From Gammaproteobacteria bacterium (GTDB lineage Bacteria > Pseudomonadota > Gammaproteobacteria > DATFLL01): DNA of 64,000 bases. Within the stretch, counting starts at the first letter, position 1. Each line of letters starts with the position of its first letter. Below, piece by piece: positions 1-64,000 of the stretch. The notes beneath the pieces were generated by a model that worked only from the letters and a program-made list of their open reading frames with translations, ran no database searches and was not told where the DNA came from. Location of the stretch: positions 12,817 through 76,816 of the forward strand of contig DATFLL010000042.1 in the NCBI GenBank assembly GCA_035267785.1. Direction: 5' to 3'. The position numbers and the translations under genes were made by a program.

Positions 1-457
1 GTATGCACACGGCCTTGCCGCCGCGCAGCTCGGACGGGGTGAACTGGCGCCCCGCGGCGAGCTTCCAGTTGCGCACTTGGAAGTACTGGTTGTCGGTCCC
101 GGTCACCACCGTCGACCAGTTCGTGTTGCCGTATACCGCGGTGGTGCTGGCCGAGCCGGCCGGCGCGACCGCGGCCACGCCGCTCACGTCGCTCTGGATG
201 GCCTCGACATCGGCCATGTCGAACGGCGGTGCCGGCGAGCGCTGGCCCGGACCGATGCGCTGGCCCGGCCGGGCAATGATGAGGTTGCTGCCGAGGCTTG
301 CGATCTGCTCGCTCACGCTGGCCGTGGCGCCGCCGCCGATCGTCACCATGGTGATCACCGCGGCGACGCCGATTACGATCCCGAGGATCGTCAGGAACGA
401 TCGCATCAGGTTGCGGCGCATCTCGCGCAGGGCCAGCAGCAGTGCGTTCCACAGCAT
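1..457 (-). CDS. MacB-type ABC transporter permease (FtsX family), 3' end of gene outside window (5' end complete)
   Basis: Reverse-complement translation from an ATG at 457 gives MLWNALLLALREMRRNLMRSFLTILGIVIGVAAVI..., a typical MacB/FtsX N-terminal TM1 followed by the periplasmic domain. The start overlaps the stop of the upstream ATPase gene (TGATG). Confidence 0.8.
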   Translation of the reverse strand, partial: MLWNALLLALREMRRNLMRSFLTILGIVIGVAAVITMVTIGGGATASVSEQIASLGSNLIIARPGQRIGPGQRSPAPPFDMADVEAIQSDVSGVAAVAPAGSASTTAVYGNTNWSTVVTGTDNQYFQVRNWKLAAGRQFTPSELRGGKAVCI

Positions 458-1197
458 CAGACCGACTCCACCGCGACCGCGTCCGGCTCGATGAGACCGT
501 CGCGAAAGTGGACGACCCGGCGCGCGAATGCCGCCATCTCGGACTCGTGCGTGACCATGGCGATGGTGATGCCCTGCTCGCGGTTGAAGCGTGTGAGCAA
601 CTCCATGATCTCCAGGCTGCGGGCGGTGTCCAGATTGCCCGTCGGCTCGTCGGCCAGCAGCACGGCGGGCTCGGTGACGATCGCGCGCGCGATGGCCACG
701 CGCTGCTGCTGTCCCCCGGAGAGCTCGCCCGGCGTATGCCGCTCCCAGCCTTCCAGTCCCACGGCGGCCAGTGCGCGCCGTGCCTGAGCATGGCGTTCGG
801 CCAGCGGCTGGCCGCGGTAGAGCAGCGGCAGCTCGACGTTCTCCAGCGCCGAGGTGCGCGACAGCAGATTGAAGCCCTGAAAGACAAAACCCAGGTAATG
901 ACGGCGCAGCAGGGCGCGTTGGTTGCGCGACAGGGCGCCGACGTCGACACCACGGAACCGGTAGTGCCCGCTCGTGGGCGTATCCAGACATCCGAGGATG
1001 TTCATGCAGGTCGACTTGCCCGAGCCGCTCGGGCCCATCAACGCGACGAATTCGCCGGGCGCCACGCGCAAGTCGATGCCGCGCAGGGCGTGCATCGCGG
1101 CCTGTCCCGCGCCGTAGACCTTGGTCACGCCCTCCAGCTCGATGATCGGTGCATCGGCATCACGCTCGATTTCCGCCCCGGCCATGGCTGCGCTCAC
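457..1197 (-). CDS. macB: MacB-type ABC transporter ATP-binding protein
   Basis: Walker A GPSGSGKST, ABC signature LSGGQQQRVAIARA and Walker B LLADEPTGNLD are all present. It is translationally coupled to the adaptor gene upstream and the permease gene downstream. Confidence 0.9.
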   Translation of the reverse strand: MSAAMAGAEIERDADAPIIELEGVTKVYGAGQAAMHALRGIDLRVAPGEFVALMGPSGSGKSTCMNILGCLDTPTSGHYRFRGVDVGALSRNQRALLRRHYLGFVFQGFNLLSRTSALENVELPLLYRGQPLAERHAQARRALAAVGLEGWERHTPGELSGGQQQRVAIARAIVTEPAVLLADEPTGNLDTARSLEIMELLTRFNREQGITIAMVTHESEMAAFARRVVHFRDGLIEPDAVAVESV

Positions 1198-2471
1198 TTG
1201 GTAATCTTCTGGTAGTCGACGACCACCGGTGTGCCCGGCTTGAGGTTGTCCGAGGTCACGACCGTCATCTTCCCGTCGGTCGCGCCGATGGCCACGCTCG
1301 CCGGCGTCGGTGCCCCGTTTCGCAGTATCCAGATGCGTTTGTGGCCGGACGGCAGCGTCTGCTTGGACGTCGGGTTCTTGGGCTGGGGGGGCCGGTGCGG
1401 GATCAGACGGCTGAACATGCTGCGCCGACCGGAGCGCGCGATAAGCTGCGGCGGCGTAAAGCGCAGCGCCGCATTGGGCACCAGCAGCGCATGGTCGATG
1501 TGCTGCACGGTGATATCCACGGTCGCCGTCATGCCGGGGCGAAGCGTCAAATCCGAGTTGTCGACGCCGAGCACGGTGTCGTAGGTCACGACGCCAGCGA
1601 CGGTCTGGGGGGCGTAACGCACCTGGCGTACCACCGCCTCGTACTGCCGGTTGGGATAGGCGTCGACGGTAAAGGTCGCGTGCTGACCTTCCTTGACCTG
1701 CCCGACGTCGGCCTCGTCGACGGCGACATCGAGCTCCATCTGGGCGAGGTTCTCCGCCAGAACGAACAATACCGGCGTTTGCAGCGATGCGGCCACGGTC
1801 TGGCCGGGCTCGACGTTGCGGTTGAGCACAATGCCGTTGATGGGCGAGTGAATCACGGCCTTGGCGAGCGTGGTTCGATCGGCGTCGACCTGCGCCTGCG
1901 CCTGGCTGACCTGCGCATTGGCGACCTCCAGATCGGCCGTGGCGCGGGCATAGGCGGCCCGGGCGGTGTCGCGATCGTCGGGCGAGGCCATGCCCTTTTT
2001 GATCAGGCTGGTCACGCGGGCCAGCTTGGCGCGTGTTTCCACGACGGTGGCCTTGGCCGACTGCACCCGCGCCTTGGCCAGTTCGAGCGCTGCCTGGGCC
2101 TGGCGGTCCTTCGCCTCGAGCTGATCGGTATCCAGGCGAGCGAGCTCCTGGCCGACCTTGACGTGATCGTTGTAATCGACCGCGACGCTCTTGACCGTTC
2201 CCGATATCTCGGTACCCACGTCAACCTGGTTGACAGGCTGCAGCGTCCCGGTGGCGGTCACCGTGACGGTCAGGGGACCTTCGCTCGCCGGCGCCGTGAG
2301 ATAGCGATAGCCGGTGGTCGGTTCACTGAGCCACCACGTGGCGCCCAATACCGCCAATATCAAAGCGGCCGCAGCCAACAGCCACGGTCCCCAGCGACGC
2401 CCGCGCGCCTCTTGTCCCAGGCCGAGGGTGGCGTTGAGATCGGGATCGCGTTTGGTGGACGGTTCGTTCAT
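1194..2471 (-). CDS. macA: HlyD/MacA-family periplasmic adaptor (membrane fusion protein)
   Basis: N-terminal TM anchor, long coiled-coil region (LEAKDRQAQAALELAKARVQSAKA...) and beta-barrel/MPD domains. It overlaps the ABC ATPase start by 4 nt. Confidence 0.85.
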   Translation of the reverse strand: MNEPSTKRDPDLNATLGLGQEARGRRWGPWLLAAAALILAVLGATWWLSEPTTGYRYLTAPASEGPLTVTVTATGTLQPVNQVDVGTEISGTVKSVAVDYNDHVKVGQELARLDTDQLEAKDRQAQAALELAKARVQSAKATVVETRAKLARVTSLIKKGMASPDDRDTARAAYARATADLEVANAQVSQAQAQVDADRTTLAKAVIHSPINGIVLNRNVEPGQTVAASLQTPVLFVLAENLAQMELDVAVDEADVGQVKEGQHATFTVDAYPNRQYEAVVRQVRYAPQTVAGVVTYDTVLGVDNSDLTLRPGMTATVDITVQHIDHALLVPNAALRFTPPQLIARSGRRSMFSRLIPHRPPQPKNPTSKQTLPSGHKRIWILRNGAPTPASVAIGATDGKMTVVTSDNLKPGTPVVVDYQKITK

Positions 2472-2660
2472 GATATCGGCTCGGGCTGGAGGGGAACGGG
2501 CTGGCTCGGTTTCATTGTGCTACCGCAGGTGTTTGCAGTATAGAGTAGCTGGGGCGCCGCGCCGCGCGTCCTTACCATTTGTTACAAAAACGCGCACAGC
2601 GGGGGGGGGCCATGTCGGAATGCCCTAATAATAAGGTGTACGGCTGCGCCTCCAGACGCA

Positions 2661-3887
2661 ATGAGCGCCCGCATGGCCGCCGCCGGAACTGACAAGATCG
2701 CCGCCGGCAGTGCGATTGCGATCATCGTGCTGGCCGAGCTGCTCGGCGCCTCGCTGTGGTTCAGCGCCAACGCGATCCTAGAGACGCTCTCGCGGCTGTG
2801 GTCCCTGACCGCAAGCGACCTGGGATATCTGACCATGGCGGTGCAGCTCGGTTTCATCACCGGAACCCTGGCGCTGTCGTTCACGGGCCTGGCGGACCGC
2901 TTCCGGGCCAGCCGCATCTTTCTGGCGAGCGCCTTGTTCGGCGCCGCGGCCAACGCGGCGTTGACGCTGGCCGGCGGGTTGGGCACGGCGCTGGTGTTTC
3001 GCTTTTTCACCGGGCTGGCGCTGGCCGGGATCTATCCGCTCGGTATGAAGCTCGTGGTGAGCTGGGCCCCCAGGCGCGCGGGCGAAATGCTCGGTTGGCT
3101 GGTCGGCACGCTCGTGCTCGGCACCGCGCTGCCGCATCTGGTTCGGGGCGTGGGCACCGAGTTGCACTGGCAATCGGTGATTCTGATCTCCTCGGCCCTG
3201 GCGTTGACCGGCGGCCTTCTGGTGGGCCGGTTGGGCGACGGCCCGCACCTGCCGCCGCCGCGGCCGATGCACCTCGGCGCCTTCGCCCAGGCCTTTCGCA
3301 TCCGGGGCTTTCGGGCAGCGGCCTTCGGCTACTTCGGGCACATGTGGGAGCTGTATGCCTTTTATACGGTGGTGCCGCTGTTGATCGCAGTCCTGGCTGC
3401 CCGCGCGCACTGGCTGGACAAGGGCGGACTGTCGCTGCTCGCCTTCGCCGTCATCGGTATCGGTGGGTTGGGCTGCGTCGGTGGCGGCTGGCTCAGTCGG
3501 CACGTGGGCAGCGCGCGCGTCGCCGCCGCGGCGCTGGCCACCTCGGGCGCCCTGTGCCTGCTCTATCCGTTGGCGCAGGACCATTGGTTGCTTCCGGTGC
3601 CGGTGCTGTTGGCGGCGCTGCTGCTGTGGGGTTTGACCGTGGTGGCCGACTCGCCGCAGTTCTCGGCCCTGTCCGCCCGCGCCTGTCCGCCCGAGCTGGT
3701 CGGCACCTCGCTGACGATCCAAAACAGCATCGGCTTTCTCATCAGTGTCTTTTCGATCAACCTTGCCACGGCGCACTTCGAATCGCTGGACGCCCGGGTT
3801 GCCTGGCTGCTGCTGCCGGGTCCCGTACTGGGGCTCATCGGGCTCTCGCCCCTGCTGCGCCGCACACAGCCAACCGCCGGCGACTGA
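2661..3887 (+). CDS. MFS transporter
   Basis: 408-aa ORF with about 12 predicted TM helices and MFS-like loop motifs. Exact start uncertain. Confidence 0.7.
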
Positions 3888-4014
3888 CCGAGGGGGGGCA
3901 GCGCCAGACCATTGACCTGGCGCAGGATCGGCCGGCACCCGTTGCGGTTCAATGATGGCGCAGGCGGGCCCCCCCGCCCGCCGAATCCGACTCACGATTG
4001 CGGAGCCAAGCCTC

Positions 4015-4239
4015 ATGGACACTCGACTGATGGTTCTTCCCGCCCACGACTACGACAAAGTCCGCCTCGTGCGCATCCCTGAGGATTACGAAGAGCACGA
4101 GGTGTTCCGTCACGTCACGGGCATCATCGCGCGCGTCGAGGAGGACAACCCCGACTACGCCTGGGAGGACGTGGCCGCCGCCCTGGAAGACCACGGCTTC
4201 GAGCTGGTGGACTTTCTGCTCGGGCCGGCACTGGACTGA
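4015..4239 (+). CDS. small acidic hypothetical protein (about 74 aa)
   Basis: ATG at 4015 preceded by GGAG. Coding-like composition. Followed by a stem-loop with a T-tract. Confidence 0.35.
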   Translation: MDTRLMVLPAHDYDKVRLVRIPEDYEEHEVFRHVTGIIARVEEDNPDYAWEDVAAALEDHGFELVDFLLGPALD

Positions 4240-4282
4240 ACGGCTCGCCCTCCGCGACCGGGGCGCGTTTTGCGTGCAGCGC

Positions 4283-4308
4283 AAAGCCGGTCTAAAATGC
4301 CGGCTTTT
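4283..4308 (+). terminator. intrinsic terminator-like hairpin (AAAGCCGG-loop-CCGGCTTT) then TTTTGCG
   Basis: Perfect 8-bp stem, 9-nt loop and a T-run, lying between the small ORF and the purT start. Confidence 0.45.
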
Positions 4309-4325
4309 GCGAACAGGACAAAGGC

Positions 4326-5530
4326 ATGACACGCATCGGCACTCCCCTCTCGCCCTCGGCCACCCGCGTCATGCTGCTCGGCAGCGGCGAGCTGGGTAAG
4401 GAAGTCATCATTGCCCTGCAGCGCCTCGGCGTGGAAGTCGTCGCTGTCGATCGCTATCCCAACGCGCCGGCCATCAGGTCGCCCACCGAGCGCACGTCAT
4501 CGACATGACGGACGGCGCAGCGCTGCGGGCCCTGGTCGAACAGGAACGACCCCAGCTCATCGTGCCGGAGATCGAGGCGCTGGCCACCGACGAGCTCGCC
4601 CGCATCGAGGCCGACGGCCTGGCCGAGGTAATCCCCGTGGCGCGTGCCGCGCAGCTCACCATGAACCGCGAGGGCATTCGCCGCCTCGCCGCCGAGGAGC
4701 TCGGTGTGCCCACCTCGCGCTACGCCTTTGCCGAATCGCTGACCGAGCTCCAGTCCGCCATCGACGGCGGCATCGGCTATCCCTGTATCGTCAAACCGAT
4801 CATGTCCTCCTCGGGCAAGGGCCAGTCGACCATACACGGTCCCGACGACGTCAAGGCGGCCTGGGACTATGCGAAGAGCGGCACACGCGTCGATCGCGGC
4901 CGGATCATCGTCGAACAGATGATTCAGTTCGATTACGAGATCACCCTGCTCACGGTGCGGGCCGTCGCCGACGGCGGCGAGGTGGGCACCTACTTCTGCG
5001 AGCCGATCGGCCACCGCCAGGAAAAGGGCGACTACGTGGAGAGCTGGCAGCCCCAGCCCATGAGTCCCACGGCCCTGCAGCGCTCGCAGGAGATCGCCGC
5101 GGCCGTCACCGCCAACCTCGGCGGACGCGGTATCTTCGGCGTTGAGTTGTTCGTCAAGGGCGACGAGGTCTGGTTCAGCGAGGTCAGCCCCCGCCCGCAC
5201 GACACGGGCATGGTCACCATGGCCTCACAGTGGCAGAACGAGTTCGAGCTGCACGCGCGAGCCATTCTGGGGTTGCCCGTGTCGACCGAACTGCGCAATG
5301 CCGGAGCCAGCTCCGTGATCTACGGCGGGGTCGATGCCGAAGGCATCGTCTTCGACGCCGTGGACATCGCCCTGCGGGTGCCGCGCACCGACCTGCGCCT
5401 GTTCGGCAAGCCCGAGTCCTTCACCCGCCGGCGCATGGGTGTGGCCCTGGCCTACGGCGAAGACGTCGGGGACTGCCGTGAGCGCGCCCGACAGAGCGCG
5501 GCGGCTGTCACGCCCGGTTCGGATCGCTGA
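4326..5530 (+). CDS. purT: phosphoribosylglycinamide formyltransferase 2 (PurT), reading frame interrupted by an apparent 1-nt deletion near 4472-4475
   Basis: ORFs 4326..4508 and 4505..5530 together match PurT end to end: [11 protein letters not shown] near the N-terminus, the ATP-grasp core, and [12 protein letters not shown]. Inserting one G after GCCAT at about 4473 restores the conserved [13 protein letters not shown] segment. Confidence 0.85.
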
Positions 5531-5554
5531 CGCCGCCGCCCCTGCATCCGGCAT

Positions 5555-6502
5555 CTACAGTCGGGTACTGATTCCAACGGCCAGGGCGCCATCGGCGGTG
5601 AGCTGCACGCCGTTGACGTGCTCGTAGATGGGAATCTGCACGAAGCCATAGATCTGGGTTGTTCGGGTCAAGGCATACGCCAGACCCGGACTCAGAGAAA
5701 CCAGCGTCTTTCCACTGTCCTGCGGCTCGGCCGCCGCGCCGCTATCGCGTCCCTTGACCTGCGTATTCAACTGCAGGACAGCTCCCAACTTTCGCCCCAG
5801 ATCATAGCGCAGCCCCAGATCGAACGAGAGACGGTAGCCGGGCTTGAAGTCATCGCGCTCGGCGAGCGGCAGCTGATACAGCCCCTGCAGGAACCAGCTC
5901 GACAAGTCCGCAAGCCGGTCGCGGTGGTAATACGCACCAATGGCCAGATCGGTAGTGCCGGTCCCCGGCTGCAGCGTGCGCTCGGCCAGCTCGCCGTCCG
6001 CATTGGTTACATGGTAGCGGCCCGTCGGCAGCTTGAGCCCGAACTGCACGCCGGCGGTACCGTTACCCTCGACGCCTCGTTGGTATCGCCCCAATACTCG
6101 AACGTCGCCGAGCTCGGTGAAGTCCCAGGTCTCGGAAACGGCGGTACCCGACTCATGGTGAATATGTTCATGATGTCGATCGACTACGGGCACTGACACG
6201 TTCAGACCCCAGTCCTGCGATATCGTATAGTCGAAGGTGGCAAGCCAGTTGCGGTTGACCGTGCGAACCTCGTCGTGGTCGCGTGCGACCTCGCCGACGC
6301 CGAGGTCGGTGGTGCCCGAACGCGGCTGGTCCTGGTCGATGTATTCGGCGCGCAGATCGAGGCGCAGACCAGGCTCGGTCCACACGCCCTGAGTGCCCCA
6401 GTTGGTATTGACCGAACAGAACGTCGAGCCGCAACTGGCCTGTACCTGCGCGGCCCAGGCGGCCGACGCGAAGGCGGCTATAATCAGTGAACGTACTTTC
6501 AC
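5555..6502 (-). CDS. outer-membrane beta-barrel protein with a His-rich motif (HHEHIHHE); possibly MetA-pathway/transporter-like OMP family
   Basis: Signal peptide (MKVRSLIIAAFASAAWAAQVQA), alternating amphipathic beta-strand pattern, aromatic-rich C-terminus. Lies immediately downstream of nirK on the same strand. Confidence 0.55.
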   Translation of the reverse strand: MKVRSLIIAAFASAAWAAQVQASCGSTFCSVNTNWGTQGVWTEPGLRLDLRAEYIDQDQPRSGTTDLGVGEVARDHDEVRTVNRNWLATFDYTISQDWGLNVSVPVVDRHHEHIHHESGTAVSETWDFTELGDVRVLGRYQRGVEGNGTAGVQFGLKLPTGRYHVTNADGELAERTLQPGTGTTDLAIGAYYHRDRLADLSSWFLQGLYQLPLAERDDFKPGYRLSFDLGLRYDLGRKLGAVLQLNTQVKGRDSGAAAEPQDSGKTLVSLSPGLAYALTRTTQIYGFVQIPIYEHVNGVQLTADGALAVGISTRL

Positions 6503-6666
6503 GGTGCGGAAACTCCTTCAACGCACGAGCCGGTCGGACGCTCTCACGAGAGCGCTGACGGGATCGTGTTCGACTGAATGGCTGCGACCGGCGCGCATGC
6601 GAATGCGGCAGGCCACAATGGAGGGAGGGGGCGCGCGTCCTCCGGACGCCGCCCCCGGGTTTGCGT

Positions 6667-7602
6667 TCAGCGCACGAGGATCTGGTCGCCGTGGCCCATC
6701 TTCGGATCGGCGTCCTTGCTGAACATGATCACCGCGATGGCACCGGTCAGGGCCTGCTTCAGAGAATGGCTGACGATGGCGTTCGCGCCTTCCTTCGGCG
6801 AGATCAGATCGAAGATCGCCGCATCGCCCGGACCGACGACATAGCTCTGCATGCCGCGGAAGACGTTGTGCGGATTGCCGCTCGGATAGACCCGGTCCCA
6901 GATGCCGGCGATCGGATGGAAGGACGAGAACTCGTTCGGACCCGCATTGACGAAATAGATGCGTACGCGCTCACCCGGCTTGGCCTGCAGCCAGGTCTTG
7001 GCATTCGGATCGTGAACCGGGTCGTAGCGGAACAGTCGGCCATTGAACACGACGTATTTCCACTTGTTGGCCATCATCTCATTCTTGTCGTCGGGATGCG
7101 GGTAGATCTCCGATTGGATAAGCACGTACTCGCGATCGGCCTTGGGCATGGCCTTGGGATCCTTCGGGTCAACGATGATGACGCCGAACATACCGCGGGC
7201 GATGTGCTGGATCATCGGGTCGGCCCCGCAGTGGTAATAGAACACGCCCGGCTTCGTCGCCACGAAATCGAAGGTTTTCTGATGCCCCGGCTTGATAGGA
7301 CTGAACTCATCCACGACGCTCACGCGTGCGGCATGGAAATCGATGGAGTGCGAGTTCTTGTTGTGCTTATCGTTGATCAGGGTAAAGTGAACGGTATCGC
7401 CCTGTGTGACACGCACCACCGGTCCGGGCACCTCGCCGTCGAAGGTCCAGGTGGCGTACATGGTGCCCTTGTTGTCGATCGGCTGGTCCGTTTCCTTGGC
7501 GTGCAGCGTCACGTTGACAGTCTTGGCCGCGGCGGCCCCGCTCGCGACCAGTGCCGCCGCGAGTACGGCGGCCGTTCCCCAAAACAGCTTTCTTGTATTC
7601 AT
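6667..7602 (-). CDS. nirK: copper-containing nitrite reductase (NirK family)
   Basis: Type-2 Cu motif HSIDFHAA, type-1 Cu site YYHC...H...GMFG, and a two-cupredoxin-domain size of about 311 aa. Signal peptide after MNTRK, with RBS AGGAGA upstream of the ATG at 7602. Confidence 0.85.
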   Translation of the reverse strand: MNTRKLFWGTAAVLAAALVASGAAAAKTVNVTLHAKETDQPIDNKGTMYATWTFDGEVPGPVVRVTQGDTVHFTLINDKHNKNSHSIDFHAARVSVVDEFSPIKPGHQKTFDFVATKPGVFYYHCGADPMIQHIARGMFGVIIVDPKDPKAMPKADREYVLIQSEIYPHPDDKNEMMANKWKYVVFNGRLFRYDPVHDPNAKTWLQAKPGERVRIYFVNAGPNEFSSFHPIAGIWDRVYPSGNPHNVFRGMQSYVVGPGDAAIFDLISPKEGANAIVSHSLKQALTGAIAVIMFSKDADPKMGHGDQILVR

Positions 7603-7621
7603 GCGTTGTTTCTCCTGGTGT

Positions 7622-8011
7622 TTACTTGGAATATCCGGGCCCGCACTTGCACACAACGCGCAGGTAGCTGACCAGTTCGTGAATCTGCTTGTCGCTCAGC
7701 ACCCCCTTCCAGCTCGGCATCAAAACCGATTTATCTACGGCCAGGCCGCCCTCGCGGATGGCCGTATACAGCTCCTTGTTCGGGATATCCGTCATCCCCT
7801 TTGCGTCCGAATGGTCGCGCGGCTGAACGGACATATGAGCGGCGTTGATGCCCTTGCCGTTTCGTTTGACCCCGTGACACTGAACGCAATAGGTGTCGTA
7901 GAGACGCTTGGCCTCTGCTTGATCGCCGGCCGCGTGCGCGTCAGTGGCGGATACGGTGCAGGCCAGTAACAGCGCAGTCGCCCCGAGGGCGTGGCGTAGT
8001 TGTCGATACAT
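7622..8011 (-). CDS. mono-haem cytochrome c (class I), NcgC-like
   Basis: Signal peptide and a single CVQCHG haem-binding motif, with a distal Met-rich region. Lies directly upstream of nirK. Confidence 0.8.
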   Translation of the reverse strand: MYRQLRHALGATALLLACTVSATDAHAAGDQAEAKRLYDTYCVQCHGVKRNGKGINAAHMSVQPRDHSDAKGMTDIPNKELYTAIREGGLAVDKSVLMPSWKGVLSDKQIHELVSYLRVVCKCGPGYSK

Positions 8012-8014
8012 CGT

Positions 8015-8701
8015 CTATTCCTCCTTGCCGTCGAGTGACATCAGGTAACCGGTTAATCGACCGAGATCTCGCGACGAGAGCTCGAGCCGCGGCATCCAGA
8101 CGTGCGGGTCGAACGCCTGTGGGTTCTTGGTGTAGCTGTAGATGTAATCCGGCTGGAGCCGCGCACCCGCGTCGTAGAGTTCCGGCCCGGACACGCCCCC
8201 TTCCCCGCGCGCACTCTGGTGGCAGGCCGCGCAACCACGCAGCTTGACAAAGAACAGCTTGCCGATGCGCCCGCCGGACGCCGATTTGGGTGCCGCGCCT
8301 GTCTCGATGTGGTCCTTCGCACCATGCAGCGTCATCAGGGTGTCGGCGACGGCCCTGGCCTGGGCCCCCGACAGAGGCATGTGCCGGGCCGGCTTCTTGG
8401 CGATAGTGTCGTCCTTAACGCCGGCGGCAACGGCCTTGCGGTAGAACACGCCTGCCGGTCGAATGACCGTCGGGTGCTGCAGCCAGCGCACCAGCCATTC
8501 GCGGCGAAACTTGTCACCGGCGTAGTAAAGGTCGGGTCCCTTTCGCTGCCAGATGTGGTCCAGTCCCTGCGCGGACGGCTTCTTGACGGCGTGACACGCA
8601 ATACACTGTGCATTGATGGTCTTCCAACCGTCCGCCGCGGATGCAGCCCCACTCGCCGCCAGCATGAGGGCGAGCCCGAGCAGTGATAGTCTTGTCTTCA
8701 T
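8015..8701 (-). CDS. di-haem cytochrome c, NcgB-like
   Basis: Signal peptide plus two CxxCH motifs (CIACH and CAACH). Confidence 0.8.
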   Translation of the reverse strand: MKTRLSLLGLALMLAASGAASAADGWKTINAQCIACHAVKKPSAQGLDHIWQRKGPDLYYAGDKFRREWLVRWLQHPTVIRPAGVFYRKAVAAGVKDDTIAKKPARHMPLSGAQARAVADTLMTLHGAKDHIETGAAPKSASGGRIGKLFFVKLRGCAACHQSARGEGGVSGPELYDAGARLQPDYIYSYTKNPQAFDPHVWMPRLELSSRDLGRLTGYLMSLDGKEE

Positions 8702-8722
8702 GTTCGCTCTCTCCTGTCTTGG

Positions 8723-9759
8723 CTATTTGATGGGGACGCCCTTGAACAGCTTGTTGTCGAAGATGCCGTAACCCTTTTTCAGGGATTCTTCATAGAAGAA
8801 GTTCGGCTCGTATTTTTTGTCTTTCCAGACATACCACTTGTCATTGCGGGGTACGCCCTCGTATTCGACGATGGTGATCATGCCGCCCATGGATTTGTCT
8901 CCGTTCATCGTGTGCGAGTCGACATGGTCATGAATGATCCACCGGCCGGGGTTGTTCGCTTCGAACAGGATGTCGTATCGCTCACCCGGACCGAGCAGGA
9001 TCGTGTCGGCCTTGTAGGGATTGGGCAGGGGATGACCGTCCTTGAAGGCGACAGTGAACACGTGCCCGTGGAGGTGAATGGAATGCACCAGATCGCCGGC
9101 ACCGATGAGGCGCAGACGGACGAAATCGCCCTTCTTGACCCGAATGGGCTGGTCCTCGGGAAACGCCTTGCCGTTGATGGTGAAGTAGTCGTAGACGTCT
9201 CCCGGCACGCCGCCGTAGCCGGGCTTCTGGGCCCACTTCGAGTCCCAGTCGTTGAACATGAGCACGAAGTCCTTGGTGACCTTCTTCTCCAGGGCCGTCG
9301 GTTCCTTGGGGTCGATGATCAGCGGACCCCACATGCCGCGCAGCACCACATGCTCGTTGACGTTGACGTGGCAGTGGTACCACATGGTGCCGGCCGGTGC
9401 GGCCACGAACTTATACGTGTAGGTGTCACCGGGCTCGATCGCCGCCTGGGTGACCTTGGGCACACCGTCGTTCTTCCAGGTATTCGTCTGGAACAGGCCG
9501 TGCCAATGAATGGTGTGGGTCAGGGTGGTCAGGTTCGTCACGTGCACGGTGACTTTATCGCCCTCCTTGACATGGATGAGCGGCCCCGGGACCTGCCCGT
9601 TATAGGCGAAGGTGTGAAACTTGATGTTCCCGACCAGCGTGGCGTTGGTGTCTTCGATGGTCATGTCGAACTCGCGGTCCTGGGCACGTGCGCCCAACGA
9701 GTACGCAGACGCCCCCAAGCCGAGCAGCAGTAGCAGTGCCGTTGCATTTATCTTCTTCA
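8723..9759 (-). CDS. two-domain multicopper oxidase, NcgA-like
   Basis: Copper-ligand motifs HWHG, WYHCH, HLHGH and HDHVDSH. Signal peptide MKKINATALLLLLGLGASA. ATG at 9759 with a GGGAG RBS. Confidence 0.85.
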
Positions 9760-9789
9760 TCTCGGGCTCCCGTCTGTTAAGGATGTGTA

Positions 9790-9812
9790 AACATGTATCT
9801 GGTGTACATCTT
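9790..9812. promoter_or_regulatory. NsrR/Rrf2-type operator-like 11-1-11 inverted repeat (AACATGTATCT-G-GTGTACATCTT) in the promoter region of the MCO/cyt c/nirK cluster
   Basis: Imperfect inverted repeat resembling the enterobacterial NsrR box AAGATGCATTT-N-AAATGCATCTT, about 30-50 nt upstream of the cluster start codon. Confidence 0.4.
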
Positions 9813-9992
9813 ATAGACCGGCGGAAGGCCTTGCGCAACCATTTGTTTTTGATGGATATTTGCCCTTGCTAATATTAGGGTCTTCTAACCCATGTTATTT
9901 CAGGAAAAGCGGGACCAATTTGAATGCGCCAGGCGGGAGTGCGGGAAGATCTAAACAGCGACAGCGAAAGGAAGGGGGCGGATAAACAGAAC

Positions 9993-10023
9993 GCCCCACC
10001 TGTGAAGGTGGGGCGTTTTTTTT
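9993..10023. terminator. strong stem-loop (GCCCCACC-tgtgaa-GGTGGGGC) followed by T8 on the + strand and preceded by an A-rich tract; likely a bidirectional or DsrE-gene terminator
   Basis: Perfect 8-bp GC-rich stem with T-run, located just 3' of the minus-strand gene that ends at 10039. Confidence 0.5.
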
Positions 10024-10038
10024 GTCGTACGATTCGGA

Positions 10039-10533
10039 CTACATGCCGGCGGACTTCGGCGGTGCCGGATGGATATAGGCCCAGCCCTGCGACTCGCGCA
10101 GGGTAATCTCGCCCACACCGGACGGCACCATGGTGATGAACGAATAGAGATGCTTGCGATCGATATGCTTCTCACGCAGCGTGTTGGAGCATTGCGCCAG
10201 GATCACACCCTCCTTTTTCAGGTGCTCGAGCTTCTTCTTGAAACCGTTGTTCTTGACGTAGACGTCGAAACCGTTGCTGTTGGCCAACAGCTCGACCTGG
10301 ATATGTCCCTTGACGCGAGGGTCGTTGAGCAGGTTTTCGATGTTGTTCAGCGTCTTCTTGATCGCATGATCGCCGCCGCTGTCGAGATGGAAGATGGCCC
10401 CATACTCGTGGTGCGGGTTGGCCGGCGCGGGCGTCGAAGTGGCGGCCAGGGCCGGACCGGCGGAAAACGCCAGTGCGGCGCCGACGATGCCCGCCAGGGT
10501 CGACAGCTTGGTACGCGGTAAAATACGTTTCAT
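10039..10533 (-). CDS. periplasmic DsrE/DsrF (YchN)-like family protein, putative
   Basis: Signal peptide, about 164 aa, and a conserved Cys in the motif ILAQCSNT resembling DsrE-like sulfur-relay proteins. Family assignment is tentative. Confidence 0.45.
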   Translation of the reverse strand: MKRILPRTKLSTLAGIVGAALAFSAGPALAATSTPAPANPHHEYGAIFHLDSGGDHAIKKTLNNIENLLNDPRVKGHIQVELLANSNGFDVYVKNNGFKKKLEHLKKEGVILAQCSNTLREKHIDRKHLYSFITMVPSGVGEITLRESQGWAYIHPAPPKSAGM

Positions 10534-10803
10534 GGAATATCTCCTTTGATGGTTATTGTTAGTTTTTCGTTATTGTTTAGACGATCGATCACCCGCGTCA
10601 ATTCGAGCGCAGGCAATCTAAAATCTTTAGACCCGCCAAGTTGCCGTTTGGTTCGTACGGTAGCGGCACCAAATCGTCAGCGGTTCCGCTTGAGTCGATT
10701 CTCGGGAAAGCGGCCGAGGCCGCTGATTGGGTGGGGAAGTTCCGTGCAGGAGCCCGCGTTCGAAGCACAACGGCCGCGAAGCCGCACCGAGCCTGATGTA
10801 GCT

Positions 10804-10862
10804 TGACAATTCCTCACGGAGGCCTAGTATGAATTCCTAACATATCTTTTATATACCGCTTT
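10804..10862 (+). promoter_or_regulatory. sigma70-like promoter (TTGACA-16nt-TAGTAT) followed by a second NsrR-like 11-1-11 repeat (AACATATCTTT-T-ATATACCGCTT, 10840..10862)
   Basis: The -35/-10 hexamers match consensus. The downstream repeat shares architecture and about 16 of 22 positions with the 9790..9812 site. Lies upstream of the ferredoxin/reductase/truncated-haemoglobin fusion gene. Confidence 0.35.
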
Positions 10863-10949
10863 AAGAAGCTCCGGCCCAAGCCTGCCATGGGATAGACCCA
10901 GTATCCGTCGCCCATGCCCCGCCCGGAATCCACGTCAACCGGATGGGTC

Positions 10950-12536
10950 ATGCGTATGTCGAAACTGGTCTACAACGACGTCTCGTATGAACGGGGCAAA
11001 CACGAGTCTGTTCTGGACGCGCTACTGCGCCAAGGCGTCAACGTCCCCTTTTCCTGCCGCCGCGGCAGCTGCCAGGTCTGTCTGATGCGCGCGACGGCGG
11101 GCGACGTGCCCGAGGACGCGCAGCGCGGACTGCGCCCGGAGTTGCGTGCGTTGGGCTATTTCCTGCCCTGCCAGTGCGTGCCGGCCGGCGATTTCGACGC
11201 GGCGCCGCCGCGGGACGCGGACCTGTACGTCAAGGCCCTGGTCCACGACAAGGAGCGGGTCGCCCCCGACGTTGTCCGGCTGCTGCTCGAGGTCGGCTTC
11301 GGCTTTCATTATCGTGCCGGCCAGTTCGTCAACCTGCGCCCACCCGGCGGTCCGCCTCGCAGTTATTCATTGGCCAGCCTCCCCGAGGACTACTTCCTCG
11401 AGCTGCACGTCAAACGGATGGAAAACGGCCTGGTCAGCGGTTGGATCCACGATTCCGTGCAGATCGGCGAGGCGGTGGACATTCAGGGGCCGCAGGGCGC
11501 CAACTACTACCTCAGCGGCGACCCGACGCAGCCCCTGCTGCTGGTGGCCTCGGGTACGGGTCTGGCGCCCCTCATAGGTATCGCGCGCGACGCGCTGCGC
11601 GCCGGCCACACCGGGCCGATGCACCTCTACCACGGCGCCCACGAGGAACAGGGACTGTACCGCCATGACGAGCTCAAGGCACTGGCCCGCAAGTATCCTC
11701 AGGTCCAGTACATCCCATGCGTGTCCGGACCCGGCGGCGCCCCGCCGGAAGCCGCGGCCGGCCGGGCCGAGGACGTGGCATTCGAGCGCCAACCGGACCT
11801 GAGCGGCTGGCGTGTCTACCTGGCCGGTCCGCCGGAGATGGTCGAGAGCGGGTGCGGGCGTGCCGCGCGCGCCGGAGCGCACCCCTCGCAGATACATGCC
11901 GACCCGTTCGAGTACCGTGACCTGCGCCAAGGTGGCGTGTCGAAAGTCAGCCTGGAGGACGAACGCCGCCGCGACCCGCCACCCGACCCCGAGCTGTGGG
12001 CCGCGCTCGATGACGGCCGCCTGCTATTGGAGATACTGCGGGACTTCTATTCGCGGGTTTATGCCGACCCGCGTCTGTCTCCCTTCTTTCATGGCGTTAC
12101 CATGCAGCGTCCGATCGAAAAACAATATCTGTTCCTCAAGCAGGTGTTTTCGGGCGAGCCGGTCTATTTCGGCGACCGCCCGCGCAATGCGCACCACTGG
12201 ATGGTGATTTCCGACGATCTCTTCGACTACCGCGAGGAGCTCATGATGACGTGCGTGCGCGAGCACGGCCTGCCCGAGAATCTCGTGCGTCGATGGCGCG
12301 CCATCGAGGAGATCTACCGCCCGGATATCGTGAAATCCGCCCCCTGGACCCGACGCATCGGCGACATCGAACTGCCGGTAGAGGGCTTCGGCGAGGAATG
12401 CCTGAGCGCGGCGACGATTTGCGACGGCTGCCAGGCCGAAATCGACGCCGGCGAGACCGTGCGCTACCACCTGCGCCTGGGAACGACCTACTGCCGTGCA
12501 TGCTCGGGCGACAAACCCTTGGCCGAACGGCGCTGA
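10950..12536 (+). CDS. multidomain oxidoreductase: plant-type 2Fe-2S ferredoxin / FAD-NAD(P) ferredoxin-reductase-like domain / group II truncated haemoglobin (HbO-like) / C-terminal CxxC...CxxC zinc-ribbon
   Basis: Ferredoxin: SCRRGSCQVC...LPCQC. Reductase: RSYSLAS FAD-binding and GTGLAPL NAD-binding motifs. trHb: FYSRVYADPRLSPFF...NAHHWMVI with a proximal His. Tail: CDGC...CRAC. Confidence 0.8.
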   Translation: MRMSKLVYNDVSYERGKHESVLDALLRQGVNVPFSCRRGSCQVCLMRATAGDVPEDAQRGLRPELRALGYFLPCQCVPAGDFDAAPPRDADLYVKALVHDKERVAPDVVRLLLEVGFGFHYRAGQFVNLRPPGGPPRSYSLASLPEDYFLELHVKRMENGLVSGWIHDSVQIGEAVDIQGPQGANYYLSGDPTQPLLLVASGTGLAPLIGIARDALRAGHTGPMHLYHGAHEEQGLYRHDELKALARKYPQVQYIPCVSGPGGAPPEAAAGRAEDVAFERQPDLSGWRVYLAGPPEMVESGCGRAARAGAHPSQIHADPFEYRDLRQGGVSKVSLEDERRRDPPPDPELWAALDDGRLLLEILRDFYSRVYADPRLSPFFHGVTMQRPIEKQYLFLKQVFSGEPVYFGDRPRNAHHWMVISDDLFDYREELMMTCVREHGLPENLVRRWRAIEEIYRPDIVKSAPWTRRIGDIELPVEGFGEECLSAATICDGCQAEIDAGETVRYHLRLGTTYCRACSGDKPLAERR

Positions 12537-12544
12537 AGACCGAC

Positions 12545-13390
12545 TCAGCCGGGCAGGCGTTCCGGGTCGAGCGCACCGGACGGCTGCTCGGCTCCGGTCA
12601 CGGCCGGCCGATGCACCATGGACACGAGGATAAAGCTGATGAGCATCAGCAGATACCAGGCGACGATCTTTTGCGGCGAAACCGGTGTCCACAAACCTTC
12701 CTGCGAGGGATAGACCCACACCCGCGCGAAGGTGCCGATGTTCTCGGCAAACCAGATGAACAGGGCCACCAACAGCCAGCCCACGACCAGAGGCATGCGC
12801 CGCGGCACGGACCCGGGGGTATACCAGATCCAGGAGCGCCCGAACATCAGGACGCTGGCCGCCACCAGCCACCAGCGGATGTCATAGGTGAAGTGATGGC
12901 TGAAGAAATTGAGGTAGATGAGCGCGGCCAGGGCCCAGGTCAGCTTCACCGGCGGATAGGCCGAAAACCGGAAATCGAAGATACGCCAGATACGCGCGAT
13001 ATAGCTGCCCACGGCGCTGTACATGAAGCCCGCGAACAGCGGTACGTTGCCGATCTTGAGCACCGCCTCGCCGGGGTAATGCCAGGCGCCAATGGCGTTC
13101 GAGGTCTTGAACACCTCCATGACCATGGCCACCAGGTGGAAGACCAGAATGATCCGCGCCTCCTCCAGACTCTCCAGGCGAAAGGCGAGCAGCAGCAACT
13201 GAATAGCGACGGCCGCCAGGAAGAGAAAATCGTAGCGGTGCAGGCCCTGAAAGGGGTACCAGTAACCGGTCAGGAGGATCAGCGCAAGCAGGGTCCCGCC
13301 GAACAGGCATGCCCACGCCTGCTTCAGGCCGAACTGCCACAGCTCGATCGTAAAACCGCGCAGTGCCGCGTAGGCTGACTGTCTTGTCAT
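12545..13390 (-). CDS. DUF817-family integral membrane protein
   Basis: 281-aa polytopic membrane protein with Trp/Tyr-rich helices. Confidence 0.6.
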
Positions 13391-13512
13391 CTGTCGGATC
13401 GTAAAAGAAAAAACCGAGGCCGCATCTGGATGCGAACCGGTCCGGTTGGCTCATCGTTATGTTTGGTATCTTGCGTCAAACGGCGACGCATGTACAGCAA
13501 GACGGACGCCGC

Positions 13513-14550
13513 TCATTTCTCCCGCGGCCCGACACTGCGGCGCACGGCCGCCACGACCTCGTCCACCCCGGGAATCGAGGCGGCCTCCAGCGCGGCATTG
13601 TAGGGCGTAGGGACGTCGGGCGCGGCTACACGCAGCACCGGACCGTCGAGGTCGAAAAATCCGGCCTCGGTCAGCGCGGCAGCAATCTCCGCGCCGACCC
13701 CGCCGAAGCGGCAGTCCTCCTCGACGATGATGGCGCGATGCGTGCGTGAAAGCGACTCGAGCAGCAGAGGCAGATCGATCGGACGCAGGCTGCGCAGATC
13801 GATAACCTCGGCCTCGACGCCCTCGCCCGCCAGGGTCTCGGCCGCCTGCAGGGCGACATCGACCATCCGATGCCAGGCGACAAGCGTGGCGTCGCTGCCG
13901 CGCCGGCGTATGGCCGCGGAGTGCATGGGGGGCGCCGGCGCGTCGACGTCGAACGGCCCCTTGGCAAAATACAACAGCTCGTGCTCGAGCATGATGACGG
14001 GATCGTCGTCGCGCACGGCCTGCGTAAACTGCCAGTAGGCATCCTGGGCGGTGGCAGGCGCCACGATGCGCAGTCCCGGCACGTTGAGCAGGGTGTGCTC
14101 CAGGCGCTGTGAATGCTGCGCGCCGAGCTGGTGGGCCACGCCGCCCGGCATGCGCACGACCATCGGCACGGCCATGCGCCCGCCCGACATGTACCGCAGC
14201 TTGGCGGCCATGTTCACGATGGCATCGAGCGCGAGCAGCGCGAAATTCGCCGTCATGATCTCCACGACGGGCCGCCCGCCGACCAGCGCGGCGCCCACGC
14301 CCAGCCCCGTGAAGCTGTTCTCCGAAATGGGCACGTCGCGCACACGCCACTCCCCGTACTTGGCGTACAGCCCCTGAGTCACGCGATAGCTGCCGCCGAA
14401 CAGACCGACGTCCTCGCCGAGGACGAATACGGCGTCGTCGGCGGCCAGGGCGCGATCGTGCGCGACGTTCAGCGCCTCCCAGAACGTCAGCTCCGCCGCG
14501 GGCACGGCCGGGGCCACCGAACCGTACGACTTGGTGTGGTGATCGCTCAC
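13513..14550 (-). CDS. TPP-dependent dehydrogenase E1 component beta subunit (pyruvate/acetoin dehydrogenase family)
   Basis: Transketolase-like pyrimidine-binding and C-terminal domains (VLGEDVG, MPGGV..QHSQ). Confidence 0.9.
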   Translation of the reverse strand: MSDHHTKSYGSVAPAVPAAELTFWEALNVAHDRALAADDAVFVLGEDVGLFGGSYRVTQGLYAKYGEWRVRDVPISENSFTGLGVGAALVGGRPVVEIMTANFALLALDAIVNMAAKLRYMSGGRMAVPMVVRMPGGVAHQLGAQHSQRLEHTLLNVPGLRIVAPATAQDAYWQFTQAVRDDDPVIMLEHELLYFAKGPFDVDAPAPPMHSAAIRRRGSDATLVAWHRMVDVALQAAETLAGEGVEAEVIDLRSLRPIDLPLLLESLSRTHRAIIVEEDCRFGGVGAEIAAALTEAGFFDLDGPVLRVAAPDVPTPYNAALEAASIPGVDEVVAAVRRSVGPREK

Positions 14551-15524
14551 GGCTGGCCCCCATACAGATCGATGGGCACGCGATAGACGCCGTGGGCGAG
14601 GTCTTCGGGCTCCGCGCTTTGCGCCGCAAAGTTCACGGCGTCGTCCACCGCCTTGTGCACTTCGCTCTCAAGGGCCTTTAACTCATCCTGACTAACCCAA
14701 TCTTCGGCCAGTGCGCGGCTGCGGAAGGACTCGACCGGATCGCGCGTGTGCAGCTCCTCCACTTCCAGGGCCGAGCGGTACGAGCCGGGGTCGGCCATGG
14801 AATGGCCGCGGTAGCGGTAGGTCTCGCATTCGAGCAGATAAGGGCCGTTGCCGGCGCGCACGTGGCGCAGCGCATCGTGCGTGGCCTCGTGCACCGCAAG
14901 CACGTCCATCCCGTCCACGCGCCGCCCGTCCATGCCGTAGGCGCAGGCGCGGCGGTGGATCTCCGGGACGGCGGAGTGACGATGGATCTCCGTGCCGATC
15001 TGGTAGTGATTGTTCTCGCAGATGAACAACACGGGCAGCTGCCAGAGAGCGGCCATATTGAGGCACTCGTGGAATGTGCCCTGGTTCGCCGCGCCGTCGC
15101 CGAAGAAGCACAATACGGCATCGGGTGCGTTGTTCATCTTCAGCCAGTAGGCCGCACCGGTGGCGACAGGGAAAGTCTCGCCGACAATGGCATAGCCGCC
15201 GAGAAAACGCCGGGCGTGATCGAACAAGTGCATGGAACCGCCGTAGCCGCCCGAACATCCGGTCGCCTTGCCGAACAGCTCCGCCATCACTTCGCGCGCC
15301 GGTACTCCGCGCACCAGCGCGTGCACATGCTCGCGATACGTGCTGACGACGTAGTCGCCGAGATCGGCGGCGTGCAGACTGCCCACGGCAACGGCCTCCT
15401 CGCCGGGATACAAATGCAAGAAGCCGCCGATATTCCCTTGCGCATATTCATCGGCCGCGGCCTGCTCGAATTGGCGGGCCAGCATCATATCGTAGAGAAA
15501 CTTGCGGGCGAGTTCGCGGTTCAC
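14547..15524 (-). CDS. TPP-dependent dehydrogenase E1 component alpha subunit (pyruvate/acetoin dehydrogenase family)
   Basis: TPP-binding motif GDGAANQG...ENNHY. Overlaps the beta-subunit start by 4 nt. No E2 gene is adjacent. Confidence 0.9.
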   Translation of the reverse strand: MNRELARKFLYDMMLARQFEQAAADEYAQGNIGGFLHLYPGEEAVAVGSLHAADLGDYVVSTYREHVHALVRGVPAREVMAELFGKATGCSGGYGGSMHLFDHARRFLGGYAIVGETFPVATGAAYWLKMNNAPDAVLCFFGDGAANQGTFHECLNMAALWQLPVLFICENNHYQIGTEIHRHSAVPEIHRRACAYGMDGRRVDGMDVLAVHEATHDALRHVRAGNGPYLLECETYRYRGHSMADPGSYRSALEVEELHTRDPVESFRSRALAEDWVSQDELKALESEVHKAVDDAVNFAAQSAEPEDLAHGVYRVPIDLYGGQP

Positions 15525-15692
15525 TGCGCGGCTCCTGTGCGCTCAAACCTGAAAGACACGGTTAGTATCGATCCTTTCGACCAGGGGGTCAAAACCGAAC
15601 GCCGGCCGCGGTGAACGGCTCATCCTGCGTAACTATTTCTTGACGTACGCGCGCAGCAAATACGACGCCGGGTGAAACGGATCGGTGCGTAC

Positions 15693-18167
15693 TCAGGCGC
15701 CGTCCGGAGCGGCTTCGGCGACAGTCGCCTCGCCGTTGGCGCGGGTGGGAGACGCGCCGGCAGGCGCCGGGTCCATCGGCGCGACGCCCATGCCCCGTTC
15801 ATAGCCGAGCGCCAGCTCGGCAAGCCGGGCGAACACACGCCGGTGCAGCGACGTCAGGGCCTCGGACAATGCCCGGCCGTATTCCGTCACACTGGCCGGC
15901 TCGTTGGGATGCAGCGCCGGCAGTTGCTCGTGCAGCTGCGCGAACACGGTGGTCTCTCCGCCGGCGTGCGAGAATGGATAGTTGATCTTCGCCAAGTCCG
16001 TCTTGATGCGCTCCAGGTGTTCGGCAAGGCCGCTCGTATCGAGGTCGGCGCCCGGACCATCGCTGTTGGGCGAAGCGTTCAGCCCGCGATTGAGCGTATG
16101 GTAGCTCTCGCCGAGCGCAGCCAACTGAGTCTGAACGGCCAACAGGCGTTCGACCTCCCGGGCGATCTCGGAGTGCTCTCCGCCCTCCTGTATGAGGCCG
16201 CCCAATGCGATGGCCAGGCGCTCGGCCAATACGGCTTCGTGACGGCTCAACGCGGCATCCAGATCGAGTCGCTGCGCTTCGAGCTCGGACGCCGGCACAC
16301 GGTCGGCGATGGGTTCCTCCAGTGAAAGGGCTGCCCCCTCAAAGCTCTGTTCACCGGCGGGGACGCTGGGCTGTTCCGCCGGATGGCGGTAGCGGTTCAC
16401 GCACCGCGCGATCTCCGGCATGTTCTCGCCGAGCCGGGCGACAAGGGCGTTGAGGCGCTCGCGCCGCGCCTCGGGGGAGAGCGCCTGGTAGTCGCGCCAG
16501 TCCTGCGGCGCGACGAAGCGGTCGGCTACGAACAACTCGCGGCAATAGTCGGACAGCACCTCGGCCTGAGTCGGCGCCTTTACCGGCGTCGCGCCGCTCG
16601 ACGGCGTCGATGAGGCCTGCGCCTCTTGCGCGGGCGCGATGCCGAGCACGCCGCGGTAGAACCCCTCGGTGATTCTGGCCGCCAGCCGATCGTATTTCTT
16701 GACTAGAGCCCGCGCCGGGATATCGAGCGTAAACGAGGCGGGCGCGTTCAACGCCTCGGCCTTTGCGATGCGCTCGGCATCCGGCGGATCGGGCGAGAAC
16801 GGATTCGCCTCTGCCGCATCGTCCTCGTCCTCTTGCGATCGAATCGTCGAGCCCGCCAGCGAGGCCAGCTCGTCCGCCCGGCGCACCATCGCTTCGGCCA
16901 GATCCTCGGGAAGCCGTCCAGGCGGACGGTCGCCGCTCATCTCGTGACGAATATCGTCGAACGCCTGCCGGAGCAAGAGCGTGCGCTCGGCCGTGGCCCG
17001 GAACTGAGCGCTGCCGGCGAGCTGGGCCTGATAGTAGTCCGCGTCGAGCGCCATTCGGCGCCGCATGCTCTGGCTCAACGGGCGACTCAGCCGGGCCAGG
17101 CCGTCCAGGGCACGACGCTGAGCTTCGAATGTCCATTCGACCGCCCGGGACAGGCTGGCAATCCAACTCACGGGATGCTCCTGCCAGGCGGCGATCGCGA
17201 CATCCCAGGCGTCGCGCTCATGGACCGCACGGTAGAGCCAGCGATGCGCCCGGCGCACGAGATGGGCGGCGCGCGCGTCCGGGCCCGGGGCAAAATTGCC
17301 GAACTCGTGCCCCAGCACCCCCACCAATTGACGGGTCGACAGCCCGGCGAGCAGCGGCATCCCGATGGTCAGCTCCAAGCCACCGCGCGAGACCTCCAGC
17401 GAGGCAGTGGGCTCGATATCCACCCAGGTACGCTCGGGGCGCGGTGCCCCGAGGGTTTCGGCAACCTGCTGCGCGAGGGCGAACAGTACGGGCTCGCGCA
17501 GCGGCTCGAGCTCGACCCGCTCGGGCGGGAGCGGCAACTTGGCCAGCACGGGTTTGAGCAGGTAGATGAACGCGACGGCGCCCAGCGCGATCGGCAGCAG
17601 ATACAGGAACCACGCGCCTATGAGCGAGCGCTGCTCCAGGTACAGCAAACCGTGGAATGCATGCCAGATCGTCGCGAAGCCGACGGCGATCACCAATAAG
17701 GCGTAAAGCGCCGGAACGACCAGGGCCCCGGACGCGGCGCCAATGAGCCCGGTGCGCCCGGCCGCACTCGGGGGCGAAGACGGCAGACGGGTGGAAAACA
17801 GGCCCGGCATATCGCCGGGGCCGAGGCGTATTCCGCCCGGGCCTCTCGACGCCTCGGCTCCGGCAGGCCGGGCATCGGGATTTGCGCTTGGGTTCGACGT
17901 CGGGCCGCCCGGCGTGGGCGAGGGGTGCGCCGGCGGCTCGGCGATGACCTCGCACACGGCGCCCGCTTCGTTGAAAATGGCTTGCAGGCGCAGGGCCTGC
18001 GCGTGGAGCAGGCCGCGTTTGACGACCACCCGCGCACCGGAGAAAAGCTTTTCGACATGATCCGATCGCAATTTCAGCGCAGCGGTTAACTGCGCCTTGA
18101 CCTGATCGGGGTCGCAGTCGGACCGTACGGTACCGTCAAACGCTACCGCGTAGCGTGGCTCGGCCAT
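15693..18167 (-). CDS. large hypothetical membrane protein with M48/M56-like segment carrying a degenerate HEXXH (HEFGN)
   Basis: 824-aa protein starting at MAEPRYAVAF. N-terminal soluble domain, Pro-rich linker, TM helices, VLGHEFGNF, and a long alpha-helical C-terminal region. Confidence 0.55.
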   Translation of the reverse strand: MAEPRYAVAFDGTVRSDCDPDQVKAQLTAALKLRSDHVEKLFSGARVVVKRGLLHAQALRLQAIFNEAGAVCEVIAEPPAHPSPTPGGPTSNPSANPDARPAGAEASRGPGGIRLGPGDMPGLFSTRLPSSPPSAAGRTGLIGAASGALVVPALYALLVIAVGFATIWHAFHGLLYLEQRSLIGAWFLYLLPIALGAVAFIYLLKPVLAKLPLPPERVELEPLREPVLFALAQQVAETLGAPRPERTWVDIEPTASLEVSRGGLELTIGMPLLAGLSTRQLVGVLGHEFGNFAPGPDARAAHLVRRAHRWLYRAVHERDAWDVAIAAWQEHPVSWIASLSRAVEWTFEAQRRALDGLARLSRPLSQSMRRRMALDADYYQAQLAGSAQFRATAERTLLLRQAFDDIRHEMSGDRPPGRLPEDLAEAMVRRADELASLAGSTIRSQEDEDDAAEANPFSPDPPDAERIAKAEALNAPASFTLDIPARALVKKYDRLAARITEGFYRGVLGIAPAQEAQASSTPSSGATPVKAPTQAEVLSDYCRELFVADRFVAPQDWRDYQALSPEARRERLNALVARLGENMPEIARCVNRYRHPAEQPSVPAGEQSFEGAALSLEEPIADRVPASELEAQRLDLDAALSRHEAVLAERLAIALGGLIQEGGEHSEIAREVERLLAVQTQLAALGESYHTLNRGLNASPNSDGPGADLDTSGLAEHLERIKTDLAKINYPFSHAGGETTVFAQLHEQLPALHPNEPASVTEYGRALSEALTSLHRRVFARLAELALGYERGMGVAPMDPAPAGASPTRANGEATVAEAAPDGA

Positions 18168-18398
18168 CGCATCCTCCGCCCGACATGGGTCTGTGCCCCC
18201 CCTTCGCGGTCCGACGTGCGCGGCACTGCCCCCAGAAAACGCCGACACGCCCTTCGCTAAATTGAACGGGATCACGGCGCGGCCGGTCAAGCGAACCGAT
18301 CCCGCAGAGCACACCGTTCGTCGGCTCGCAGAGGCCGTCCATCATCTGGTGTCGTCGACCCACCGCGAACCGGCATGTCCGGCGGTCTGAATCCGCAC

Positions 18399-19316
18399 TC
18401 AGCGCCGGAAATACGTCATGGACGGCTTCGGCCGGCCCACAAAGCACGAATGGGTGAAGCCGTAATGGCGCAGAATGCGGTGCGCCTGGCGGGCCTCGGC
18501 CTCCTTGGCGCCGAAATCCAACAGCCAGTGCGAGCCGTCGACGATCTTCCAGTGGCCATTGACCCGGCTGACTTCAATGCGGCTGGGATTGAAGCTCACG
18601 CAGTCCTCGCCCCGCAGCGCGCCGCTGGGGCTGCGGCCCCGGGACAGGTAATACTCCATGGACGGGTGCGGGCGGCCGACGAAGCACTGCTTGTCCATCC
18701 GATAGTGGCGCAGGATGCGCAGCCCCTGGCGCGCCTCGGCCTCCTTTGCGCCGAAGTCCTTGAGCCATATCTTCCCGACCGTGATCTTCCAATGGCCGTC
18801 GATCCGCTGCATCCGCGCGCGTCGATAGTTGAAGGCGATGCAGTCCTCACCGGACAGTTGGGCGGCGGCGGTGCCGCCCGTGGCCGCACGACCCTGGCGA
18901 ACGAAGCGTTCGGTGCGCGTATAGTTACTGCGCCCGCTGTTGTCCGTAAAGCGCGTATACAATTCGACGCGCAAGCGGTCTTTGCGCTGGGGATGGAGCA
19001 CCAGGAGGGTTTCGGAAAAACCCGTCTTGAACACGGCGCTCACCGCCCGCGCATTGGCCGCCAGCGGCGAATTGACGGCCGGCGCATAGGCGTGCGCCCG
19101 GACCACGCCCCAGTCGCAGTCCTGCGGATGGCACTTGCCCCAGGCGCGGACAGTGACGTCGTTGCCGCGGACGTTCACTTGCAGGCGCGTGAGGGCCGGA
19201 CTCCCGGCATTGGCGTTACTCCAGTTGCCGGCGAAATCCGACAGCGCGGCATAGACGCCGGCAGAGTACAGCGTGGACATTAGGGCGGTGACAACGAGAA
19301 TGCTGCGCATTCGCAT
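18399..19316 (-). CDS. secreted hypothetical protein with a tandemly duplicated ~70-aa domain
   Basis: Signal peptide. Two near-identical units: GEDC(I/V)(A/S)FN...NGHWKI..G..WL.DFGAKEAEARQ..RILRHY....CFVGRP.PSM.Y. Confidence 0.6.
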   Translation of the reverse strand: MRMRSILVVTALMSTLYSAGVYAALSDFAGNWSNANAGSPALTRLQVNVRGNDVTVRAWGKCHPQDCDWGVVRAHAYAPAVNSPLAANARAVSAVFKTGFSETLLVLHPQRKDRLRVELYTRFTDNSGRSNYTRTERFVRQGRAATGGTAAAQLSGEDCIAFNYRRARMQRIDGHWKITVGKIWLKDFGAKEAEARQGLRILRHYRMDKQCFVGRPHPSMEYYLSRGRSPSGALRGEDCVSFNPSRIEVSRVNGHWKIVDGSHWLLDFGAKEAEARQAHRILRHYGFTHSCFVGRPKPSMTYFRR

Positions 19317-19460
19317 ACGGACTCCTTCCTGTAACGAATCTTGGCGTTGTTATTTTCCGGCAGCCCGCCGCGCTTCCTCTGGCACGCCATCCGGTCCGAT
19401 CTATTTATAGTTGCTGGCGCCCATGATGCCAAGCGGAAATCGATGTGTCGAAATGCGGGC

Positions 19461-22400
19461 TCAGGCCGCGTTTCGCGCTTCGCGGCTCGAGCGCCGGCGC
19501 AACCGGTCGCTGAGGTGCTCCATCGCGACATAAAAGGCCGGTGTCACGAAAAGAGTCAGCGTCTGGGAGAACAGCAGCCCGCCCACCGTCGCGATACCCA
19601 GCGCCTGGCGCGAATGCGCCCCGGCGCCGATGCCCAGCGCGATCGGCAGCGTGCCGAGAATGGCGGCGAAGGTGGTCATCATGATCGGACGATAACGCAC
19701 GCGGCAGGCCTCGATGATCGCCTCGGCTGCCGTGGCATCGTGGCTGCGCCGGTACTGCAGCGCAAAGTCGACCATGATGATGCCGTTCTTCTTGACCAGA
19801 CCGACCAGGAGTATCAGGCCCGCGAAGCTGAAGATGTTCAGCTCCTGACCGAACAGCAGCAGCGCCACGATCGCCCCGAATCCGGCGAGCGGCAGGGCGG
19901 TGAGGATGGTCAGCGGGTGGACGAAGTGCTCGTATAGGACGCCGAGCACCATATAGATCACGAGGATGGTGAAGGCCAGCAGCAACGGTAGGTCGTGCAT
20001 GGAGGACTGGAAGGTCCGTGCCGTGCCGGCGAACGTGCCAGTGACGTCCGCCGGCAGGACCGAGGCGGCCACCTCCTCGATCTTCGCAGTCACCTCACCC
20101 AGCGATGCCCCGGGGGGCAGGTTGAACGAGAGCGTGACCGACGGCAGCTGCGCATAGTGGTTGATGGACAACGGTCCGACGCTCTGGCCGATTCGTGCCA
20201 CGGCTGACAGCGGCACGAGACGCCCGTTGCTGCCGGGCACGTACAGTGCGTTGAGCGCGTTGACGTCCTGCTGGTAACGCGGGGCGAGCTGCAGAATCAC
20301 CGGGTAACTGTCGGTCGCACCGTAAATGGTACTGACCTGGCGCCCGCCGTAGGCGTCGTACAGCGCCTGCTCGATAGCGTTGGCCGACACGCCCAGCGCC
20401 GCCGCTCGTTCGCGGCGAATGCGTACGTTGACCTGCGGGTTGCTCAGCTCGGCATCGAGGCTGACGTCCTGGATGTCCGACACGTTGCGCAGGCGCGCGA
20501 GCATCTCGTTGCCCGTCGCGAACAGTCGGTCGACATCAGAGCTTTGCAGCACGTACTGATACGAGCTCGTGCTCGCATGTCCGCCGATGCGTATCGCCGG
20601 CGGGTTGCGAAAGAATACCCGCATGCCATAGATCGGCCGCACTGCCTGGCGCAGCTGCTGGATGACCTCTTCGGCGCTGTCGCTGCGCTCACTGGCGGGT
20701 TTGAGATGGATGATCAGACGGCCGATGTTGCTGCCGCGCGTGCCGCCAAATCCCTGCCCCGCGCTCGACATAACGCCTGCCACGTTGGGATTGTCGCGCA
20801 CGATTTTTGCCGCCTGCGCCTGCAGATCGCGCAGCTCGGCAAACGTGATCCCTTCCGGCGCGCGCGTGTTGCCAATAATCAGGCCCGTGTCCTCGTTGGG
20901 AATGAAGCCCTTGGGCACCACGAAAAACAACCACACGCTCAAAGCGAACAGGCCCGCGGCCACCCACAACGTGGTGCGAAAGTGGGTCACGCTCCAGCGC
21001 AGTCCGGCGGTGTACCACGCCAGACTGCGCGAGAAGGCATGCTCGAACCAGTCGTAGAGCCGGCCGTGGTGCGGCGTGGTACCGAGGTAGCGGCTGGCGA
21101 GCATGGGAGTCAGCGTCAGCGAGACGACCGCCGAAAGCAGCACCGCTATGCCGAGGACGGCGGCGAACTCGGCGAACAGGCGGCCGATGATGCCGCCCAT
21201 GAACAGAATCGGAATGAATACCGCAACCAGCGAAAGCGTCATCGACACGACGGTAAAGCCGATCTCGCGGGTGCCGAGCAGCGCGGCCTTCATGCGATCG
21301 TATCCCTTCTCCAAATATCGCACGATGTTCTCCTGGACCACGATTGCATCGTCGACGACGAAGCCCACCGACAGCGTCAAGGCCATCAATGACAGCGTGT
21401 CCAGGCTGTAGCCCAGGAGGTACATCACCGCCATGGTGCCGATGAGGGCTGTGGGCAGGGACAGGGCGCTGATTGCCGTGGCGCGCAGGTTGCGCAGGAA
21501 CATCAGTATCACGCCCACCACCAGCACCATCGCCAACAGCAGGGTGAAGGTCACGTCGTTGATGCTTTCGTGGATGAACTCGGCGCGGTTGTGAATGATA
21601 TTGATGCGGGCATCGCCCGGCAGCTGGGCCTCGATCTGGGGCAGCAGCGCCTTGACGCGGCGCACGACCTCGACCGTATTGGCCCCGGCCTGGCGCTTGA
21701 CCGCGAGGATGATCGCCGGGCGTCCGTTAAAGGTCGTGAGCTGCTTTTCGTTTTCGACCGAATCCTCGGCCCGGCCGATATCGCTAAGACGCACCGGCGC
21801 ACCGTTGGCATAGGCCACGACCAGCCGGTTGTACTGCCTGGCGCTGTCGAGCTGCCCGTCGGCCGCCACGGTGTAGGAGCGCGTGCTGCCGTCGAGCGTA
21901 CCGGCCGGGGTATTGGAGTTGCCCTGCTGCACGGCATCGATGACCTGCGCAACCGACAGGTTGCGCGCCTGCAGCGCGTAGGGGTTGAGCCGAATGCGCA
22001 CCGCGTATTTGTGCGAGCCGAAGACCAGAACCTGGGCCACGCCGGGCAGGGTCGATATGCGATCGGCCACCCGAGTCTCGGCATACTGGTCGAGCTTGGT
22101 CAGCGGCAGGGTCTTGGCGCTGAAGGCCATATAGATCACGGCCGAGTCCGCCGGATTGACCTTACGCAGCGTCGGCAGCGAGGTCATCTCCGGCGGCAAG
22201 CGGCGGCTGGCCTGCGAGATCGCCGACTGCACGTCCTGCGAGGCCGAGTCGATGTTGCGCGACAAATCGAACTGCAACGTGATGCGTGTCTGCCCCAGCG
22301 AGCTGGTGGACACCATCGAGTCGATACCGGCAATCGAGGAGAATTCGCGCTCCAGCGGCGTGGCCACGGAGCTGGCCATGGTGCGCGCGCTGGCCCCCGG

Positions 22401-22553
22401 CATCTCCGCGCTGACGACGATGGTGGGAAAATCGACCTGCGGCAGCTCGCTGATCGGCAGCTCGCGGTAGGCGACCAGACCGAACACCACCAGGGCCGCC
22501 ATCAGGATGGTGGTCATGACCGGACGGTGGATGAACGGCGCGGCGACGTTCAC
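19461..22553 (-). CDS. RND multidrug efflux permease (HAE1/AcrB family)
   Basis: 1030 aa with 12 TM helices and two large periplasmic loops. Starts MNVAAPFIHRPVMTTILMAALVVFGLVAY. Confidence 0.9.
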   Translation of the reverse strand: MNVAAPFIHRPVMTTILMAALVVFGLVAYRELPISELPQVDFPTIVVSAEMPGASARTMASSVATPLEREFSSIAGIDSMVSTSSLGQTRITLQFDLSRNIDSASQDVQSAISQASRRLPPEMTSLPTLRKVNPADSAVIYMAFSAKTLPLTKLDQYAETRVADRISTLPGVAQVLVFGSHKYAVRIRLNPYALQARNLSVAQVIDAVQQGNSNTPAGTLDGSTRSYTVAADGQLDSARQYNRLVVAYANGAPVRLSDIGRAEDSVENEKQLTTFNGRPAIILAVKRQAGANTVEVVRRVKALLPQIEAQLPGDARINIIHNRAEFIHESINDVTFTLLLAMVLVVGVILMFLRNLRATAISALSLPTALIGTMAVMYLLGYSLDTLSLMALTLSVGFVVDDAIVVQENIVRYLEKGYDRMKAALLGTREIGFTVVSMTLSLVAVFIPILFMGGIIGRLFAEFAAVLGIAVLLSAVVSLTLTPMLASRYLGTTPHHGRLYDWFEHAFSRSLAWYTAGLRWSVTHFRTTLWVAAGLFALSVWLFFVVPKGFIPNEDTGLIIGNTRAPEGITFAELRDLQAQAAKIVRDNPNVAGVMSSAGQGFGGTRGSNIGRLIIHLKPASERSDSAEEVIQQLRQAVRPIYGMRVFFRNPPAIRIGGHASTSSYQYVLQSSDVDRLFATGNEMLARLRNVSDIQDVSLDAELSNPQVNVRIRRERAAALGVSANAIEQALYDAYGGRQVSTIYGATDSYPVILQLAPRYQQDVNALNALYVPGSNGRLVPLSAVARIGQSVGPLSINHYAQLPSVTLSFNLPPGASLGEVTAKIEEVAASVLPADVTGTFAGTARTFQSSMHDLPLLLAFTILVIYMVLGVLYEHFVHPLTILTALPLAGFGAIVALLLFGQELNIFSFAGLILLVGLVKKNGIIMVDFALQYRRSHDATAAEAIIEACRVRYRPIMMTTFAAILGTLPIALGIGAGAHSRQALGIATVGGLLFSQTLTLFVTPAFYVAMEHLSDRLRRRSSREARNAA

Positions 22554-23755
22554 GGCCGGGAGGCTCGATCGGTACCGTCCCGGTCGCGGCGGGCACCGGC
22601 GGGCGGGATCGGCTTGACCGCGCGCCCGTCACGCAGGTTGCGCGGAAGCTTGGCGACGATGGCCTCGCCCGGCTTGACGCCGGCGGCGATCACCGACCAG
22701 CCGTCGATCTGGCGCGCCACGCTGACCGGTGTGGCGTGCGCCCGCCCGTCGCGCACCACGTAGACGAGACCGCCCTGCTGCGCGGGTTGCACCGCACTGT
22801 CAGGCACCACCACGGCGTGGGGCTGCACGGCGAGCTCCATCTGCAGGTTGACGTACTGTCCGGGCCACAAAAAGCGGCTCTTGTTCGGAAACTGCGCCTT
22901 GAGCATGACCGTGCCGGTGAGCGGGTCGACGGTGTTGTCCACGAAGACCAACCGGCCGATCTCCCCGGCCGGATCGGCGGCGGGCGCCGGTGGGTTCGCC
23001 TTGGAAGCGTTTGCGGCGGAGGCCGGGATGACGATTCGTACGCTGCCCGCCGCCTGGTAACGGCGCAACTCACCGAGGCGCTCCTGGGAGATGCTGAAGC
23101 GCACGAGGATGGGGGCGATTTGATTGATGGTCACCAGCGGCGTCGAGCTGTTGGCCTCGACCAGGTTGCCGCCCTTGAAGGCGATGGCGCCGGTGCGCCC
23201 GGCAATGGGCGAGCGTATCTCGGTGTAGCGCAGCTGGATTTTGGCCTGCATCACGGCGGCTTCGTCGACCGCCACGGCGGCGGCCGCGACCTTGGCAGCG
23301 GCCCGCGCGTCTTCCAGGTCCTGCGGGGTAACGTAATTGCGCTTGGCCAGACGCTCGGTACGCCGGCGCTGCCAGCGCGCCTTCGCCAGCGTCGCCTGGT
23401 CCCGGGTCAGGGCCGCCTTGGCCTGAGCCAGCGCCGCCTCGAACGGGGCCGGATCGATCTGGAACAGCAGCTGACCCGCCTTGACCTCGTCGCCCTCGGC
23501 AAAGGCCACCTTGTTCAACACGCCGGTGATCTGGGGGCGCACCTGAACGATGTGCCGGGATTCGACCTGGCCAACCGCCTCGAGGCGAATGGGCACGGCC
23601 CGCTCGGCAACGTGCGTGATTTCGACACTGAGAGGCGAGCCGCCCGGCTTGCGGGCGTGGCCCGCCGGGACGCTGTCCGGCATACGGCCGAAAGCGAACC
23701 AGGCGCCGGCCAGTACGGCGCACAGCACAACGCCCAACAATAGACGTTTCATCAT
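22550..23755 (-). CDS. RND efflux periplasmic adaptor (membrane fusion protein, AcrA-like)
   Basis: Signal/anchor MMKRLLLGVVLCAVLAG, coiled-coil hairpin and beta-barrel domains. Overlaps the RND permease start by 4 nt. Confidence 0.85.
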   Translation of the reverse strand: MMKRLLLGVVLCAVLAGAWFAFGRMPDSVPAGHARKPGGSPLSVEITHVAERAVPIRLEAVGQVESRHIVQVRPQITGVLNKVAFAEGDEVKAGQLLFQIDPAPFEAALAQAKAALTRDQATLAKARWQRRRTERLAKRNYVTPQDLEDARAAAKVAAAAVAVDEAAVMQAKIQLRYTEIRSPIAGRTGAIAFKGGNLVEANSSTPLVTINQIAPILVRFSISQERLGELRRYQAAGSVRIVIPASAANASKANPPAPAADPAGEIGRLVFVDNTVDPLTGTVMLKAQFPNKSRFLWPGQYVNLQMELAVQPHAVVVPDSAVQPAQQGGLVYVVRDGRAHATPVSVARQIDGWSVIAAGVKPGEAIVAKLPRNLRDGRAVKPIPPAGARRDRDGTDRASRP

Positions 23756-23911
23756 TCAGTAAGGCTCCGAACGGGCGAAGCGCCGGGAGTGGCCGCCCGC
23801 GCTGCGATCAGGCATGGTAGGCCGGCGGCGCAGAGGCTGGCAACCAATTGACTGTAACACTATGTAACGTGCGGACCGGCCCCAGGCGAGGCGCGGCAGT
23901 GCGGCGGGTCG

Positions 23912-24280
23912 CTAGATCAGCCGCTCCTGTTCCAGCTGACGCAGATAGCGGGAAAAGGGCATCTCGACCACCTCCCCGCGGGCGGCCCGCTCGAGCAGGC
24001 GGACGAAGACATGGGCCTCGTCCTCCGGGTCGTCCGGCACGAGCAGTATCTCGCCCGAGCGCAGCCGCAGGCGGATGCCGTTGACCAGGGCGTCGGTCTC
24101 GGCCTGCGAAACGATGTACAGCGGACATTCCTCGAACATTCCGATGTCCGCAATGTTCAGGAAGTACTCGCGGGCGCCGAGACCGTGCTCGGCACGACAG
24201 CGGGCGGGGTTGCCGCGGCCGAAATCCTCCTCGCCGGCAGGCTCGATCTCGGTCAGCGGATATATCTTGATGAATGGCAT
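23912..24280 (-). CDS. hypothetical protein (122 aa)
   Basis: ORF with coding-like periodicity between the efflux operon and the GNAT gene. No recognisable motif. Confidence 0.35.
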   Translation of the reverse strand: MPFIKIYPLTEIEPAGEEDFGRGNPARCRAEHGLGAREYFLNIADIGMFEECPLYIVSQAETDALVNGIRLRLRSGEILLVPDDPEDEAHVFVRLLERAARGEVVEMPFSRYLRQLEQERLI

Positions 24281-24343
24281 CGGTTCGGCGCTCCGCTCTC
24301 GGCGCAGTTGTACCGGCGCGGCCAGTCTAACACGGCGCCGGTG

Positions 24344-24832
24344 CTAGCAATGCGCCAACCCCATCCAGTACCGGTGAGGATAATCCCGCTCGGGATCCTC
24401 GACCGACAGTTTGCGAAAACCGCGCGCGGCAAAGAACCCTTCGGCCCCGCGCTGGGCCTTGACCAGAACTCCGTCCACCGCGCGTTCGCGGGCCGCCGCC
24501 TGCGCCGCGGCCAGCAGCTTCGTACCAATCCCCTGGTGATGTGCGGCCGGGTCGACGTAGATGCCATGGAGCAGCAAGCCGCTGCACCCGCCGGGCGTGT
24601 CTGCGGGATCGGCCGGCTCCCAGGCGGCCACGCCCAGGATGTCGCCAGCACCGCGCACGGCGGCCGCGACGTCCAAGTGCTCCAGATCCAAAGGCGTATA
24701 GCTGTAGGTGGATAGGGACAGCCGCTTGACGCGCTCGGGCAGATCCCAGCTCATGACGGCGCGCTCGATCACCGCGTTGACCGCCGGCAGGTCATCGGCC
24801 TCGACGAAACGCAGAGTGACGGTTTGGCTCAT
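24344..24832 (-). CDS. GNAT family N-acetyltransferase
   Basis: Acetyl-CoA-binding motif A region (HHQGIGTKLLAAA). Confidence 0.7.
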   Translation of the reverse strand: MSQTVTLRFVEADDLPAVNAVIERAVMSWDLPERVKRLSLSTYSYTPLDLEHLDVAAAVRGAGDILGVAAWEPADPADTPGGCSGLLLHGIYVDPAAHHQGIGTKLLAAAQAAARERAVDGVLVKAQRGAEGFFAARGFRKLSVEDPERDYPHRYWMGLAHC

Positions 24833-25005
24833 AGACGACAACGCACGGATGGACGACGTACACGCTGAACAGCGAACAGCGCCGAGGGATTCAAGGCGAC
24901 GGGACCGATTTTGCCACGTCTTCAAGGTTTGGTATATCAGCCCCCCGTAAATGAATGAGGGCGCCGGCCCCTCCTCGGAGCCGGCGCCCGGTCACTGTAA
25001 CGCTT

Positions 25006-26040
25006 TCAGCGCCGCAGGCGCGCCGGCGGCGTCTTCGGCTGAACCCCCAGGTTCGACGGCGCATTCGGGGTGGCACTGCAGTGCACGCTGAAGTTCACCT
25101 GCTTGGAGTTGATCTTGTTCGGCGACAACACGGTCAGGCGCGCCCAGCCGTTGGTCGTGGTCGAGTTGATAGTGATCTTCTCGTAGAAGGTCTTCGCACC
25201 TGCATGGGTAAAGATCAGAGTCTTCGACGGCGGCGTACCGGCACCGATATGCGGGATGCGGTATTTGACGCTCCCCGCACCGCTGGCGACGATGGAGCCG
25301 CTGATGGTGACGGTGGCGGGACACTTGCTGGTCTGCTGCGGCGGCGTGGCAAGTATGGATACATGCGTCACCTGGGTCGGCGCCTTCATCTGATTCGGAC
25401 CCTTCGGACCGGGTGTCTGGCCCGGCATCAGGACGCCGCCGATCCCGCCAGCCGAGCCGCTCTTGCAGACGACCTTCAGAGTCGTATTGAACTTATCCGA
25501 ACCGTAGGTGCCGCCGCTGTGGCCCGGCCGGCCGCACAGCGCCACGCCCGTGAGCGTCACGCTCCGGTTGATCGTGTGCTTGCTGGCGAGGATCTGCTGC
25601 TTGTTGGCGCCCTGGGACAGGCGGGTATTCATGTAACTGCGGCACATGGCCACAGGGTCGGCGTGCAGCTTGTTCGTGGGGACGTGCAGCACGACATCCT
25701 GATAGGGCAGGTCCTTGAGGCCACGGGTAGGAACACTGACGCGATAGTTGTCGCTGTACTCCAGAACCGTGCCGCCGACGTTCTCGCTGCCGAAGGCGAC
25801 GAAGCCCTCCTTCAATCGGTTCGCCCCGTTGCACCCCGCCTTCATCTGCACGTGGTAGGGAACGCTCGAGGTGGTGGTCTTGGCGTACTGGCCGTTGATC
25901 GGTTGAACGTAGACCGTTCCATCATGAATATTGATGCCTGCCTTCCTGACATCGACGTAGTTGACCGGTCCCGCGGCAGCAACCCCGCTCATAATCAAAA
26001 GCCCCCCCGCAAGCCACCCCCGACAATAAAGGCTGTTCAT
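25006..26040 (-). CDS. secreted hypothetical protein (344 aa)
   Basis: Signal peptide, Gly/Thr/Ser-rich. Somewhat lower GC than its neighbours. Confidence 0.5.
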   Translation of the reverse strand: MNSLYCRGWLAGGLLIMSGVAAAGPVNYVDVRKAGINIHDGTVYVQPINGQYAKTTTSSVPYHVQMKAGCNGANRLKEGFVAFGSENVGGTVLEYSDNYRVSVPTRGLKDLPYQDVVLHVPTNKLHADPVAMCRSYMNTRLSQGANKQQILASKHTINRSVTLTGVALCGRPGHSGGTYGSDKFNTTLKVVCKSGSAGGIGGVLMPGQTPGPKGPNQMKAPTQVTHVSILATPPQQTSKCPATVTISGSIVASGAGSVKYRIPHIGAGTPPSKTLIFTHAGAKTFYEKITINSTTTNGWARLTVLSPNKINSKQVNFSVHCSATPNAPSNLGVQPKTPPARLRR

Positions 26041-26177
26041 AGCGCTCTCCCCGCACCGTAATCGTTATCGCCCACAATGGGCATAACCCTAAGTCGATTA
26101 CCGCGGTGGGAAGGTTCAAGGGCGCAACCAACAAAGACACACCGACACGGGGCCGCAGGCGACTCCCGGGCCGGGCA

Positions 26178-26639
26178 CTATGCCTGCGTGAGGACGTATT
26201 TGAGGATAGCCACGACCTGCTCGGGGCTCTGACAGACCGCCTGCGCGGCGCCGTCGACCTCCTTGAGGGCGTGTGTCAGCTCGGGATCGTGCAGCGTAAT
26301 AATAGGAGTACCGATGGCCGCGGCGTAGCCGGCGTCGAAGGCGGCATTCCACTGGCGGTACTTGTCGCCGAAGCGCACCACGACGACATCGGCCTTTTCG
26401 AGCAGCGTTCGGGTGCGGATGGCGTTGATTTTGGCGCCCTTGTGGTCGCGCCAGAACGGGTCGTCCTCGGCCCCCAGGATATCGACGCCGACGTCGTCGC
26501 TGGCGCCGTGGTCGGTCACGGGCGCGACGAAGGATACGTTCAGGCCTTCGGCGCGTGCGCCCTCTTCAATGCGCTGGCGCCAATCGGTATGGATCTCTCC
26601 AGAGAGATAGACCAGCCAGGTCTCGTTTGCGTTTGTCAT
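26178..26639 (-). CDS. YtoQ-family protein (nucleoside 2-deoxyribosyltransferase-like fold)
   Basis: WLVYLSGEIHTDWR...VVVVRFGDKYRQWNAAFDAGYAAAIG pattern typical of YtoQ. Confidence 0.55.
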   Translation of the reverse strand: MTNANETWLVYLSGEIHTDWRQRIEEGARAEGLNVSFVAPVTDHGASDDVGVDILGAEDDPFWRDHKGAKINAIRTRTLLEKADVVVVRFGDKYRQWNAAFDAGYAAAIGTPIITLHDPELTHALKEVDGAAQAVCQSPEQVVAILKYVLTQA

Positions 26640-26744
26640 GGGGCCATTATCGCGCCCCCCGGACCCGCCTGTGAAGGACCCGCGCGGCGTCAGTCCGCGG
26701 CGCTCCGCCGCCAATCTGCGCGGCCCGCTCGGAGCGCCTGCCCA

Positions 26745-26768
26745 GCCCTGCCCTGCCCTGCCCTGCCC
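26745..26768. repeat. pentanucleotide microsatellite (GCCCT/CCCTG) x4-5 in intergenic region
   Basis: cagCCCTGCCCTGCCCTGCCCTGCCCgac, read directly from the sequence. Confidence 0.6.
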
Positions 26769-26941
26769 GACGGACGCGCCATATCCTTACTGATTGTTTT
26801 TATTGCATTAAATTAATTTTCTTCACATTTTCTTGACGCCTTCTCCGTTTCGGGGCTATTCTCTGTCCGTACGTTGTCTAGGACATCTATATTACCACTA
26901 GTCGGATGTCCACGATTGGGCCCCTGGAGGCGTGCTTCACC

Positions 26942-28015
26942 ATGAACACAGTCAGTCAACTCGCTTTCGATCTCACCGAACAGGGCATCGTCCCCGACCT
27001 GGTCGTTCGCCGCGGTATCCGCCATCTGCTGAATCAGCGGCTGAGGGAAATCCACGCCGACGATACCGAGGCCGTCGCGGCCGACTTCAACGCGCTGGTC
27101 ATGCGGATGGACAATTCGCCGATCGCGCTCGTACCGGAAAAGGCCAACGAGCAGCACTACGAGGTCCCCAGCGACTTCTTCCGACACACCCTCGGGCCGC
27201 ACCTCAAGTACAGCTGCGGCTATTGGCCGCAGTCGGTCACAAGACTGGATGAGGCCGAGTCGGCCGCACTGGCCGAGACCTGCAGGCACGCCCAGCTGGT
27301 CGACGGCCAGCGGGTGCTGGAACTGGGCTGCGGCTGGGGATCGCTCAGTCTGTGGATGGCCGCGCAGTATCCCGCCAGCACCATCACCGCCGTCTCCAAC
27401 TCACAGTCCCAACGGGCGTTTATCGAACGCCAGGCCCGTGAACGCGGCCTGACCAATCTGTCCGTCGTGACCTGCGACATGAACGACTTCCACGCGCAGG
27501 AGGCGCATTTCGATCGCGTGGTCTGCGTCGAGATGTTCGAGCACATGCGCAACTGGCGGGCGCTGTACGGGCGCATCGCCCGCTGGCTGAAACCGGGCGG
27601 TCGATTCTTCAAGCACATCTTCGTCCACCGCCACGCACCGTACCTGTTCGAAGACAACGGCCCGGGCGACTGGATGAGTCGGCATTTCTTCTCCGGCGGA
27701 ATGATGCCCAGCGACGACCTCCCGTTGACCTTCCAGCACGATCTGCGATTTGTCAGGCGCTGGCGCTGGGACGGTACCCATTACGAAAAGACCGCCAACG
27801 CCTGGCTCCAGCGCATGGACGAGAGGCGCTATGAGCTGTGGCCCGTGGTCCAGAAGACCTATGGCGATGCCAATGCCGCGACCTGGTGGAACCGGTGGCG
27901 ACTGTTCTTCATGGCCTGCGCCGAACTGTTCGGATACGACAAGGGGCAGCAGTGGTGGGTCGCCCACTATCTGTTCGAAAAACCCGCCGAAGGGGGCCGG
28001 GCGGTCGCGCCATGA
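26942..28015 (+). CDS. cfa: cyclopropane-fatty-acyl-phospholipid synthase family SAM-dependent methyltransferase (paralog 1)
   Basis: SAM motif LELGCGWGSL plus CFA-synthase N- and C-terminal regions. An alternative upstream start at 26906 is possible. Confidence 0.85.
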   Translation: MNTVSQLAFDLTEQGIVPDLVVRRGIRHLLNQRLREIHADDTEAVAADFNALVMRMDNSPIALVPEKANEQHYEVPSDFFRHTLGPHLKYSCGYWPQSVTRLDEAESAALAETCRHAQLVDGQRVLELGCGWGSLSLWMAAQYPASTITAVSNSQSQRAFIERQARERGLTNLSVVTCDMNDFHAQEAHFDRVVCVEMFEHMRNWRALYGRIARWLKPGGRFFKHIFVHRHAPYLFEDNGPGDWMSRHFFSGGMMPSDDLPLTFQHDLRFVRRWRWDGTHYEKTANAWLQRMDERRYELWPVVQKTYGDANAATWWNRWRLFFMACAELFGYDKGQQWWVAHYLFEKPAEGGRAVAP

Positions 28016-28545
28016 AGACGACATTGATCAACTTCGCGCTGTTTCAGCTCGGCTGGTTCGGCTGCGTACTCACCGGGGCCGCGGGCGAGCCCTGGATTGG
28101 GGCACTGCTCGCCGTGGCCATCGTCGCCTGGCACCTGCGGTGGGCGCCGCGCCCGGCGCTCGAACTGAAGCTGATCGGTGTGGCGGTGGGCATCGGCGCC
28201 CTGTGGGACACCCTGCTCGTCTATCAAGGCTGGCTGGCGTATCCCTCCGGCATGCTGCTGCCGTTCACGGCGCCCTACTGGATCGTCATCATGTGGGCGC
28301 TGTTCGCGACGACGCTCAATGTGTCACTGCGCTGGCTGAAGGGCCGCGCCCTCTATGCGACCGTGTTCGGCGCCATTGGCGGGCCCCTCGCCTATTTCGC
28401 CGGCCAGCGACTGGGGGCGGTGGAGTTCCTCGACCCGCGCGCCGCCCTGCTCGCCCTGTTGATCGGCTGGGCCGTGTTCACGCCCCTGCTGATCGCCGTC
28501 TCGCAGCGCTATGACGGCTTTACCCCGGCGAGGTCAAGACCATGA
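28012..28545 (+). CDS. small membrane protein of the cfa-cluster (DUF2878-like)
   Basis: 177 aa, 4-5 TM helices. Start overlaps the cfa stop. Belongs to the conserved cfa stress locus. Confidence 0.55.
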   Translation: MKTTLINFALFQLGWFGCVLTGAAGEPWIGALLAVAIVAWHLRWAPRPALELKLIGVAVGIGALWDTLLVYQGWLAYPSGMLLPFTAPYWIVIMWALFATTLNVSLRWLKGRALYATVFGAIGGPLAYFAGQRLGAVEFLDPRAALLALLIGWAVFTPLLIAVSQRYDGFTPARSRP

Positions 28546-29345
28546 GTATCGGTCTCTACCTGCAGGGCCTCGGCGTCATGGCCGGGCTCGCCGTCCTGAC
28601 CTGGCTGCTGAGCGTGTTCAAACGCGATGTCAGCATCGTCGACAGCATCTGGTCGCTCATGATCCTGGCGGGCGGCGGCGTGTACCTGCTCGGGGCCCCC
28701 GCAATCGACGCCCGCACCACGGTGATCGTGGTCCTGCTGACCCTCTGGGCCCTTCGCCTGTCCGCCCATCTGACCTGGCGCAATTGGGGCGAGCCTGAGG
28801 ACCGCCGTTACCGCGCCATCCGCACCAAGTATTCACCGCATTTCGCCGTGAAGAGCCTGGGCATCGTGTTCCTGCTTCAGGCCGCATTGGCGTGGATCAT
28901 CTCCCTGCCCTTGTGGCCCGGCCTGTCGGCCGGCGCCGCGTGGCACCCGCTCGATTGGCTGGCCGTACTGCTCGTGTCCGCCGGCATCGCATTCGAGGCG
29001 CTCGCCGACTGGCAGTTGGCCCGCTTCAAATCCGACCCGGCCAATGCCGGCCAGGTCATGGACCGCGGGCTCTGGCGTTACAGCCGGCACCCCAACTACT
29101 TCGGCGAGGCGACGATCTGGTGGGGCTTTTACCTCTTTGCCCTCGGCGCCGGTGCCTGGTGGACGCTGCCCGCGCCCCTGCTCATGACCTGGCTGCTGTT
29201 GAAGTTCTCGGGTGTGGTCATGCTCGAAGAGACGATCGTGGAGCGCAGACCCGCCTACCGGGCCTACATCGACGCGACCAACGCGTTTATCCCGGGGCCG
29301 CCGAAACGGCCGCGGGCCGGCGCGCAGCGGGGAGCCTCGTCATGA
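28542..29345 (+). CDS. DUF1295 family membrane protein (steroid 5-alpha-reductase/ICMT-like fold)
   Basis: Motifs GLWRYSRHPNYFGE and WWG. Start overlaps the upstream stop. Confidence 0.75.
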   Translation: MSIGLYLQGLGVMAGLAVLTWLLSVFKRDVSIVDSIWSLMILAGGGVYLLGAPAIDARTTVIVVLLTLWALRLSAHLTWRNWGEPEDRRYRAIRTKYSPHFAVKSLGIVFLLQAALAWIISLPLWPGLSAGAAWHPLDWLAVLLVSAGIAFEALADWQLARFKSDPANAGQVMDRGLWRYSRHPNYFGEATIWWGFYLFALGAGAWWTLPAPLLMTWLLLKFSGVVMLEETIVERRPAYRAYIDATNAFIPGPPKRPRAGAQRGASS

Positions 29346-29977
29346 GATGGTCGGTCGCATTGCTGGTGCTGTGCCTGGGCGCCGGTCCGGGCGTTCTCCA
29401 GGCGAGCCAGGCACGCCATTACGACTTCAAGGTCTTTCTCGACGGCCGGGAAATCGGCTACCACCGCTTTAGCGTCGTCCCGAACGCCTCGCGCACCTAT
29501 GTCACCAGCAAGGCGCACTTCGACGTGAAGATCTGGTTCGTGACCGTGTACCAGTACCGGCACACCAGCAACGAGGTCTGGGAGTCCGGCTGCCTGCGCG
29601 CTATCGACGCCAGCACCGACGACAACGGGACACAGCTGAGCGTTCGCGGCCAGCGACGCGACGACCGTCTGTCCCTGCAGACCGCGTCGGGCCCGCAGCG
29701 CGTGCAAGGCTGCGTGCGCACCTTCGCCTATTGGGACGTCGCGCTTCTGGACCGACCCCGCCTTCTGAACGCACAGACGGGCGAGATGGTTCCGGTCGAG
29801 GTGAAGCGATTGAACGACGCACCGATTGAGATACGAGGCGAGTCTGTCCTGGCCCAGCGCTACCGCATCGACAACGAGGAGTTCCGTATCGACTTGTGGT
29901 ACTCCCAAGACCGTCGATGGCTCGCGTTGGAGTCCACCACCGAGGGCGGTGCACGCCTCCGTTACCTGGTCCAATGA
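29342..29977 (+). CDS. secreted protein of the cfa-cluster (DUF3833-like)
   Basis: Signal peptide MRWSVALLVLCLGAGPGVLQA. Overlaps the upstream stop. Confidence 0.5.
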   Translation: MRWSVALLVLCLGAGPGVLQASQARHYDFKVFLDGREIGYHRFSVVPNASRTYVTSKAHFDVKIWFVTVYQYRHTSNEVWESGCLRAIDASTDDNGTQLSVRGQRRDDRLSLQTASGPQRVQGCVRTFAYWDVALLDRPRLLNAQTGEMVPVEVKRLNDAPIEIRGESVLAQRYRIDNEEFRIDLWYSQDRRWLALESTTEGGARLRYLVQ

Positions 29978-29987
29978 GGGATACGCG

Positions 29988-30509
29988 ATGATACAGAAAC
30001 TCGCCGCCGGGGCCATGCTGCTCGGCCTGTTTGGATGTGCCAGTCACCCGCCCATCAAGACCGTCGAGCGCGTCGACTTGCAGCGCTTCATGGGCGATTG
30101 GTATGTCATCGCCAACATCCCGACCTTCATCGAGAAGGGCGCCCACAATGCGGTCGAGTCCTACCGGCTCAACGACGACGGGACCGTTGCGACCACGTTT
30201 ACGTTTCGCGACGGTGGTTTCGACGGGGAGAAGAAGACCTACCACCCGACCGGCTACATCCAGGACACCACCAGCAATGCCGTCTGGGGTATGCAGTTCA
30301 TCTGGCCCATCAAGGCCGACTACCGAATCGTATACCTGAACGCCGACTACACACAGACAGTGATCGGGCGTCTCAAGCGAGACTACGTCTGGATCATGGC
30401 GCGAAGCCCGAGCATTCCCGAGAGCGACTATCAGCGAATACTCGCGCTGCTGGCCGAAGAGGGATACGACACGAGCGAGATCAAAAAGGTACCGCAACGA
30501 TGGAATTGA
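29988..30509 (+). CDS. blc: bacterial lipocalin (Blc) outer-membrane lipoprotein
   Basis: Lipobox LLGLFGCAS and lipocalin motif GDWYVIA. Confidence 0.8.
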   Translation: MIQKLAAGAMLLGLFGCASHPPIKTVERVDLQRFMGDWYVIANIPTFIEKGAHNAVESYRLNDDGTVATTFTFRDGGFDGEKKTYHPTGYIQDTTSNAVWGMQFIWPIKADYRIVYLNADYTQTVIGRLKRDYVWIMARSPSIPESDYQRILALLAEEGYDTSEIKKVPQRWN

Positions 30510-30552
30510 GCTTCGTTATTCGCGGCACGGCTGTCCGTAGGGAGCTTCGCAC

Positions 30553-31827
30553 ATGAAAATCGCCATTGTCGGGTCCGGCATCGCCGGTAACGTCGCCGCG
30601 TATCATCTGTGCAAGGAACACGATATCACGGTGTTCGAGGCCGGCGACCACATCGGCGGACACACCCATACGCACGACATTGACTGGGGCGGAACGCATT
30701 ACGCCGTGGATACCGGCTTTATCGTGTTCAACTACGCCACCTATCCGCACTTCACGCAGCTGCTGCACGAGCTCGAGGTGCCGGTACAGGCCTCCGATAT
30801 GAGCTTTAGCGTCAAGTCCGAAGACGGCGCCCTGGAATACAACGGCAGCTCGCTGAATACACTGTTCGCGCAGCGCAGCAACCTGTTCAGCCCCTCGTTC
30901 CTGCGGATGCTCAGGGATGTGATGCGCTTCAACCGAGAAGCTGCCGCCCTGGTCGGGCGCGGCGACCTGGTGACGACGCTCGGGGAATTTCTGCAGGCCG
31001 GACGCTTCAGCCGCGAGTTCATCGAGCACTATCTCATCCCGATGGCCTCGGCCATCTGGTCCGCCGACCCGGCGCGCATGCGCCAGTTCCCGGTCGGCTT
31101 CCTGATTCGCTTCTTTCACAACCACGGCCTGCTCAGCATTTCGCAGCGGCCCCAGTGGTACGTCATCCAGGGAGGCTCGCGCGAATACGTCCGCAAGCTC
31201 ACCGCCCCCTTCGCCGGGCGTGTGCGTATCGGCTGCCCGGTCGAGCGCATTACGCGCCACGCCACCCACGTCACTGTCAAGCCGGCGGGCCAGGAGCCGG
31301 AACGCTTCGATCAGGTATTCATCGCGGCCCACAGCGACCAGGCCCTGCGGATGCTGGCCGACCCCTCGCCCGCCGAACGAGAGGTGTTGGGCGCCATTCC
31401 GTACCAGGTCAACGAGGCCGTGCTGCATACCGATTGCGACATCCTGCCCCGGCGCCGGCGCGCCTGGGCGGCCTGGAATTATCACCTCCTGCCGGCCGAG
31501 CACGGCCGGGTACCGGTCACCTATAATATGAATATTCTGCAGGGGCTGTCCGCACCGGTTCAGTTCTGTGTCACCTTGAACAACAGCAAGCGCATCGACC
31601 CCGGTCGCGTGCTGAAACGGATAACGTATCACCACCCCGTCTTCACGCCCGAGGGAATCGCCGCGCAGCAACGCCACCGCGAGCTGAACGGAGCGAACCG
31701 AACCTATTATTGCGGCGCCTATTGGCGCCACGGCTTCCATGAGGATGGGGTCGTCAGCGCGCTCGATGCCCTTTCCCACTTTCGTGAGCAGACGCATGAA
31801 CAGTTGCCTCTACGAAGGGCGAGTTAG
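30553..31827 (+). CDS. NAD(P)/FAD-dependent oxidoreductase (amine-oxidase-like) of the cfa cluster
   Basis: Dinucleotide-binding motif MKIAIVGSGIAGNVAAYHL. Confidence 0.85.
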   Translation: MKIAIVGSGIAGNVAAYHLCKEHDITVFEAGDHIGGHTHTHDIDWGGTHYAVDTGFIVFNYATYPHFTQLLHELEVPVQASDMSFSVKSEDGALEYNGSSLNTLFAQRSNLFSPSFLRMLRDVMRFNREAAALVGRGDLVTTLGEFLQAGRFSREFIEHYLIPMASAIWSADPARMRQFPVGFLIRFFHNHGLLSISQRPQWYVIQGGSREYVRKLTAPFAGRVRIGCPVERITRHATHVTVKPAGQEPERFDQVFIAAHSDQALRMLADPSPAEREVLGAIPYQVNEAVLHTDCDILPRRRRAWAAWNYHLLPAEHGRVPVTYNMNILQGLSAPVQFCVTLNNSKRIDPGRVLKRITYHHPVFTPEGIAAQQRHRELNGANRTYYCGAYWRHGFHEDGVVSALDALSHFREQTHEQLPLRRAS

Positions 31828-32587
31828 GCATCGGCGCTTCGCGCCGCGGCCTCATAGCTTCGAGTACCCCATCTTCTACGTGTACCTCGATTTGGACGAG
31901 CTGCGCGAGGCGTTCGGCGCGCGCTGGCTTTGGTCGGCGCGTCGCCCTGCGCTCGCCTGGTTTCGCCGCGCGGACCACCTCGGGCCGGTTGACCGACCGC
32001 TCAAGGACGCGGTCGCCGACGTGGTGGAGCGCCATTGCGGACGGCGCCCGCGGGGGCCGATCCGGCTGTTGACGCAGCTGCGGTACTTCGGCTACGTCTT
32101 CAACCCGGTCAGCTTCTACTACTGCTTCGATCCGACGGGCGCCCGCGTGGAGACGGTCGTCGCCGAAGTGACCAATACGCCATGGGGAGAGCGCCACCTC
32201 TATGTCCTGCGGGCGGACCCGGACGTCGGCGCGGCGCGGCATGCCCGATTTCAACTGCGCAAGGAGTTCCACGTCTCCCCGTTCATGCCCATGGATATCG
32301 ACTACGACTGGATTCTCACGTCCCCTGAGCAGCGCCTGAGCGTACACATGAAGAACTATCGGGCCGGACACAGACTGTTCGACGCGACGCTGAGCCTCGA
32401 CAAGCGGCCGCTGACCGGCGCGAATTGTGCTCGCGTGCTTGTGCGCTATCCCCTGATGACGGCCAAGATCATGGCCACGATCTATTGGCAGGCGTTGAAG
32501 CTGTGGCTCAAGGGGGCGCCGGTGTACGACCATCCCACCAAGGCGGAACAACCCAACGGAGGCGAGAACAACTCGAAGCCCGTATGA
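31796..32587 (+). CDS. DUF1365 family protein
   Basis: Starts MNSCLYEGRVRHRRF with a conserved DUF1365 N-terminus. Overlaps the next gene start (ATGA). Confidence 0.75.
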   Translation: MNSCLYEGRVRHRRFAPRPHSFEYPIFYVYLDLDELREAFGARWLWSARRPALAWFRRADHLGPVDRPLKDAVADVVERHCGRRPRGPIRLLTQLRYFGYVFNPVSFYYCFDPTGARVETVVAEVTNTPWGERHLYVLRADPDVGAARHARFQLRKEFHVSPFMPMDIDYDWILTSPEQRLSVHMKNYRAGHRLFDATLSLDKRPLTGANCARVLVRYPLMTAKIMATIYWQALKLWLKGAPVYDHPTKAEQPNGGENNSKPV

Positions 32588-33888
32588 GCGAAATCACGCA
32601 ACATCTGCCGCGCAGCGTACACCGGGACGACACGGGCGAGCGACTGCTCGACCGCCTGGCGCGGCGCGCCTTGTTTGGACAACTGCGAAGGCTGCACGAC
32701 GGTGAAGTCGTACTGGTCGACCGCGGAAGGGCGCACCGGTTCGGGCAACGAACGGCGCACTGTCCGATCAGCGTTACATTGTACGTCTCCGACCCGCGGT
32801 TCTACAGTGAGGCCGTCTTCGGAGGAACGATCGGGGTCGGTGAGGCCTACATGGCCGGCTACTGGCACAGCGACGATTTGACGTCCCTGGTTCAGGTCAT
32901 GGCCCACAACCTGGACGTGAGCGACGGTATGGAACGGGGACTCGGTGCCGTCGCGATGCCGGCGCGAAAGCTTCTGCATTGGCTCAATCGCAACACTCGT
33001 TCCGGCAGCCGCCGCAACATCGCCGCCCACTACGATCTGGGCAATGAATTCTTCGGCTTGATGCTGGACGAGACCATGATGTATTCGTGCGCGATTTTTG
33101 AAGAACCGGCGATGGATCTCGCCGCCGCACAGCGATTTCGCCTCGAGCGGATCTGCAGGAAGCTCGACCTGCAGCCCACGGATCACCTGTTGGAGATCGG
33201 TACGGGTTGGGGCGGGCTCGCGCTGCACGCCGCGCGTCACTTCGGCTGCCGGGTCACGACCACGACGATCTCCCGGGAGCAATACGAGTACGCACGCCGG
33301 CGGATCGCCGAGGCGGGCCTGGAAGACCGGGTCACTGTTCTGCTCGAGGATTACCGCAATCTTACCGGCCGATACGACAAACTGGTCTCCATCGAGATGA
33401 TAGAGGCGGTGGGCCACGAGTATTTCGACGCCTATTTCCGCAAGTGCGCCTCGCTGCTCGAACCCGGCGGCTTGATGCTGATCCAGGCGATCACCATCGC
33501 GGACCGACGATACGAGCAGGCCAAACGTTCGGTGGACTTCATCCAGCGATACATCTTTCCCGGCGGCTGCCTCCCGTCGGTGACGGCGATGCTGGGGTCT
33601 ATCGCCGCGCACACCGATCTGCGGCTGGACGCACTGGAGGAGATCGGCGGGCATTACGCGCGCACACTGCGCCTGTGGCGGCGCAACGTGGCGGACAACC
33701 TGGACCGTATCCGGGACATGGGCTATTCCGATGCGTTCCTGCGCATGTGGGAATACTATCTATGCTACTGCGAGGGCGGATTCCTGGCGCGCACCATCGG
33801 TACCGTCCACATGCGCTTGAGCAAACCGGGGACAGGGGCTGGCGGGGGTGTGCCGCGGGCATTCGAGACTCGGGGCAAAGCACGTTAA
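32584..33888 (+). CDS. cfa: cyclopropane-fatty-acyl-phospholipid synthase family SAM-dependent methyltransferase (paralog 2)
   Basis: SAM motif LLEIGTGWGGLA, IAAHYDLGNEFF, and the C-terminal YYLCYCEGGF. Confidence 0.85.
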   Translation: MSEITQHLPRSVHRDDTGERLLDRLARRALFGQLRRLHDGEVVLVDRGRAHRFGQRTAHCPISVTLYVSDPRFYSEAVFGGTIGVGEAYMAGYWHSDDLTSLVQVMAHNLDVSDGMERGLGAVAMPARKLLHWLNRNTRSGSRRNIAAHYDLGNEFFGLMLDETMMYSCAIFEEPAMDLAAAQRFRLERICRKLDLQPTDHLLEIGTGWGGLALHAARHFGCRVTTTTISREQYEYARRRIAEAGLEDRVTVLLEDYRNLTGRYDKLVSIEMIEAVGHEYFDAYFRKCASLLEPGGLMLIQAITIADRRYEQAKRSVDFIQRYIFPGGCLPSVTAMLGSIAAHTDLRLDALEEIGGHYARTLRLWRRNVADNLDRIRDMGYSDAFLRMWEYYLCYCEGGFLARTIGTVHMRLSKPGTGAGGGVPRAFETRGKAR

Positions 33889-33963
33889 TTCCCGATCGGG
33901 ATGAACCGAAGTCGATTGGCCGGCGACTCAGTGACTATAACCACACACCGAGGGGATGGAGAC

Positions 33964-34290
33964 ATGAATACCTTGATAAACAACCGATTGGCGTCGGCCG
34001 CGCTCATCGCGTTGGCGCTGGCACTGCCGGCCGGTCAGGCGGCCGCCGCCGGATTCGTCAAGTACGACGGTATCAAGGGCGAGGCCAGGCAGCGCCCAAC
34101 GCCGACCAAACCGACGCCACCGGCCGATCTGAAGGCCGAACAAAAAGGCAAGTCGACCGGCCTGCTGCTGCCGGCCATACAGAAAGCGCGGGACGGCGCC
34201 GCCAAACCGACGACCAAGGCGGACGCCCTCAAGCCCAAATCGCCCAAACCGCGCGGCCTGCTCCTGCCGGCCATTCAGAAGGCGCGGTAA
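33964..34290 (+). CDS. small secreted Lys/Pro-rich protein with duplicated C-terminal motif GLLLPAIQKAR
   Basis: Signal peptide MNTLINNRLASAALIALALALPAGQAAAA. The motif occurs twice. Confidence 0.45.
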   Translation: MNTLINNRLASAALIALALALPAGQAAAAGFVKYDGIKGEARQRPTPTKPTPPADLKAEQKGKSTGLLLPAIQKARDGAAKPTTKADALKPKSPKPRGLLLPAIQKAR

Positions 34291-34332
34291 TACGCGAAAG
34301 CCCGGCACGGCGCACGCGCCGTGCCTGGGCAC

Positions 34333-34782
34333 TCACCACTTGCGGTACGGCAGAAATTTACCGTTGTAGGTAATCTGGACGCGATCGCCCTTGGGATCGG
34401 CAATGCGCTCAATCTCGATTTCGAAATCGATCGCACTCATGATGCCGTCGCCGAACTCTTCGTGGATCAGGGCCTTGATAGTGGTCCCGTATACCTGCGA
34501 TATCTCGTGCAGCCGGTAAATAAGGGGGTCGACCGGTACGGCCGAGTCCAGCGAGCCCTTCATCGGGCACTCGAGCAGAGCCGACTTCAAGCCGCTGTCG
34601 CCGCTCATGCCGAGTATTTCGAGCAGGGCATCCGCCTCGGTCTCGTCCATACTGGCCTGGCCCAAGATGGCCGCTGTCACCCAGACCTTGTGCCGCCCGA
34701 CGGCCTCGGCAATGGCTGCAAAGCTCAGGCCCTTGTCGTGCTTGGCCTCCAACAGCAATTCAGTGGCATCTTCACGTCGCAC
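34333..34782 (-). CDS. cynS: cyanate hydratase (cyanase)
   Basis: Strong similarity to CynS throughout (HKVWVTAAILGQ, YRLHEISQVYGTTIKALIHEEFGDGIMSAIDF). Probable GTG start at 34782, 8 nt after GGAGG. Confidence 0.85.
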   Translation of the reverse strand: MRREDATELLLEAKHDKGLSFAAIAEAVGRHKVWVTAAILGQASMDETEADALLEILGMSGDSGLKSALLECPMKGSLDSAVPVDPLIYRLHEISQVYGTTIKALIHEEFGDGIMSAIDFEIEIERIADPKGDRVQITYNGKFLPYRKW

Positions 34783-35087
34783 AATTGTCACCTCCGTTAG
34801 TTGTTCACGGCCGAGGCCCAAACCCCACTGCCTGGTCACCTCGCCGCCCGCGCCGCACACGCCAGCGCACCGCGAAACGATGTTGCCGATCGTCAGTGCA
34901 ACGGTTGTGCCAGCGAGGCAAGAAACTGTTCAGACGGGAGTTTTGCCCACAACGCGCCGGCAGGTGCGGCGGTCACGACCCAATCGAGTGCGGGTCGATC
35001 TCACGGCGCACCAGCGTGAGGCGTCACGGTCTGCAAACGCTTCCCAATGGGCGCGGGTCGGCGCAGGCCCGGCTGGCGGGGAGCCCC

Positions 35088-35118
35088 GTTGACAGTCAAC
35101 TCGGCACGGTCCTATAGT
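35088..35118 (+). promoter_or_regulatory. near-consensus sigma70 promoter (TTGACA-18nt-TATAGT) whose -35 is embedded in the palindrome GTTGACaGTCAAC
   Basis: Read directly from the sequence. Lies about 170 nt upstream of the EamA transporter start. Confidence 0.5.
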
Positions 35119-35289
35119 CAATCCATGCACAGGCAACCCGAACTGAACAACGCATGTGTCCAGTGGCTGTGGAAACACGGCCCAGGCGGCGCGCGCGTGT
35201 AAGTTCGGTACACGAGCAAGGCAGCCGCGGGATCCGATCGCGGCCTGCCATCCCGCCCTCGGACCCGCCGTAGCGAAAAGGGTCCACCG

Positions 35290-36204
35290 ATGGAACACTC
35301 CGCAACCGCACCGCGTCCCGCCGCCCTCGCCGGCGCCGGCCTGGTTCTGATTGCCGCGATTGGCTTCTCGGCCAAGGCAATCTTCGTCAAGCTCGCCTAC
35401 CGCTATGCCGTGGACCCGGTGACGCTGCTGGCGCTGCGCATGCTGCTCTCGCTGCCGTTTTTCATCGGCGCCGCGTTCTGGTCGCGCCGCCGGCGCGCGC
35501 CGCGGCTCGACAAGAGGGATTGGAGCAACGTGCTGTTTCTGGGCGTGGTGGGCTATTACCTGGCAAGCCTGTTCGACTTTCTTGGGCTGCAGTACGTCAC
35601 CGCCGGGCTGGAGCGCCTGGTCCTGTTCCTGTATCCGACGCTGGTCGTGCTGATCACGCTCGTACGTTTTCGCCGGCCGATCGGCCGCGTCGAGCTGCTC
35701 GCGCTGGTGCTGAGCTACGGCGGTATCGGCTTTGTATTTCTGCACGATCTGCGCGTCGAGGGGACGAACGTGCCGCTGGGCACGGCACTGGTCTTCGCCA
35801 GCGCCCTGGCGTATGCCACATACCTGGTGGGTGCCGGCGAGCTGGTACACCGAATCGGCACGCTGCGTTTTACCGCCTACGTGCTGACCGTCTCCTGCCT
35901 GGCGGTCGTCGTCCAGTTCCTGCTGACCCACCCCGTGAATGCGCTCGTACAGCCGACCCCGGTGTACGCCCTGGCGCTGGCGATGGCGCTGGTCTCGACC
36001 GTCATGCCCGCCTTCCTGCTGACGGCCGGCATCCGGCGCATCGGGGCGCGCACCGCCGCGCTCATCGGGGCCGTCGGCCCGGTGTCGACCATCGCGCTGG
36101 CGGCCGTCTTTTTGGGCGAGCCGATATCGGCGGTTCAGATCCTGGGTGCCGCGCTGGTATTGATCGGGGTCATCACCGTCTCGCTGCGCCAAAGACGCAC
36201 CTGA
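35290..36204 (+). CDS. EamA/DMT-family transporter
   Basis: 10 TM helices with duplicated EamA domains. Confidence 0.8.
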   Translation: MEHSATAPRPAALAGAGLVLIAAIGFSAKAIFVKLAYRYAVDPVTLLALRMLLSLPFFIGAAFWSRRRRAPRLDKRDWSNVLFLGVVGYYLASLFDFLGLQYVTAGLERLVLFLYPTLVVLITLVRFRRPIGRVELLALVLSYGGIGFVFLHDLRVEGTNVPLGTALVFASALAYATYLVGAGELVHRIGTLRFTAYVLTVSCLAVVVQFLLTHPVNALVQPTPVYALALAMALVSTVMPAFLLTAGIRRIGARTAALIGAVGPVSTIALAAVFLGEPISAVQILGAALVLIGVITVSLRQRRT

Positions 36205-36215
36205 GCAGTGGTGCG

Positions 36216-36560
36216 TCAATCGCTCTTGTCGGCGCAGGCAATACAGCGCGTGTGGGTCGGGTCCGCCGCCAGGCGACGCACGTCGATCTCCTCGCCGCAC
36301 ACGAAACAGTAGCCGTAGTCGCCCGAGTCGATGCGCCGCAGTGCGGCCTCGATGCGGGTTAGCTGCTGCTGGCGCCGGCGGGCCGTCTCCTGTGCCATTT
36401 CCTGCGCCTGCATGGCATCCATGCGTGAGAGCCGTCCGACACTTGCCTGATCGAGCTCGACGGGCTTGGTCGAATCCTTCGACGCCTCTTGCGTAGCTTG
36501 CAGCTCGGCCCGCATTGCGAGCAGCCTCTGTCGGAATCGTTCGGTCTGCGTATCATCCAT
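36216..36560 (-). CDS. DksA/TraR-family C4 zinc-finger protein
   Basis: C-terminal CFVCGEEI...CIAC zinc finger and an N-terminal coiled-coil region. Confidence 0.75.
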   Translation of the reverse strand: MDDTQTERFRQRLLAMRAELQATQEASKDSTKPVELDQASVGRLSRMDAMQAQEMAQETARRRQQQLTRIEAALRRIDSGDYGYCFVCGEEIDVRRLAADPTHTRCIACADKSD

Positions 36561-36777
36561 CGGTCGTCACATCCGTTTCGCCAGGCGTTGCTCGAGCGAG
36601 GCAACACGAACCGCCCCGCCGCGCGCCGGGATGAACCAGTCTACGCCCAACGCGAAGGATCACAAGACAAAGCCGACCGGGTGAGTCGGGTTTTGGCGGC
36701 CGTGTTCTTTGAGCCAAGGGGGTCGATTTGTTTTAATGGACCTCCTCGACGATACCAACAACCGAACAAGGGGACGC

Positions 36778-38058
36778 ATGGTATTTCATCTGCCCAAGGG
36801 ACAACGCCGCACGGCCACTGCCGCCGGAGTCATCGGCAACATCATCGAATGGTACGACTTCGCGCTCTATGGATTTATGGCGACGATCCTCTCGACGCTG
36901 TTCTTTCCCAGCCACAATCGAACGGCCTCGCTGCTGGCGACCTACGGGGTATTCGCCGTGGGCTTTATCATGCGTCCACTGGGCTCGGCGATCTTCGGTT
37001 GGCTGGGCGACACGATCGGGCGCAGCCGCACCATGCTGATCTCGGTGGCCATGATGGCGCTGCCGACATTCCTGCTCGGAGTGCTTCCGACCTACGATTC
37101 GGTCGGCATCTGGGCGCCGATCTTGTTGATCGCTATCCGTCTCATTCAAGGCCTGTCGGTGGGCGGGGAGTTTTCCAGCTCCGTAACCTATCTGGTGGAG
37201 ACGGCGCCGACGGAGCGGCGGGGACTGTCCGGCAGTTGGGCCAATGTGGGCAGCATGCTCGGTATGCTGATCGGCTCGGGCGTCGCCGCGGCGGCGACCA
37301 ATTTTTTCGACCCGGCCACCCTGCACGCCTGGGGCTGGCGTCTTCCCTTTCTATTCGGCGCGGTGCTCGGCGGCATTGCGATCGCGCTGCGCCGCCACCT
37401 GCCCCGCTCGGAACATTTTGCCAAGCACGAGGCGGATCACGGCGAGACCTCACCGCTCTGGGAGGCGCTCACCCGCGACGGCAAACAGACCTTGCAAGGC
37501 ACGCTGTTCGCTTCGTCCTACGGAGCGCTGTTCTATCTGACGCTGGTCTATCTGCCGAACTGGCTGACCGAATACACTTCACTGGATCTGGCCACGGCCA
37601 TGCGTGCGAATACCGCCGCGACGGCGCTGATGGTCGTGCTCATTCCGTTCATGGGCTGGGCCTCGGACCGGCTGATTCGCCGCACGTGGCTCATCGCCAT
37701 CGCCTTCGGCGTCATGGCGCTGGTCGGCCCGCTGCTGCAGTACTGGATGGCCCACGGCAGCCTCGAGGCGGCGATCACCGCGCAGTTCCTCCTGGCGATC
37801 CTTGTCGCCGTACCCTGCGGCGTGGCGCCGGCCACGTTCGTCGAGTTGTTTCCGACCGAAGACCGGCTCTCGGGGTACTCCGTAGCCTTCAATGTCGGTC
37901 TGGGCGTCGTCGGCGGCGCCACCCCCATGGCGGCGACCTGGCTCATCGACGTCAGCGGCTCGACGCTCGCCCCGGGCTTCTACCTGCTCGGCTGCGCATT
38001 GCTCGGCGTGGCCATCCTCTCGTGGATGAAGGACCGCAGCCGCGAACCGCTGCGCTGA
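36778..38058 (+). CDS. MFS transporter, metabolite:H+ symporter (MHS/ProP-like) family
   Basis: IEWYDFALYGF and GGEFSSSVTYLVE motifs with 12 TM helices. Confidence 0.8.
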   Translation: MVFHLPKGQRRTATAAGVIGNIIEWYDFALYGFMATILSTLFFPSHNRTASLLATYGVFAVGFIMRPLGSAIFGWLGDTIGRSRTMLISVAMMALPTFLLGVLPTYDSVGIWAPILLIAIRLIQGLSVGGEFSSSVTYLVETAPTERRGLSGSWANVGSMLGMLIGSGVAAAATNFFDPATLHAWGWRLPFLFGAVLGGIAIALRRHLPRSEHFAKHEADHGETSPLWEALTRDGKQTLQGTLFASSYGALFYLTLVYLPNWLTEYTSLDLATAMRANTAATALMVVLIPFMGWASDRLIRRTWLIAIAFGVMALVGPLLQYWMAHGSLEAAITAQFLLAILVAVPCGVAPATFVELFPTEDRLSGYSVAFNVGLGVVGGATPMAATWLIDVSGSTLAPGFYLLGCALLGVAILSWMKDRSREPLR

Positions 38059-38099
38059 TACCGGCACTGCGCCGCGGCGCGGAAGTTGCCCACTGGCGG

Positions 38100-39797
38100 T
38101 CAGGCCGCGGTCACCCGGTTGCGCCCGGCGTCCTTCGACCGATAGAGGTATTTGTCGGCGGTGGAAATCACGGCATCCAGGCTGCGGTGCTCCGGCTCGC
38201 GTTCGGCGACACCGAAGCTCGCGGTCAAGGCGATCTGCTTGCCCTCGTATTTGATGCGAACGGCGGCGATCTTTGTCCGCAGTCGTTCCGCCAGGGTGAT
38301 CGCTTCGCCAATCTCCGTCTCGGGCAACAGGAGGATGAACTCCTCGCCACCCCATCGGGCGATGACATCCTGATCCCTCACCGCCTTTCTCAGCAAATCG
38401 GTGAATTCCCTTAGAACCTGGTCGCCGCAGGCGTGCCCATGGACGTCGTTGATGCCCTTGAAGTTGTCGATGTCGAGCAGTACGACCGACAGACGGTGAT
38501 CGTGGCGCAGCGCGATATTCCAGATGGGCGCAGTGATGTCATAAAAGGCGCGGCGGTTGTTCAAACCGGTCAGCGGATCGGACATGGCCAGCTGCTCGGC
38601 ACGCAGCTTGGCCTGCTGACCGAGGCGAAAATGATACGTCAACGCCAGTGCCAGCAGCGTCGCGTCGAGCAACATGCCGATATCGACCGCACGGAAGGTC
38701 CAAATGTTGAACGGAATGAAGCCCCATACGGACAGCGCGGTCAAAGCGGCGCCGACCATAGCCGAAAAGGCCGCGAAGAGGAAATACCGTGCGGTCTTCT
38801 GTCCGGCCTGCACCGCGGCCACGCCCATGGCGAGCATGATACCCGTGAACAGAAAGACAAAGGTGAATGCCACCAACAGGGCGTCGCGCTGGCTGTCGCC
38901 GACAACAGTGAGCAGCAACAGTGCCAGAGCAAGGCCCAGATAAGCGAGGACTCCCCTGTGGATACGGGGGAAATGCCTGCGCGTTTCCAGAAAGGTCAGC
39001 CCGAAGATCAGGCCGGCCGATCCGTACAGCACCATCAGAATCGGATTTGACCACTGCGCCCAGACCACATGGGTCGGCCAGAGCCACTCGAAGCCGTGTC
39101 CGGTATAGGACATGTTCATCAGGAGGAACATACCCAGATACACGGAATAGAACAGATAACGCAGGTCGCGCAGGCCGGCATACAGCATCAGGTTGTAGGC
39201 CAACAGCGCGAACAAAAAACCGTAAAGAAAACCGTAGCTGTAGTCCTGCATAGTCTGACGGTCGCGGGCCCGTTCCGGCGACATCAGGTAGATCGGCACC
39301 ACCATCGGGTCAGGGGTTTGCACACGCACGAACACATCGCTTGTCCCCGTGGGGAACGTATGGTCGAGGGCGAAGTTGCGGGTGTCGACGGGACGCTGCG
39401 CGAAGGCCTGGCGATCGCCGACATGATAGGTCGCGACCGTCTTGCCGGCGTGGCGGAAGTAAACGTCGACGCGATCGAGCCAGGCCGTCTCGATGGAAAG
39501 GCGCCGCGACAATGGCTGGTCGGTCGTATTGGCGACGCTGAAATGGATCCAGACGGGCTTGGTCCCGATGCCAAAGGTGAGTACGCGGTTTCGGCCCGGC
39601 GCGAACTCCCCGCGGCCGTAGGCCGCGATCGCCTGATCGAGGCTCAGCCGGCCGTCGGGTTCCTTCAAGTAGGTGGCATAACGCCCGAGCGGGGCATCGG
39701 GCGGTGCGTTGGCCGAAACCGGGCCGGCCGCGACCACCGCCCCGGCCGGGAAGGCTGACAACAGCAGACTGAGCGCCAGAAGAATGCGGGACGTCAT
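38100..39797 (-). CDS. diguanylate cyclase with periplasmic 7TMR-DISMED2 and 7TMR-DISM_7TM sensor domains
   Basis: Signal peptide, periplasmic domain, 7 TM helices and a GGDEF domain (RWGGEEF). Confidence 0.85.
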   Translation of the reverse strand: MTSRILLALSLLLSAFPAGAVVAAGPVSANAPPDAPLGRYATYLKEPDGRLSLDQAIAAYGRGEFAPGRNRVLTFGIGTKPVWIHFSVANTTDQPLSRRLSIETAWLDRVDVYFRHAGKTVATYHVGDRQAFAQRPVDTRNFALDHTFPTGTSDVFVRVQTPDPMVVPIYLMSPERARDRQTMQDYSYGFLYGFLFALLAYNLMLYAGLRDLRYLFYSVYLGMFLLMNMSYTGHGFEWLWPTHVVWAQWSNPILMVLYGSAGLIFGLTFLETRRHFPRIHRGVLAYLGLALALLLLTVVGDSQRDALLVAFTFVFLFTGIMLAMGVAAVQAGQKTARYFLFAAFSAMVGAALTALSVWGFIPFNIWTFRAVDIGMLLDATLLALALTYHFRLGQQAKLRAEQLAMSDPLTGLNNRRAFYDITAPIWNIALRHDHRLSVVLLDIDNFKGINDVHGHACGDQVLREFTDLLRKAVRDQDVIARWGGEEFILLLPETEIGEAITLAERLRTKIAAVRIKYEGKQIALTASFGVAEREPEHRSLDAVISTADKYLYRSKDAGRNRVTAA

Positions 39798-40126
39798 AGG
39801 TCGGTCATATGCTGCCTGCTCGCGCCGTCCGGTGCCCCGCACAGGCGGTCTTGGCAAGCGAGGTGCCTGCCGGTCCGGGGGCTTCTGCTCCCGCGTCCTC
39901 CCGGTACGTGCTTGCCAGCCTCGCCTCGCGCCTATCCTCAGATAGACACCCTGACCAATGGACTGGCGCTCAGGCGATCATATCATGGCCTGACAGCAAG
40001 GCCACGCGCACGCATTGACCGACGCGCACACGTCGTGCCGCGATGGCAAACCAGCGGTCGCGGTGCGCGAACCGCGCGACTCAGCGTGCGTGGCCGGCAT
40101 GGTCCGCCCGACGCCATCGCAGGCTC

Positions 40127-40523
40127 TCAGGTATCGAAGTCGAGTCCGGCGAGAATTCTGTTCAATCGGCCCTGCTCGCCCGACTCGTGCGCCAAGGACG
40201 CATTGGCCTCGCCGGTTTGACGGGCGGACTCCTCGATCCGCTCGATGTACTGGCGCGTACACTGCGCAACCAGGTCCTTGAGTCGGTCCAGGAGGGGGAC
40301 GATTTCGTCGGGCGTACGGACCCACGTCTCGATGATGAGTCCCTCGGTCTCCTTCATCCGCGGCGAAGAAGGATGTTTGGCCGCCAGATTGTTGAACTCG
40401 CGACACCAGTCCGCGGGCGCCTGGTGTGACAGCTTGAAGAAGATATCGATGTAGGGCTCTTTCCTGATGATGGGCGGGCGCCTGTCATCGATTCCGGCGA
40501 TTCTGATGTCACTGATACCTTCC
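40127..40523 (-). CDS. hypothetical protein (about 132 aa)
   Basis: Coding-like ORF. Probable TTG start at 40523, 9 nt after GGGAG. No recognised motif. Confidence 0.35.
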
Positions 40524-40852
40524 AATATATGTACTCCCAAGGTTACCGGCACGGTACAGCGGTTCGGCGCGCCGGACAATCGGTATCGTCCCCGGGCCCG
40601 CGAAACGCCACATTACCACGCCGGCACGCCGGACCCCGGCCCGGGCGATTCGGCTCCCCGCCGTGGAGACACGCTCCGCACGGTCATTGACCGACACCTC
40701 CCCGGACGCGGTCGGCGCCGTCCGCACCGTTGGTTTCATAGCGTTTGCCGGTCCTTAAGCCAGCCTTCAGGTTGCGCTGCTAACGTTGGCCACGCTGAAT
40801 CGTGGTCCGGCACGGCGCGCACCCGCGTCGCCGGCCGCATGGAGAGGTCGGC

Positions 40853-42055
40853 ATGCTCATCCCGTCAACCGGCGCCAACAAGTCCGAGGCCCGTGCGCGC
40901 ACCCGCATCTGGGACGTGCCCGTGCGGGTGTTCCACTGGCTGTTTGCGCTGGCCTTCGGCGCCGCCTGGCTGAGCACGGGCGATCGCTATCTTTATCTGC
41001 ACGTCTTCGCGGGCTACGTGTTCGGTGCGCTGCTGGCCTTCCGTCTGGCATGGGGCATCGTCGGCGGCGGCCATGCACGGTTCGCCCGTTTTCTCTACTC
41101 GCCGGCGCAGGCGCTGTCCTACCTGCACGCGCTGGCCCGGCGTCGGGCGCCCGACTTCGGCGGGCACAATCCGGCCGGCAGCTGGGCGGTCTTCCTCATG
41201 CTCGCACTGGCCGCCGGCCTCGCCGCGACCGGCCTGCTCACGCTGGGCGGCCAGGAACAAGAAGGGCCCCTCGCCGGGACCCTCGGCTTCGGCGCGGGCG
41301 CCCTCCTGCGCGACGTGCACGCGGGACTGGCGTGGGCGCTCGCGGTGACCGCGGCGCTGCACGTCACCGGTGTACTGGCGGGCAGCCTCGCGCACCGCGA
41401 GAACCTGGTCGCCGCCATGGTCACGGGGCACAAACGTGCGACTGGCGAACGCGACGTGCGCGCGCGCGCCGGCATCGGGATCGCCATGGTGACGTTGCTA
41501 GCGGCGGCAGCGGCACTGTACTTCCGGCCCCTGGTGAGCGCGCCCCCGGGCAAGCCCTATCTTCCCTACACCGGCCCCCGACTGGCCGACGACACGACCT
41601 GGCGCACCGAGTGCGGCAGCTGCCACCTCGCCTACCAGCCGGGCCTGCTGCCGGCGCGGTCGTGGCGGCGCATGCTGGCCGGCCAGCACGACCATTTCGG
41701 CGAGGACCTGGCGCTGGATTCGACCACACTGCACACCGTCGAGGTCTTTCTTACCCGCCACGGCGCCGAGCGCGGGGAGACCGAACCGGCGTGGTACGTG
41801 GCTCATACCACCCCGGCGCGGGAGGTGCCGCTTCGGATCACCCGTACGGCGTACTGGCGGGGCAAACACGGGGGACTGGACCCCGGCGTCTGGTCACGCC
41901 CCGGCGTGCACGGCAAGGCCGACTGTGCGGCCTGTCACCTGGACGCCGCCGCCGGCACCTTCCGGGATGGCGCCATGCGTATCCCCGCGGCCGCGTTGAC
42001 GTGGCATGCACAAACATCCAACCCCACGCTTCTCGTGAAGGAGGCAAACCCATGA
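40853..42055 (+). CDS. cytochrome b561-family membrane domain fused to a C-terminal di-haem cytochrome c (DHC-like) domain
   Basis: N-terminus: His-containing TM helices (VRVFHWLFALAF, HAGLAWALAV). C-terminus: CGSCH and CAACH. Confidence 0.7.
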   Translation: MLIPSTGANKSEARARTRIWDVPVRVFHWLFALAFGAAWLSTGDRYLYLHVFAGYVFGALLAFRLAWGIVGGGHARFARFLYSPAQALSYLHALARRRAPDFGGHNPAGSWAVFLMLALAAGLAATGLLTLGGQEQEGPLAGTLGFGAGALLRDVHAGLAWALAVTAALHVTGVLAGSLAHRENLVAAMVTGHKRATGERDVRARAGIGIAMVTLLAAAAALYFRPLVSAPPGKPYLPYTGPRLADDTTWRTECGSCHLAYQPGLLPARSWRRMLAGQHDHFGEDLALDSTTLHTVEVFLTRHGAERGETEPAWYVAHTTPAREVPLRITRTAYWRGKHGGLDPGVWSRPGVHGKADCAACHLDAAAGTFRDGAMRIPAAALTWHAQTSNPTLLVKEANP

Positions 42056-42450
42056 AGTTATTGATACTCGCGGCCGCCGCGGCCGCGGCCCTGGCCGTTG
42101 TACCGGCCCACGCCGGCGACGCCACCGCCCCGCTGCTCGAGGGCTACCGGGCCGCAGGCGCCGGTCCCTTCGACGCCGCGGCCGGGCGTGCCCTGTGGAC
42201 GCAGAGACACCCCGGCCGGGATGGCGAACGCAGTTGCAGCACGTGCCACACGGCCAACCTGCGCCAGGCCGGGCGACACGCGCGTACCGGCAAGGCCATC
42301 GAACCGATGGCCCCGTCGGTCAACGCAAAACGCCTGGCCGACGCGGCCAAGATCGAAAAATGGTTCACGCGCAACTGCAAGTGGACCCTCGGCCGCGCCT
42401 GCACCGCCCAGGAAAAGGGCGACATCCTGACCTTCATCAAATCTCAATAG
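42052..42450 (+). CDS. DUF1924-family periplasmic protein with single CxxCH
   Basis: Signal peptide plus CSTCHT. Strong RBS GAAGGAGG. Start overlaps the upstream stop. Confidence 0.65.
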   Translation: MKLLILAAAAAAALAVVPAHAGDATAPLLEGYRAAGAGPFDAAAGRALWTQRHPGRDGERSCSTCHTANLRQAGRHARTGKAIEPMAPSVNAKRLADAAKIEKWFTRNCKWTLGRACTAQEKGDILTFIKSQ

Positions 42451-42473
42451 CCGACACCGCACCGAGGTAACCC

Positions 42474-43004
42474 ATGAAGACGAAATTCATCATCGCCGCC
42501 CTGATACTCGGCTCACCCGCAGCGGCACTGGTGGGGCTCGACCCATTGCACAACGGCGAGGTCCGGGCCGCCGAGGCCGCCGCGCCCAAGAGCGATCAGA
42601 CGACCCGATCACGCTACCGAGCCGAATGCGGCGCCTGCCACGTAGCCTATCCGGCCCGCATGCTGCCGCCCCACGCATGGAAGCGCATCATGCAGAATCT
42701 CGAGCGCCACTACGGCGACAACGCCGAGCTCTCGCCCGCACTACAGGCCGAGCTGACCGGCTACCTGCTGGACCACGCCCGTAAGCCGCGGCGCTATTCC
42801 GAACCGGCCGCCAACGAACTGCCGCGTATCACCACCCAGCGCTGGTTCACGCACGAGCACGGCGAGCTGCCCCGCCGGATGGTCCAGGGCAATCCCAAGG
42901 TCGGCTCGTTCAGCAACTGCGCCGCCTGTCACAGCGCGGCGACGCAGGGCCACTTCAGTGAGCACGGCGTGCGGATCCCCGGCTACGGGCGGTGGGACGA
43001 CTGA
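42474..43004 (+). CDS. di-haem cytochrome c (DHC family)
   Basis: Signal peptide with CGACH and CAACH motifs. Confidence 0.7.
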   Translation: MKTKFIIAALILGSPAAALVGLDPLHNGEVRAAEAAAPKSDQTTRSRYRAECGACHVAYPARMLPPHAWKRIMQNLERHYGDNAELSPALQAELTGYLLDHARKPRRYSEPAANELPRITTQRWFTHEHGELPRRMVQGNPKVGSFSNCAACHSAATQGHFSEHGVRIPGYGRWDD

Positions 43005-43032
43005 CGACGAATGGCCCGGCGGCGCCGATGCG

Positions 43033-44736
43033 CTACAACAGGGCGCGCACGGCATCCGCCAGCCGATCGGCATCACCGAAGGGAACATGACGGATACCCC
43101 TCGACCTGTCTTCCGGGATGCCGCAGCCGGGCGAAATCACCAGATTGGCGCCCGCGGCGTGGGCCCGAAGCAGTTGTCTCGGCCAATACTCGAACAGGGC
43201 CGGCTGCACCACCGTGTGGACCCGACCCCAGTCGAGGGATTCGGCGGGTTGTCGGTCGATCGGCAGGCCTTTCCAGAAATCGGCCGCCTCAAGGTCCGGC
43301 CCCACCAAGGTCAGGTGAAGGCCGGTCTGTCGTATCATGTCGCGCACGGCATAGGCGCCCTTTCGTGCCAGCGTCGGGCCGAAAAAGACCAGCGTATCGC
43401 GCGGCGCATCCGGGCCAACATCGCCGGGGTGTGCCGGCACTTCCCACGGCAGGCGCACGACATTATCGAAGAGCTCGGCAATCTGTGCGTGCGGCGTGAC
43501 AATCTGCCTGGCAGCACGCAGGGCGTTCGCCTCCGCCTCGACGAACCATCGGGGCGCGCGGAATTCGCGCAGGGTCCGGCTCGCCGAGTAGAGCCGACTG
43601 GCGACATCGAGCTCCAGCTCGAGTACCGCCGCGGGCAGGCGATACATGAGAACGTCGACGGTACGGCCGCCGAGCAGCCCCGCGAGCCAAAGATAGGGCA
43701 GCAACGGCTGCGCCACACACAAATGCTCGGCGTCGAAGGCCAGGTGCCGGCCGTAACGCACCGCCAGCGCCTCGGCCATCCGGAAGTGGGTCTTGGCGAC
43801 AGTTCTGCCGCGCGCCGCCGCGTAGCGCAGAGCCAGCGAACGGCGTATCCGAAACAAGGGAAACTCCATGACCTGCCCCGCCAGCCCGCTGTCCCAATTC
43901 TGGCCGCCGCGCGTGCGAAATGGTATCAGGACCTGATCCTCCAACCGTACGTTCGCTCGGAGGTGCGTGCCGAGCTCGGGGCGGTATTCGTCAAGGAGGT
44001 AGGCCGTCCTCGACTCGGCAGCAGACCGCGGCGGCATGACCGCCTCGAAACGGTTGACGCCCGAACGCTCATGAACGGCATCCGGCGTGGGCGGAGATTT
44101 GCTGCGCAGGCGCACGACGAGTGCGTCCCGGGTGAGGTGGCTTTCGATCAGCAGGGGTGCGGAGGAACGGAATCGCAAATCGACGTAATTCCAAAAAAGC
44201 GTCGCGTCCCGCTCCGGGTGATGGGGCACGTCCGCGGGCAGGACCGTGTGGCGGTGATGTTCGAGAAGGTCCAAGCCCGCGCCGGTGGCCAACTCGAGCA
44301 ACGAGCCGGACAATTGACACAATCCGCCGCCGGTCGTTGGAATCACGCACCCTTCGCGTACCTCCCGCCCCTTCACGTAACCGCGCAACCGCCACGGCGG
44401 TCCGACGTGGCGCCAGAAGCTGAACGTGCGGCCGGGATCGAGGACCAGGCCATCGAGGCGGCGACAGGCCAGGCGGAGATTCTGAATCTTGCCCAGCAGG
44501 AGCGGACGCTCGCTGGCGCCGGCCACGGTATACAGAGGTGAGGTCGATTCGCCAACGACAAACGGGAAGTCGGCCTTCGCGCCCTTGGCGAGACGGGGCG
44601 GACCGGCGAGCAGATCGACCAGCCAGCGCCTGATCTGCAGGCCCTTGGACCTGAACAGAAAGGACGCGTCGACGGCAAGCAGGCGCAGATTCGGTCGCCT
44701 GGTTCTGAGCGAGCTTGGATCGAGTGGTTCCACCAT
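43033..44736 (-). CDS. VanW-domain protein fused to a C-terminal glycosyltransferase-like (GT-B half) domain
   Basis: VanW core GGGLCQLSGSLLELATGAGLDLLEHHRHT. The C-terminal region has a Rossmann-like VFFGPTLARKGAY pattern. Confidence 0.6.
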   Translation of the reverse strand: MVEPLDPSSLRTRRPNLRLLAVDASFLFRSKGLQIRRWLVDLLAGPPRLAKGAKADFPFVVGESTSPLYTVAGASERPLLLGKIQNLRLACRRLDGLVLDPGRTFSFWRHVGPPWRLRGYVKGREVREGCVIPTTGGGLCQLSGSLLELATGAGLDLLEHHRHTVLPADVPHHPERDATLFWNYVDLRFRSSAPLLIESHLTRDALVVRLRSKSPPTPDAVHERSGVNRFEAVMPPRSAAESRTAYLLDEYRPELGTHLRANVRLEDQVLIPFRTRGGQNWDSGLAGQVMEFPLFRIRRSLALRYAAARGRTVAKTHFRMAEALAVRYGRHLAFDAEHLCVAQPLLPYLWLAGLLGGRTVDVLMYRLPAAVLELELDVASRLYSASRTLREFRAPRWFVEAEANALRAARQIVTPHAQIAELFDNVVRLPWEVPAHPGDVGPDAPRDTLVFFGPTLARKGAYAVRDMIRQTGLHLTLVGPDLEAADFWKGLPIDRQPAESLDWGRVHTVVQPALFEYWPRQLLRAHAAGANLVISPGCGIPEDRSRGIRHVPFGDADRLADAVRALL

Positions 44737-44898
44737 CGCGCGGAGGTCAGGCCGTAGGGTCAGTCTGAATGGATCGCGCCCGGCTCCACTGGATGGACAC
44801 GTTCCGATCCGGGCGGCAAATATGCCGTGTTAATTGTTATCGGCAGGACCACCGACGCCTGAAACCCGCATCGGGCCGAGCGGGCGCCGCTGGAGCCC

Positions 44899-45210
44899 CT
44901 AGTCGTCACAGGACCGGTTTGCGAACAACAGGCCGCCGACGATCTGACCCAGCCACCAATCGGGGTCCGCGAGCTCTTCGTCCTCCTCGGCCTGCGCATC
45001 CCGGCGGATCTTCCTCGCCGCCTTTTCGTAGGGCTCGGCCAGTCGGTCCTCGTTGGTGAAGCGGTAGCTCCTGGCGATGGCCTCGTAAGTGCTCGCCTTC
45101 TGTTCGGCGTCCGGCGATATGTCGTTGTCCCGCGGGCACACCGACGCCGCGCAGCCGCCGAGCGCGAATGCGATGTGCAATACAGCGGCACCCCGCCAGA
45201 CTCGCCTCAT
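44899..45210 (-). CDS. small lipoprotein (hypothetical)
   Basis: Lipobox ALGGCAAS. Acidic C-terminal half. Confidence 0.5.
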   Translation of the reverse strand: MRRVWRGAAVLHIAFALGGCAASVCPRDNDISPDAEQKASTYEAIARSYRFTNEDRLAEPYEKAARKIRRDAQAEEDEELADPDWWLGQIVGGLLFANRSCDD

Positions 45211-45509
45211 CGAGCTAGGCATAACAACGGCTCGCGGACGACACCCGGCTGGTCGGAACCAGCGCAAGCGGCGTTGGCCTGTCAGTGAATCCGATAGTCG
45301 CCACGGTACACCGTCCCTAGTAACTGAAAGCGGCACCGAAGACCCTCGCCGGCGTTGACCTCACATAGCGCCCCCCGCTCGCGGGCCAAGTGGCCGGCAA
45401 GAGCCCTCTGCTCTGTATCGGTTATGACGAGGAGGCACTTGAGCGGCCGACCAGACGTCGTTCGTCCAGCCCGCTCACGCAGCCGGGCCGCAGGTGGGAG
45501 GTGAGGAAC

Positions 45510-46013
45510 TCATCGGGAATGGACTTCGTCCGCCAATGCGTTCAGCGCCGTGCCCTGCAGCCGGTAGATATCCCATTGGCCCTTGGCGGTGGCGCCGATG
45601 GCCTCGTAAAACCCGACTGCCCCTTCGTCCGAGGACAGCACCCACCACTCCAGACGACTGCAGCCCCGCTGGCGGGTCAGGTCGGCCAGGTACGCCAGCA
45701 GATAACGACCGATGCCGGCGCCGCGCCAGTTGCCGCGCACATACAGGTCTTCCAGGTGAATGCCGCAGCGGCCACGGAAGGTGGAATAGTTGTCGTAGAA
45801 CAGCGCGAAACCGGCCGGGTCGCCGTCGGCGTAGGCGATGACCACCTCGGCCTTGGGCCGGCGGCCGAACAGGGCATCGTGCAGGTCCGCTTCGGTGGCC
45901 ACGACTTCGTGCGCGAGTCCCAGGTGATCGGCCAGCGACTCGATCATGTCGTGGACCAGCGCGACGTCCGCCTCGGTCGCGGCTTCGATACGGATCTCTG
46001 GCAGTTCCCCCAT
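45510..46013 (-). CDS. GNAT family N-acetyltransferase
   Basis: RGAGIGRYLLAYLADL motif A region. Confidence 0.75.
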   Translation of the reverse strand: MGELPEIRIEAATEADVALVHDMIESLADHLGLAHEVVATEADLHDALFGRRPKAEVVIAYADGDPAGFALFYDNYSTFRGRCGIHLEDLYVRGNWRGAGIGRYLLAYLADLTRQRGCSRLEWWVLSSDEGAVGFYEAIGATAKGQWDIYRLQGTALNALADEVHSR

Positions 46014-46092
46014 TGCTATAACATAGCCTGGCGAACGAACCTTTTTCAATTTCGGCGGGGGAACAAGCCTGCCTGTCCGGCCCGGGCCTTAG

Positions 46093-46530
46093 CTAAGGAA
46101 TCGGATGGACTCCGGTATCGAGTCGAAAGGGGGCACCGTCAGCCAGCGGGAATCGCGTACTGCCGGCGAGCCCGCTCGTAAAATAATGCACGGTGGCACC
46201 GTCCTCATCACCCACGAAAGAACCCTTGCACTGGTAATGACTGGCGGTCGCCGGATCAACGCCGGGATTGGCATCGAAGTGGACTGTCGTGCTGCCTACA
46301 TACGCACCGCCGGTGATATTTACGCGTCCGCGGCCGATACCGATGTTCCTACCACCGAGCCGCGGCTCGTTCGTGTATATCCAGCAGGCTACGAGCATGG
46401 CGTCGACGTTGGGTGGCAGACTGCGAAGCTGCAGCGGAATCGTAATGTTGAAGTCCGCCGCACGCACGCCGCTCCACACCAGAAGGGATGCACAAACCAG
46501 CAGTGCGCGAATAACGTTCAATTGGTTCAT
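46093..46530 (-). CDS. secreted hypothetical protein (145 aa)
   Basis: Signal peptide MNQLNVIRALLVCASLLVWSGVRA. Lies inside a longer spurious ORF. Confidence 0.45.
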   Translation of the reverse strand: MNQLNVIRALLVCASLLVWSGVRAADFNITIPLQLRSLPPNVDAMLVACWIYTNEPRLGGRNIGIGRGRVNITGGAYVGSTTVHFDANPGVDPATASHYQCKGSFVGDEDGATVHYFTSGLAGSTRFPLADGAPFRLDTGVHPIP

Positions 46531-46574
46531 GTGTTGTCCTCGCAATTCAGTTGGCGGCACAAGGCCTCCCGGCG

Positions 46575-47351
46575 TCAATGCAGTGTGCCGGTTCCGGTGA
46601 GGGTAAAGCCGGCAGCAGCGTTGAAGCTCTTGGAAGTGAACGGTGCGCGCTCGGTGAGCTCGCCGACACCGGTGACCGACAATTCGTCCGTGGTGAATGT
46701 CCGGGGTGAAAATGGACCGCGTGTTGCCAGCGCCCCGGTCCCCGTCACCGTGAAAGCGAGTGTCCGCAGCGAGTGGGGACCGGAGGTGCCCGAGGCGAGC
46801 GGACTGCGCGCCGGCATAGCCTGTCGCGACGACGGCAATCCGCCCCGAGCCCCCTTCGGCAGCGGGCTTTGCGGCGAGGGTCGTGAGAGCGCCGCCGATT
46901 TTGAGGGGCGGTGCGGGGGCTGGATACCAGGCCGTATCCGCGAATGGGGCGCTTGAAGATTTTGTTGAAGGTGCGGCTTGCGCACCGGGGCACGTAGAGC
47001 AGTTGCGGACTGGGATTGGCCGGGTTTGTGCGCCTTGCGCTTGGCAACCCCCTTGTTGCACTTGGCGAGCTGCCGCGCAGTGAGCCTTTTCTTCGGATGC
47101 CCGTAGAACGCGATAGCGCCGACTCGTCGCGCCAGAGCATGACATGCGCGCACGGCGGGACGCGGCCACGGACCTGCCGTGGTGCACCGGCGGCCCGCAC
47201 ACTTCCAGCGGACCCCACCGGCCATTACCACGCCCTGCTTGGCGACGGGCGCGGCGGTCCGTGCCGTATAGTGGTACGTGGCGGCCAGCGCAGCGATCGG
47301 CAGGAACGCAGTCAAAATGCACGCGACAATCATCGGCGAACGGTATGCCAC
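46575..47351 (-). CDS. secreted Pro-rich hypothetical protein with C-terminal F/T-x-TGTG repeats
   Basis: Signal peptide. Repeats FTVTGTGALATRGPF, ELSVTGVGELTERAPF and FTLTGTGTLH. Confidence 0.4.
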   Translation of the reverse strand: MAYRSPMIVACILTAFLPIAALAATYHYTARTAAPVAKQGVVMAGGVRWKCAGRRCTTAGPWPRPAVRACHALARRVGAIAFYGHPKKRLTARQLAKCNKGVAKRKAHKPGQSQSATALRAPVRKPHLQQNLQAPHSRIRPGIQPPHRPSKSAALSRPSPQSPLPKGARGGLPSSRQAMPARSPLASGTSGPHSLRTLAFTVTGTGALATRGPFSPRTFTTDELSVTGVGELTERAPFTSKSFNAAAGFTLTGTGTLH

Positions 47352-47711
47352 TTATCCCCCCAAGGCAGCATATTTACCCAAAAAGCCTAGGTGCGCCGCA
47401 CCGTCGGGTCAAGGCACTCGGCCCTATTACAGTGGCCGTGAGGCGGCGCGAGTCCGACGCCACGCTGCACTCCCGGCATCGGCGCGGCATGTACACATCC
47501 GCGTACAGACACCCAGGCTGGTCGACCACCGCCCGACACTCTCGGCGAAGCGAGAACCGGGCCGTGCCGCCGAGATACCTCGCGTCGTGAACGCACGGGT
47601 GCGTCTGGTAACGTACCGCCTGGAAAGGCGGGAAGGGACGAGCAAGCCGCTCGCCCCTGCCGGCGTATTGCACGGGACCTCGGACCGCTTCGAATTCGGC
47701 GCCTATCCCAC

Positions 47712-48725
47712 TCAGCGCGAAGCGGTTGGAACGTTATTGGTCTCCAAGGTGTGACGGATTTGTGCCGCGCGTAAAAAAGTGGTGTTGTTCGTCATAACAC
47801 AATCGTCGTTCTGCGGATTGCCGTCCATCCGGATGTCGGGATCGTAGACCAGCATCGCCTTGTAACTGGCACTGAACTCACCGGATTTGTACCAGTGTTC
47901 GATCGTGTACACGACGGCACTGCTATCGGCACCGGGGTTGACGGTCACCTCGCGGAACGAGCGGCTCGGAATCACTTCGGACTTCAACAAGCGTGAGCCT
48001 TCATAGAGGTTGAGGCGCACCTGTCGCCGATTGGAGACGAACGGCCCATTGCCGCGATTGTGCGCCTGCATCAGTATTTTGAAGATGTACGAACCGTCGG
48101 GATGGCGGGCCGGCCAGCCGATGCGCAGCTTGGGGACAAGATCCGGACAGCGGCGGGTGAGCGGACGCGGCTGGACCTGGGGCAGCCCCGAGGGCCGCTG
48201 GTTCGCCAGTCCGGGCTTGAGGTGAGCGGCTGCCGCTCCCTTCGGGGTGGCATTTGCCGTTCCACCATGGCGCGAGATCCTGAAGTTGCGATGGTTGCTG
48301 GAACGCTTGTGACCGTTGTACCAGACGTGGACGTAAACGTCGTAGTAACCCGGGGTTGCGCTGCGCGGGATCACGCCAACGATGCGGGTATCCGACCAGC
48401 TGCGGACCTGCAGGATAGGAGGCCGCGATCCGCCCAAGGATTGATTCAGTGATACAACGTGACGGTTGGAAGCAGGCCCGAAACAACGGCCCGTGAGCGT
48501 AAGGGTCGTCCCGGCATATCCCTGGTAGGGCCGGATGCCGTCGAGGCGCGGCCGCGTGCAGGGCAACTTGATCGGCTTCACCTGCTGCGCTGGGAGCTTT
48601 TGCTGAGGTGTCAGCGGTACCTTGACGGTCGGACCGGCGATTCCCGAGCCGGCCACGGCGGGTACTTGGAGCGAAACAAGGGCGGCACCGAACAGGACGG
48701 CGGCCCCCAGACGAAAATGACTCAT
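47712..48725 (-). CDS. secreted hypothetical protein with IPT/TIG-like and CARDB-like beta-sandwich regions
   Basis: Signal peptide MSHFRLGAAVLFGAALVSLQVPAVA. Pattern: GTTLTLTGRCFGP...YYDVYV. Confidence 0.5.
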   Translation of the reverse strand: MSHFRLGAAVLFGAALVSLQVPAVAGSGIAGPTVKVPLTPQQKLPAQQVKPIKLPCTRPRLDGIRPYQGYAGTTLTLTGRCFGPASNRHVVSLNQSLGGSRPPILQVRSWSDTRIVGVIPRSATPGYYDVYVHVWYNGHKRSSNHRNFRISRHGGTANATPKGAAAAHLKPGLANQRPSGLPQVQPRPLTRRCPDLVPKLRIGWPARHPDGSYIFKILMQAHNRGNGPFVSNRRQVRLNLYEGSRLLKSEVIPSRSFREVTVNPGADSSAVVYTIEHWYKSGEFSASYKAMLVYDPDIRMDGNPQNDDCVMTNNTTFLRAAQIRHTLETNNVPTASR

Positions 48726-49143
48726 TATTCTTTTCCTCGTCGTTATAGTCAGAGTGGACCTGTCCGTTGGTCGCCCGGTATCGCTATTCGGTTCAACGGC
48801 ACGCCCGCCCGGGGAAAGCATCAATGGAAGGCCAAGAGAATCAGATGGTTATAAAAGAAGGGCCGAAATGATTGAGGGTCGGGCGTATCCCGGTATCGAG
48901 TCGGCAAGGTGCGCCCGCGGCGCGCAGGGCGACGCGCTACCTCATACGGGCCCAGGCCGACGTGGCGCACCTCAGTCGCGGTCGATCGTATCGCCGCAGC
49001 TTGCGCCGCGCTCGGGGGGCGTTTCCTCGTCGAGCCAGGCGGCCCGCTCTTCCCTGAGCAGGCGCTTGTCCCGCGAACGCTGACCACCCCGGCTGCGCTG
49101 GTGCACCCCGCCCTTTCGCATCAACGGATGCCGGGCGTAGCGA

Positions 49144-50121
49144 TTACGCGGTGCGGGCACAGCGCACCTCCCGCAATTTCAGACGCTGCCACGCCGGCGT
49201 CGCGACCTTGCGGTACTCGCGGCGGAACGTCTTGTCCGCCAACAGGAACTCCGGCGCCCGCTCGGTCGCTTCGAAACAGAAACGGCGCGGCAGCGTGGTG
49301 TACAACGAGCGCGGCGGCCGTCGGCCCTGGATATTCTTGAGCCGGCATCCGGTTTCGAACTCGTGGTAGTAGATCGTGTCGATGCCGAGCTCGCGGTGAA
49401 TAAAATCAATAGCCACCGCCAGCATGGCCTCGGCCCATATCGCCTGATACGGGGCCAGGACATACTCGACATAATCGACGACGGCTCGAGCCTCGCCCTG
49501 GACTCCATACCACCCCACCCGGCCACGGCCCTCACTCAGGCAAGCGCGGGCATGGTGGAGCAATGCCGCTGCCTGGCGCACCCAGTCGCTTTGCACTTCC
49601 TCGACAAGCGCCTCGCCGTAACCGAGGTCGGCGTCGATACGCGCCCAGGCCAGCGTCTCCCGAAACAGCTCCCGCCGACCCTCTCGCATCACCGGGTGGC
49701 CGTAACCGTTCAGCATCGCGCTGTGACAAGGCTGCACCTGTCTGCGATAGCGCCGATCGTGCGCACTGGAGAAATTCAGTTGCAGCACCAGGTTCAAACC
49801 GCGACGCGAGGTCTGCGACCAGCGTGACCGGCGGCCATCCCAGTGGCTCAGCGTCAACACGAAGGCCTGTGCATCATCGGCCCACACGAGGTCGACCAGA
49901 CGCGGGTCGATCCAGCCGTCCCCGCACGCCGCCAACAGCGCCTTGACAGGCCGCCGCTCGAGCAGTGGAGCGTAACGGCTCGCCTTCAGGTCGGCCACGC
50001 TCGTGCCCGCGCCGATCAGGTGGCGCAACAGCAATAGAGCGAAGCGGTCCTTGAAGTAGTGGAATACCGTGCGTCCCCGGGGAAGGCACTCAATGATTTC
50101 GCATAATTCTTTGTTGTCCAT
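49144..50121 (-). CDS. hypothetical cytoplasmic protein (about 325 aa)
   Basis: Long ORF with coding-like composition, starting MDNKELCEIIECL. No recognisable family. Confidence 0.45.
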   Translation of the reverse strand: MDNKELCEIIECLPRGRTVFHYFKDRFALLLLRHLIGAGTSVADLKASRYAPLLERRPVKALLAACGDGWIDPRLVDLVWADDAQAFVLTLSHWDGRRSRWSQTSRRGLNLVLQLNFSSAHDRRYRRQVQPCHSAMLNGYGHPVMREGRRELFRETLAWARIDADLGYGEALVEEVQSDWVRQAAALLHHARACLSEGRGRVGWYGVQGEARAVVDYVEYVLAPYQAIWAEAMLAVAIDFIHRELGIDTIYYHEFETGCRLKNIQGRRPPRSLYTTLPRRFCFEATERAPEFLLADKTFRREYRKVATPAWQRLKLREVRCARTA

Positions 50122-50207
50122 TGTCTTCACCGATAATCGCCTGATGCAGGCGCAACGGGGCCTGCGCCCGCGTCCGGCGGGCCTAATCAGCATTCGGGCA
50201 TGAAAAA

Positions 50208-50292
50208 AGCCCTGGAATGAAGTCGTCCAGGGCTTTCAGAGGAGACCCGGAAGACAAACGCGTGTCTGCCCTCCGGTTGGAAATCGGAGGGC
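50208..50292. other. two GC-rich stem-loops in a 350-nt intergenic region (AGCCCTGGA-loop-TCCAGGGCT; GCCCTCCG-loop-CGGAGGGC)
   Basis: Perfect 9-bp and 8-bp stems. The first is flanked by an A-tract and TT. Confidence 0.3.
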
Positions 50293-50540
50293 TACTCGAT
50301 TGGTTTCGGTATGTTTCGATCCATTCGCATTAGCCTCATCAATCTTCACTCGAACAGTGTGGTGGGACTGAAATTAAGAAGCGAAATTCTAGTTCGTATT
50401 CGGTGGATGTCAACCTGAGCCCGGAAAAAATGCCAAGAATACGGTATTCCGGCGCTTCCGACGCAACGGCACCCACCCCCGCCTCCAATCGTGGTCGACT
50501 ATACTAATGGCGTGTCAGTCGGCTGCAGGCGGAGGCAAGT

Positions 50541-51368
50541 ATGAAGGCGCGCCCACTTTTCCGTCATCTCTTGAACGCTGCAATCGGAGCGCTGGTGCTG
50601 TCGAATGCCACCGCGGCCCAGCTGCCCGTCTTCGACGTGCACATCCACTACAACCAGGACATGTGGGAGAGTATTCCGCCGGAGCGCGCCGCGCAGAGGC
50701 TGCGCGCCGCCGGGATCGTCCGCGCCATGGTCTCCAGCACCAGCGACGAAGGAACTCAAAAGCTCTACCGCGCAGACCCGAAGCTGATCGTCCCCGCGCT
50801 GGGGCCGTATCGTAAGCGCATCGACCGGTATCGCTGGATTCACGATGAGTCCGTTATTCCCTACCTCAAGCGGCGCCTGGCGGGTCATCGATACGCGGCG
50901 ATCGGCGAGTTTCACATCCGCGACGAGCAGACCGACCTGCCGGTGGTGCGCGCGGTGGTCCAACTCGCCCGCAAGCACCACCTGCTGATGCACGTCCACT
51001 CCGATGCCGGTGCCATCGAGCGTATCTTCGACCAGTATCCCGAGGCCCGCATCCTGTGGGCGCATGCCGGCTTCGAGCCCGCCGACAAGGTGCGGCAGAC
51101 AATGGCCCGCCACAAGAACCTCTGGGCGGACCTGTCCATTCGCTGGGAGATATTCGAGGACGGGCGGTTCAAACCCGGCTGGAAGGCGCTGCTCACCGAC
51201 TACAGCGACCGCTTTATGCTCGGTGTCGATACCTACAAGCCGATGCGCTGGGTGATGATCAAAGAGACCATCGACTGGTACGAGTCGATGTTCGCCGAGC
51301 TGCCGCCCGAGGCCGCCCAGCGCATCCGCTACGACAACGCCGAGCGGGTCATCGGCAAGGCCCTCTAG
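50541..51368 (+). CDS. amidohydrolase-2 family (TIM-barrel metal-dependent hydrolase) with signal peptide
   Basis: Metal-binding HIH near the N-terminus, HVHSD and WAHAG motifs. Confidence 0.7.
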   Translation: MKARPLFRHLLNAAIGALVLSNATAAQLPVFDVHIHYNQDMWESIPPERAAQRLRAAGIVRAMVSSTSDEGTQKLYRADPKLIVPALGPYRKRIDRYRWIHDESVIPYLKRRLAGHRYAAIGEFHIRDEQTDLPVVRAVVQLARKHHLLMHVHSDAGAIERIFDQYPEARILWAHAGFEPADKVRQTMARHKNLWADLSIRWEIFEDGRFKPGWKALLTDYSDRFMLGVDTYKPMRWVMIKETIDWYESMFAELPPEAAQRIRYDNAERVIGKAL

Positions 51369-51376
51369 GGCAGGCG

Positions 51377-52792
51377 TCAGGGAACCTCGAAGCGATAGTA
51401 GTTCGCGGTCGGGATGAAATCGAGGGTGCAGGGGTCGCGCGGCGCCGCGCCCACCGTCATGGCACCCACTACCGTCGCGGGCGAGGATTTCGGTTTTACC
51501 TCGTCGGCACCGCTGACCAGATAATAGGGAGTCCGGAAGTATCCCCACTGCGTGGCGCGCGGCTGGCCGCCCAAGTCGAAGCGTGCCCGCGCGCTCCAGA
51601 AATATCGCCCACCCGAAGACAATGGTTTGTCCAATGTGTAAGACGGCACAGTGAGATCGTCACGCTCGACGATCAACCTGGGCGGCATGTCCGTCGAAAC
51701 CCGCCACAAGCGCAGGTCATAGCGCACGCTGTCGATGGCATTCAGGATTGAAGCGCTGGCGGTGCGCCTGTCGATGTCGCGCGGGAAGGCCTCCCAGGTC
51801 AAATTCGGTTCGCGACTGCTCACCTTCGTGAACCGGTTCCAGGTGCGGTGTTGGATGTCCCGGATGCTAGGGTGATAGTCACGTGCCGGAGAACTCCAGG
51901 CCAGACCGCAGGCCTCTCGGCGACCCGTCAGATCGGCGGCTCCGGCCTTCGCCGTCGGCTTGGCCCGGCTTTCCGGCGGCAATGGCGTAAACAGGTAGAT
52001 GTGATTTACGACACTGTCGGCCAGGCTCGCATAACCACGCTGCAACTCGGCCTGAAACAGTGCCGCCTCGTCCTTGGCCCACAGCGCCGCGGGGTATTGA
52101 TCACTTTGATAGACAAACTTTCGCTCGTAAAGACCTGCACCGTCCCGGATCCGAACGATGCGGATGTCCGCCACGAGATAAAATCGCAACTGTTTGCCAC
52201 CATTGAACCCGACCCTGGACACATCGACTTCGACGACGCTCTGTGTTCCCTCCCGCCCTAGGGGAGCATAGTCCGGAGCCGCCCCCGGTGCCGTTGGACC
52301 GATACCGACGAGTGGAAGCGATCGCCCGGCGGAGCGCCGCGCAGTCTCGGCAATCGCCTTCGACAGCGCCTCGGACATCTTCAGATCGGCCAGGTGCTTC
52401 CGAATCTCCCTGTCCAGGGCGGCGGCGTCCTGCTCGGACATCGCTGCCTTCGCGCCGGCAACGGCACCGGAGGTCGCAAGGACCGGCACGGAAACGGCGG
52501 CCACGTACGGCGCAATAACGGCGCCCAGGGGGCTCGATGCGGCGACCATGCCCGCCTCGGCGAGGCCCAATACGGAACCGGCAGCGGCGCCCTTCCCCGC
52601 CCCCTCCTTCCTGCCTGCGGCGAAGCCTCGGAAATTCGTATGGGGAGCGTACCGCGCCGGAGCCAAGACCTGCGGCCCCCACTCCTGGCGCATCGACTCA
52701 GACGGTGGTGCGGGTAAGCCCGCGCAACCTGCAAGGACGGTGAACGCGACCGACGCGGCAACGAGGAATAACAGCGGGTTAACGCGACGCAT
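51377..52792 (-). CDS. hypothetical lipoprotein (471 aa)
   Basis: Lipobox LAGCAG. Ala/Gly-rich N-terminal region. Confidence 0.55.
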   Translation of the reverse strand: MRRVNPLLFLVAASVAFTVLAGCAGLPAPPSESMRQEWGPQVLAPARYAPHTNFRGFAAGRKEGAGKGAAAGSVLGLAEAGMVAASSPLGAVIAPYVAAVSVPVLATSGAVAGAKAAMSEQDAAALDREIRKHLADLKMSEALSKAIAETARRSAGRSLPLVGIGPTAPGAAPDYAPLGREGTQSVVEVDVSRVGFNGGKQLRFYLVADIRIVRIRDGAGLYERKFVYQSDQYPAALWAKDEAALFQAELQRGYASLADSVVNHIYLFTPLPPESRAKPTAKAGAADLTGRREACGLAWSSPARDYHPSIRDIQHRTWNRFTKVSSREPNLTWEAFPRDIDRRTASASILNAIDSVRYDLRLWRVSTDMPPRLIVERDDLTVPSYTLDKPLSSGGRYFWSARARFDLGGQPRATQWGYFRTPYYLVSGADEVKPKSSPATVVGAMTVGAAPRDPCTLDFIPTANYYRFEVP

Positions 52793-53024
52793 GTGGCCGG
52801 TACCCCATAGTCATCTCCGACGACGTCAGGCAAGGTTCGGTGTCATGGCCGGGATGTTCGAGCGGCTGCACACACGCGGCGGCGGGACCGCCACGCTTCC
52901 TGTCAGAATAGCTCAAGGCAACGCGCTTTGCCGCTGACGACTGCCTTATTTGGGACTCGACTCGAAACTCCGAAGCGCTGTCGTGCGAGCTGCCGTGGCG
53001 TTCAATGGAGACGAAAGACTTGGG

Positions 53025-54392
53025 TCAGCCTGATTGGCGCGCGGCGGTCGAGGCCTGGGCGGTGAGGATAATATAGGCCTGAGCGAGAGCCGACTCGTCG
53101 CCGACGTTGCCGGGAAAGATCACGACGGGAAGGTTCGGATAGCGCGGATGGTCGGCCGGGCAGCGAACGACCGAACAGCCGGTGAGGATCTGGCCGACCA
53201 CGCGGGACTGCTTGAGCGCCAGGCCGGTGCTGAGCACGTCGTTGGAGGTTATCCCGCCCTTGCTGATCAGAAAGCCGATGGTGGTCGGCAGGCGTCGCAC
53301 CAGGTCCATCAGGAACGCCGAGACCCGCTCGCCGAAGGCCAGACGTTCGGCCTGGGAGGGAAACTGCAGCTCGCTGCGGGAAGTGTACAACACCACGGTC
53401 TTGCCTTGACCGTGCGCCGCTTCCACTTGGTCGAGAATAGCGCGCGCGAGTCGGCCGGCGACTTCGCTGCGCTGACCGTTGCCCACATCGAGCTGCTCGA
53501 CCTCGATGTGGATGGGTACGACGTCGGTATGCTCGCGCAGGTATTCGAGCTGCGCCGAGGTCTTGGCCACGTGCGAACCAACCAGAATGACTCCAGGGCG
53601 GTGATCGCGCACATAATAGGCCATGTCTTCCGCGCGCACCGGCTGGGGCGGCAGCTTGGCCAGCGCCGTCAGGAGGCTGGCGGCGCTGCGAAACAGGAAG
53701 CGCTTGCCTTCGCGCGCAACCTCCTGCAGCTGCTCGGCAAAGCGGTTCAGATCACCCTGGGTCTCGCAGTCGACCACGCAGCAGACGTTACCCGACAGCG
53801 CACGCAGGCGTTCGCGACTGTCGCCGCGCACATCGCTTAACACGAAGCGCTCGACCTCGTCTGCCTTGATGCGGCCCCGGGTCTTCTCTTCAACGTAGTC
53901 GGGCAGATAGGCCGTGCTGAACCCAAAGACAGAGTCCTTGGCGAATTCGGTCTCGTGCACCGGCACGGCCTGACCGTCGGTCACCAGGTAGTGGACGCTG
54001 TCGCGGGTGAAGCGACCGGCCTCGAAAAAGGCCGGCACCATGAAATGGGCGTCGAACGGGCCCAGTTCCTCGGCGATGATGTCGGTCTCGACCGGATAGT
54101 GACCGCGCAGCGTGGAGTCCGACCGGCTGACGACGATGGGGTTGATGGGCCGTCCCTGGCGGGCCAGCTCGTCGAGCGCCTGTTTGAGGTTGACGCATAT
54201 CTCACGCGTGACGTCCGCTGCGCGCGCGGCGTCCATGCCGCGCGTGTTGGACAGCACGAAGAACAGCGGCGAGTCGTCTTTCAGGGCGTCGATGAGCGTC
54301 TCAACGTCCCAGGCCGTAAGCAGCAGACAGCTGTGGACCGTCTGCGACCCGGTCGGGTCGTCGTCGATCGCGACGATTTTTGTCTCGCTCAT
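53025..54392 (-). CDS. four-carbon acid sugar kinase family protein (OtnK/YgbK-like)
   Basis: N-terminus MSETKIVAIDDDPTGSQTV with a nucleotide-binding C-terminal half, typical of the OtnK family. Confidence 0.75.
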   Translation of the reverse strand: MSETKIVAIDDDPTGSQTVHSCLLLTAWDVETLIDALKDDSPLFFVLSNTRGMDAARAADVTREICVNLKQALDELARQGRPINPIVVSRSDSTLRGHYPVETDIIAEELGPFDAHFMVPAFFEAGRFTRDSVHYLVTDGQAVPVHETEFAKDSVFGFSTAYLPDYVEEKTRGRIKADEVERFVLSDVRGDSRERLRALSGNVCCVVDCETQGDLNRFAEQLQEVAREGKRFLFRSAASLLTALAKLPPQPVRAEDMAYYVRDHRPGVILVGSHVAKTSAQLEYLREHTDVVPIHIEVEQLDVGNGQRSEVAGRLARAILDQVEAAHGQGKTVVLYTSRSELQFPSQAERLAFGERVSAFLMDLVRRLPTTIGFLISKGGITSNDVLSTGLALKQSRVVGQILTGCSVVRCPADHPRYPNLPVVIFPGNVGDESALAQAYIILTAQASTAARQSG

Positions 54393-54397
54393 GAGGC

Positions 54398-56620
54398 TCA
54401 GGCTCCCGCCAGCTTCTCGACCCGCGCCGCGATGTCGTCCGCCGACAACCCGTTGAACGCCATAATCTCGGCCGGTGAAGCGGTGGTCTCACCGCGCTTC
54501 CAGCACATCGCGTCGCGGCGGGTCGCACGGCTGCGCAGCATCACCGGCTCCAGCGAACCGCTGGCTCCGCCGGTCACGCCGATGAGCACATCACCGTCGA
54601 ACAAGGCGTCGAAGTCGGCGTCGCTCATGAACTTGCCGTCCGGTTCGGAGACGGTGTCCCAGGCCACGTCATACGGGCGGTACAGACGGCGCGGGTTCGC
54701 CACGGTGACGATGCGCACCTTGTAGCCCTGCGCCTCCAGGTTTGTCTTGGCCTCGAACACGGGCAGCAGCACCATGTCGCCGGTCACGGCGAAGACCACC
54801 GTGCCCTTTTCGCCGGCGCTACTCTCGTACAACGCGACCGCACCCTCCTCGATCGCCTCCTTGGCCTGCGCCAGCGTGGTGTACACCGGCAGCGCGCTCT
54901 TGGAGGCGACGATGCCAATCGCCTTGTTGAAGCTGTTGGTGGCCCATTCATAGGCGACCTGAATCATATTGGCATCGCAGGGGAACAGCGCGAAGTAATT
55001 GCCGTTTCGCATCATCGCGGCCATGTAGTTCTCGATCTCCGGGCGCTGGTGCGTCCAACCGTTACGCCCCTGCTCCAGGGCGCCCGCCGTGTACATGTTG
55101 ACGATCGACGGGGTCTTGCGCCGCAGCTCGGCCATGGCCTGCGAGACCGTCTGAATGATCGGCATGCCGTTGATGACGAAGCTCTCGTAGGACAGCCACA
55201 GGGCACGCGAGCCGAACAGGGCCAGGCCGCCGGCAAAGCCCGCGCAGGCATCCTCGCTGAGCGGTTCGTAGACCTGACCTTGCGGGCCCTGGTTGTACAG
55301 GCTGTCGGGCGTCGGGTGACGGATCTGCAGCGCCTCGTTGATGTTCTTCATGCCCGAGGCCTCGTTGCCGTCGGCGTTGGTGACGACGAAGCGCTTGTCG
55401 CGCTTGCCGACCTCTCCGACGAGGGCGCCCATGGCGGTCGAGGGCACGGCCTTATCGCCAACGGCAAATTCCTGCTTGGGGAGCTCGCCGAGCTCCGGCA
55501 GCTCCAGCTCGAACTCCGTCACGACGGTCTTCACCGCCGGGCCACCGCCGGCGCGCTGGAAGTTTTCGCGCACCAGCTCCCAGGCGCGCGGGGCCAGAGC
55601 GCGGCGCTTGAGGCCCTCGGCGATGTTGGGCTTCTCGAAGGTGTCGCCCGGATACAGGTTGTGCGCCTTGGCGCCGATGGCGTGCACGCCCGCGCCCTTG
55701 AGCTGCTTTATGATGAAGGCCGTCAGGCGACCGCCCATAGCCGAGTCGGCGGCGTGCTGCATCCGCTCGAGCACGGCGCGGGTGAAGGCCAGACGTCCCT
55801 CGGCCGAGAAGCGTGTGCTGTCCACGTAGTCGCCTTCCTGGTTCGCGTCGTCGAACTCCTTGGCATCGACCAGCACCACCTCTTCGAAACCGTGGCCCTT
55901 CCAGTAGGCGATCATTTCCTCGTTGGTCTTGATCGAGACCATCGAGTGGTGCTCCTGGCTGTAGCCGTTCCACACCAGCACCGGCAGGAAGTTGGTGGCC
56001 TTCGGGTAGGAGGTATGGAAGTGCATCATCGAGGACAGCACATAGGGCTCGCCCATGCCGCCGTCGCCCAGGGTGAAGGGGAACAGCTTGTCCGGATGCA
56101 GGTAGGCGCCGGCCATCGCGAAGTGCTGACCCTGGCCGAGCGGACCGGCCGGGGCCAACAGGCCGGGAACGGCGCCCGAGAGGTGGCCGAGCAGGCCGTG
56201 GCGTTCGCGGAACTTCGCCATCATGTCGTCCACGTTGTGGATGCCCATCTCCTCGAGCGAGCCGTCCAGGAACATGGCGCTGTAGAAGCCGGGCGCGTGG
56301 TGGCCGACCTCGGTCACGATATTGGTGTGGCCCAGCATGACCAGGGCGGCATAGGCATCGGCGCTGCTGGCGAAGCCGCCCGGGTGGCCGGACTCCTTGC
56401 TGCTGCACACTTGCAGCGTCAAATAGCGCAGCGCGTCGGCGGCGAGCTGGGTCTGGTAGACCGCGGCGTCACTGACTGCCGCGATGGCGCTGGCGCCCTC
56501 GGCAATGGCCGCGGACTGTCCGAGCCGCTCGAGCTCCGGAGTCTCCGGGGCGAAATGCTTGATGCCCTGCGTGAAGGCAGGCTGGACGTTGTTCCTCAGA
56601 TCGCTGGCTGCGGTGCTCAT
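54398..56620 (-). CDS. TPP-dependent phosphoketolase-family enzyme (divergent; transketolase-like N-terminal motifs)
   Basis: GDGGMGEP...VWNG TPP motif. SYESF and NGWTHQRP, as in XFP phosphoketolases. GHPGG and GPLGQG are transketolase-like. 741 aa. Confidence 0.6.
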   Translation of the reverse strand: MSTAASDLRNNVQPAFTQGIKHFAPETPELERLGQSAAIAEGASAIAAVSDAAVYQTQLAADALRYLTLQVCSSKESGHPGGFASSADAYAALVMLGHTNIVTEVGHHAPGFYSAMFLDGSLEEMGIHNVDDMMAKFRERHGLLGHLSGAVPGLLAPAGPLGQGQHFAMAGAYLHPDKLFPFTLGDGGMGEPYVLSSMMHFHTSYPKATNFLPVLVWNGYSQEHHSMVSIKTNEEMIAYWKGHGFEEVVLVDAKEFDDANQEGDYVDSTRFSAEGRLAFTRAVLERMQHAADSAMGGRLTAFIIKQLKGAGVHAIGAKAHNLYPGDTFEKPNIAEGLKRRALAPRAWELVRENFQRAGGGPAVKTVVTEFELELPELGELPKQEFAVGDKAVPSTAMGALVGEVGKRDKRFVVTNADGNEASGMKNINEALQIRHPTPDSLYNQGPQGQVYEPLSEDACAGFAGGLALFGSRALWLSYESFVINGMPIIQTVSQAMAELRRKTPSIVNMYTAGALEQGRNGWTHQRPEIENYMAAMMRNGNYFALFPCDANMIQVAYEWATNSFNKAIGIVASKSALPVYTTLAQAKEAIEEGAVALYESSAGEKGTVVFAVTGDMVLLPVFEAKTNLEAQGYKVRIVTVANPRRLYRPYDVAWDTVSEPDGKFMSDADFDALFDGDVLIGVTGGASGSLEPVMLRSRATRRDAMCWKRGETTASPAEIMAFNGLSADDIAARVEKLAGA

Positions 56621-56841
56621 GGCGCATCTCCTGGTTGCATTCGCCCGGCCAATGGCCCGGGCGTCGGGTCTGTCTGAGGTAACCATAGGCGCGGATCGCA
56701 GTTTCCTATAGCAACATAGATTTCATAATGTGGTACACTATAAGCAAGGATAAGGCTTACTTCATATAACTTATTGTTTTATTGGTTTTTCGCTCCAACA
56801 TATGCCACGATAAACAATCGATTTCATATCGCGAAACGCTT

Positions 56842-57597
56842 ATGACCCAAAAAAGCGCCATTCAAGTCATCGACCGGATGTCCAGCCTGCTGGACGCCGT
56901 CGCCCGTTACCCCGAGCCCGTGGGGCTGAAGATCCTGGCCGCCGAGACCGGGCTGCACAGCTCCACGGCCTTCCGCATCCTCGACTCGATGGTCACCCAC
57001 GGCTTCATTGAACGAGACGCGGCGGGTCAGTACCTGCTCGGACGCAAGCTGCTGCGTCTGGGCAGCCGGGTCCACGCGCAGTCCGACCTGCGCGAGCACG
57101 CCCTGCCGATCCTGTGCCGTCTGCGTGATGAGCTCGGCGAGACGGTCAACCTCACCCTGCGCGAGGGTGATGAAGTGGTGTACGTGGAGAAGGCAACGCC
57201 CAACCGGATGATGCACGTGCAGCAGCTGATCGGCAGCCGCGCGCCCCTGCACGTCACGGCCGTCGGCAAGCTGATGCTGGCCCTGGAGGGCGAAGACGAG
57301 TGCCGCAGCTACGCCGAACGCACGAACCTGCCCTCCTACACCCGGAACACGATCAACAGCCTGCCGAAATTGCTCGACGAGGCCGAACGGCTGCGCGGAC
57401 AGGGCTATGCCTATGACAACGAAGAGGCCGAGATCGGCGTGGGCTGCATTGGCACGTTGATCTACGACGCCACAGGCAGCGTGGTCGCGGGCCTGTCGGT
57501 CTCGGCCCCGATCGAGCGGCGCAAGGACGAGTGGATCGACGACCTGCGCCGCGCGGCCCGGGAAATTTCCGAAGGGCTGGGCTACCGGTCGGAGTGA
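56842..57597 (+). CDS. IclR family transcriptional regulator
   Basis: N-terminal wHTH (LSSTAFRILDSM) and a C-terminal IclR effector domain. Confidence 0.85.
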   Translation: MTQKSAIQVIDRMSSLLDAVARYPEPVGLKILAAETGLHSSTAFRILDSMVTHGFIERDAAGQYLLGRKLLRLGSRVHAQSDLREHALPILCRLRDELGETVNLTLREGDEVVYVEKATPNRMMHVQQLIGSRAPLHVTAVGKLMLALEGEDECRSYAERTNLPSYTRNTINSLPKLLDEAERLRGQGYAYDNEEAEIGVGCIGTLIYDATGSVVAGLSVSAPIERRKDEWIDDLRRAAREISEGLGYRSE

Positions 57598-57683
57598 ATC
57601 CCAACTGACCATGGACTCGCCGCAAGGCGCGGCGAGCCAGGCCTCGTCTCCCGCCGCGTCTGAAGGGAGAGGAAGACATCCGT

Positions 57684-58490
57684 TCAGGCCGCTGCGATGC
57701 TGGTGGCCATCATCTCTTCCAGCCCGGCCTGGTCGGGCCCGACGAATCGCGGGGCGCCGCGGGCGGCGTCCAGGTTGTCGAGCAACGTGTCCTTGAGGTC
57801 CTCTGCAGCGGGCAGATGGCTGCTCAGCACCGTCGCCGCGTCGAGGCGGCCAATGGTGTCGAGCGAGGCCCGGAACGGGGCCGCGCCGACCATCCCCAGC
57901 CACGGTGCGTCCACGGACGCCCAGGCGACCATGCCCTCGCGCAGGGCACCGGCGCCCATGGCATTGGCCGACTCGGCCGGCTCGCTCATCAACGCCCCGA
58001 AGGAGTCCGCGCTGAACAGCGTCCGCTGCTTCGCGTCGAACAGGCCGGTCGTCTCCGGCGCATCGAACGTCGGCGGCGTGACCGCCAGCAGCTTCCGATC
58101 CCCCACATCCAGTTCCTGACCGGGATTGAGCAGGTAGCAGCGCTCCAGCGGGAACCCACTCAGCCCCAGCTTGGCCATGCCGACAAAGGTCGTCACGACG
58201 CGGGCCTGCGGCGCCCGGTCCAGGACCGCTTCCAGGTTGCCCGTGTGATCGACGTCGGCGTGGCTCAGCCAGATCCAGCGCAGCTCCGCCGGGTCCACGA
58301 TCGACTCCAGCGCGTCCAGGAGCTCGCTCCTCAGCCCGCCCAAGCCCGTATCGACCAGCACCGGCTCGGCCGCCCGGATCACGAAGGCGTTGATCGGCAG
58401 GACCCCCATGCCGGGTACGGGCAAATACGAAATCAGCGAAACGGTATCGGGAGCCACATTTCGCGGCTCGAACATCGTTGGATCATTCAT
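57684..58490 (-). CDS. MBL-fold metallo-hydrolase
   Basis: HxHxDH motif (SHADVDHTGN). Confidence 0.75.
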   Translation of the reverse strand: MNDPTMFEPRNVAPDTVSLISYLPVPGMGVLPINAFVIRAAEPVLVDTGLGGLRSELLDALESIVDPAELRWIWLSHADVDHTGNLEAVLDRAPQARVVTTFVGMAKLGLSGFPLERCYLLNPGQELDVGDRKLLAVTPPTFDAPETTGLFDAKQRTLFSADSFGALMSEPAESANAMGAGALREGMVAWASVDAPWLGMVGAAPFRASLDTIGRLDAATVLSSHLPAAEDLKDTLLDNLDAARGAPRFVGPDQAGLEEMMATSIAAA

Positions 58491-58554
58491 TTGAATCCCC
58501 CTCGCTCGGTCGTTGTGTCGGAAGCCGCCCTACAGGCTCCAGCGGCGCCTCACG

Positions 58555-58634
58555 GTAAACAGTCGTGTTTACTGAAATTGAGTTTAGGAGCCCCCGCCGC
58601 CCTTGTCAATCGTTCGATAAACATATATGTTTAT
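58555..58634. promoter_or_regulatory. two 7-4-7 palindromes (GTAAACAgtcgTGTTTAC at 58555..58572; ATAAACAtataTGTTTAT at 58617..58634), candidate TetR operators
   Basis: Perfect inverted repeats sharing the TAAACA/TGTTTA half-sites. The second abuts the tetR start codon. Confidence 0.5.
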
Positions 58635-58638
58635 TCAA

Positions 58639-59226
58639 ATGAGCAAGCGCAAATACACCCTCAAGCAGCGCGCCGAGCAGCAGCAGGAGACCCACGACCG
58701 CATCGTCGAGGCGGCCATGGCCCTGCACGAGTCACTCGGCCCGCGCAACACCTCCATCAGCGCCATCGCCGAACAGGCGGGCGTGCAGCGCCTGACGGTC
58801 TACCGCCACTTCGCCAGCGACGAGGAGCTCTATGAGGCCTGCACCTCCCGTTGGCTGGAGCTCAACCCGCCGCCCGATCCGGCGCGGTGGCAGTCGTCGG
58901 ACTCGCCGCTGGAACGGTGCGAGAAGGCCCTTTCCGAGCTCTACACGTACTACCGAGGAACCGAGCGCATGTGGCAAAAGGCCTATCGCGATCTGGAGGA
59001 GGTGCCGGCTTTCAAACCGGCCATGGACGAGTTCGCAGGCTATCTTCGGAGCATCCGCGACGATCTCGCGGCGGGTTGGAAGCTACCCGCCGCCAAAAAA
59101 CGCGCGCTCAAGCAAACGCTCGATCACCTGCTGCAGTTTTCCACCTGGCAGCAGCTCGCAGGGCAGGGCCTGTCCGACAGGCAGATGGTGAATCTGGTGT
59201 CGCGGTGGATTGCGGCCGTCGTCTAG
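58639..59226 (+). CDS. TetR/AcrR family transcriptional regulator
   Basis: N-terminal HTH (TSISAIAEQAGVQRLTVYRHF). Confidence 0.8.
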   Translation: MSKRKYTLKQRAEQQQETHDRIVEAAMALHESLGPRNTSISAIAEQAGVQRLTVYRHFASDEELYEACTSRWLELNPPPDPARWQSSDSPLERCEKALSELYTYYRGTERMWQKAYRDLEEVPAFKPAMDEFAGYLRSIRDDLAAGWKLPAAKKRALKQTLDHLLQFSTWQQLAGQGLSDRQMVNLVSRWIAAVV

Positions 59227-59259
59227 ACGGCCGGCGCCCGCGGAAGACGCCGGCCCTCG

Positions 59260-60579
59260 TCAGGGACGACCGGGCGGGTGAACATCGGGCTGGGTCGCGG
59301 CGGTGAACCCGCGGCCGCGCAGGTAGCGGTAGACGGTTTCCAGCATGAGGCTGGCGGCAAAAACGCCCCACACGGTCCAGAAGGCCAGGCGGTCCGTCTT
59401 CCACAAATGTCGCTCCAGGATCGCGAACACCGCGCCGACCACGACCAAACCCGTAATGATGACCAGGCGCCGCCCGCCGCAGTCGGCACGCAGGCGCCAG
59501 TGGGCGGCGAGCACGGCAAGATAGACCACCATGAACACCGCACTGGTGATCGAGGTAATGCCATTGAGGTCGAAGACCAGGGCAAACAGGATGCTGAGCC
59601 CGGCCGTGATGTACAGACCCTCCGAGGCGTGGAACCAGCGCTTGCGCTCGAACAACTCCGGAAGCTCGCCGTCGCGCGCCAGGGCGTAGGCCACGTTGGC
59701 CCCGCCATAGAGCGTCGCGTTCAGCGCGGAGGCGATGGAGAACAGCGCGCCGATCGAAACGAACAGATAACCCCACTGGCCGAGGAAGGGCTTCGCGGCC
59801 TCGGCCAGCGCGAAGTCCTGGGCCTGCACGATGCGGTCCAACGACAGATTGCCCACCGCCACTACCGACACCAGCACATAGACGACCGTGACGATGGCGA
59901 TACTCAGATAGATTGCCCGCGGCACGTTGCGGGCCGGGTCGTCCATGTCCTCCGCCGCGTTGGTCACCAACCCGAAGCCCATGTAGGACAGAAAGAACAC
60001 CGCGATACCGTTGAGGATACCGCCGGCGTGCGCGGCATCCACCCGCGGAGTGACCCAACCGAGGTTCACCGAGCCCACCCCGAGGACGATGAAAAGTGCG
60101 AGGATGGCGAGCTTGATCAGCACAATGCCGAACTCGGCCTTGCCCACCTTGTCCGTGCCCAGCAGATCGAGTACCAGAAACGCGCCGATGACGCCGACTT
60201 CCACGGCCCCCGTGGCCAGCGGCGAGCCCGACAGATGCACCAACGGCAGAAAATAGCCGGCAAAACCCTTGGCGAACAGAGCCAGGGAAATGACGTAGGT
60301 CAGCCAGAACAAGAAACTCAGCGAGCCCGTGAGCAGGTTATCGCCAAAGGCGCGCAGCACGAACTCCATGGGGCCAGCGTTGGAGACGATCCGTGCGCCC
60401 ATCACGGCATAGGAATAGGCGACCAGCACCGCCACCGCACCCGAGACGACGAAGACCAAAGGGAGATTATGACCGGCGAGCTTTGCCCCGAGCCCGAAGA
60501 TCGAAAAGATGCTGGCGCCGATCATCGTACCCACGGCGATGGCCGTGGCCTGCAGGACATTCAATTTCTTATCCGCCAT
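59260..60579 (-). CDS. APC-family amino acid/polyamine permease
   Basis: 12 TM helices. Starts MADKKLNVLQATAIAVGTMIGASIF. Confidence 0.85.
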   Translation of the reverse strand: MADKKLNVLQATAIAVGTMIGASIFSIFGLGAKLAGHNLPLVFVVSGAVAVLVAYSYAVMGARIVSNAGPMEFVLRAFGDNLLTGSLSFLFWLTYVISLALFAKGFAGYFLPLVHLSGSPLATGAVEVGVIGAFLVLDLLGTDKVGKAEFGIVLIKLAILALFIVLGVGSVNLGWVTPRVDAAHAGGILNGIAVFFLSYMGFGLVTNAAEDMDDPARNVPRAIYLSIAIVTVVYVLVSVVAVGNLSLDRIVQAQDFALAEAAKPFLGQWGYLFVSIGALFSIASALNATLYGGANVAYALARDGELPELFERKRWFHASEGLYITAGLSILFALVFDLNGITSITSAVFMVVYLAVLAAHWRLRADCGGRRLVIITGLVVVGAVFAILERHLWKTDRLAFWTVWGVFAASLMLETVYRYLRGRGFTAATQPDVHPPGRP

Positions 60580-60723
60580 GGCGAGGTTCTTTTCGTTGCG
60601 TCAGGTCCGGGCCGGGCCGGGCCGGGCGACAGTCTTGCCATACTAACGCGCCTGGCAGGTGTTGGAGTGAACAGAAGGTGAAGGTGTACGCCCCCAGAGA
60701 AGCCCCCTTTGGCCAACGACCGC

Positions 60724-61569
60724 CTACGCGTCTTCCGTCCTCATCGGATTGGCCGGATCGGCCGCCCACTCCTGCAGCGAGGCAGTGTACACGGCAACGT
60801 TGGTGAATCCCAGGCGTGTCATGATGAACGCGTTGGCAGACGCGGCGATGCCGCCACCACAGTAGGTGATGACACGCGCATTGCGATCCAGGTCATGCAT
60901 CGCCGCCAGTTCCCCGAGCGGGCGGAAACGGCCGGTCCTGTCGAGCAGCTCGAGCGCGTCGATATTCAACGCACCCGGAATGTGCCCGGGCCGCGCATAG
61001 ATGCTCATCTCGCCGCGGTACATCGGCGCGGGCAACGTGTCGATGAGGATAACGGCGTCATCGTCGATACCCGCCAGGACCTCGTGTCGATCCGCGATCA
61101 CCTCCGGCCGAGGCTTCGGTGTCAATTGTCTCGGCGGCCGGGTGACGACATCGAGCGACAGCGGATGACCCTCCGCTGCCCAGGCACCCAGCCCTCCGTC
61201 GAGAACCGCGGCGCGGTCGAAGCCGACCCAGCGCAGCATCCACCAGACCCGGGCGGCCCACGCCGTATAGTTCGTATCGTACAGCACTACCCGGGAATCG
61301 TCCCCCACGCCCAGGGCGCCCATCGCGCTGCAAAACTGCGCGGGCGTCGGTAACGCGAACTCGACTGAGCTGTTTGCGTCGCAGAGCTCGCCCTTGAGAT
61401 CGGCGAATCCCGCGTTGGGAATATGACCCGACTCGTACTCCGGCCGACCGCTGACGTTGTGGAATCCACCGTCGTCGTGCGGGACGGTAGTGACGGTGCA
61501 GTCGAGCAGCACCAGATCGGGCTCGTTCAAATGCCGAGCGAGCCAGTCGGTTTCGACAAGGCTGTCCAT
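60724..61569 (-). CDS. sseA: 3-mercaptopyruvate/thiosulfate sulfurtransferase (tandem rhodanese, SseA-like)
   Basis: Two rhodanese domains. Active-site CGGGIAA. Start at MDSLVETDWL. Confidence 0.85.
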   Translation of the reverse strand: MDSLVETDWLARHLNEPDLVLLDCTVTTVPHDDGGFHNVSGRPEYESGHIPNAGFADLKGELCDANSSVEFALPTPAQFCSAMGALGVGDDSRVVLYDTNYTAWAARVWWMLRWVGFDRAAVLDGGLGAWAAEGHPLSLDVVTRPPRQLTPKPRPEVIADRHEVLAGIDDDAVILIDTLPAPMYRGEMSIYARPGHIPGALNIDALELLDRTGRFRPLGELAAMHDLDRNARVITYCGGGIAASANAFIMTRLGFTNVAVYTASLQEWAADPANPMRTEDA

Positions 61570-61781
61570 CACCCACCATCCAGACTCAGAACTTGGAATC
61601 GGTTCCGCGAAGCGGCGTTTTCGGGACGCATGCCCTCTCATGTCAGTCCGGTGCAGCTAAGAGCGCAGTTTGGTCACGCACCAGGGCCCCGGTTGTGCCG
61701 GGAATACACACCGTGACTATAGCTGGAACTGTGCCGAGGCGAATGCCGACGCGGGTCAGAGACGCCGCCGTTTGTATTTGA

Positions 61782-62591
61782 CTAGCGACAGAAGATGATA
61801 CGGTCGCCGGTATCCTTGGCAATCCGATAGCCATTCAGCTTCATCCACCGAATTTTATCGTTGCGCTTGTCCCATGCATGCGGATAACCATGCGCACCGG
61901 GGCCAGGCACCGTCACTTCTCTTCCCGTGATATCTCTTCTCACCCGCGGGAGAGCGGCCAGCCGCTCGCGCTCTCTGCGCGTCAGCGGGCGCATGCTTGC
62001 GATATAGTCCGGATCCTCACAATCGACCCCGCGGTTCTCTTTGCATCGCTTGATAGCCCGCTTAACCCAGGGTGCGTTCATATCGATCGGCTTGGGCTTA
62101 GGCACCGGTCTCCATTTGTCCAGGTCCCCGGGGTTTTTACAGTCGACCCCGCGGTTGTTCCGGCAGTTTGCAATCGCCCTTCTCACCCAAGGCGCGTTCA
62201 TGTCCTTGATCTTGGGGAGATGCGTCCGATAGACCTCGCGGTCCTTGCAGTCCTTGAGTGCAGAGCGAGCACGCGCAACTCTGTGCGTGCGCCGGCTGTC
62301 ACTCCGTGTTTCGTGAGGTGCTCCGGGAGCCACCGCACGACCTTGCTGTGCGTCGGGGTGATTCGTCTGGATGACATTACCGTCGGGGACACGCATTCGG
62401 TGGGCGTGTCCGCCGGTGGGAGCGTCGCCATAATGGACCTGGCCGTTCGCGTCGGTCCATTTGTAGATGCCGGCGGCAAATCCCGCGGGCCCGAGGCCCG
62501 CGAGCGCGAGAGCCAGCACGATGGTCGCCGCACGCCCGGCAAGGCGCCGGACACGAGCTTCGAGAAAAACGGGGAGTGACTTCCGAGCCAT
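61782..62591 (-). CDS. DUF4124-domain secreted protein with internal repeats
   Basis: Signal peptide plus IYKWTDANGQVHYGD (DUF4124). Duplicated MNAPWV(R/K)RAI..C..NRGVDC units. Confidence 0.55.
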   Translation of the reverse strand: MARKSLPVFLEARVRRLAGRAATIVLALALAGLGPAGFAAGIYKWTDANGQVHYGDAPTGGHAHRMRVPDGNVIQTNHPDAQQGRAVAPGAPHETRSDSRRTHRVARARSALKDCKDREVYRTHLPKIKDMNAPWVRRAIANCRNNRGVDCKNPGDLDKWRPVPKPKPIDMNAPWVKRAIKRCKENRGVDCEDPDYIASMRPLTRRERERLAALPRVRRDITGREVTVPGPGAHGYPHAWDKRNDKIRWMKLNGYRIAKDTGDRIIFCR

Positions 62592-62817
62592 TTGTTCCTC
62601 CTTGAACGAATAAGACAGAGATTACTGACACCCTAAATGCAACCGTGCGTTGGGTCAACAACCGGCCGGCTCGCCCCAGAACCACGCGCCGTAACAAATG
62701 GCACCGGTCGTAAACAGAAAGAACCCGAGGTACGTCCAATGCATTCGGTAAGGGAAACGGGTCATCTTGCCGATACGATCCTGCCAACCGGATTGCCATA
62801 GTATGGCCAATGAATAC

Positions 62818-62840
62818 GGGGGTGCGATATCCGCACCCCC
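62818..62840 (-). terminator. GC-rich hairpin (GGGGGTGCG-atatc-CGCACCCCC) 3' of the CARDB-like gene
   Basis: Perfect 9-bp stem 22 nt after the stop codon. The U-tract is weak. Confidence 0.3.
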
Positions 62841-62861
62841 GTTATGCGACACTCTCCTGGC

Positions 62862-63980
62862 TCAGCGGGCCGGCCGCGTCGGCGCACCGCCCGGATCGCG
62901 CGGGCGCGTCGGAGTACTGCTGCCGCACGGGCCCCTGACGGTAACGCGGATGCGGGCCAGATTGTTCCCCTCGTTGGACTCGGCGACCTTGTTGGCGTGG
63001 TCGGTCTTAATCAGCAACAAGTGGTTGCCGGGGCCTAGCTTGATGTTGCCGCTCAGGGTGCGCGTCATCCCCTTATTGAGGCTCGGAGTCTGTGCAAAGA
63101 ACAGGGCCTTGTTGCCGTCGGCGACACGCGTCGTGAACAGGGGCGCCGCGGTGGCCTGGCCCTGGTTCTTGATCTTGAACTGCATGCGGAAGCGGCACAG
63201 ACCGGCCACCTTCCCGTTGGCCTCGTCCGCGCCGATGGCCAGGGCATGATCGGGACCGGCGACCTTGCTACCGAGCTGGAAGGTGCTGCCCAGCACAATC
63301 AGGTCGGGCTGTTTGCTTCCGCCGTTCAGAGTTCCCAGCTGCATCTTCGGCGGCTGCGTGCAAGTGTACTTGTAGCTCGCCTTGCGGCTGTAGCGCTTGT
63401 GGTTGGCGAGGTTTTCGACCTCAACCGTCACCCAGGGATTTTGCTTCATACCGAGCTGCGGCTTGGGCGCCATCCCACCCTGCTGTCCCTGGTTTTGGAT
63501 CTGGCCTGGCAGAGTCGGATGCGGATTGACGTGGATGTCCTGCAGCTTGACGCTGTAGTGGAGCGGATACTGGGTATTCCCCTTACTGGCTTGGACAGTC
63601 TTCCAGGGACCGGAACTGCCGGATTCGTTCTTGAAGCGGTAACGGAATTTGCCCTGTTCGCCGTTGGTGCGGACGTAACCCGCGAACCCGAAGTCCTTGG
63701 GGCAAAGTCCCGTATAGCTCGGCGCGTTCGGATGAAAGACGAGCTGGGTGACTTTGAACAGCTTCAGCTTGTCGAGATCCACGTTCATCGCCACCGGCGA
63801 GCCCTTGCACACCACCTCAATCGGCTGCATGTCGAAGCGGTGCTTCACGCCGCCGGCAATTGTGAGATTGCCGGTGCAGCTCAGATGGAATGCGCCGTAG
63901 ACACCGCTGTCCACCGTCAAGCGATGGTCCTTGCCCAAAATCTGGAACAGGCTCTGGCCGTTTTGCCTGGCCTGCTGCAT
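62862..63980 (-). CDS. hypothetical protein with C-terminal CARDB-like domain; 5' end may lie beyond window
   Basis: DLIVLGSTFQ...KNQGQATAAPLFTTRV pattern typical of CARDB. The ORF reaches within 20 nt of the window end. Confidence 0.45.
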   Translation of the reverse strand: MQQARQNGQSLFQILGKDHRLTVDSGVYGAFHLSCTGNLTIAGGVKHRFDMQPIEVVCKGSPVAMNVDLDKLKLFKVTQLVFHPNAPSYTGLCPKDFGFAGYVRTNGEQGKFRYRFKNESGSSGPWKTVQASKGNTQYPLHYSVKLQDIHVNPHPTLPGQIQNQGQQGGMAPKPQLGMKQNPWVTVEVENLANHKRYSRKASYKYTCTQPPKMQLGTLNGGSKQPDLIVLGSTFQLGSKVAGPDHALAIGADEANGKVAGLCRFRMQFKIKNQGQATAAPLFTTRVADGNKALFFAQTPSLNKGMTRTLSGNIKLGPGNHLLLIKTDHANKVAESNEGNNLARIRVTVRGPCGSSTPTRPRDPGGAPTRPAR

Positions 63981-64000
63981 ATAGTGCTGACATGCCTTCA

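Follow-up and report, generated by a model that had tools for sequence, protein, structure and literature searches.

The stretch of DNA analysed here (the window, 64 kb in length) contains a group of five open reading frames on the minus strand, the coordinates of which are essentially those first proposed for them; the start of ncgA is an ATG at 9760, not 9759, and a longer, TTG-started open reading frame for this gene, reaching up to 9838, is unlikely to be used. The features at the locus are as follows:

5555-6502, minus strand: outer-membrane protein (OMP) β-barrel of 315 amino acids, a candidate copper channel
6627-6656, minus strand: GC-rich stem-loop with a 13-bp stem (minimum-free-energy fold), beginning 11 nt past the nirK stop
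6667-7602, minus strand: nirK, N. europaea-clade copper nitrite reductase of 311 amino acids
7622-8011, minus strand: ncgC, mono-haem c-type cytochrome of 129 amino acids (Pfam Cytochrome_CBB3)
8015-8701, minus strand: ncgB, di-haem c-type cytochrome of 228 amino acids, with cytochrome c Pfam hits
8723-9760, minus strand: ncgA, periplasmic two-domain multicopper oxidase of 345 amino acids including a signal peptide
9790-9812, no strand assigned: NsrR-type operator AAGATGTACACCAGATACATGTT, ending 30 nt 5′ of the ncgA ATG
9810-9838, minus strand: possible sigma-70 promoter (TTGCGC at 9838-9833, 17-nt spacer, TATAAG at 9815-9810)
9988-10019, no strand assigned: bidirectional intrinsic-terminator hairpin (terminator scan; T-run and a 14-bp stem, 8 pairs of which are GC)
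10039-10533: DsrE-like gene, matching MTH1491 (E 5e-16)

The genes at 8723-9760, 8015-8701, 7622-8011 and 6667-7602 constitute, almost beyond doubt, an ncgABC-nirK operon. They are separated by 21, 3 and 19 nt, and 164 nt (6503-6666) lie between nirK and the OMP gene; the five-gene stretch is a block of lower GC content (58–64%, against 65–70% in the flanks). NcgA has the Pfam domains Cu-oxidase_3, Cu-oxidase_2 and Cu-oxidase, matches PDB 3G5W (E 5e-158, 68% identity) and, when aligned to that structure, keeps the copper-ligand motifs HTIHWHG, WYHCH, HSIHLHGH and HDHVDSH. An affiliation of the multicopper oxidase with CopA or CueO, which the sequence-only reading had named as evidence that would speak against its assignment, was rejected, as both models score NcgA far under their cut-offs. 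NcgB carries two CxxCH haem motifs (CIACH and CAACH), and NcgC a single one (CVQCH). NirK matches PDB 4KNS without gaps across 285 residues (E 4e-144, 73% identity), with the ligand motifs HSIDFHAA, YHCGADPMIQHIARGM, FHPIAG and VSHS kept, the type-1 and type-2 copper ligands intact, and the catalytic Asp and His of nitrite reductase retained in the alignment; the runner-up matches are Geobacillus and AniA-type NirK, and the class I enzymes match at just about E 1e-27.

The cluster of Nitrosomonas europaea (the NE0924-NE0927 region, with structures 3G5W and 4KNS) is reportedly the subject of two papers on nsrR and ncgABC-nirK by Beaumont et al. (2004 and 2005). As an N. europaea-type reference, a locus (L176) was used that encodes a NirK with 100% identity to the 4KNS chain. 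The proposal that gene content and order in the window are like those of N. europaea is borne out, as all four proteins match the reference colinearly, with identities of 65% for NcgA, 50% for NcgB (E 3e-79), 64% for NcgC (E 2e-51) and 73% for NirK; in both loci, the four genes are closely spaced and identically ordered, and an NsrR-type operator lies 5′ of ncgA. However, no nsrR/Rrf2 gene is detectable beside the cluster or elsewhere in the 64 kb of the window, nirK is followed by the barrel gene in the window and by a convergent cyanophycin synthetase gene in the reference, and the window derives from a gammaproteobacterial MAG of 66% GC, compared with 51–52% for the nitrifier. The host is an uncultured high-GC gammaproteobacterium and probably not an ammonia oxidiser.

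Among ammonia oxidisers, only N. europaea and N. eutropha have the arrangement (PMC4940428). The earlier claim that it is otherwise rare outside this group is refuted. In a sample of 80 species-representative genomes or loci with an N. europaea-type NirK, the cluster is colinear in 72, those listed include no ammonia oxidiser, and the cluster is widespread among non-nitrifiers; the carriers include Thiobacillus, Cupriavidus, Duganella, Methylacidiphilum, Acidobacteriota and Nitrospirae. Because the four-gene order repeats in so many independent loci (72/80), its recurrence is far beyond chance. The genes next after nirK, which a median of 68 nt separates from it, are for CusB/CusA-like copper efflux in 56–61 of the 80 loci; in these, the CusB-like adaptor bears a heavy-metal-binding domain and the pump belongs to the CusA/CzcA family. 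These ncgABC-nirK-cusBA-like clusters (Thiobacillus, Cupriavidus, Duganella/Massilia and others) share the four genes and the operator with the window, and their NirK proteins are 68–81% identical to that of the window, but they run on into the CusB-like and CusA/CzcA genes where the window has the barrel; no heavy-metal RND pump adjoins the cluster in the window. A literature search found no paper describing the linkage of ncgABC-nirK to cusBA-like genes. The cluster in the window is a genuine yet ordinary copy of the Nitrosomonas-type ncgABC-nirK operon for nitrite and NO handling.

The operator at 9790-9812 is the only site in the 64 kb that reaches at least 15 of the 22 positions of the NsrR consensus. 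It is also the best match (21.9 bits) to a weight matrix that was built from the other loci only, with the window left out; the two best matrix sites in the window are 9790-9812 and 10839-10861. Equivalent boxes in other loci lie mostly 45–95 nt upstream of ncgA, and an Rrf2/NsrR-like gene adjoins ncgA in 35 of the 80 loci, mostly in divergent orientation. From these sequence features, it is probable that NsrR controls the operon in the window, and the gene for the regulator may be encoded elsewhere in this host. The −10 element of the possible promoter overlaps the operator; this promoter was read directly from the sequence and was not returned by a consensus scan, and we therefore infer it only as a candidate. 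On the 5′ side, the hairpin at 9988-10019 parts the DsrE-like gene from the ncgA promoter and is the boundary of the unit.

At the other end of the operon, the stem-loop at 6627-6656 has no T-tract behind it, and the fold of the entire 164-nt gap has a z-score of −2.7. In a relative (L091) with an 85% identical OMP, a hairpin of other sequence stands at the same position. The stem-loop may terminate transcription between nirK and the OMP gene, or may act as an attenuator or a stabiliser of the mRNA; the OMP gene has a ribosome-binding site of its own. The OMP gene had been presented as a fifth member of the cluster: it does follow on the same strand after a gap of 164 nt, but it is no conserved or general part of the operon and at most a tentative extension of it; the arrangement is lineage-specific, the gene lies behind a conserved stem-loop, and most genomes have cusBA-like genes in that place.

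The OMP has an N-terminal Cys pair (CGSTFC), an HDE motif, the motif HHEHIHHE (HxHxH), and VVDRHHEHIHHESG at residues 107-120. With Pfam Phenol_MetA_deg (PF13557, cut-off 22 bits) it scores 28.4 bits, just residues 127-288 being aligned; this match is weak, and the OMP is therefore considered to belong to a distant subfamily. A sequence-profile search of the PDB with the OMP returned no match. Its AlphaFold2 model (pLDDT 82.5) matches, by Foldseek, the COG4313 channel 4RL8 and FapF (5O65) with TM scores of 0.64–0.79; for 4RL8, the probability is 1.0 and the TM scores are 0.64–0.68 (query-normalised) and 0.75–0.79 (target-normalised). The OMP is thus predicted to be a small 12-stranded-type barrel like Pput2725 (4RL8), sharing with Pput2725 and FapF the predicted fold and an N-terminal segment at 14–18% sequence identity, whereas the Cys pair, the HDE and the HxHxH are specific to the family of the window barrel. 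The substrates of these solved relatives are hydrophobic molecules (COG4313) and amyloid subunits (FapF), not metals. The family comprises at least 2,994 homologue clusters, and we know of no member that has been studied by experiment. Across 93 members, C24, C29, E78, N83, H111 and Q178 are invariant, and the HxHxH motif is conserved; by strand register, the His and Glu residues appear to cluster. TonB-dependent receptors have a 22-stranded barrel and a plug domain, and typically more than 600 residues. The public annotation of the OMP as such a receptor was rejected: the TonB_dep_Rec_b-barrel score, 19.8 bits, falls short of its cut-off of 27, the protein has 315 residues and no plug domain, and its fold matches small barrels. 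A CusC/TolC outer-membrane factor was likewise rejected, as there is no OEP (PF02321) match and the fold is that of a small, monomeric-type barrel.

The neighbours of this barrel family point to copper. CruR/DUF2946 is a leader that stands at the head of copper-acquisition operons and whose response to copper has been shown by experiment (PMC9426467); cofitness with a copper receptor has been reported (bioRxiv 10.1101/072470). A leader open reading frame of this kind, containing Cys and ending in RAPP, lies upstream of the barrel in 37 of 56 metagenomic loci; with a DUF2946 HMM and a stricter CxxC/RAPP pattern, it is present in 23 of 71 OMP-bearing loci, and by Pfam, no other same-strand neighbour of the barrel comes near DUF2946 in frequency (14/73). 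A unit of DUF2946, “transporter” and AhpC has been annotated independently on the megaplasmid of Ralstonia solanacearum. The other neighbours are mixed (sucCD, cyclase, DoxX, two-component systems). As in most relatives of the window barrel, the transporter of the Bordetella pertussis cruR-crtA(bfrG)-bp2921 operon stands directly behind a CruR leader (PMC9426467, PMC12914433), but it is a 22-stranded TonB-dependent protein, in contrast to the barrel family, which is of roughly 290 residues and TonB-independent. According to a 2026 paper, the copper-specific outer-membrane transporters known are few, and the TonB-dependent superfamily takes in every one of them (PMC12914433). Outer-membrane copper importers of the NosA/OprC type support copper enzymes such as N2O reductase (cited in PMC9426467); these share with the window the idea of a copper entry in the outer membrane genetically tied to periplasmic copper enzymes, but are TonB-dependent, of more than 600 residues, and without kinship to the barrel in sequence or fold. 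In the whole 64 kb of the window, no CruR-like open reading frame was found and, because this leader is absent, the window copy of the barrel stands outside the CruR-headed operons in which the family is usually found.

A barrel of this family lies near nirK in only 4 of the 80 loci, two of which lack the His triad, but the layouts in which it adjoins ncg/nirK number at least three. The first is that of the window lineage, in which the five-gene order is kept in the relative with the 85% identical OMP. In the second (L127), nsrR is followed by nirK-ncgB-ncgC-ncgA-OMP, with the OMP gene about 10 nt past ncgA. In the third (L028 and L029), the order is nirK, a small heavy-metal-binding protein, OMP, CusB-like and CusA-like, and because the barrel here goes with an efflux pump, transport could run either way. 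The suggestion that the OMP may bind copper or other metals gains circumstantial support from the family-wide HxHxH motif and Cys pair, the CruR/DUF2946 leaders and the Cus-like neighbours. On balance, the barrel family is probably copper-related; that the barrel functionally serves the ncgABC-nirK operon is close to an even question, with a slight leaning against.

The joint reading favoured here, if by a modest degree of confidence, is that 6667-9812 is a true ncgA-ncgB-ncgC-nirK operon and that the barrel is a passage for copper. Judging from the operator and the genetics of N. europaea, NsrR bound to the promoter-overlapping operator would repress the operon, and its inactivation by NO or nitrite would lift the repression. 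The four products would all be exported to the periplasm, where NirK would convert nitrite to NO, with the di-haem NcgB and the mono-haem NcgC as presumed electron carriers. Mutants of N. europaea have nitrite phenotypes, as PMC5080386 summarises, and by analogy with these NcgA may avert the toxicity of NirK alone. The barrel would pass copper across the outer membrane, uptake being likelier than exit, with the invariant Cys pair and the His/Glu patch as its putative binding or selectivity site, and this copper would feed the six copper sites of each NcgA-plus-NirK protomer pair. As the leader open reading frame is absent and the gene is 164 nt past nirK behind a stem-loop, the OMP would be expressed either from a promoter of its own or by transcripts that start at the NO-responsive promoter and run on past nirK. 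More tentatively, the Cys-pair/His-triad barrel could be the founding member of a family of TonB-independent, copper-specific channels (at least 3,000 clusters), switched in most bacteria by a CruR-type leader and wired, here and independently elsewhere, to an NO-responsive cuproenzyme operon. If so, copper import would be coupled to the demand of cuproenzymes and not to copper status.

The OMP could instead be an unrelated neighbour with its own promoter, separated by the stem-loop, taking up hydrophobic or other non-metal solutes like COG4313/Phenol_MetA_deg proteins, its adjacency to nirK being an accident of lineage. This is rather unlikely, although the 164-nt gap with its strong, conserved hairpin, the gene’s own ribosome-binding site, the many unrelated contexts of the family, the rarity of such a barrel (just about 5% of nirK loci) and the non-metal channels that are its nearest solved folds all agree with it. 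Its adjacency to ncg/nirK in at least three arrangements and in unrelated lineages, one with the gap of about 10 nt, is far above expectation for an arbitrary gene pair; a copper-sensing leader dominates among the partners of the family; and channels for hydrophobic solutes are not marked by an invariant Cys pair or a conserved His triad such as these. The same strand, the shared block of lower GC content and the order retained in the relative with the 85% identical OMP would also suit a reading of all five genes as one operon, specially extended from an arrangement nearly confined to ammonia oxidisers, which would suggest an unusual physiology; this is improbable, given that the four-gene cluster is found widely outside the nitrifiers and that the barrel is missing from the N. 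europaea-type reference and from 76 of the 80 loci. Least probable of all is that the module is chiefly a unit of periplasmic copper homeostasis, with NcgA a cuprous oxidase like CueO/PcoA, the cytochromes and “NirK” serving copper redox and the barrel an exit replacing a CusBA-type pump, as might be thought from the CusB-like and CusA/CzcA-family genes after nirK in 56–61 of the 80 loci and from L028/L029, where the barrel is directly before the cusB-like gene with the small heavy-metal-binding protein ahead, for NirK has intact copper ligands and catalytic Asp/His and is 73% identical to a demonstrated nitrite reductase, the conserved regulator and operator are of the NO-sensing NsrR type and not of the CueR/CusR type, the N. 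europaea mutants have the nitrite phenotypes summarised in PMC5080386, NcgA falls far under the CopA/CueO cut-offs, and the window cluster has no heavy-metal RND pump beside it.

Besides the DsrE-like gene, three further genes of the wider context had been named:

34333-34860: cyanase
54398-56686: phosphoketolase-like gene
60724-61641: rhodanese

These context genes are real, and the cyanase, phosphoketolase-like and rhodanese genes lie far from the cluster.

The cluster of five ORFs proposed in the sequence-only reading is real: all five lie on the minus strand, within positions 5555-9760.

Genes of the cluster and the predicted operator (window positions)
8723-9760, minus strand: ncgA, two-domain multicopper oxidase (ATG at 9760, stop at 8723; Pfam Cu-oxidase_3, Cu-oxidase_2 and Cu-oxidase)
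8015-8701, minus strand: ncgB, di-haem cytochrome c (two CxxCH haem motifs)
7622-8011, minus strand: ncgC, mono-haem cytochrome c (single CxxCH motif)
6667-7602, minus strand: nirK, copper nitrite reductase (match to PDB entry 4KNS, E 4e-144)
5555-6502, minus strand: outer-membrane β-barrel (OMP), starting 164 nt past the nirK stop; contains ...DRHHEHIHHE...
9790-9812: predicted NsrR operator, AAGATGTACACCAGATACATGTT (basis: consensus and weight matrix)

The gaps between ncgA, ncgB, ncgC and nirK are 21, 3 and 19 nt, respectively. NcgA matches PDB entry 3G5W (E 5e-158; 68% identity over 317 ungapped residues), and NirK is 73% identical to 4KNS across 285 ungapped residues, with all copper-ligand motifs retained. 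These entries we take to be the Nitrosomonas europaea oxidase and its NirK (Lawton et al. 2009, 2013; the 2009 paper is cited in PMC11761707). A search of a protein collection with the 4KNS sequence identified a contig (L176, the N. europaea-type reference locus; 52% GC) whose NirK is 100% identical to the 4KNS chain, and on which a divergent Rrf2 regulator is followed by the oxidase, the di-haem cytochrome, the mono-haem cytochrome and NirK. Position by position, NcgA is 65% (E 2e-174), NcgB 50% (E 3e-79) and NcgC 64% (E 2e-51) identical to the reference; thus, the orthology to N. europaea ncgABC-nirK holds for all four genes. The oxidase falls outside the CopA and CueO groups: NcgA reaches 160 and 90 bits, against model cut-offs of 479 and 525. 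The Rrf2 regulator adjoins the reference cluster, whereas the window is without one, and the reference nirK is followed by a convergent cyanophycin synthetase gene rather than by CusB- or CusA-like genes. The window ncgABC-nirK is an ordinary further copy of a known nitrite/NO module, turned into a variant by the appended barrel.

The exact window proteins are present in a public 'Gammaproteobacteria bacterium' MAG (HKK05057-HKK05065) and in several metagenomes; samples containing the contig include ERZ27257072, JGI 3300007533 and SRR31012010. The GC content of the window is 63-70%; gene by gene, it is 58-64% from a DsrE-like gene through the barrel (5555-10533), compared with 65-70% in the flanking genes, a composition compatible with horizontal acquisition of this block. 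Neither the Rfam scan nor the tRNA scan gave any match in the 64 kb.

A scan with the window NirK, taking one genome per species, yielded 80 loci, in 72 of which ncgA, ncgB, ncgC and nirK are colinear. Contig ends cut six of the remaining eight. The other two (L039 and L063) have a nirK of the N. europaea clade (71-73% identity) and 5-6.7 kb of upstream sequence with no ncgABC, and are exceptions to the otherwise near-universal linkage of ncgABC to the nirK of this clade. The hosts include Thiobacillus, Sulfuriferula, Cupriavidus, Duganella, Massilia, Noviherbaspirillum, Methylacidiphilum, Acidobacteriota, Verrucomicrobia, Steroidobacteraceae, Sphingomonadales and Nitrospirae. With 72 of 80 loci colinear and not one ammonia oxidiser among the named hosts, the earlier claim that the arrangement is rare outside ammonia oxidisers is wrong. 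Plasmids held no match to the window NirK at E ≤ 1e-60. The cluster was previously known in Nitrobacter (PMC5080386) and in Zetaproteobacteria (PMC3603346); in a comparison of five ammonia oxidisers the operonic form was found solely in N. europaea, the trait being said there to be common with N. eutropha (PMC4940428).

In most loci, ncgA is preceded by an NsrR-type inverted repeat of 23 nt, typically 45-95 nt before the start codon; the N. europaea-type reference locus has one too. The window copy (9790-9812) is the sole site in the 64 kb that reaches at least 15 of 22 consensus positions, and it scores best (21.9 bits) when the same 64 kb are scanned with a weight matrix built from the other loci only. 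It overlaps a plausible -10 element (TTGCGC, 17-nt spacer, TATAAG) that was read by eye and was not reported by the promoter scan. An Rrf2/NsrR-like gene adjoins ncgA in 35 of the 80 loci, mostly in divergent orientation; a search for an nsrR-like gene in the 64-kb window found none. A strong bidirectional terminator (9988-10019) sets apart the DsrE-like gene upstream. At the other end of the module, a GC stem-loop of 13 bp (6627-6656) begins 11 nt past the nirK stop, with no T-tract after it, and a hairpin of different sequence occupies the equivalent place in a relative with an 85% identical OMP. The promoter scan found no promoter-like site in the 164-nt gap between nirK and the barrel.

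In 56-61 of the 80 loci, the genes next after nirK (median gap 68 nt) encode a membrane-fusion protein and a large pump, whereas the window has neither, and no CusB-like gene was found anywhere in its 64 kb. The fusion protein has a heavy-metal-binding domain, with CusB as its top NCBIfam match, and the pump belongs to the CusA/CzcA family (1,257 bits, cut-off 701). No outer-membrane factor accompanies these Cus-like genes in the one example examined (L009, 9366-13810). The RND pump of the window (19461-22553) is of the MdtBC type, which rules it out as a heavy-metal pump. A literature search found no paper on the linkage of the nitrite module to a copper pump. Contrary to a common impression, ncgABC-nirK is no nitrifier speciality but a widely shared NsrR-controlled cassette, usually joined to a copper-efflux pump, and its breadth bears on the interpretation of metagenome nirK counts as 'denitrification' or 'nitrifier denitrification'.

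In itself the operon adds little, and the only really interesting lead from the locus is the barrel family. This family is very large (at least 2,994 clusters at E ≤ 1e-5 among 8,000 candidates examined) and is unannotated or mis-annotated, as 'TonB-dependent receptor', 'transporter' or 'hypothetical'; for the window barrel, the public label 'TonB-dependent receptor' is wrong by size, HMM score and fold. There is a weak Pfam match (Phenol_MetA_deg), and NCBIfam has no model for the protein. The AlphaFold2 model (mean pLDDT 82.5) has as its top fold matches two small barrels, the COG4313 channel Pput2725 and FapF; a sequence-profile search of the PDB with the family gave no match at E ≤ 1, so these relatives come from the fold search only. 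A role as substitute for CusC is ruled out: the OEP domain is absent, and the fold does not fit. In 93 family members, C24, C29, E78, N83, H111 and Q178 are invariant, and H76, H113 and H115 are conserved in all but a divergent subgroup. Two strands are predicted (76-93 and 98-117), separated by a 4-residue turn. In this predicted register H76 would pair with H115 and E78 with H113, and because of this pairing H76, E78, H111, H113 and H115 would all lie on the same face.

As seen from the nirK side, a core-family barrel lies 3′ of nirK in only two of the 80 loci (L028 and L029), and in L001 and L054 a barrel of the divergent type is found upstream, on the opposite strand. In L028 and L029, nirK is followed by a 100-residue exported heavy-metal-binding protein, the barrel, a CusB-like gene (23 nt later) and a CusA-like gene. 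The small exported protein (L029, 4531-4833; L028, ~1875-1964) comprises barely more than its heavy-metal-binding domain (CPMHP...CPICKM). As seen from the barrel side, in a survey of eighty metagenomic loci, one (L127) has the order nsrR, operator, nirK, ncgB, ncgC, ncgA, barrel, with ncgA and the barrel ~10 nt apart. The five-gene order of the window is retained in the relative with the 85% identical OMP; a contig with 77% OMP identity is too short for gene order to be read, and at 60% or less the genomic contexts differ. The barrel is thus no conserved member of the operon but a facultative neighbour that has been recruited repeatedly.

On its own strand the barrel has just one recurrent partner, a small exported protein encoded 4-125 nt upstream; Pfam assigns 7 of 10 tested examples to DUF2946. 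DUF2946 also ranks first, with 14 matches, in a census of 73 same-strand barrel neighbours made with a GC3-based gene caller. DUF2946 is CruR, a leader ORF at the head of copper-acquisition operons, in which copper is sensed by a CxxC motif and translation is arrested by RAPP (PMC9426467); mutant cofitness links it to a copper receptor (bioRxiv 10.1101/072470). When the DUF2946 HMM is combined with a stricter CxxC/RAPP pattern, a leader is found in 23 of the 71 OMP-bearing loci whose upstream flank is long enough, and addition of a second leader class, missed by Pfam, gives 37 of 56 metagenomic loci. Members of this second class (upstream of the barrel in L097, L099, L105, L109, L111, L122, L125, L131, L135, L146, L165, L167 and L174) have a signal peptide, a His-rich AHGxH start, a Cys cluster (SHCPxDD...CxC) and a C-terminal PPRAPPxSS. 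This RAPP-ending class probably represents a new sequence type of CruR-like copper-sensing leader; across all DNA retrieved, just 65 of 15,346 ORFs have such an ending. An independent annotation of Ralstonia solanacearum OE1-1 lists, in order (RSOE_02405 to RSOE_02395), a 'DUF2946 domain-containing protein', a 'transporter' (32% identical to the window barrel) and an 'alkyl hydroperoxide reductase'. In the window itself, a frame reading ...GRAPPP... in the 164-nt gap was considered as a degenerate CruR remnant and dismissed as coincidence: it lacks both a start codon and a signal peptide, continues for 35 further codons and is coded by the GC-rich hairpin itself.

Neighbourhoods of three independent kinds (CruR leaders, operons of Cus-like genes and operons of copper enzymes) now allow the barrel family to be linked to copper, and they back the original guess of metal binding by the barrel, which is plausible. 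The partners named for CruR are TonB-dependent transporters, PepSY_TM, ScoC, PCuAC, YcnI, CopC, MbnPH and AhpC_TSA; the small barrel is absent from that list (PMC9426467). According to a 2026 paper, every known copper-specific outer-membrane transporter is TonB-dependent (PMC12914433). The barrel is a concrete candidate for TonB-free passage of copper across the outer membrane, and R. solanacearum offers a genetically tractable host.

In the working that we propose, NO or nitrite would relieve NsrR-mediated repression of the operon; NirK, receiving electrons via NcgB and NcgC, would form NO, and NcgA would offset the toxicity. Copper crossing the outer membrane via the barrel could then supply the six copper sites of the NcgA-plus-NirK pair. 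Uptake is the favoured direction, because CruR operons are copper-repressed acquisition systems, while the Cus-linked copies leave room for efflux.

Beyond the cluster, a plus-strand gene (10914-12536) encodes a 540-residue fusion of a 2Fe-2S ferredoxin, an FAD/NAD reductase and a truncated haemoglobin, with a Cys-rich C-terminal tail. Its promoter-like site (10803-10830, TTGACA-16-TAGTAT) is followed by a box (10839-10861) that is the second-best NsrR-matrix site of the 64 kb (15.3 bits). The fusion may be an NO-detoxifying enzyme of non-flavohaemoglobin build, in the same NO regulon; no such protein was found beside the ncg clusters of the 80 other loci. Between the two NsrR-type promoters lies the DsrE-like gene (10039-10533, minus strand; MTH1491-like, E 5e-16), which has a promoter-like site of its own as well as a strong terminator. 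Its product is exported, and proteins of this fold family are not usually periplasmic; a homologue, itself weak, is nearby in only 1 of the 80 loci (L030).

The purT gene (4326-5530, plus strand) is split into ORFs of 60 and 341 residues by a 1-nt deletion within a run of G at ~4469-4470 (GGG to GG). It is intact (401 residues) in two other assemblies of the locus, and a third shares the deletion; either the gene is a genuine pseudogene or the split comes from an assembly error. Four minus-strand ORFs (15693-18314, 18399-19316, 25006-26040 and 51377-52792) match no Pfam family at E ≤ 1e-4; all are sizeable, with good coding signal and a GC3 of 0.74-0.84.

Follow-up and report, generated by a model that had tools for sequence, protein, structure and literature searches.

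Two DNA sites situated about 1 kb apart in a GC-rich uncultured gammaproteobacterium are best explained as operators of one and the same NsrR-type repressor, encoded remotely and releasing both of its promoters in response to NO. As judged from the sequence, we give this reading a probability of about 0.65. The window, i.e., the whole stretch of DNA that was analysed, is 64 kb long and has a GC content of 64.7%. Site 1 is located at the promoter of the nitrite reductase cluster ncgABC-nirK, and site 2 at the promoter of a gene for a ferredoxin–reductase–globin fusion protein. Observed directly are the matches of these sites to the NsrR motif, their rank within the window, their location close to the promoters and the conservation of this location in related loci.

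The target of site 1 is an operon on the reverse strand (6667–9760), composed of ncgA for a multicopper oxidase (8723–9760), ncgB for a dihaem cytochrome c (8015–8701), ncgC for a monohaem cytochrome c (7622–8011) and nirK for the copper nitrite reductase (6667–7602). The genes were assigned by Pfam and by the protein identity to their counterparts in Nitrosomonas europaea, which amounts to 65% for ncgA, 48% for ncgB, 54% for ncgC and 72% for nirK, the gene order being collinear. All four are reciprocal best matches of the N. europaea ncgA, ncgB, ncgC and nirK genes, and by sequence comparison this set is the ncgABC-nirK cluster.

Upstream of ncgA, the reverse strand carries an ORF for 164 amino acids (10039–10533), for which neither Pfam nor NCBIfam gave any match. 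It matches the DsrE-like PDB structures MTH1491 (E = 5e-16) and ST0148, bearing out the earlier note on this DNA, which had named a DsrE-like gene as the ncgA neighbour; its N-terminus, read by eye, looks like a predicted signal peptide. Since a bidirectional hairpin terminator (9988–10019) is located between the DsrE-like gene and the ncgA promoter, the promoter that carries site 1 is an independent one.

Both sites were scored with two matrices. The 19-mer matrix was built from 85 gamma- and betaproteobacterial sites of the supplementary table of Rodionov et al. 2005, where the published NsrR motif is gATGyAT-N5-ATrCATc (PMC1274295). The 23-mer matrix was built from the 13 distinct E. coli CFT073 sites of Table 4 in a ChIP-seq study, a few of which have no ChIP-seq peak (PMC5320621). 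The 11-1-11 NsrR consensus used was AAGATGYATTT-N-AAATRCATCTT, and 22 positions were scored against AAGATGYATTTNAAATRCATCTT.

Site 1 (AACATGTATCTGGTGTACATCTT) is found exactly at 9790–9812, as had been proposed, and in the orientation of its gene, on the reverse strand, it reads AAGATGTACAC-C-AGATACATGTT. It agrees with the published core in 12 of 14 positions and with AAGATGYATTTNAAATRCATCTT in 17 of 22, and its arms are symmetric in 7 of 11 positions. Both matrices place it first in the window: with the 19-mer matrix it has 13.0 bits (the runner-up has 6.6), and with the 23-mer matrix 18.1 bits, followed by site 2 with 15.5 bits and then by a match with 8.2 bits. In random sequence of matched (AT) composition, the probability of such scores is 3e-5 per position for the 19-mer and 1e-5 for the 23-mer matrix. 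By core, by consensus and by both matrices, site 1 carries the motif of an NsrR operator. Half-sites taken alone have unexceptional scores in the window; what is unusual is that two of them occur together as a properly inverted pair.

The position of site 1 is also that of an operator. We infer a sigma-70 promoter of ncgABC-nirK (9810–9838, reverse strand) that comprises TTGCGC (9838–9833), a 17-nt spacer and TATAAG (9815–9810); its hexamers are weak and fell below the threshold of the consensus promoter scan. The orthologous locus L084, in which ncgA is 82% identical, keeps the arrangement TTGCCA-17-TATAAC. The final 3 bp of the inferred −10 element fall within site 1, which would span approximately −9 to +14 relative to the ncgA start point. 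Since in both loci the box follows this promoter arrangement (TTGCGC or TTGCCA, 17 nt, TATAAG or TATAAC), the operator would cover the end of the −10 element and the probable start point.

Loci with ncgA orthologues, fetched via exact-protein look-ups, demonstrate that the position of the box is kept. A box is located 34–55 nt upstream of the ncgA ATG in six of the seven ncgA lineages with DNA available, and the five that have it at the same position as the window are L084, L087, L093, L099 and N. europaea (L085). An Rrf2 gene is adjacent to ncgA and divergent from it in N. europaea (ncgA identity 65%), in L087 (71%) and in L093 (Thiobacillus, 70%), while in L099 (67%) it is adjacent and co-directional, one box being located at ncgA and another before the Rrf2 gene. 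NsrR (NF008240) is the best-matching family for all three adjacent Rrf2 genes that were scanned (those of L085, L087 and L093). The two boxes found in N. europaea coincide with those given by Rodionov et al. 2005 (PMC1274295). L084 has the box AACATTCACAT-A-ATATGAATCTT, and no adjacent Rrf2 gene was seen on its contig, which holds just 158 bp upstream of ncgA. Lineage L090 (68%) has neither an adjacent Rrf2 gene nor a box.

In the four-way alignment, the invariant columns are essentially T.TATAA.AT..A.A....AT...T...CTT, which correspond to the box and the abutting TATAA, and the flanking sequence has diverged. The invariance of both boxes in L081–L083 carries no weight because these are same-species contigs with about 99% identity. 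A palindrome centred on GTAC (9796–9815) was considered as an alternative signal and rejected: by reading, it is not conserved in L084, where the arms of the 11-1-11 repeat are symmetric in 9 of 11 positions. These data support the earlier suggestion of an NsrR-type operator at the promoter of the nirK cluster, and we consider it highly probable that site 1 is such an operator.

Site 2 (AACATATCTTTTATATACCGCTT) occupies positions 10839–10861 of the forward strand, one base to the left of its previously proposed location. It is a degenerate NsrR-like 11-1-11 box, AACATATCTTT-T-ATATACCGCTT, in register with the box of L094, the locus of the closest fusion-gene homologue. It follows a sigma-70-type promoter of the fusion gene, TTGACA-16-TAGTAT (10803–10830, forward strand), which agrees with the consensus in 10 of 12 positions. 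The box begins 8 nt past TAGTAT (10825–10830) and would extend from about +3 to +25 relative to the predicted start point. Each of the two sites therefore lies between a −10 element and its gene, as had been claimed, site 1 overlapping with the −10/+1 region and site 2 being placed just downstream of it, as far as the start points are correctly predicted.

The resemblance to the NsrR box, which the earlier note had ascribed to both sites, is clear for site 1 and split for site 2. The latter agrees with AAGATGYATTTNAAATRCATCTT in 16 of 22 positions and with the published core in 9 of 14, and its left half-site has C in place of a conserved A. With the 19-mer matrix it has 2.4 bits as originally placed and 4.2 bits when shifted left by two bases, which is not significant (P ~0.0035 per position). 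With the 23-mer matrix, its 15.5 bits (P ~1.1e-4) make it second in the window, separated by 7 bits from the third-best match. The AA...TT flanks account for the disagreement, together with the higher degeneracy that the E. coli sites of Table 4 tolerate. The 19-mer matrix is conservative, since the ncgA box of L099, with nsrR next door, has only 9.6 bits with it versus 17.4 bits with the 23-mer matrix. The training sites of the 23-mer matrix span 16.9–31.3 bits, a range that includes site 1 and begins just above site 2. The third-best 23-mer (56752–56774) precedes an IclR regulator gene that neighbours a phosphoketolase-like gene, and it was treated as noise.

These data leave room for a main rival explanation, in which only site 1 is functional, and site 2 is a part of the AT-rich leader with a chance or decayed likeness to the box, the fusion gene being constitutive or controlled otherwise. 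We regard this explanation as unlikely, though it is the most serious of those considered. It is consistent with the scores of the 19-mer matrix, since about 0.4 such matches are expected per 130-bp promoter region, with the poor palindrome of site 2 (5 of 11 arm positions symmetric) and with the unexceptional score of each half-site in the window. The likeness between the two sites, presented earlier as evidence, is lost as an argument: they are identical in 15 of 23 positions, and this is the level of chance because shuffled promoter regions reach at least 15 in 47% of trials. Moreover, about 80 of the approximately 85 promoters of fusion-gene homologues have no NsrR box.

However, the rank of site 2 in the 23-mer scan argues against mere chance, as does the rarity of comparable matches in GC-rich DNA. 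Thirteen matches with at least 15 bits were found in 949 kb of other loci; eight of them are boxes that belong to promoters of ncgA, nsrR or fusion genes, and the remaining five are situated in loci with 39–48% GC, none occurring in loci with GC of at least 0.5. Site 2 is also in register with a strong box in L094 (65% identity of the fusion protein): there, TTGACA-16-TAGCAT is followed after 11 nt by GATGTATTGTAGATGCAGC with 17.0 bits in the 19-mer matrix, and in the window TTGACA-16-TAGTAT is followed after 10 nt by the core of site 2, the two boxes being aligned in register by MAFFT. At the fusion gene of L009 (Thiohalophilus), a 17.3-bit box is placed likewise with respect to a TTGACA promoter, and the fusion gene of L024 combines a 19.9-bit box (23-mer matrix) with a divergently adjacent nsrR. 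The conservation of the box at fusion-gene promoters is thus partial: it comprises L094, whose box is placed identically, along with L009 and L024. Finally, site 2 is located 1 kb from site 1 and before an NO-related gene. Binding of NsrR to degenerate sites and half-sites has been reported for E. coli. Taken together, site 2 is probably a weak operator, with moderate support that depends on the matrix used.

The regulator gene had been declared absent from the window, and this is confirmed: tblastn with six Rrf2, NsrR and IscR queries revealed no Rrf2 gene in the 64 kb, the best match having E = 0.9. The regulators detected by partial domain scans of the window are of the IclR and TetR types and lie about 46–48 kb away. 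Signals of other regulatory systems were sought in the two intergenic regions, and neither of them contains FNR, DNR or NnrR boxes or sigma-54/NorR promoters. No Rfam family reached the threshold, and the sub-threshold matches are driven by the terminator hairpin. An unlinked nsrR is unremarkable, since many of the NsrR targets in the published regulon tables have no nsrR beside them (PMC1274295).

The boxes might instead be served by another protein, either an Rrf2 paralogue other than NsrR or a dimeric repressor of unrelated origin that would have replaced NsrR once this lineage had lost its adjacent nsrR; we consider this improbable. In its favour, no Rrf2 gene adjoins ncgA either in the window or in its closest relative L084, for which a sister contig shows a MerR-family gene upstream at this place. 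In addition, the L084 box has the symmetric G-to-T / C-to-A variant described for Neisseria by Rodionov et al. (PMC1274295), indicating that the specificity drifts. On the other hand, the box agrees in both sequence and position with the boxes of lineages that have an adjacent NsrR gene, and the many published NsrR targets without nsrR nearby make its absence here a poor argument for a different binder. Promoters of the MerR type have spacers of 19–20 nt, as opposed to the 17-nt spacer of the ncgA promoter. The last possibility, that neither site is an operator and both are AT-rich promoter or leader sequences that match an AT-rich consensus by virtue of a 65% GC genome, in which intergenic DNA is favoured by such a motif, is very improbable given the AT-matched random probabilities of 1e-5 for site 1 and 1e-4 for site 2, the fact that just these two among the 1,339 low-GC 23-mers of the window reach 15.5 bits, and the maintenance of the site 1 position in six lineages in which the surroundings are not kept.

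If a single remote NsrR serves both operators, as we prefer to think, its action may be outlined by analogy with the NsrR family, from which repression and release are deduced. Site 1 would be bound by an NsrR-type [Fe-S] Rrf2 repressor encoded elsewhere in the genome, and the holo-NsrR dimer would occupy the 11-1-11 inverted repeat from −9 to +14. Since this repeat covers the end of the −10 element and the ncgA start point, RNA polymerase would be kept out as long as the dimer is bound. NO, or indirectly nitrite, would then nitrosylate the cluster, whereupon the repressor would leave the DNA and ncgABC-nirK would be switched on, as in N. europaea. Site 2 would most likely represent a lower-affinity operator for the same protein, placed just past the start point of a strong promoter, and NO production by NirK and NO removal by the globin would be derepressed together. 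In this scheme, we infer which protein binds, where transcription starts, what the effector is and in which direction regulation goes.

The putative second member of this circuit is encoded on the forward strand at 10950–12536, if the start given by public gene calls is accepted, and has 528 amino acids; its longest ORF starts at 10914 (540 amino acids). An exact-protein look-up with the 540-residue form gave no match because public records start the gene at 10950. Pfam reveals the domains Fer2, FAD_binding_6, NAD_binding_1 and Bac_globin, i.e., a 2Fe-2S ferredoxin, an FAD-NAD(P) reductase and a truncated globin within one polypeptide, which is a putative self-sufficient NO dioxygenase. An orthologue of Hmp was considered and rejected, since only the reductase part matches, and this below the cut-off.

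The earlier description of this protein as a novel haemoprotein must be abandoned because its family is large: its four-domain architecture recurs in more than 1,270 proteins at E ≤ 1e-50, many of them annotated as ferredoxin-NADP reductase/ferredoxin/truncated haemoglobin, and the genome collection contains 224 loci of this family, all with identity of at most 55%. A precedent for the unfused pair is also available in Legionella pneumophila, where glbN-lpg2536, coding for a truncated globin and a ferredoxin reductase, was predicted to be the sole NsrR target (PMC1274295). In Gardner’s review, this prediction counts as evidence for a role of FNR-type reductases as partners of truncated globins in NO dioxygenation (PMC3820574).

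Of the systems described previously, the closest one is that of N. europaea, for which the NsrR-mediated repression of ncgABC-nirK is reported as experimentally established (Beaumont et al. 2004, as cited in PMC1274295). In accordance with what had been stated about this bacterium, its nsrR is adjacent to the homologous operon. The four-gene operon is the same, and a box directly precedes ncgA in both cases (AAGATGTATCT-A-ATATACACCAA in N. europaea versus AAGATGTACAC-C-AGATACATGTT in the window), its promoter-proximal position implying repression. However, N. europaea possesses a divergently adjacent nsrR and a second box 93 nt upstream, while the window has a single box at ncgA and, over its whole 64 kb, no Rrf2 gene; the place of nsrR is taken by the gene of the DsrE-like protein, predicted to be periplasmic. 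The hosts differ as well, being a betaproteobacterial ammonia oxidiser and a GC-rich uncultured gammaproteobacterium. The window has the NsrR-nirK circuit that is known from N. europaea, in another host and with the non-adjacent regulator as the one difference.

The likeness to the Legionella glbN-lpg2536 system consists in the combination of a truncated globin with an FNR-type reductase behind an NsrR box, with NO dioxygenation as the proposed function. There, the globin and the reductase are unfused, while in the window the ferredoxin, reductase and globin form one protein of 528 amino acids; the Legionella box (GATGTATTTcAAATACATC) is a near-perfect palindrome with nsrR adjacent, as opposed to the degenerate site 2 with nsrR not adjacent. 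A possible inclusion of the fusion gene in the regulon would parallel the prediction published for the unfused pair. With the enterobacterial NsrR regulon (hmp, ytfE, hcp and others), the window shares the 11-1-11 architecture and the overlap with the −10/+1 region suited for repression, while the targets are different, and the AT-rich centre of the enterobacterial sites contrasts with the GC-rich CACCAGA of site 1.

The presented boxes reveal no new regulatory principle. With them, the NsrR-nirK circuit known in ammonia-oxidising betaproteobacteria gains a member in a GC-rich uncultured gammaproteobacterium, and they indicate that the operator outlives the loss of the regulator gene next to it. 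They also hint that a very common and uncharacterised fusion of ferredoxin reductase and truncated globin may be NO-detoxifying and controlled by an NO sensor. A more far-reaching proposal, which we put forward tentatively and at less than even odds, is that an unlinked NsrR co-ordinates a compact, divergent NO-homeostasis island, in which ncgABC-nirK and the fusion NO dioxygenase are co-derepressed, and the weak operator of the globin gene fires at lower NO than that of nirK. If this is true, the widespread fusion family would represent an NsrR-regulated substitute for flavohaemoglobin.

In the closest ncgA orthologue (L084), the NsrR-type box (118-140) carries the cores ATTCA...TGAAT, in contrast to ATGTA...TACAT in the window, so that the change is symmetric and affects both sides of the inverted repeat at a conserved operator position. 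The same pair of symmetric substitutions, G-to-T / C-to-A, has been described in NsrR sites of Neisseria. Upstream of the inferred -35 element of ncgA, two blocks at 9835-9856 (TCCATCAAAAACAAATGGTTGC in gene orientation) and 9869-9879 (CCTAATATTAG in gene orientation) are near-identical in L084, an 82% orthologue, while the remaining intergenic region has diverged. Within the block at 9835-9856 there is a CCAT-N9-ATGG inverted repeat, but as an NsrR box this block reaches only 0.3 bits; it may represent an UP element or the target of a second factor.

Further upstream, a strong hairpin with a stem of 12-14 bp and T-rich runs on both strands is located at 9988-10019, and it explains all of the sub-threshold Rfam matches of the region. 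As a putative bidirectional terminator, this hairpin would insulate the ncgA promoter and the DsrE-like gene from each other. The DsrE-like gene itself is a minus-strand ORF of 164 aa (10039-10533), which has no match in Pfam or NCBIfam, although its structure matches are clear (DsrE-like MTH1491, E = 5e-16, and also ST0148). A signal peptide is apparent in this ORF when it is read by eye. The gene is preceded by a promoter-like element, TTGACG-18-AACAAT (10601 to 10572), and, directly upstream of it, by the palindrome TCTAAA-ATC-TTTAGA (10617-10631). In none of the other fetched loci was the DsrE-like ORF found near ncgA or near the fusion gene encoding the 2Fe-2S ferredoxin, reductase and truncated globin.

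Counted from 10914, the longest ORF of this fusion gene has 540 aa. The public gene calls and homologue alignment give 10950 as the start (528 aa), or a position two codons further on, so that the leader between the inferred transcription start and the coding sequence is about 110 nt long. In the same-species contig L083, the promoter hexamers and the degenerate NsrR-like box (10839-10861) are identical to those in the window. Two positions differ at 10831-10838, between the -10 hexamer and the box (TTATGCATTC in L083 vs TTAGGAATTC in the window, read on the strand opposite the fusion gene), and the differences in total are too few to be informative.

In the Thiobacillus orthologue (L093), the NsrR box lies within a perfect palindrome at approximately 4945-4985 with 15-nt arms, GTAATCTATAAGATG ... 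CATCTTATAGATTAC, which is far longer than the canonical 11-1-11 repeat, and the adjacent Rrf2 gene has a second box, of 16.5 bits, at its start (L093:4535). In L099, representing a GC-rich lineage, the Rrf2 gene is located upstream of ncgA and is co-directional with it. Since NsrR boxes are found ahead of each of these genes (2251-2273 and 2946-2968), this arrangement suggests autoregulation of the Rrf2 gene combined with control of the operon.

What the first reader, a model, noticed from the sequence alone, without database searches (positions are those of the whole stretch)
10950..12536. Unusual fusion: 2Fe-2S ferredoxin / FNR-like reductase / truncated haemoglobin / Zn-ribbon (an inverted, ferredoxin-containing flavohaemoglobin analogue)
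Canonical NO dioxygenases (flavohaemoglobin, Hmp) are ordered globin then FAD/NAD domain and use a 3-on-3 globin. This 528-aa protein has the opposite order. A plant-type ferredoxin (CxxxxCxxC...C) and an FNR-like FAD/NAD module (RxYS, GTGLAPL) sit upstream of a group-II truncated haemoglobin (FY...F, proximal His in NAHHWMVI). A C-terminal CxxC...CxxC ribbon is appended. A trHb with its own covalently attached two-step electron supply would be a self-sufficient NO-detoxifying or O2/NO-sensing enzyme. The gene lies 400 bp from the nirK cluster and shares an operator-like repeat with it.
Basis: partly seen in the sequence, partly recalled or inferred. Interest (0 to 1): 0.75.

Follow-up and report, generated by a model that had tools for sequence, protein, structure and literature searches.

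The report
Self-reducing truncated haemoglobin fusion protein
This is a real 528-residue gene that joins an NAD(P)H-driven electron-supply module to a small group I haemoglobin and a zinc-finger-like tail; the family is widespread but unstudied, and in this window the gene sits behind a promoter with nitric-oxide-repressor (NsrR-type) sites, so it is most likely a self-contained nitric-oxide-destroying enzyme.

Summary
Window 10950-12536 (+) is one uninterrupted 528-aa ORF with four Pfam domains above threshold, in the order Fer2, FAD_binding_6, NAD_binding_1, Bac_globin, followed by an invariant Cys4 tail. It is not a frameshift artefact: more than 110 database clusters and 271 species-level genomes carry the same architecture at the same length.

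- The globin is group I (trHbN-like), not group II. It has an invariant Arg at position G8.
- The reductase is BenC/GcoB-type.
- The gene start is 1.2 kb from the MCO/nirK operon start, with a separate gene and a terminator in between.
- The "shared operator" holds up as an NsrR-type box, strong at the nirK-cluster promoter and degenerate at the fusion promoter.

Stand-alone relatives carry NsrR boxes and divergent NsrR-like genes. This supports an NO-inducible, self-sufficient NO dioxygenase or reductase.

Unexpectedly, about 70-90% of relatives lie inside a conserved operon: small GTPase, Roadblock, ABC-ATPase-phosphatase and CxxCxxCC genes. The window has none of these. A sensor or signalling role therefore remains a serious rival. 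I found no publication describing the family. I rate it a new variant of a known kind, with moderately high interest.

The parts
10803..10830 (+). sigma-70-type promoter, TTGACA-16-TAGTAT
   Evidence: Matches 10 of 12 consensus positions (scan). It is the only + strand promoter-like site in 9700-12700.
10826..10861 (.). Two overlapping degenerate NsrR-type boxes (10826-10848 AGTATGAATTCCTAACATATCTT; 10839-10861 AACATATCTTTTATATACCGCTT) covering the -10 hexamer and the likely transcription start
   Evidence: A PWM trained on sites from other loci ranks them 2nd and 3rd in the whole window (21.3 and 19.3 bits; next best 12.8). Region shuffles reach this score 1/2000 times. Local shuffles reach it 1/3000 times with all columns and 65/3000 with half-sites only.
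10950..12536 (+). Coding sequence of the 528-aa fusion protein (alternative start ATG 10956, 526 aa)
   Evidence: ORF list. Identical public gene call. 111-sequence alignment A2.
10956..11225 (+). Plant-type [2Fe-2S] ferredoxin domain (about residues 3-92; ligands C36, C41, C44, C74; additional invariant C76)
   Evidence: Pfam Fer2, E 1.7e-13. Cys residues invariant in 111/111 sequences. Structural match to the N-terminal domains of GcoB and BenC.
11238..11507 (+). FAD-binding beta-barrel (residues 97-186; R137-S-Y-S140)
   Evidence: Pfam FAD_binding_6. Motif invariant. Foldseek matches 5ogx, 1krh, 4wqm.
11541..11909 (+). NAD(P)H-binding Rossmann domain (residues 198-320; G202-T-G-L-A-P207; ends with the reductase's terminal aromatic F320)
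   Evidence: Pfam NAD_binding_1. Residue conservation. pLDDT above 90.
11910..11984 (+). Flexible interdomain linker (residues 321-345), variable in length and sequence, ending in the conserved P-D-P-E-x-W pre-A motif
   Evidence: pLDDT below 50 for residues 324-338. Region rich in indels in alignment A1.
11985..12335 (+). Group I (trHbN-like) 2-on-2 globin domain (residues 346-462): B10 Y367, CD1 F380, E7 P388, E10 K391, E11 Q392, F8 H415, G8 R428
   Evidence: Pfam Bac_globin. PDB sequence hits are group I first. In Foldseek, the top 28 hits are all group I, with target-normalised TM mostly 0.7-0.86 and rmsd mostly 2.2-3 A. Residue counts.
12345..12509 (+). C-terminal beta-rich Cys4 module (residues 466-520: C491-x2-C494 ... 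Y506-H507-x-R509-x-G511 ... C515-x2-C518), zinc-ribbon/treble-clef-like, metal unknown
   Evidence: All listed residues invariant in 111/111 sequences. Beta strands in both models. Only sub-threshold matches to Zn-finger families.
9790..9812 (.). Strong NsrR-type box (AACATGTATCTGGTGTACATCTT; on the minus strand AAGATGTA-N7-TACATGTT) upstream of the MCO/cyt c/cyt c/NirK-like operon
   Evidence: One mismatch to AAGATGTA-N7-TACATCTT. Best PWM score in the window, 24.5 bits. Matches the experimentally validated A. baumannii NsrR box (PMC11836069).
6667..9760 (-). Neighbouring operon, context only and not part of the protein: two-domain multicopper oxidase, dihaem cytochrome c, cytochrome c, NirK-like Cu nitrite reductase
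   Evidence: Pfam and NCBIfam results. Public gene calls.

Best explanation
The gene encodes a self-sufficient, NO-inducible haem enzyme, functionally analogous to flavohaemoglobin but built from different parts.

Proposed electron path: NAD(P)H gives a hydride to FAD (residues 97-320). FAD passes single electrons to the N-terminal plant-type [2Fe-2S] cluster (C36/C41/C44/C74), as in BenC, T4moF and the P450 reductase GcoB. The cluster reduces haem b in the group I truncated-haemoglobin domain (proximal H415), which is tethered by a roughly 25-residue flexible linker.

Proposed chemistry: the ferrous-oxy haem converts NO to nitrate (NO dioxygenation). Without O2 it may reduce NO. Distal Tyr B10 and Gln E11 act as in M. 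tuberculosis HbN. The family-specific invariant Arg at G8 could stabilise an anionic intermediate or product. The Cys4 tail is probably a structural metal site that travels with this globin subtype.

Proposed regulation: transcription starts from a sigma-70 promoter overlapped by NsrR-type operators. The gene would then be derepressed by NO or nitrite stress together with the adjacent NsrR-boxed MCO/cyt c/NirK operon, which produces NO.

Shown here: the domains, the cofactor-ligand residues, the folds, the promoter, the operator-like sites and the NsrR linkage in relatives. Inferred: cofactor loading, the electron path, NO chemistry, and actual NsrR binding.
For: - Domain annotation is above threshold.
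- All cofactor ligands and motifs are invariant in 111 homologues.
- The full-length model has pLDDT 88, with a disordered linker.
- The N-terminal 320 aa match GcoB (E 1e-30, 33% identity), BenC, CarAd and T4moF.
- The C-terminal model matches only truncated haemoglobins, group I first. The profile aligns gap-free to Paramecium and Tetrahymena trHbN, which fixes the B10/E7/E11/F8/G8 positions.
- NsrR evidence. Only 8 boxes with 3 or fewer mismatches occur in 1.15 Mb of related loci. Four of them lie 55-120 nt upstream of the fusion gene in the four stand-alone loci, including the window's closest homologue (L083). One is the window's nirK-cluster promoter.
- Divergent Rrf2 genes that score best as NsrR sit next to the fusion gene in L020, L033 and L162.
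- The window's own promoter holds the 2nd and 3rd best PWM hits of the 64 kb.
- Literature: a Legionella glbN plus ferredoxin-reductase operon is predicted to be the sole NsrR target and Hmp-like (PMC1274295). FNR-type reductases are proposed as donors for trHbs (PMC3820574).
Against: - No biochemical data exist for any member.
- In 41 of 46 metagenome loci and 43 of 62 genome loci with enough flank, the gene sits in a small-GTPase/Roadblock/ABC-phosphatase/CxxCxxCC operon. That context points to signalling, not detoxification.
- The window's operator sites are degenerate: 5 mismatches to the 16-position consensus. With half-site columns and local background, 65 of 3000 shuffles reach their score.
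- No nsrR gene is present in the 64-kb window.
- The PWM rests on five training sites.
- G8 Arg has no counterpart in characterised NO-dioxygenating trHbN proteins. E7 is Pro in this protein.
- About a dozen cluster-less loci, mostly Myxococcota, show no NsrR box.
Confidence: 0.5

Rival explanations
1. The protein is a redox or gas (O2/NO/NADH) sensor, or an accessory subunit, of a small-GTPase signalling system. Haem ligation or oxidation state is kept poised by the built-in reductase and read out by protein-protein contact, perhaps through the Cys4 tail, with Roadblock, GTPase or ABC-phosphatase partners. The window's copy would be an orphan that works with partners encoded elsewhere, or has been re-used.
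For: - A conserved same-strand operon occurs in most relatives: a ~210-aa protein, small GTPase, ABC_tran-PTPase, a ~140-aa protein, Roadblock, CxxCxxCC, the fusion, a ~210-aa protein, Roadblock.
- Stand-alone and operon copies are intermixed in the tree, so they are the same kind of protein.
- Actinobacterial G-protein systems carry cytochrome P450-type accessory proteins proposed to act as sensory inputs (PMC13343842).
- HD-GYP or PAS-GGDEF genes lie next to some operons.
Against: - None of the operon genes is in the 64-kb window.
- Stand-alone copies, including the window's, are tied to NsrR, the classic regulator of NO-detoxifying enzymes.
- A complete NAD(P)H-FAD-[2Fe-2S] chain implies sustained turnover, which a sensor does not obviously need.
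- No interaction data exist.
Confidence: 0.28
2. The protein is a self-sufficient haem oxygenase or reductase for another small substrate, with the trHb domain acting as the catalytic terminal component of a BenC/GcoB-like system. Candidate reactions are nitrite or hydroxylamine conversion, peroxide or peroxynitrite removal, or oxygenation of an anionic organic compound.
For: - The nearest structural relatives of the reductase feed oxygenases, including a haem P450.
- An invariant Arg at distal position G8 and an invariant Lys at E10 suggest binding of an anion.
- The gene neighbours a nitrite-reducing operon.
Against: - No catabolic or substrate-transport genes recur next to the gene in 160 loci.
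- The NsrR linkage fits NO best.
- I know of no truncated haemoglobin acting as a dedicated monooxygenase (own knowledge).
Confidence: 0.15
3. The ORF is an artefact (two genes joined by a sequencing or assembly frameshift), or the globin part is degenerate and does not bind haem.
For: None found. The F-helix region has low model confidence (pLDDT about 50-60), which is usual for apo-globin models.
Against: - The same continuous architecture and length occur in more than 110 clusters, 271 genomes and 293 metagenome stretches.
- F8 His, B10 Tyr, CD1 Phe and E14 Phe are invariant in 111/111 sequences.
Confidence: 0.02

Closest known systems
Flavohaemoglobin (Hmp / FHb), the canonical NO dioxygenase
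   Same: One polypeptide combines a globin with an FNR-type FAD/NAD(P)H module. Hmp is the typical NsrR-regulated gene (PMC1274295). The FAD/NAD part is homologous: NCBIfam NF009805 matches residues 120-320, and Foldseek hits 1gvh and 4g1v.
   Different: The order is reversed, with the reductase first. The globin is 2-on-2 group I, not 3-on-3. An extra [2Fe-2S] ferredoxin domain sits in the electron path, and there is an extra Cys4 tail. The Hmp model scores 76 bits against a cut-off of 432, so the protein is not a member.
Legionella pneumophila glbN-lpg2536 operon (trHbN plus ferredoxin reductase, predicted sole NsrR target)
   Same: A group I truncated globin is paired with an FNR-family reductase under an NsrR box, and the pair is proposed to oxidise NO like Hmp (PMC1274295; PMC3820574).
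   Different: That system is two separate genes and is itself only a prediction. Here the partners are covalently fused, with a ferredoxin domain and a Cys4 tail. I did not compare the sequences with lpg2536.
Mycobacterium tuberculosis HbN and other group I truncated haemoglobins (Paramecium, Tetrahymena, Chlamydomonas THB1, Synechocystis GlbN)
   Same: 2-on-2 fold (target-normalised TM mostly 0.7-0.86), Tyr B10, Phe CD1, Gln E11, His F8, and a non-polar E7 as in HbN. Lys at E10 as in THB1.
   Different: G8 is an invariant Arg, where these proteins have Val or Ile. The F-helix motif RPRNAHHWMVIS is family-specific. The globin carries a C-terminal Cys4 module and is fused to its reductase. Sequence identity is 16-29%.
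BenC / GcoB / T4moF / CarAd-type three-domain reductases (N-terminal plant-type ferredoxin, FAD, NAD)
   Same: Same domain order, motifs and fold for residues 1-320. GcoB likewise reduces a haem protein directly.
   Different: Those reductases are separate proteins serving Rieske, diiron or P450 oxygenases. All NCBIfam equivalog scores are far below cut-off (best is PRK05713, 166 bits against 338). Here the chain continues past the terminal aromatic residue into a globin.
Eukaryotic trHbN-reductase pairings: raphidophyte nitrate reductase with an inserted 2/2 HbN, and Chlamydomonas THB1 reduced by nitrate reductase
   Same: A group I truncated globin receives electrons from an FNR-superfamily flavin domain for NO dioxygenation (PMC3820574; the THB1-nitrate reductase link is from my own knowledge).
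   Different: Those are eukaryotic proteins embedded in a molybdenum nitrate reductase, with no [2Fe-2S] domain and no Cys4 tail.
Cytochrome P450-type accessory proteins (CvnE) of actinobacterial G-protein systems (conservons)
   Same: A haem protein is encoded inside an operon with a Ras-like GTPase and Roadblock/MglB-type proteins and is proposed to act as a sensory input (PMC13343842). This parallels the majority context of this family.
   Different: The haem fold differs. The actinobacterial operons have a histidine kinase, not an ABC-ATPase-phosphatase. The analogy applies to relatives, not to the window's stand-alone copy.

Membership tests
Group I truncated haemoglobin (trHbN) | 2-on-2 alpha-helical fold most similar to group I structures | tested here: met
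   Foldseek on the C-terminal model: ranks 1-28 are all group I (1dlw, 1idr, 1dly, 3aq5, 6cii ...), with target-normalised TM mostly 0.7-0.86 and rmsd mostly 2.2-3 A. PDB sequence and profile hits are group I first.
Group I truncated haemoglobin (trHbN) | Proximal His F8, Tyr B10, Phe CD1, and a polar E11 and/or E7 | tested here: met
   H415, Y367 and F380 are invariant in 111/111 sequences. E11 is Gln in this protein (Q57/V54 across the family). E7 is Pro here (L/S/A/V in relatives), non-polar as in Mtb HbN.
Group I truncated haemoglobin (trHbN) | Small hydrophobic residue (Val/Ile) at G8 lining the distal cavity | tested here: not met
   R428 aligns with Val or Ile of GlbN, Paramecium and Tetrahymena trHbN and is Arg in 111/111 sequences. 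I therefore file the domain as a distinct group I-like subtype.
Group I truncated haemoglobin (trHbN) | Binds haem b | not testable with these tools
   Inferred only from the conserved pocket residues.
   G8 is Arg. The best group II hits are much weaker: 2bkm at E 1e-3 and 1ux8 at 3e-3, against 1e-8 for group I. Group II first appears at Foldseek rank 29.
BenC-type ferredoxin-FNR reductases | N-terminal plant-type [2Fe-2S] motif C-x4-C-x2-C-x29-C | tested here: met
   C36, C41, C44 and C74 are invariant. Pfam Fer2 hit.
BenC-type ferredoxin-FNR reductases | FAD motif R-x-Y-S, NAD(P)H motif G-x-G-x-x-P, and the three-domain fold | tested here: met
   RSYS at 137-140 and GTGLAP at 202-207. Foldseek matches 5ogx at E 1e-30, plus 1krh, 7c3a and 4wqm.
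BenC-type ferredoxin-FNR reductases | Membership of a named equivalog (BenC, MmoC, AntC, PRK05713 ...) | tested here: not met
   All scores are far below the curated cut-offs, for example 166 against 338, 146 against 430 and 143 against 500.
Flavohaemoglobin (Hmp) | N-terminal 3-on-3 globin followed by the FAD/NAD module, with no Fe-S domain | tested here: not met
   The order is reversed, the globin is 2-on-2 and a ferredoxin domain is present. NF009805 scores 76 bits against a cut-off of 432, covering the reductase part only.
NsrR regulon | NsrR-type inverted repeat (AAGATGYAT-N-ATRCATCTT) overlapping the promoter | tested here: inconclusive
   Two degenerate boxes lie at 10826-10861 on the -10/+1 region. 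They rank 2nd and 3rd of the window by PWM. Shuffle controls range from 1/3000 to 65/3000. A strict consensus search allowing 3 mismatches finds nothing. Boxes are clear in the stand-alone relatives L020, L012, L033 and L083.
NsrR regulon | An NsrR repressor encoded in the genome and binding the site | not testable with these tools
   No Rrf2 gene is in the 64-kb window, and the rest of the genome is not available. NsrR-like genes lie next to the fusion gene in L020, L033 and L162.
Zinc ribbon / treble-clef Cys4 fingers | Two CxxC knuckles on beta hairpins | tested here: met
   C491-x2-C494 and C515-x2-C518 are invariant. Beta strands span about 480-507 in the models.
Zinc ribbon / treble-clef Cys4 fingers | Significant match to a curated Zn-finger family or a solved finger | tested here: inconclusive
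   The best hit is the RUFY1 FYVE finger at E 0.007. Pfam matches to zf-HYPF, zf-dskA_traR and Zn_Ribbon_1 are all below threshold. The metal, Zn or Fe, is unknown.
Small-GTPase/Roadblock/ABC-phosphatase operon (majority context of the family) | Fusion gene flanked on the same strand by GTPase, ABC-PTPase, Roadblock and CxxCxxCC genes | tested here: not met
   tblastn of all operon proteins against the window gives no hit except one marginal ABC P-loop match. The window's copy is stand-alone.

The most novel reading that the evidence does not exclude
The family is the haem/redox input or output component of a previously undescribed small-G-protein signalling operon found mainly in Proteobacteria. 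The operon comprises a Ras-like GTPase, several Roadblock proteins, an ABC-ATPase fused to a dual-specificity phosphatase, and a CxxCxxCC protein. It would be a Gram-negative counterpart of the actinobacterial conservons with their P450 accessory proteins. It would couple NO/O2/NADH status to GTPase signalling. Stand-alone NsrR-controlled copies such as the window's would be derived spin-offs.
Probability: 0.3. Interest if true: 0.8.

Novelty: new variant of a known kind. Interest (0 to 1): 0.6.

Why it matters
The physiological reductase of truncated haemoglobins has long been uncertain (discussed in PMC3820574). A natural, widespread fusion of a group I truncated globin to a complete NAD(P)H-FAD-[2Fe-2S] chain acts as a Rosetta-stone answer. 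It points to ferredoxin/FNR-type donors and gives a single-polypeptide system in which electron delivery to a 2-on-2 haem can be measured directly.

The fusion would also be a second, independently assembled solution to the flavohaemoglobin problem, with a different globin fold, the opposite domain order and an added Fe-S relay. It occurs in sulfur- and iron-oxidising, denitrifying and predatory bacteria from sediments and groundwater, where NO turnover affects N2O and nitrate budgets.

The invariant distal Arg (G8) and the Cys4 tail define a new globin subtype. The tight synteny with a GTPase/Roadblock/phosphatase operon in most carriers hints at an unexplored link between haem-based NO/O2 chemistry and bacterial small-G-protein signalling.

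Tried and rejected
- **Frameshift or two-gene artefact:** rejected. The architecture is continuous in hundreds of homologues.
- **Group II assignment:** rejected.
- **Exact or near-exact k-mer comparison of the two promoter regions:** it found only a chance-level 13-mer, 9848 against 10545. That first led me to reject the shared operator. The PWM test later showed a degenerate shared NsrR-type box.
- **Strict NsrR consensus search with 3 or fewer mismatches:** 0 hits in the window.
- **tblastn for NsrR, FNR and NorR in the window:** nothing.
- **Conservation of the window's neighbours in relatives:** NirK, MCO, the cytochromes, the 164-aa protein and DUF817 are not conserved next to the gene in any of 80 genome loci.
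- **Two deep paralogous subfamilies (operon-type against NsrR-type):** rejected by the NJ tree. L033 is sister to L009 from the same MAG.
- **Anti-phage defence role for the operon:** PADLOC gives only generic ABC P-loop hits.
- **Identification of the Cys4 tail:** no significant family.
- **Literature:** searches for a described reductase-trHb fusion found none. The A. baumannii "novel hemoglobin" (PMC11836069) is a 3-on-3 globin lacking a reductase, so it is a different protein.
- **AFDB50 fold search:** unavailable.
Full report

Yes. Window 10914-12536 (+) is a single ORF. From the ATG at 10950 it encodes 528 aa, identical to the public gene call HKK05063.1, annotated "2Fe-2S iron-sulfur cluster-binding protein" in a Gammaproteobacteria MAG. 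An ATG at 10956 (526 aa) aligns better with the MPxLxY start of homologues.

Pfam finds four domains, all above the gathering thresholds: Fer2 (residues 11-78), FAD_binding_6 (97-186), NAD_binding_1 (198-300) and Bac_globin (361-444). The ORF is not a frameshifted pair of genes. The first protein search returned over 110 clusters of 517-560 aa with the same four domains at 50-65% identity. 271 species-representative genomes and 293 metagenome stretches encode relatives.

In a 111-sequence alignment the following are invariant or nearly so:
- the 2Fe-2S ligands C36, C41, C44 and C74
- RSYS (137-140) and GTGLAP (202-207)
- F320, the reductase's terminal aromatic residue
- the globin residues Y367, F380, K391, F395 and H415
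- the four C-terminal Cys (491, 494, 515, 518), together with Y506, H507, R509 and G511

**2. What the parts are**

*Reductase.* The full-length AlphaFold model is confident (mean pLDDT 88.4). It has a disordered linker at 324-338 and a pTM of 0.61, as expected for loosely coupled domains. Residues 1-320 match three-domain reductases with an N-terminal plant-type ferredoxin: GcoB, a P450 reductase (E 1e-30, 33% identity), BenC, CarAd and T4moF. NCBIfam gives the same picture, but every equivalog score is far below its cut-off. It is a reductase of that class but not an orthologue of any named one.

*Globin.* The C-terminal 189 residues were modelled separately (pLDDT 82). They match only truncated haemoglobins. 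Ranks 1-28 are all group I (Paramecium, M. tuberculosis HbN, Chlamydomonas, Tetrahymena, Shewanella), with target-normalised TM mostly 0.7-0.86 and rmsd mostly 2.2-3 A. Group II first appears at rank 29. Sequence searches agree.

*Haem pocket.* The family profile aligns without gaps over 112 residues to Paramecium and Tetrahymena trHbN. This fixes B10 = Y367, CD1 = F380, E7 = P388 (L/S/A/V in relatives), E10 = K391, E11 = Q392 (Q or V across the family), F8 = H415 and G8 = R428. Arg at G8 is invariant in 111 of 111 sequences, whereas the solved group I proteins have Val or Ile there. This is a family-specific peculiarity of the distal pocket.

*Cys4 tail.* The last ~60 residues form beta hairpins with two CxxC knuckles. 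They match no curated family. The best hits are a FYVE finger at E 0.007 and sub-threshold zinc-ribbon models. "Zinc-ribbon-like" is a fair description, but the metal is unknown.

*The globin and tail form a module.* An exhaustive search with the globin-plus-tail region found 88 clusters at 50% identity with E below 1e-30. In nearly all of them the module sits at the C-terminus of ~510-545-aa proteins. A few are apparently complete 185-215-aa proteins consisting of the globin and tail alone. The tail therefore belongs with this globin subtype, and the pair was fused to a reductase.

**3. Surroundings in the window**

Upstream on the other strand lies a two-domain multicopper oxidase (8723-9760), a dihaem cytochrome c, a cytochrome c, and a NirK-like Cu nitrite reductase (TIGR02376 at 203 bits, below the cut-off of 296). 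From my own knowledge, this is the gene order of the Nitrosomonas ncgABC-nirK cluster.

Between that operon and the fusion gene sits a separate 164-aa secreted protein gene with no family match, and a bidirectional terminator at 9988-10019. The fusion gene start is therefore 1.2 kb from the start of the nirK operon, not 400 bp.

The fusion gene has its own sigma-70 promoter, TTGACA-16-TAGTAT, at 10803-10830. Downstream, convergent, is a DUF817 gene.

**4. The operator claim**

My first tests argued against it. The only near-exact shared word was a chance-level 13-mer. The strict NsrR consensus gave no hit. No NsrR, FNR or NorR gene is in the window.

Related loci changed the picture:
- Two stand-alone relatives (L020, L033) have a divergent Rrf2 gene about 41% identical to E. 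coli NsrR. These genes score best as NsrR in NCBIfam (136 and 119 bits, below the equivalog cut-off, with RirA close behind and IscR far lower). A third case appeared in the metagenome sample (L162).
- A scan for AAGATGTA-N7-TACATCTT with 3 or fewer mismatches over 1.15 Mb of loci found only 8 sites. Four lie 55-120 nt upstream of the fusion gene in the four stand-alone loci (L012, L020, L033 and L083, the last being the window's closest homologue). One is the window's MCO-nirK promoter at 9790-9812, with 1 mismatch.
- The consensus equals the experimentally validated A. baumannii NsrR box (PMC11836069).
- A PWM trained only on the five sites from other loci ranks 9790 first in the 64-kb window (24.5 bits). 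Two overlapping sites at 10839 and 10826 come second and third (21.3 and 19.3 bits; next best 12.8). Both cover the -10 hexamer and the expected transcription start of the fusion promoter.
- Shuffle controls give 1/2000 (region), 1/3000 (local core, all columns) and 26-65/3000 (half-site columns only).

It is strong at the nirK operon and degenerate but probably real at the fusion gene.

**5. The unexpected majority context**

Clustering the flanking ORFs of the 80 genome loci showed a recurrent same-strand gene set around the fusion gene. Public gene calls for three close relatives give the full order:
- a ~210-aa protein with no Pfam match
- a small Ras/ATP_bind_1-type GTPase
- an ABC-ATPase fused to a dual-specificity protein phosphatase
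- a ~140-aa protein with no Pfam match
- a Roadblock/LC7 protein
- a CxxCxxCC (PF03692) protein
- the fusion gene
- a second ~210-aa protein
- a second Roadblock/LC7 protein

Among loci with at least 2.5 kb of upstream flank, 43 of 62 genome loci and 41 of 46 metagenome loci have the GTPase and/or the ABC-phosphatase. Most exceptions are Myxococcota, whose contexts vary and include kinases.

None of these genes occurs anywhere in the window. In a neighbour-joining tree, stand-alone copies nest among operon copies. L033 (next to an NsrR-like gene) is sister to L009 (in the operon), and both come from the same MAG. The same kind of protein is therefore used in both settings.

PADLOC shows no link to defence systems. 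A survey of prokaryotic small GTPases does not mention a globin or reductase partner (PMC4316618). [quoted passage not shown] A few operon-type loci carry weaker NsrR-like boxes ahead of the operon or ahead of the Roadblock gene that precedes the fusion. This is suggestive only.

**6. How it most likely works**

For the window's copy I favour a self-sufficient NO-detoxifying enzyme:
- NAD(P)H reduces FAD.
- FAD passes single electrons to the [2Fe-2S] cluster.
- The cluster reduces haem b of the tethered trHbN domain.
- Fe(II)-O2 plus NO gives nitrate. Without O2, NO may be reduced.
- Expression is derepressed by NO through NsrR, alongside the neighbouring NirK operon, which produces NO.

The domains, ligands, folds, promoter and operator-like sites are shown here. 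Cofactor loading, the electron path, the chemistry and NsrR binding are inferred.

Precedents for the logic: flavohaemoglobin; the predicted NsrR-controlled glbN plus ferredoxin-reductase operon of Legionella (PMC1274295); and the proposal that FNR-type proteins are the native donors of truncated haemoglobins, including a raphidophyte nitrate reductase-trHbN fusion (PMC3820574).

The main rival is a redox or gas-sensing role within GTPase signalling. It rests on the strong synteny in relatives and cannot be dismissed. It may be the ancestral role.

**7. Novelty and verdict**

I found no paper describing this architecture. Database names are generic or automatic, for example JGI's [quoted passage not shown], and all carriers seen are MAGs or metagenome contigs. 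From memory, later globin censuses list some chimeric truncated globins. I could not verify whether this one is among them.

The concept of a globin fused or paired with an FNR-type reductase for NO dioxygenation is known. New here are the reversed order, the added ferredoxin domain, the group I globin with Arg at G8, the Cys4 tail, and the GTPase-operon association. I classify it as a new variant of a known kind, with moderately high interest (0.6).

Noticed in passing
window 6667-9812 (- strand): An operon of a two-domain multicopper oxidase, a dihaem cytochrome c, a cytochrome c and a NirK-like nitrite reductase. The order matches the Nitrosomonas ncgABC-nirK cluster, but the MAG is a GC-rich gammaproteobacterium. 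It is preceded by the best NsrR-type box in the window (9790-9812). NirK scores 203 bits on TIGR02376, below the cut-off of 296.
   Followed up: partly
L001:2900-10700, L085:2856-9673, L086, L087 and about 84 further loci: A conserved roughly nine-gene operon: a ~210-aa protein, small GTPase, ABC-ATPase-dual-specificity phosphatase fusion, a ~140-aa protein, Roadblock, CxxCxxCC, the reductase-globin fusion, a ~210-aa protein, Roadblock. It occurs in Thiobacillus, Gallionellaceae, Rhodocyclaceae, Acidiferrobacterales, Methylococcales and others. I found no description of it. It is sometimes flanked by HD-GYP or PAS-GGDEF genes.
   Followed up: partly
proteins P0133, P0175, P0203, P0212, P0214: Apparently complete 185-215-aa proteins consisting only of this globin subtype and the Cys4 tail. 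The globin-plus-tail module therefore exists without the reductase.
   Followed up: partly
proteins P0128 (1882 aa, 12 globin stretches), P0147, P0217, P0240: Very long proteins made of many tandem truncated-globin domains turned up as distant hits. Their origin and function were not examined.
   Followed up: no
window 10039-10533 (- strand) and 9988-10019: A 164-aa protein with a signal peptide and no Pfam or NCBIfam family lies between the nirK operon and the fusion gene. It is followed by a strong bidirectional terminator hairpin.
   Followed up: no
window 15693-18314 (- strand): A large ORF (873 aa as listed, 824 aa in the public call) with no Pfam or NCBIfam match.
   Followed up: no
L009 and L033 (same MAG, JAHENE01): One genome carries two closely related copies of the fusion gene. 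One is inside the GTPase operon. The other is stand-alone, next to a divergent NsrR-like gene with an NsrR box. This looks like recent duplication with a change of regulation.
   Followed up: partly
window 10950 vs 10956: There are two in-frame ATG codons. Homologues and some JGI calls (526 aa) favour 10956, with a GGATGGG Shine-Dalgarno-like element 7 nt upstream. The NCBI call uses 10950.
   Followed up: partly
L162:~2480-2560: A perfect NsrR half-site (AAGATGTATTATT, minus strand) after a TTGACA box lies upstream of the fusion gene. The PWM missed it because two masked N bases interrupt the site.
   Followed up: partly
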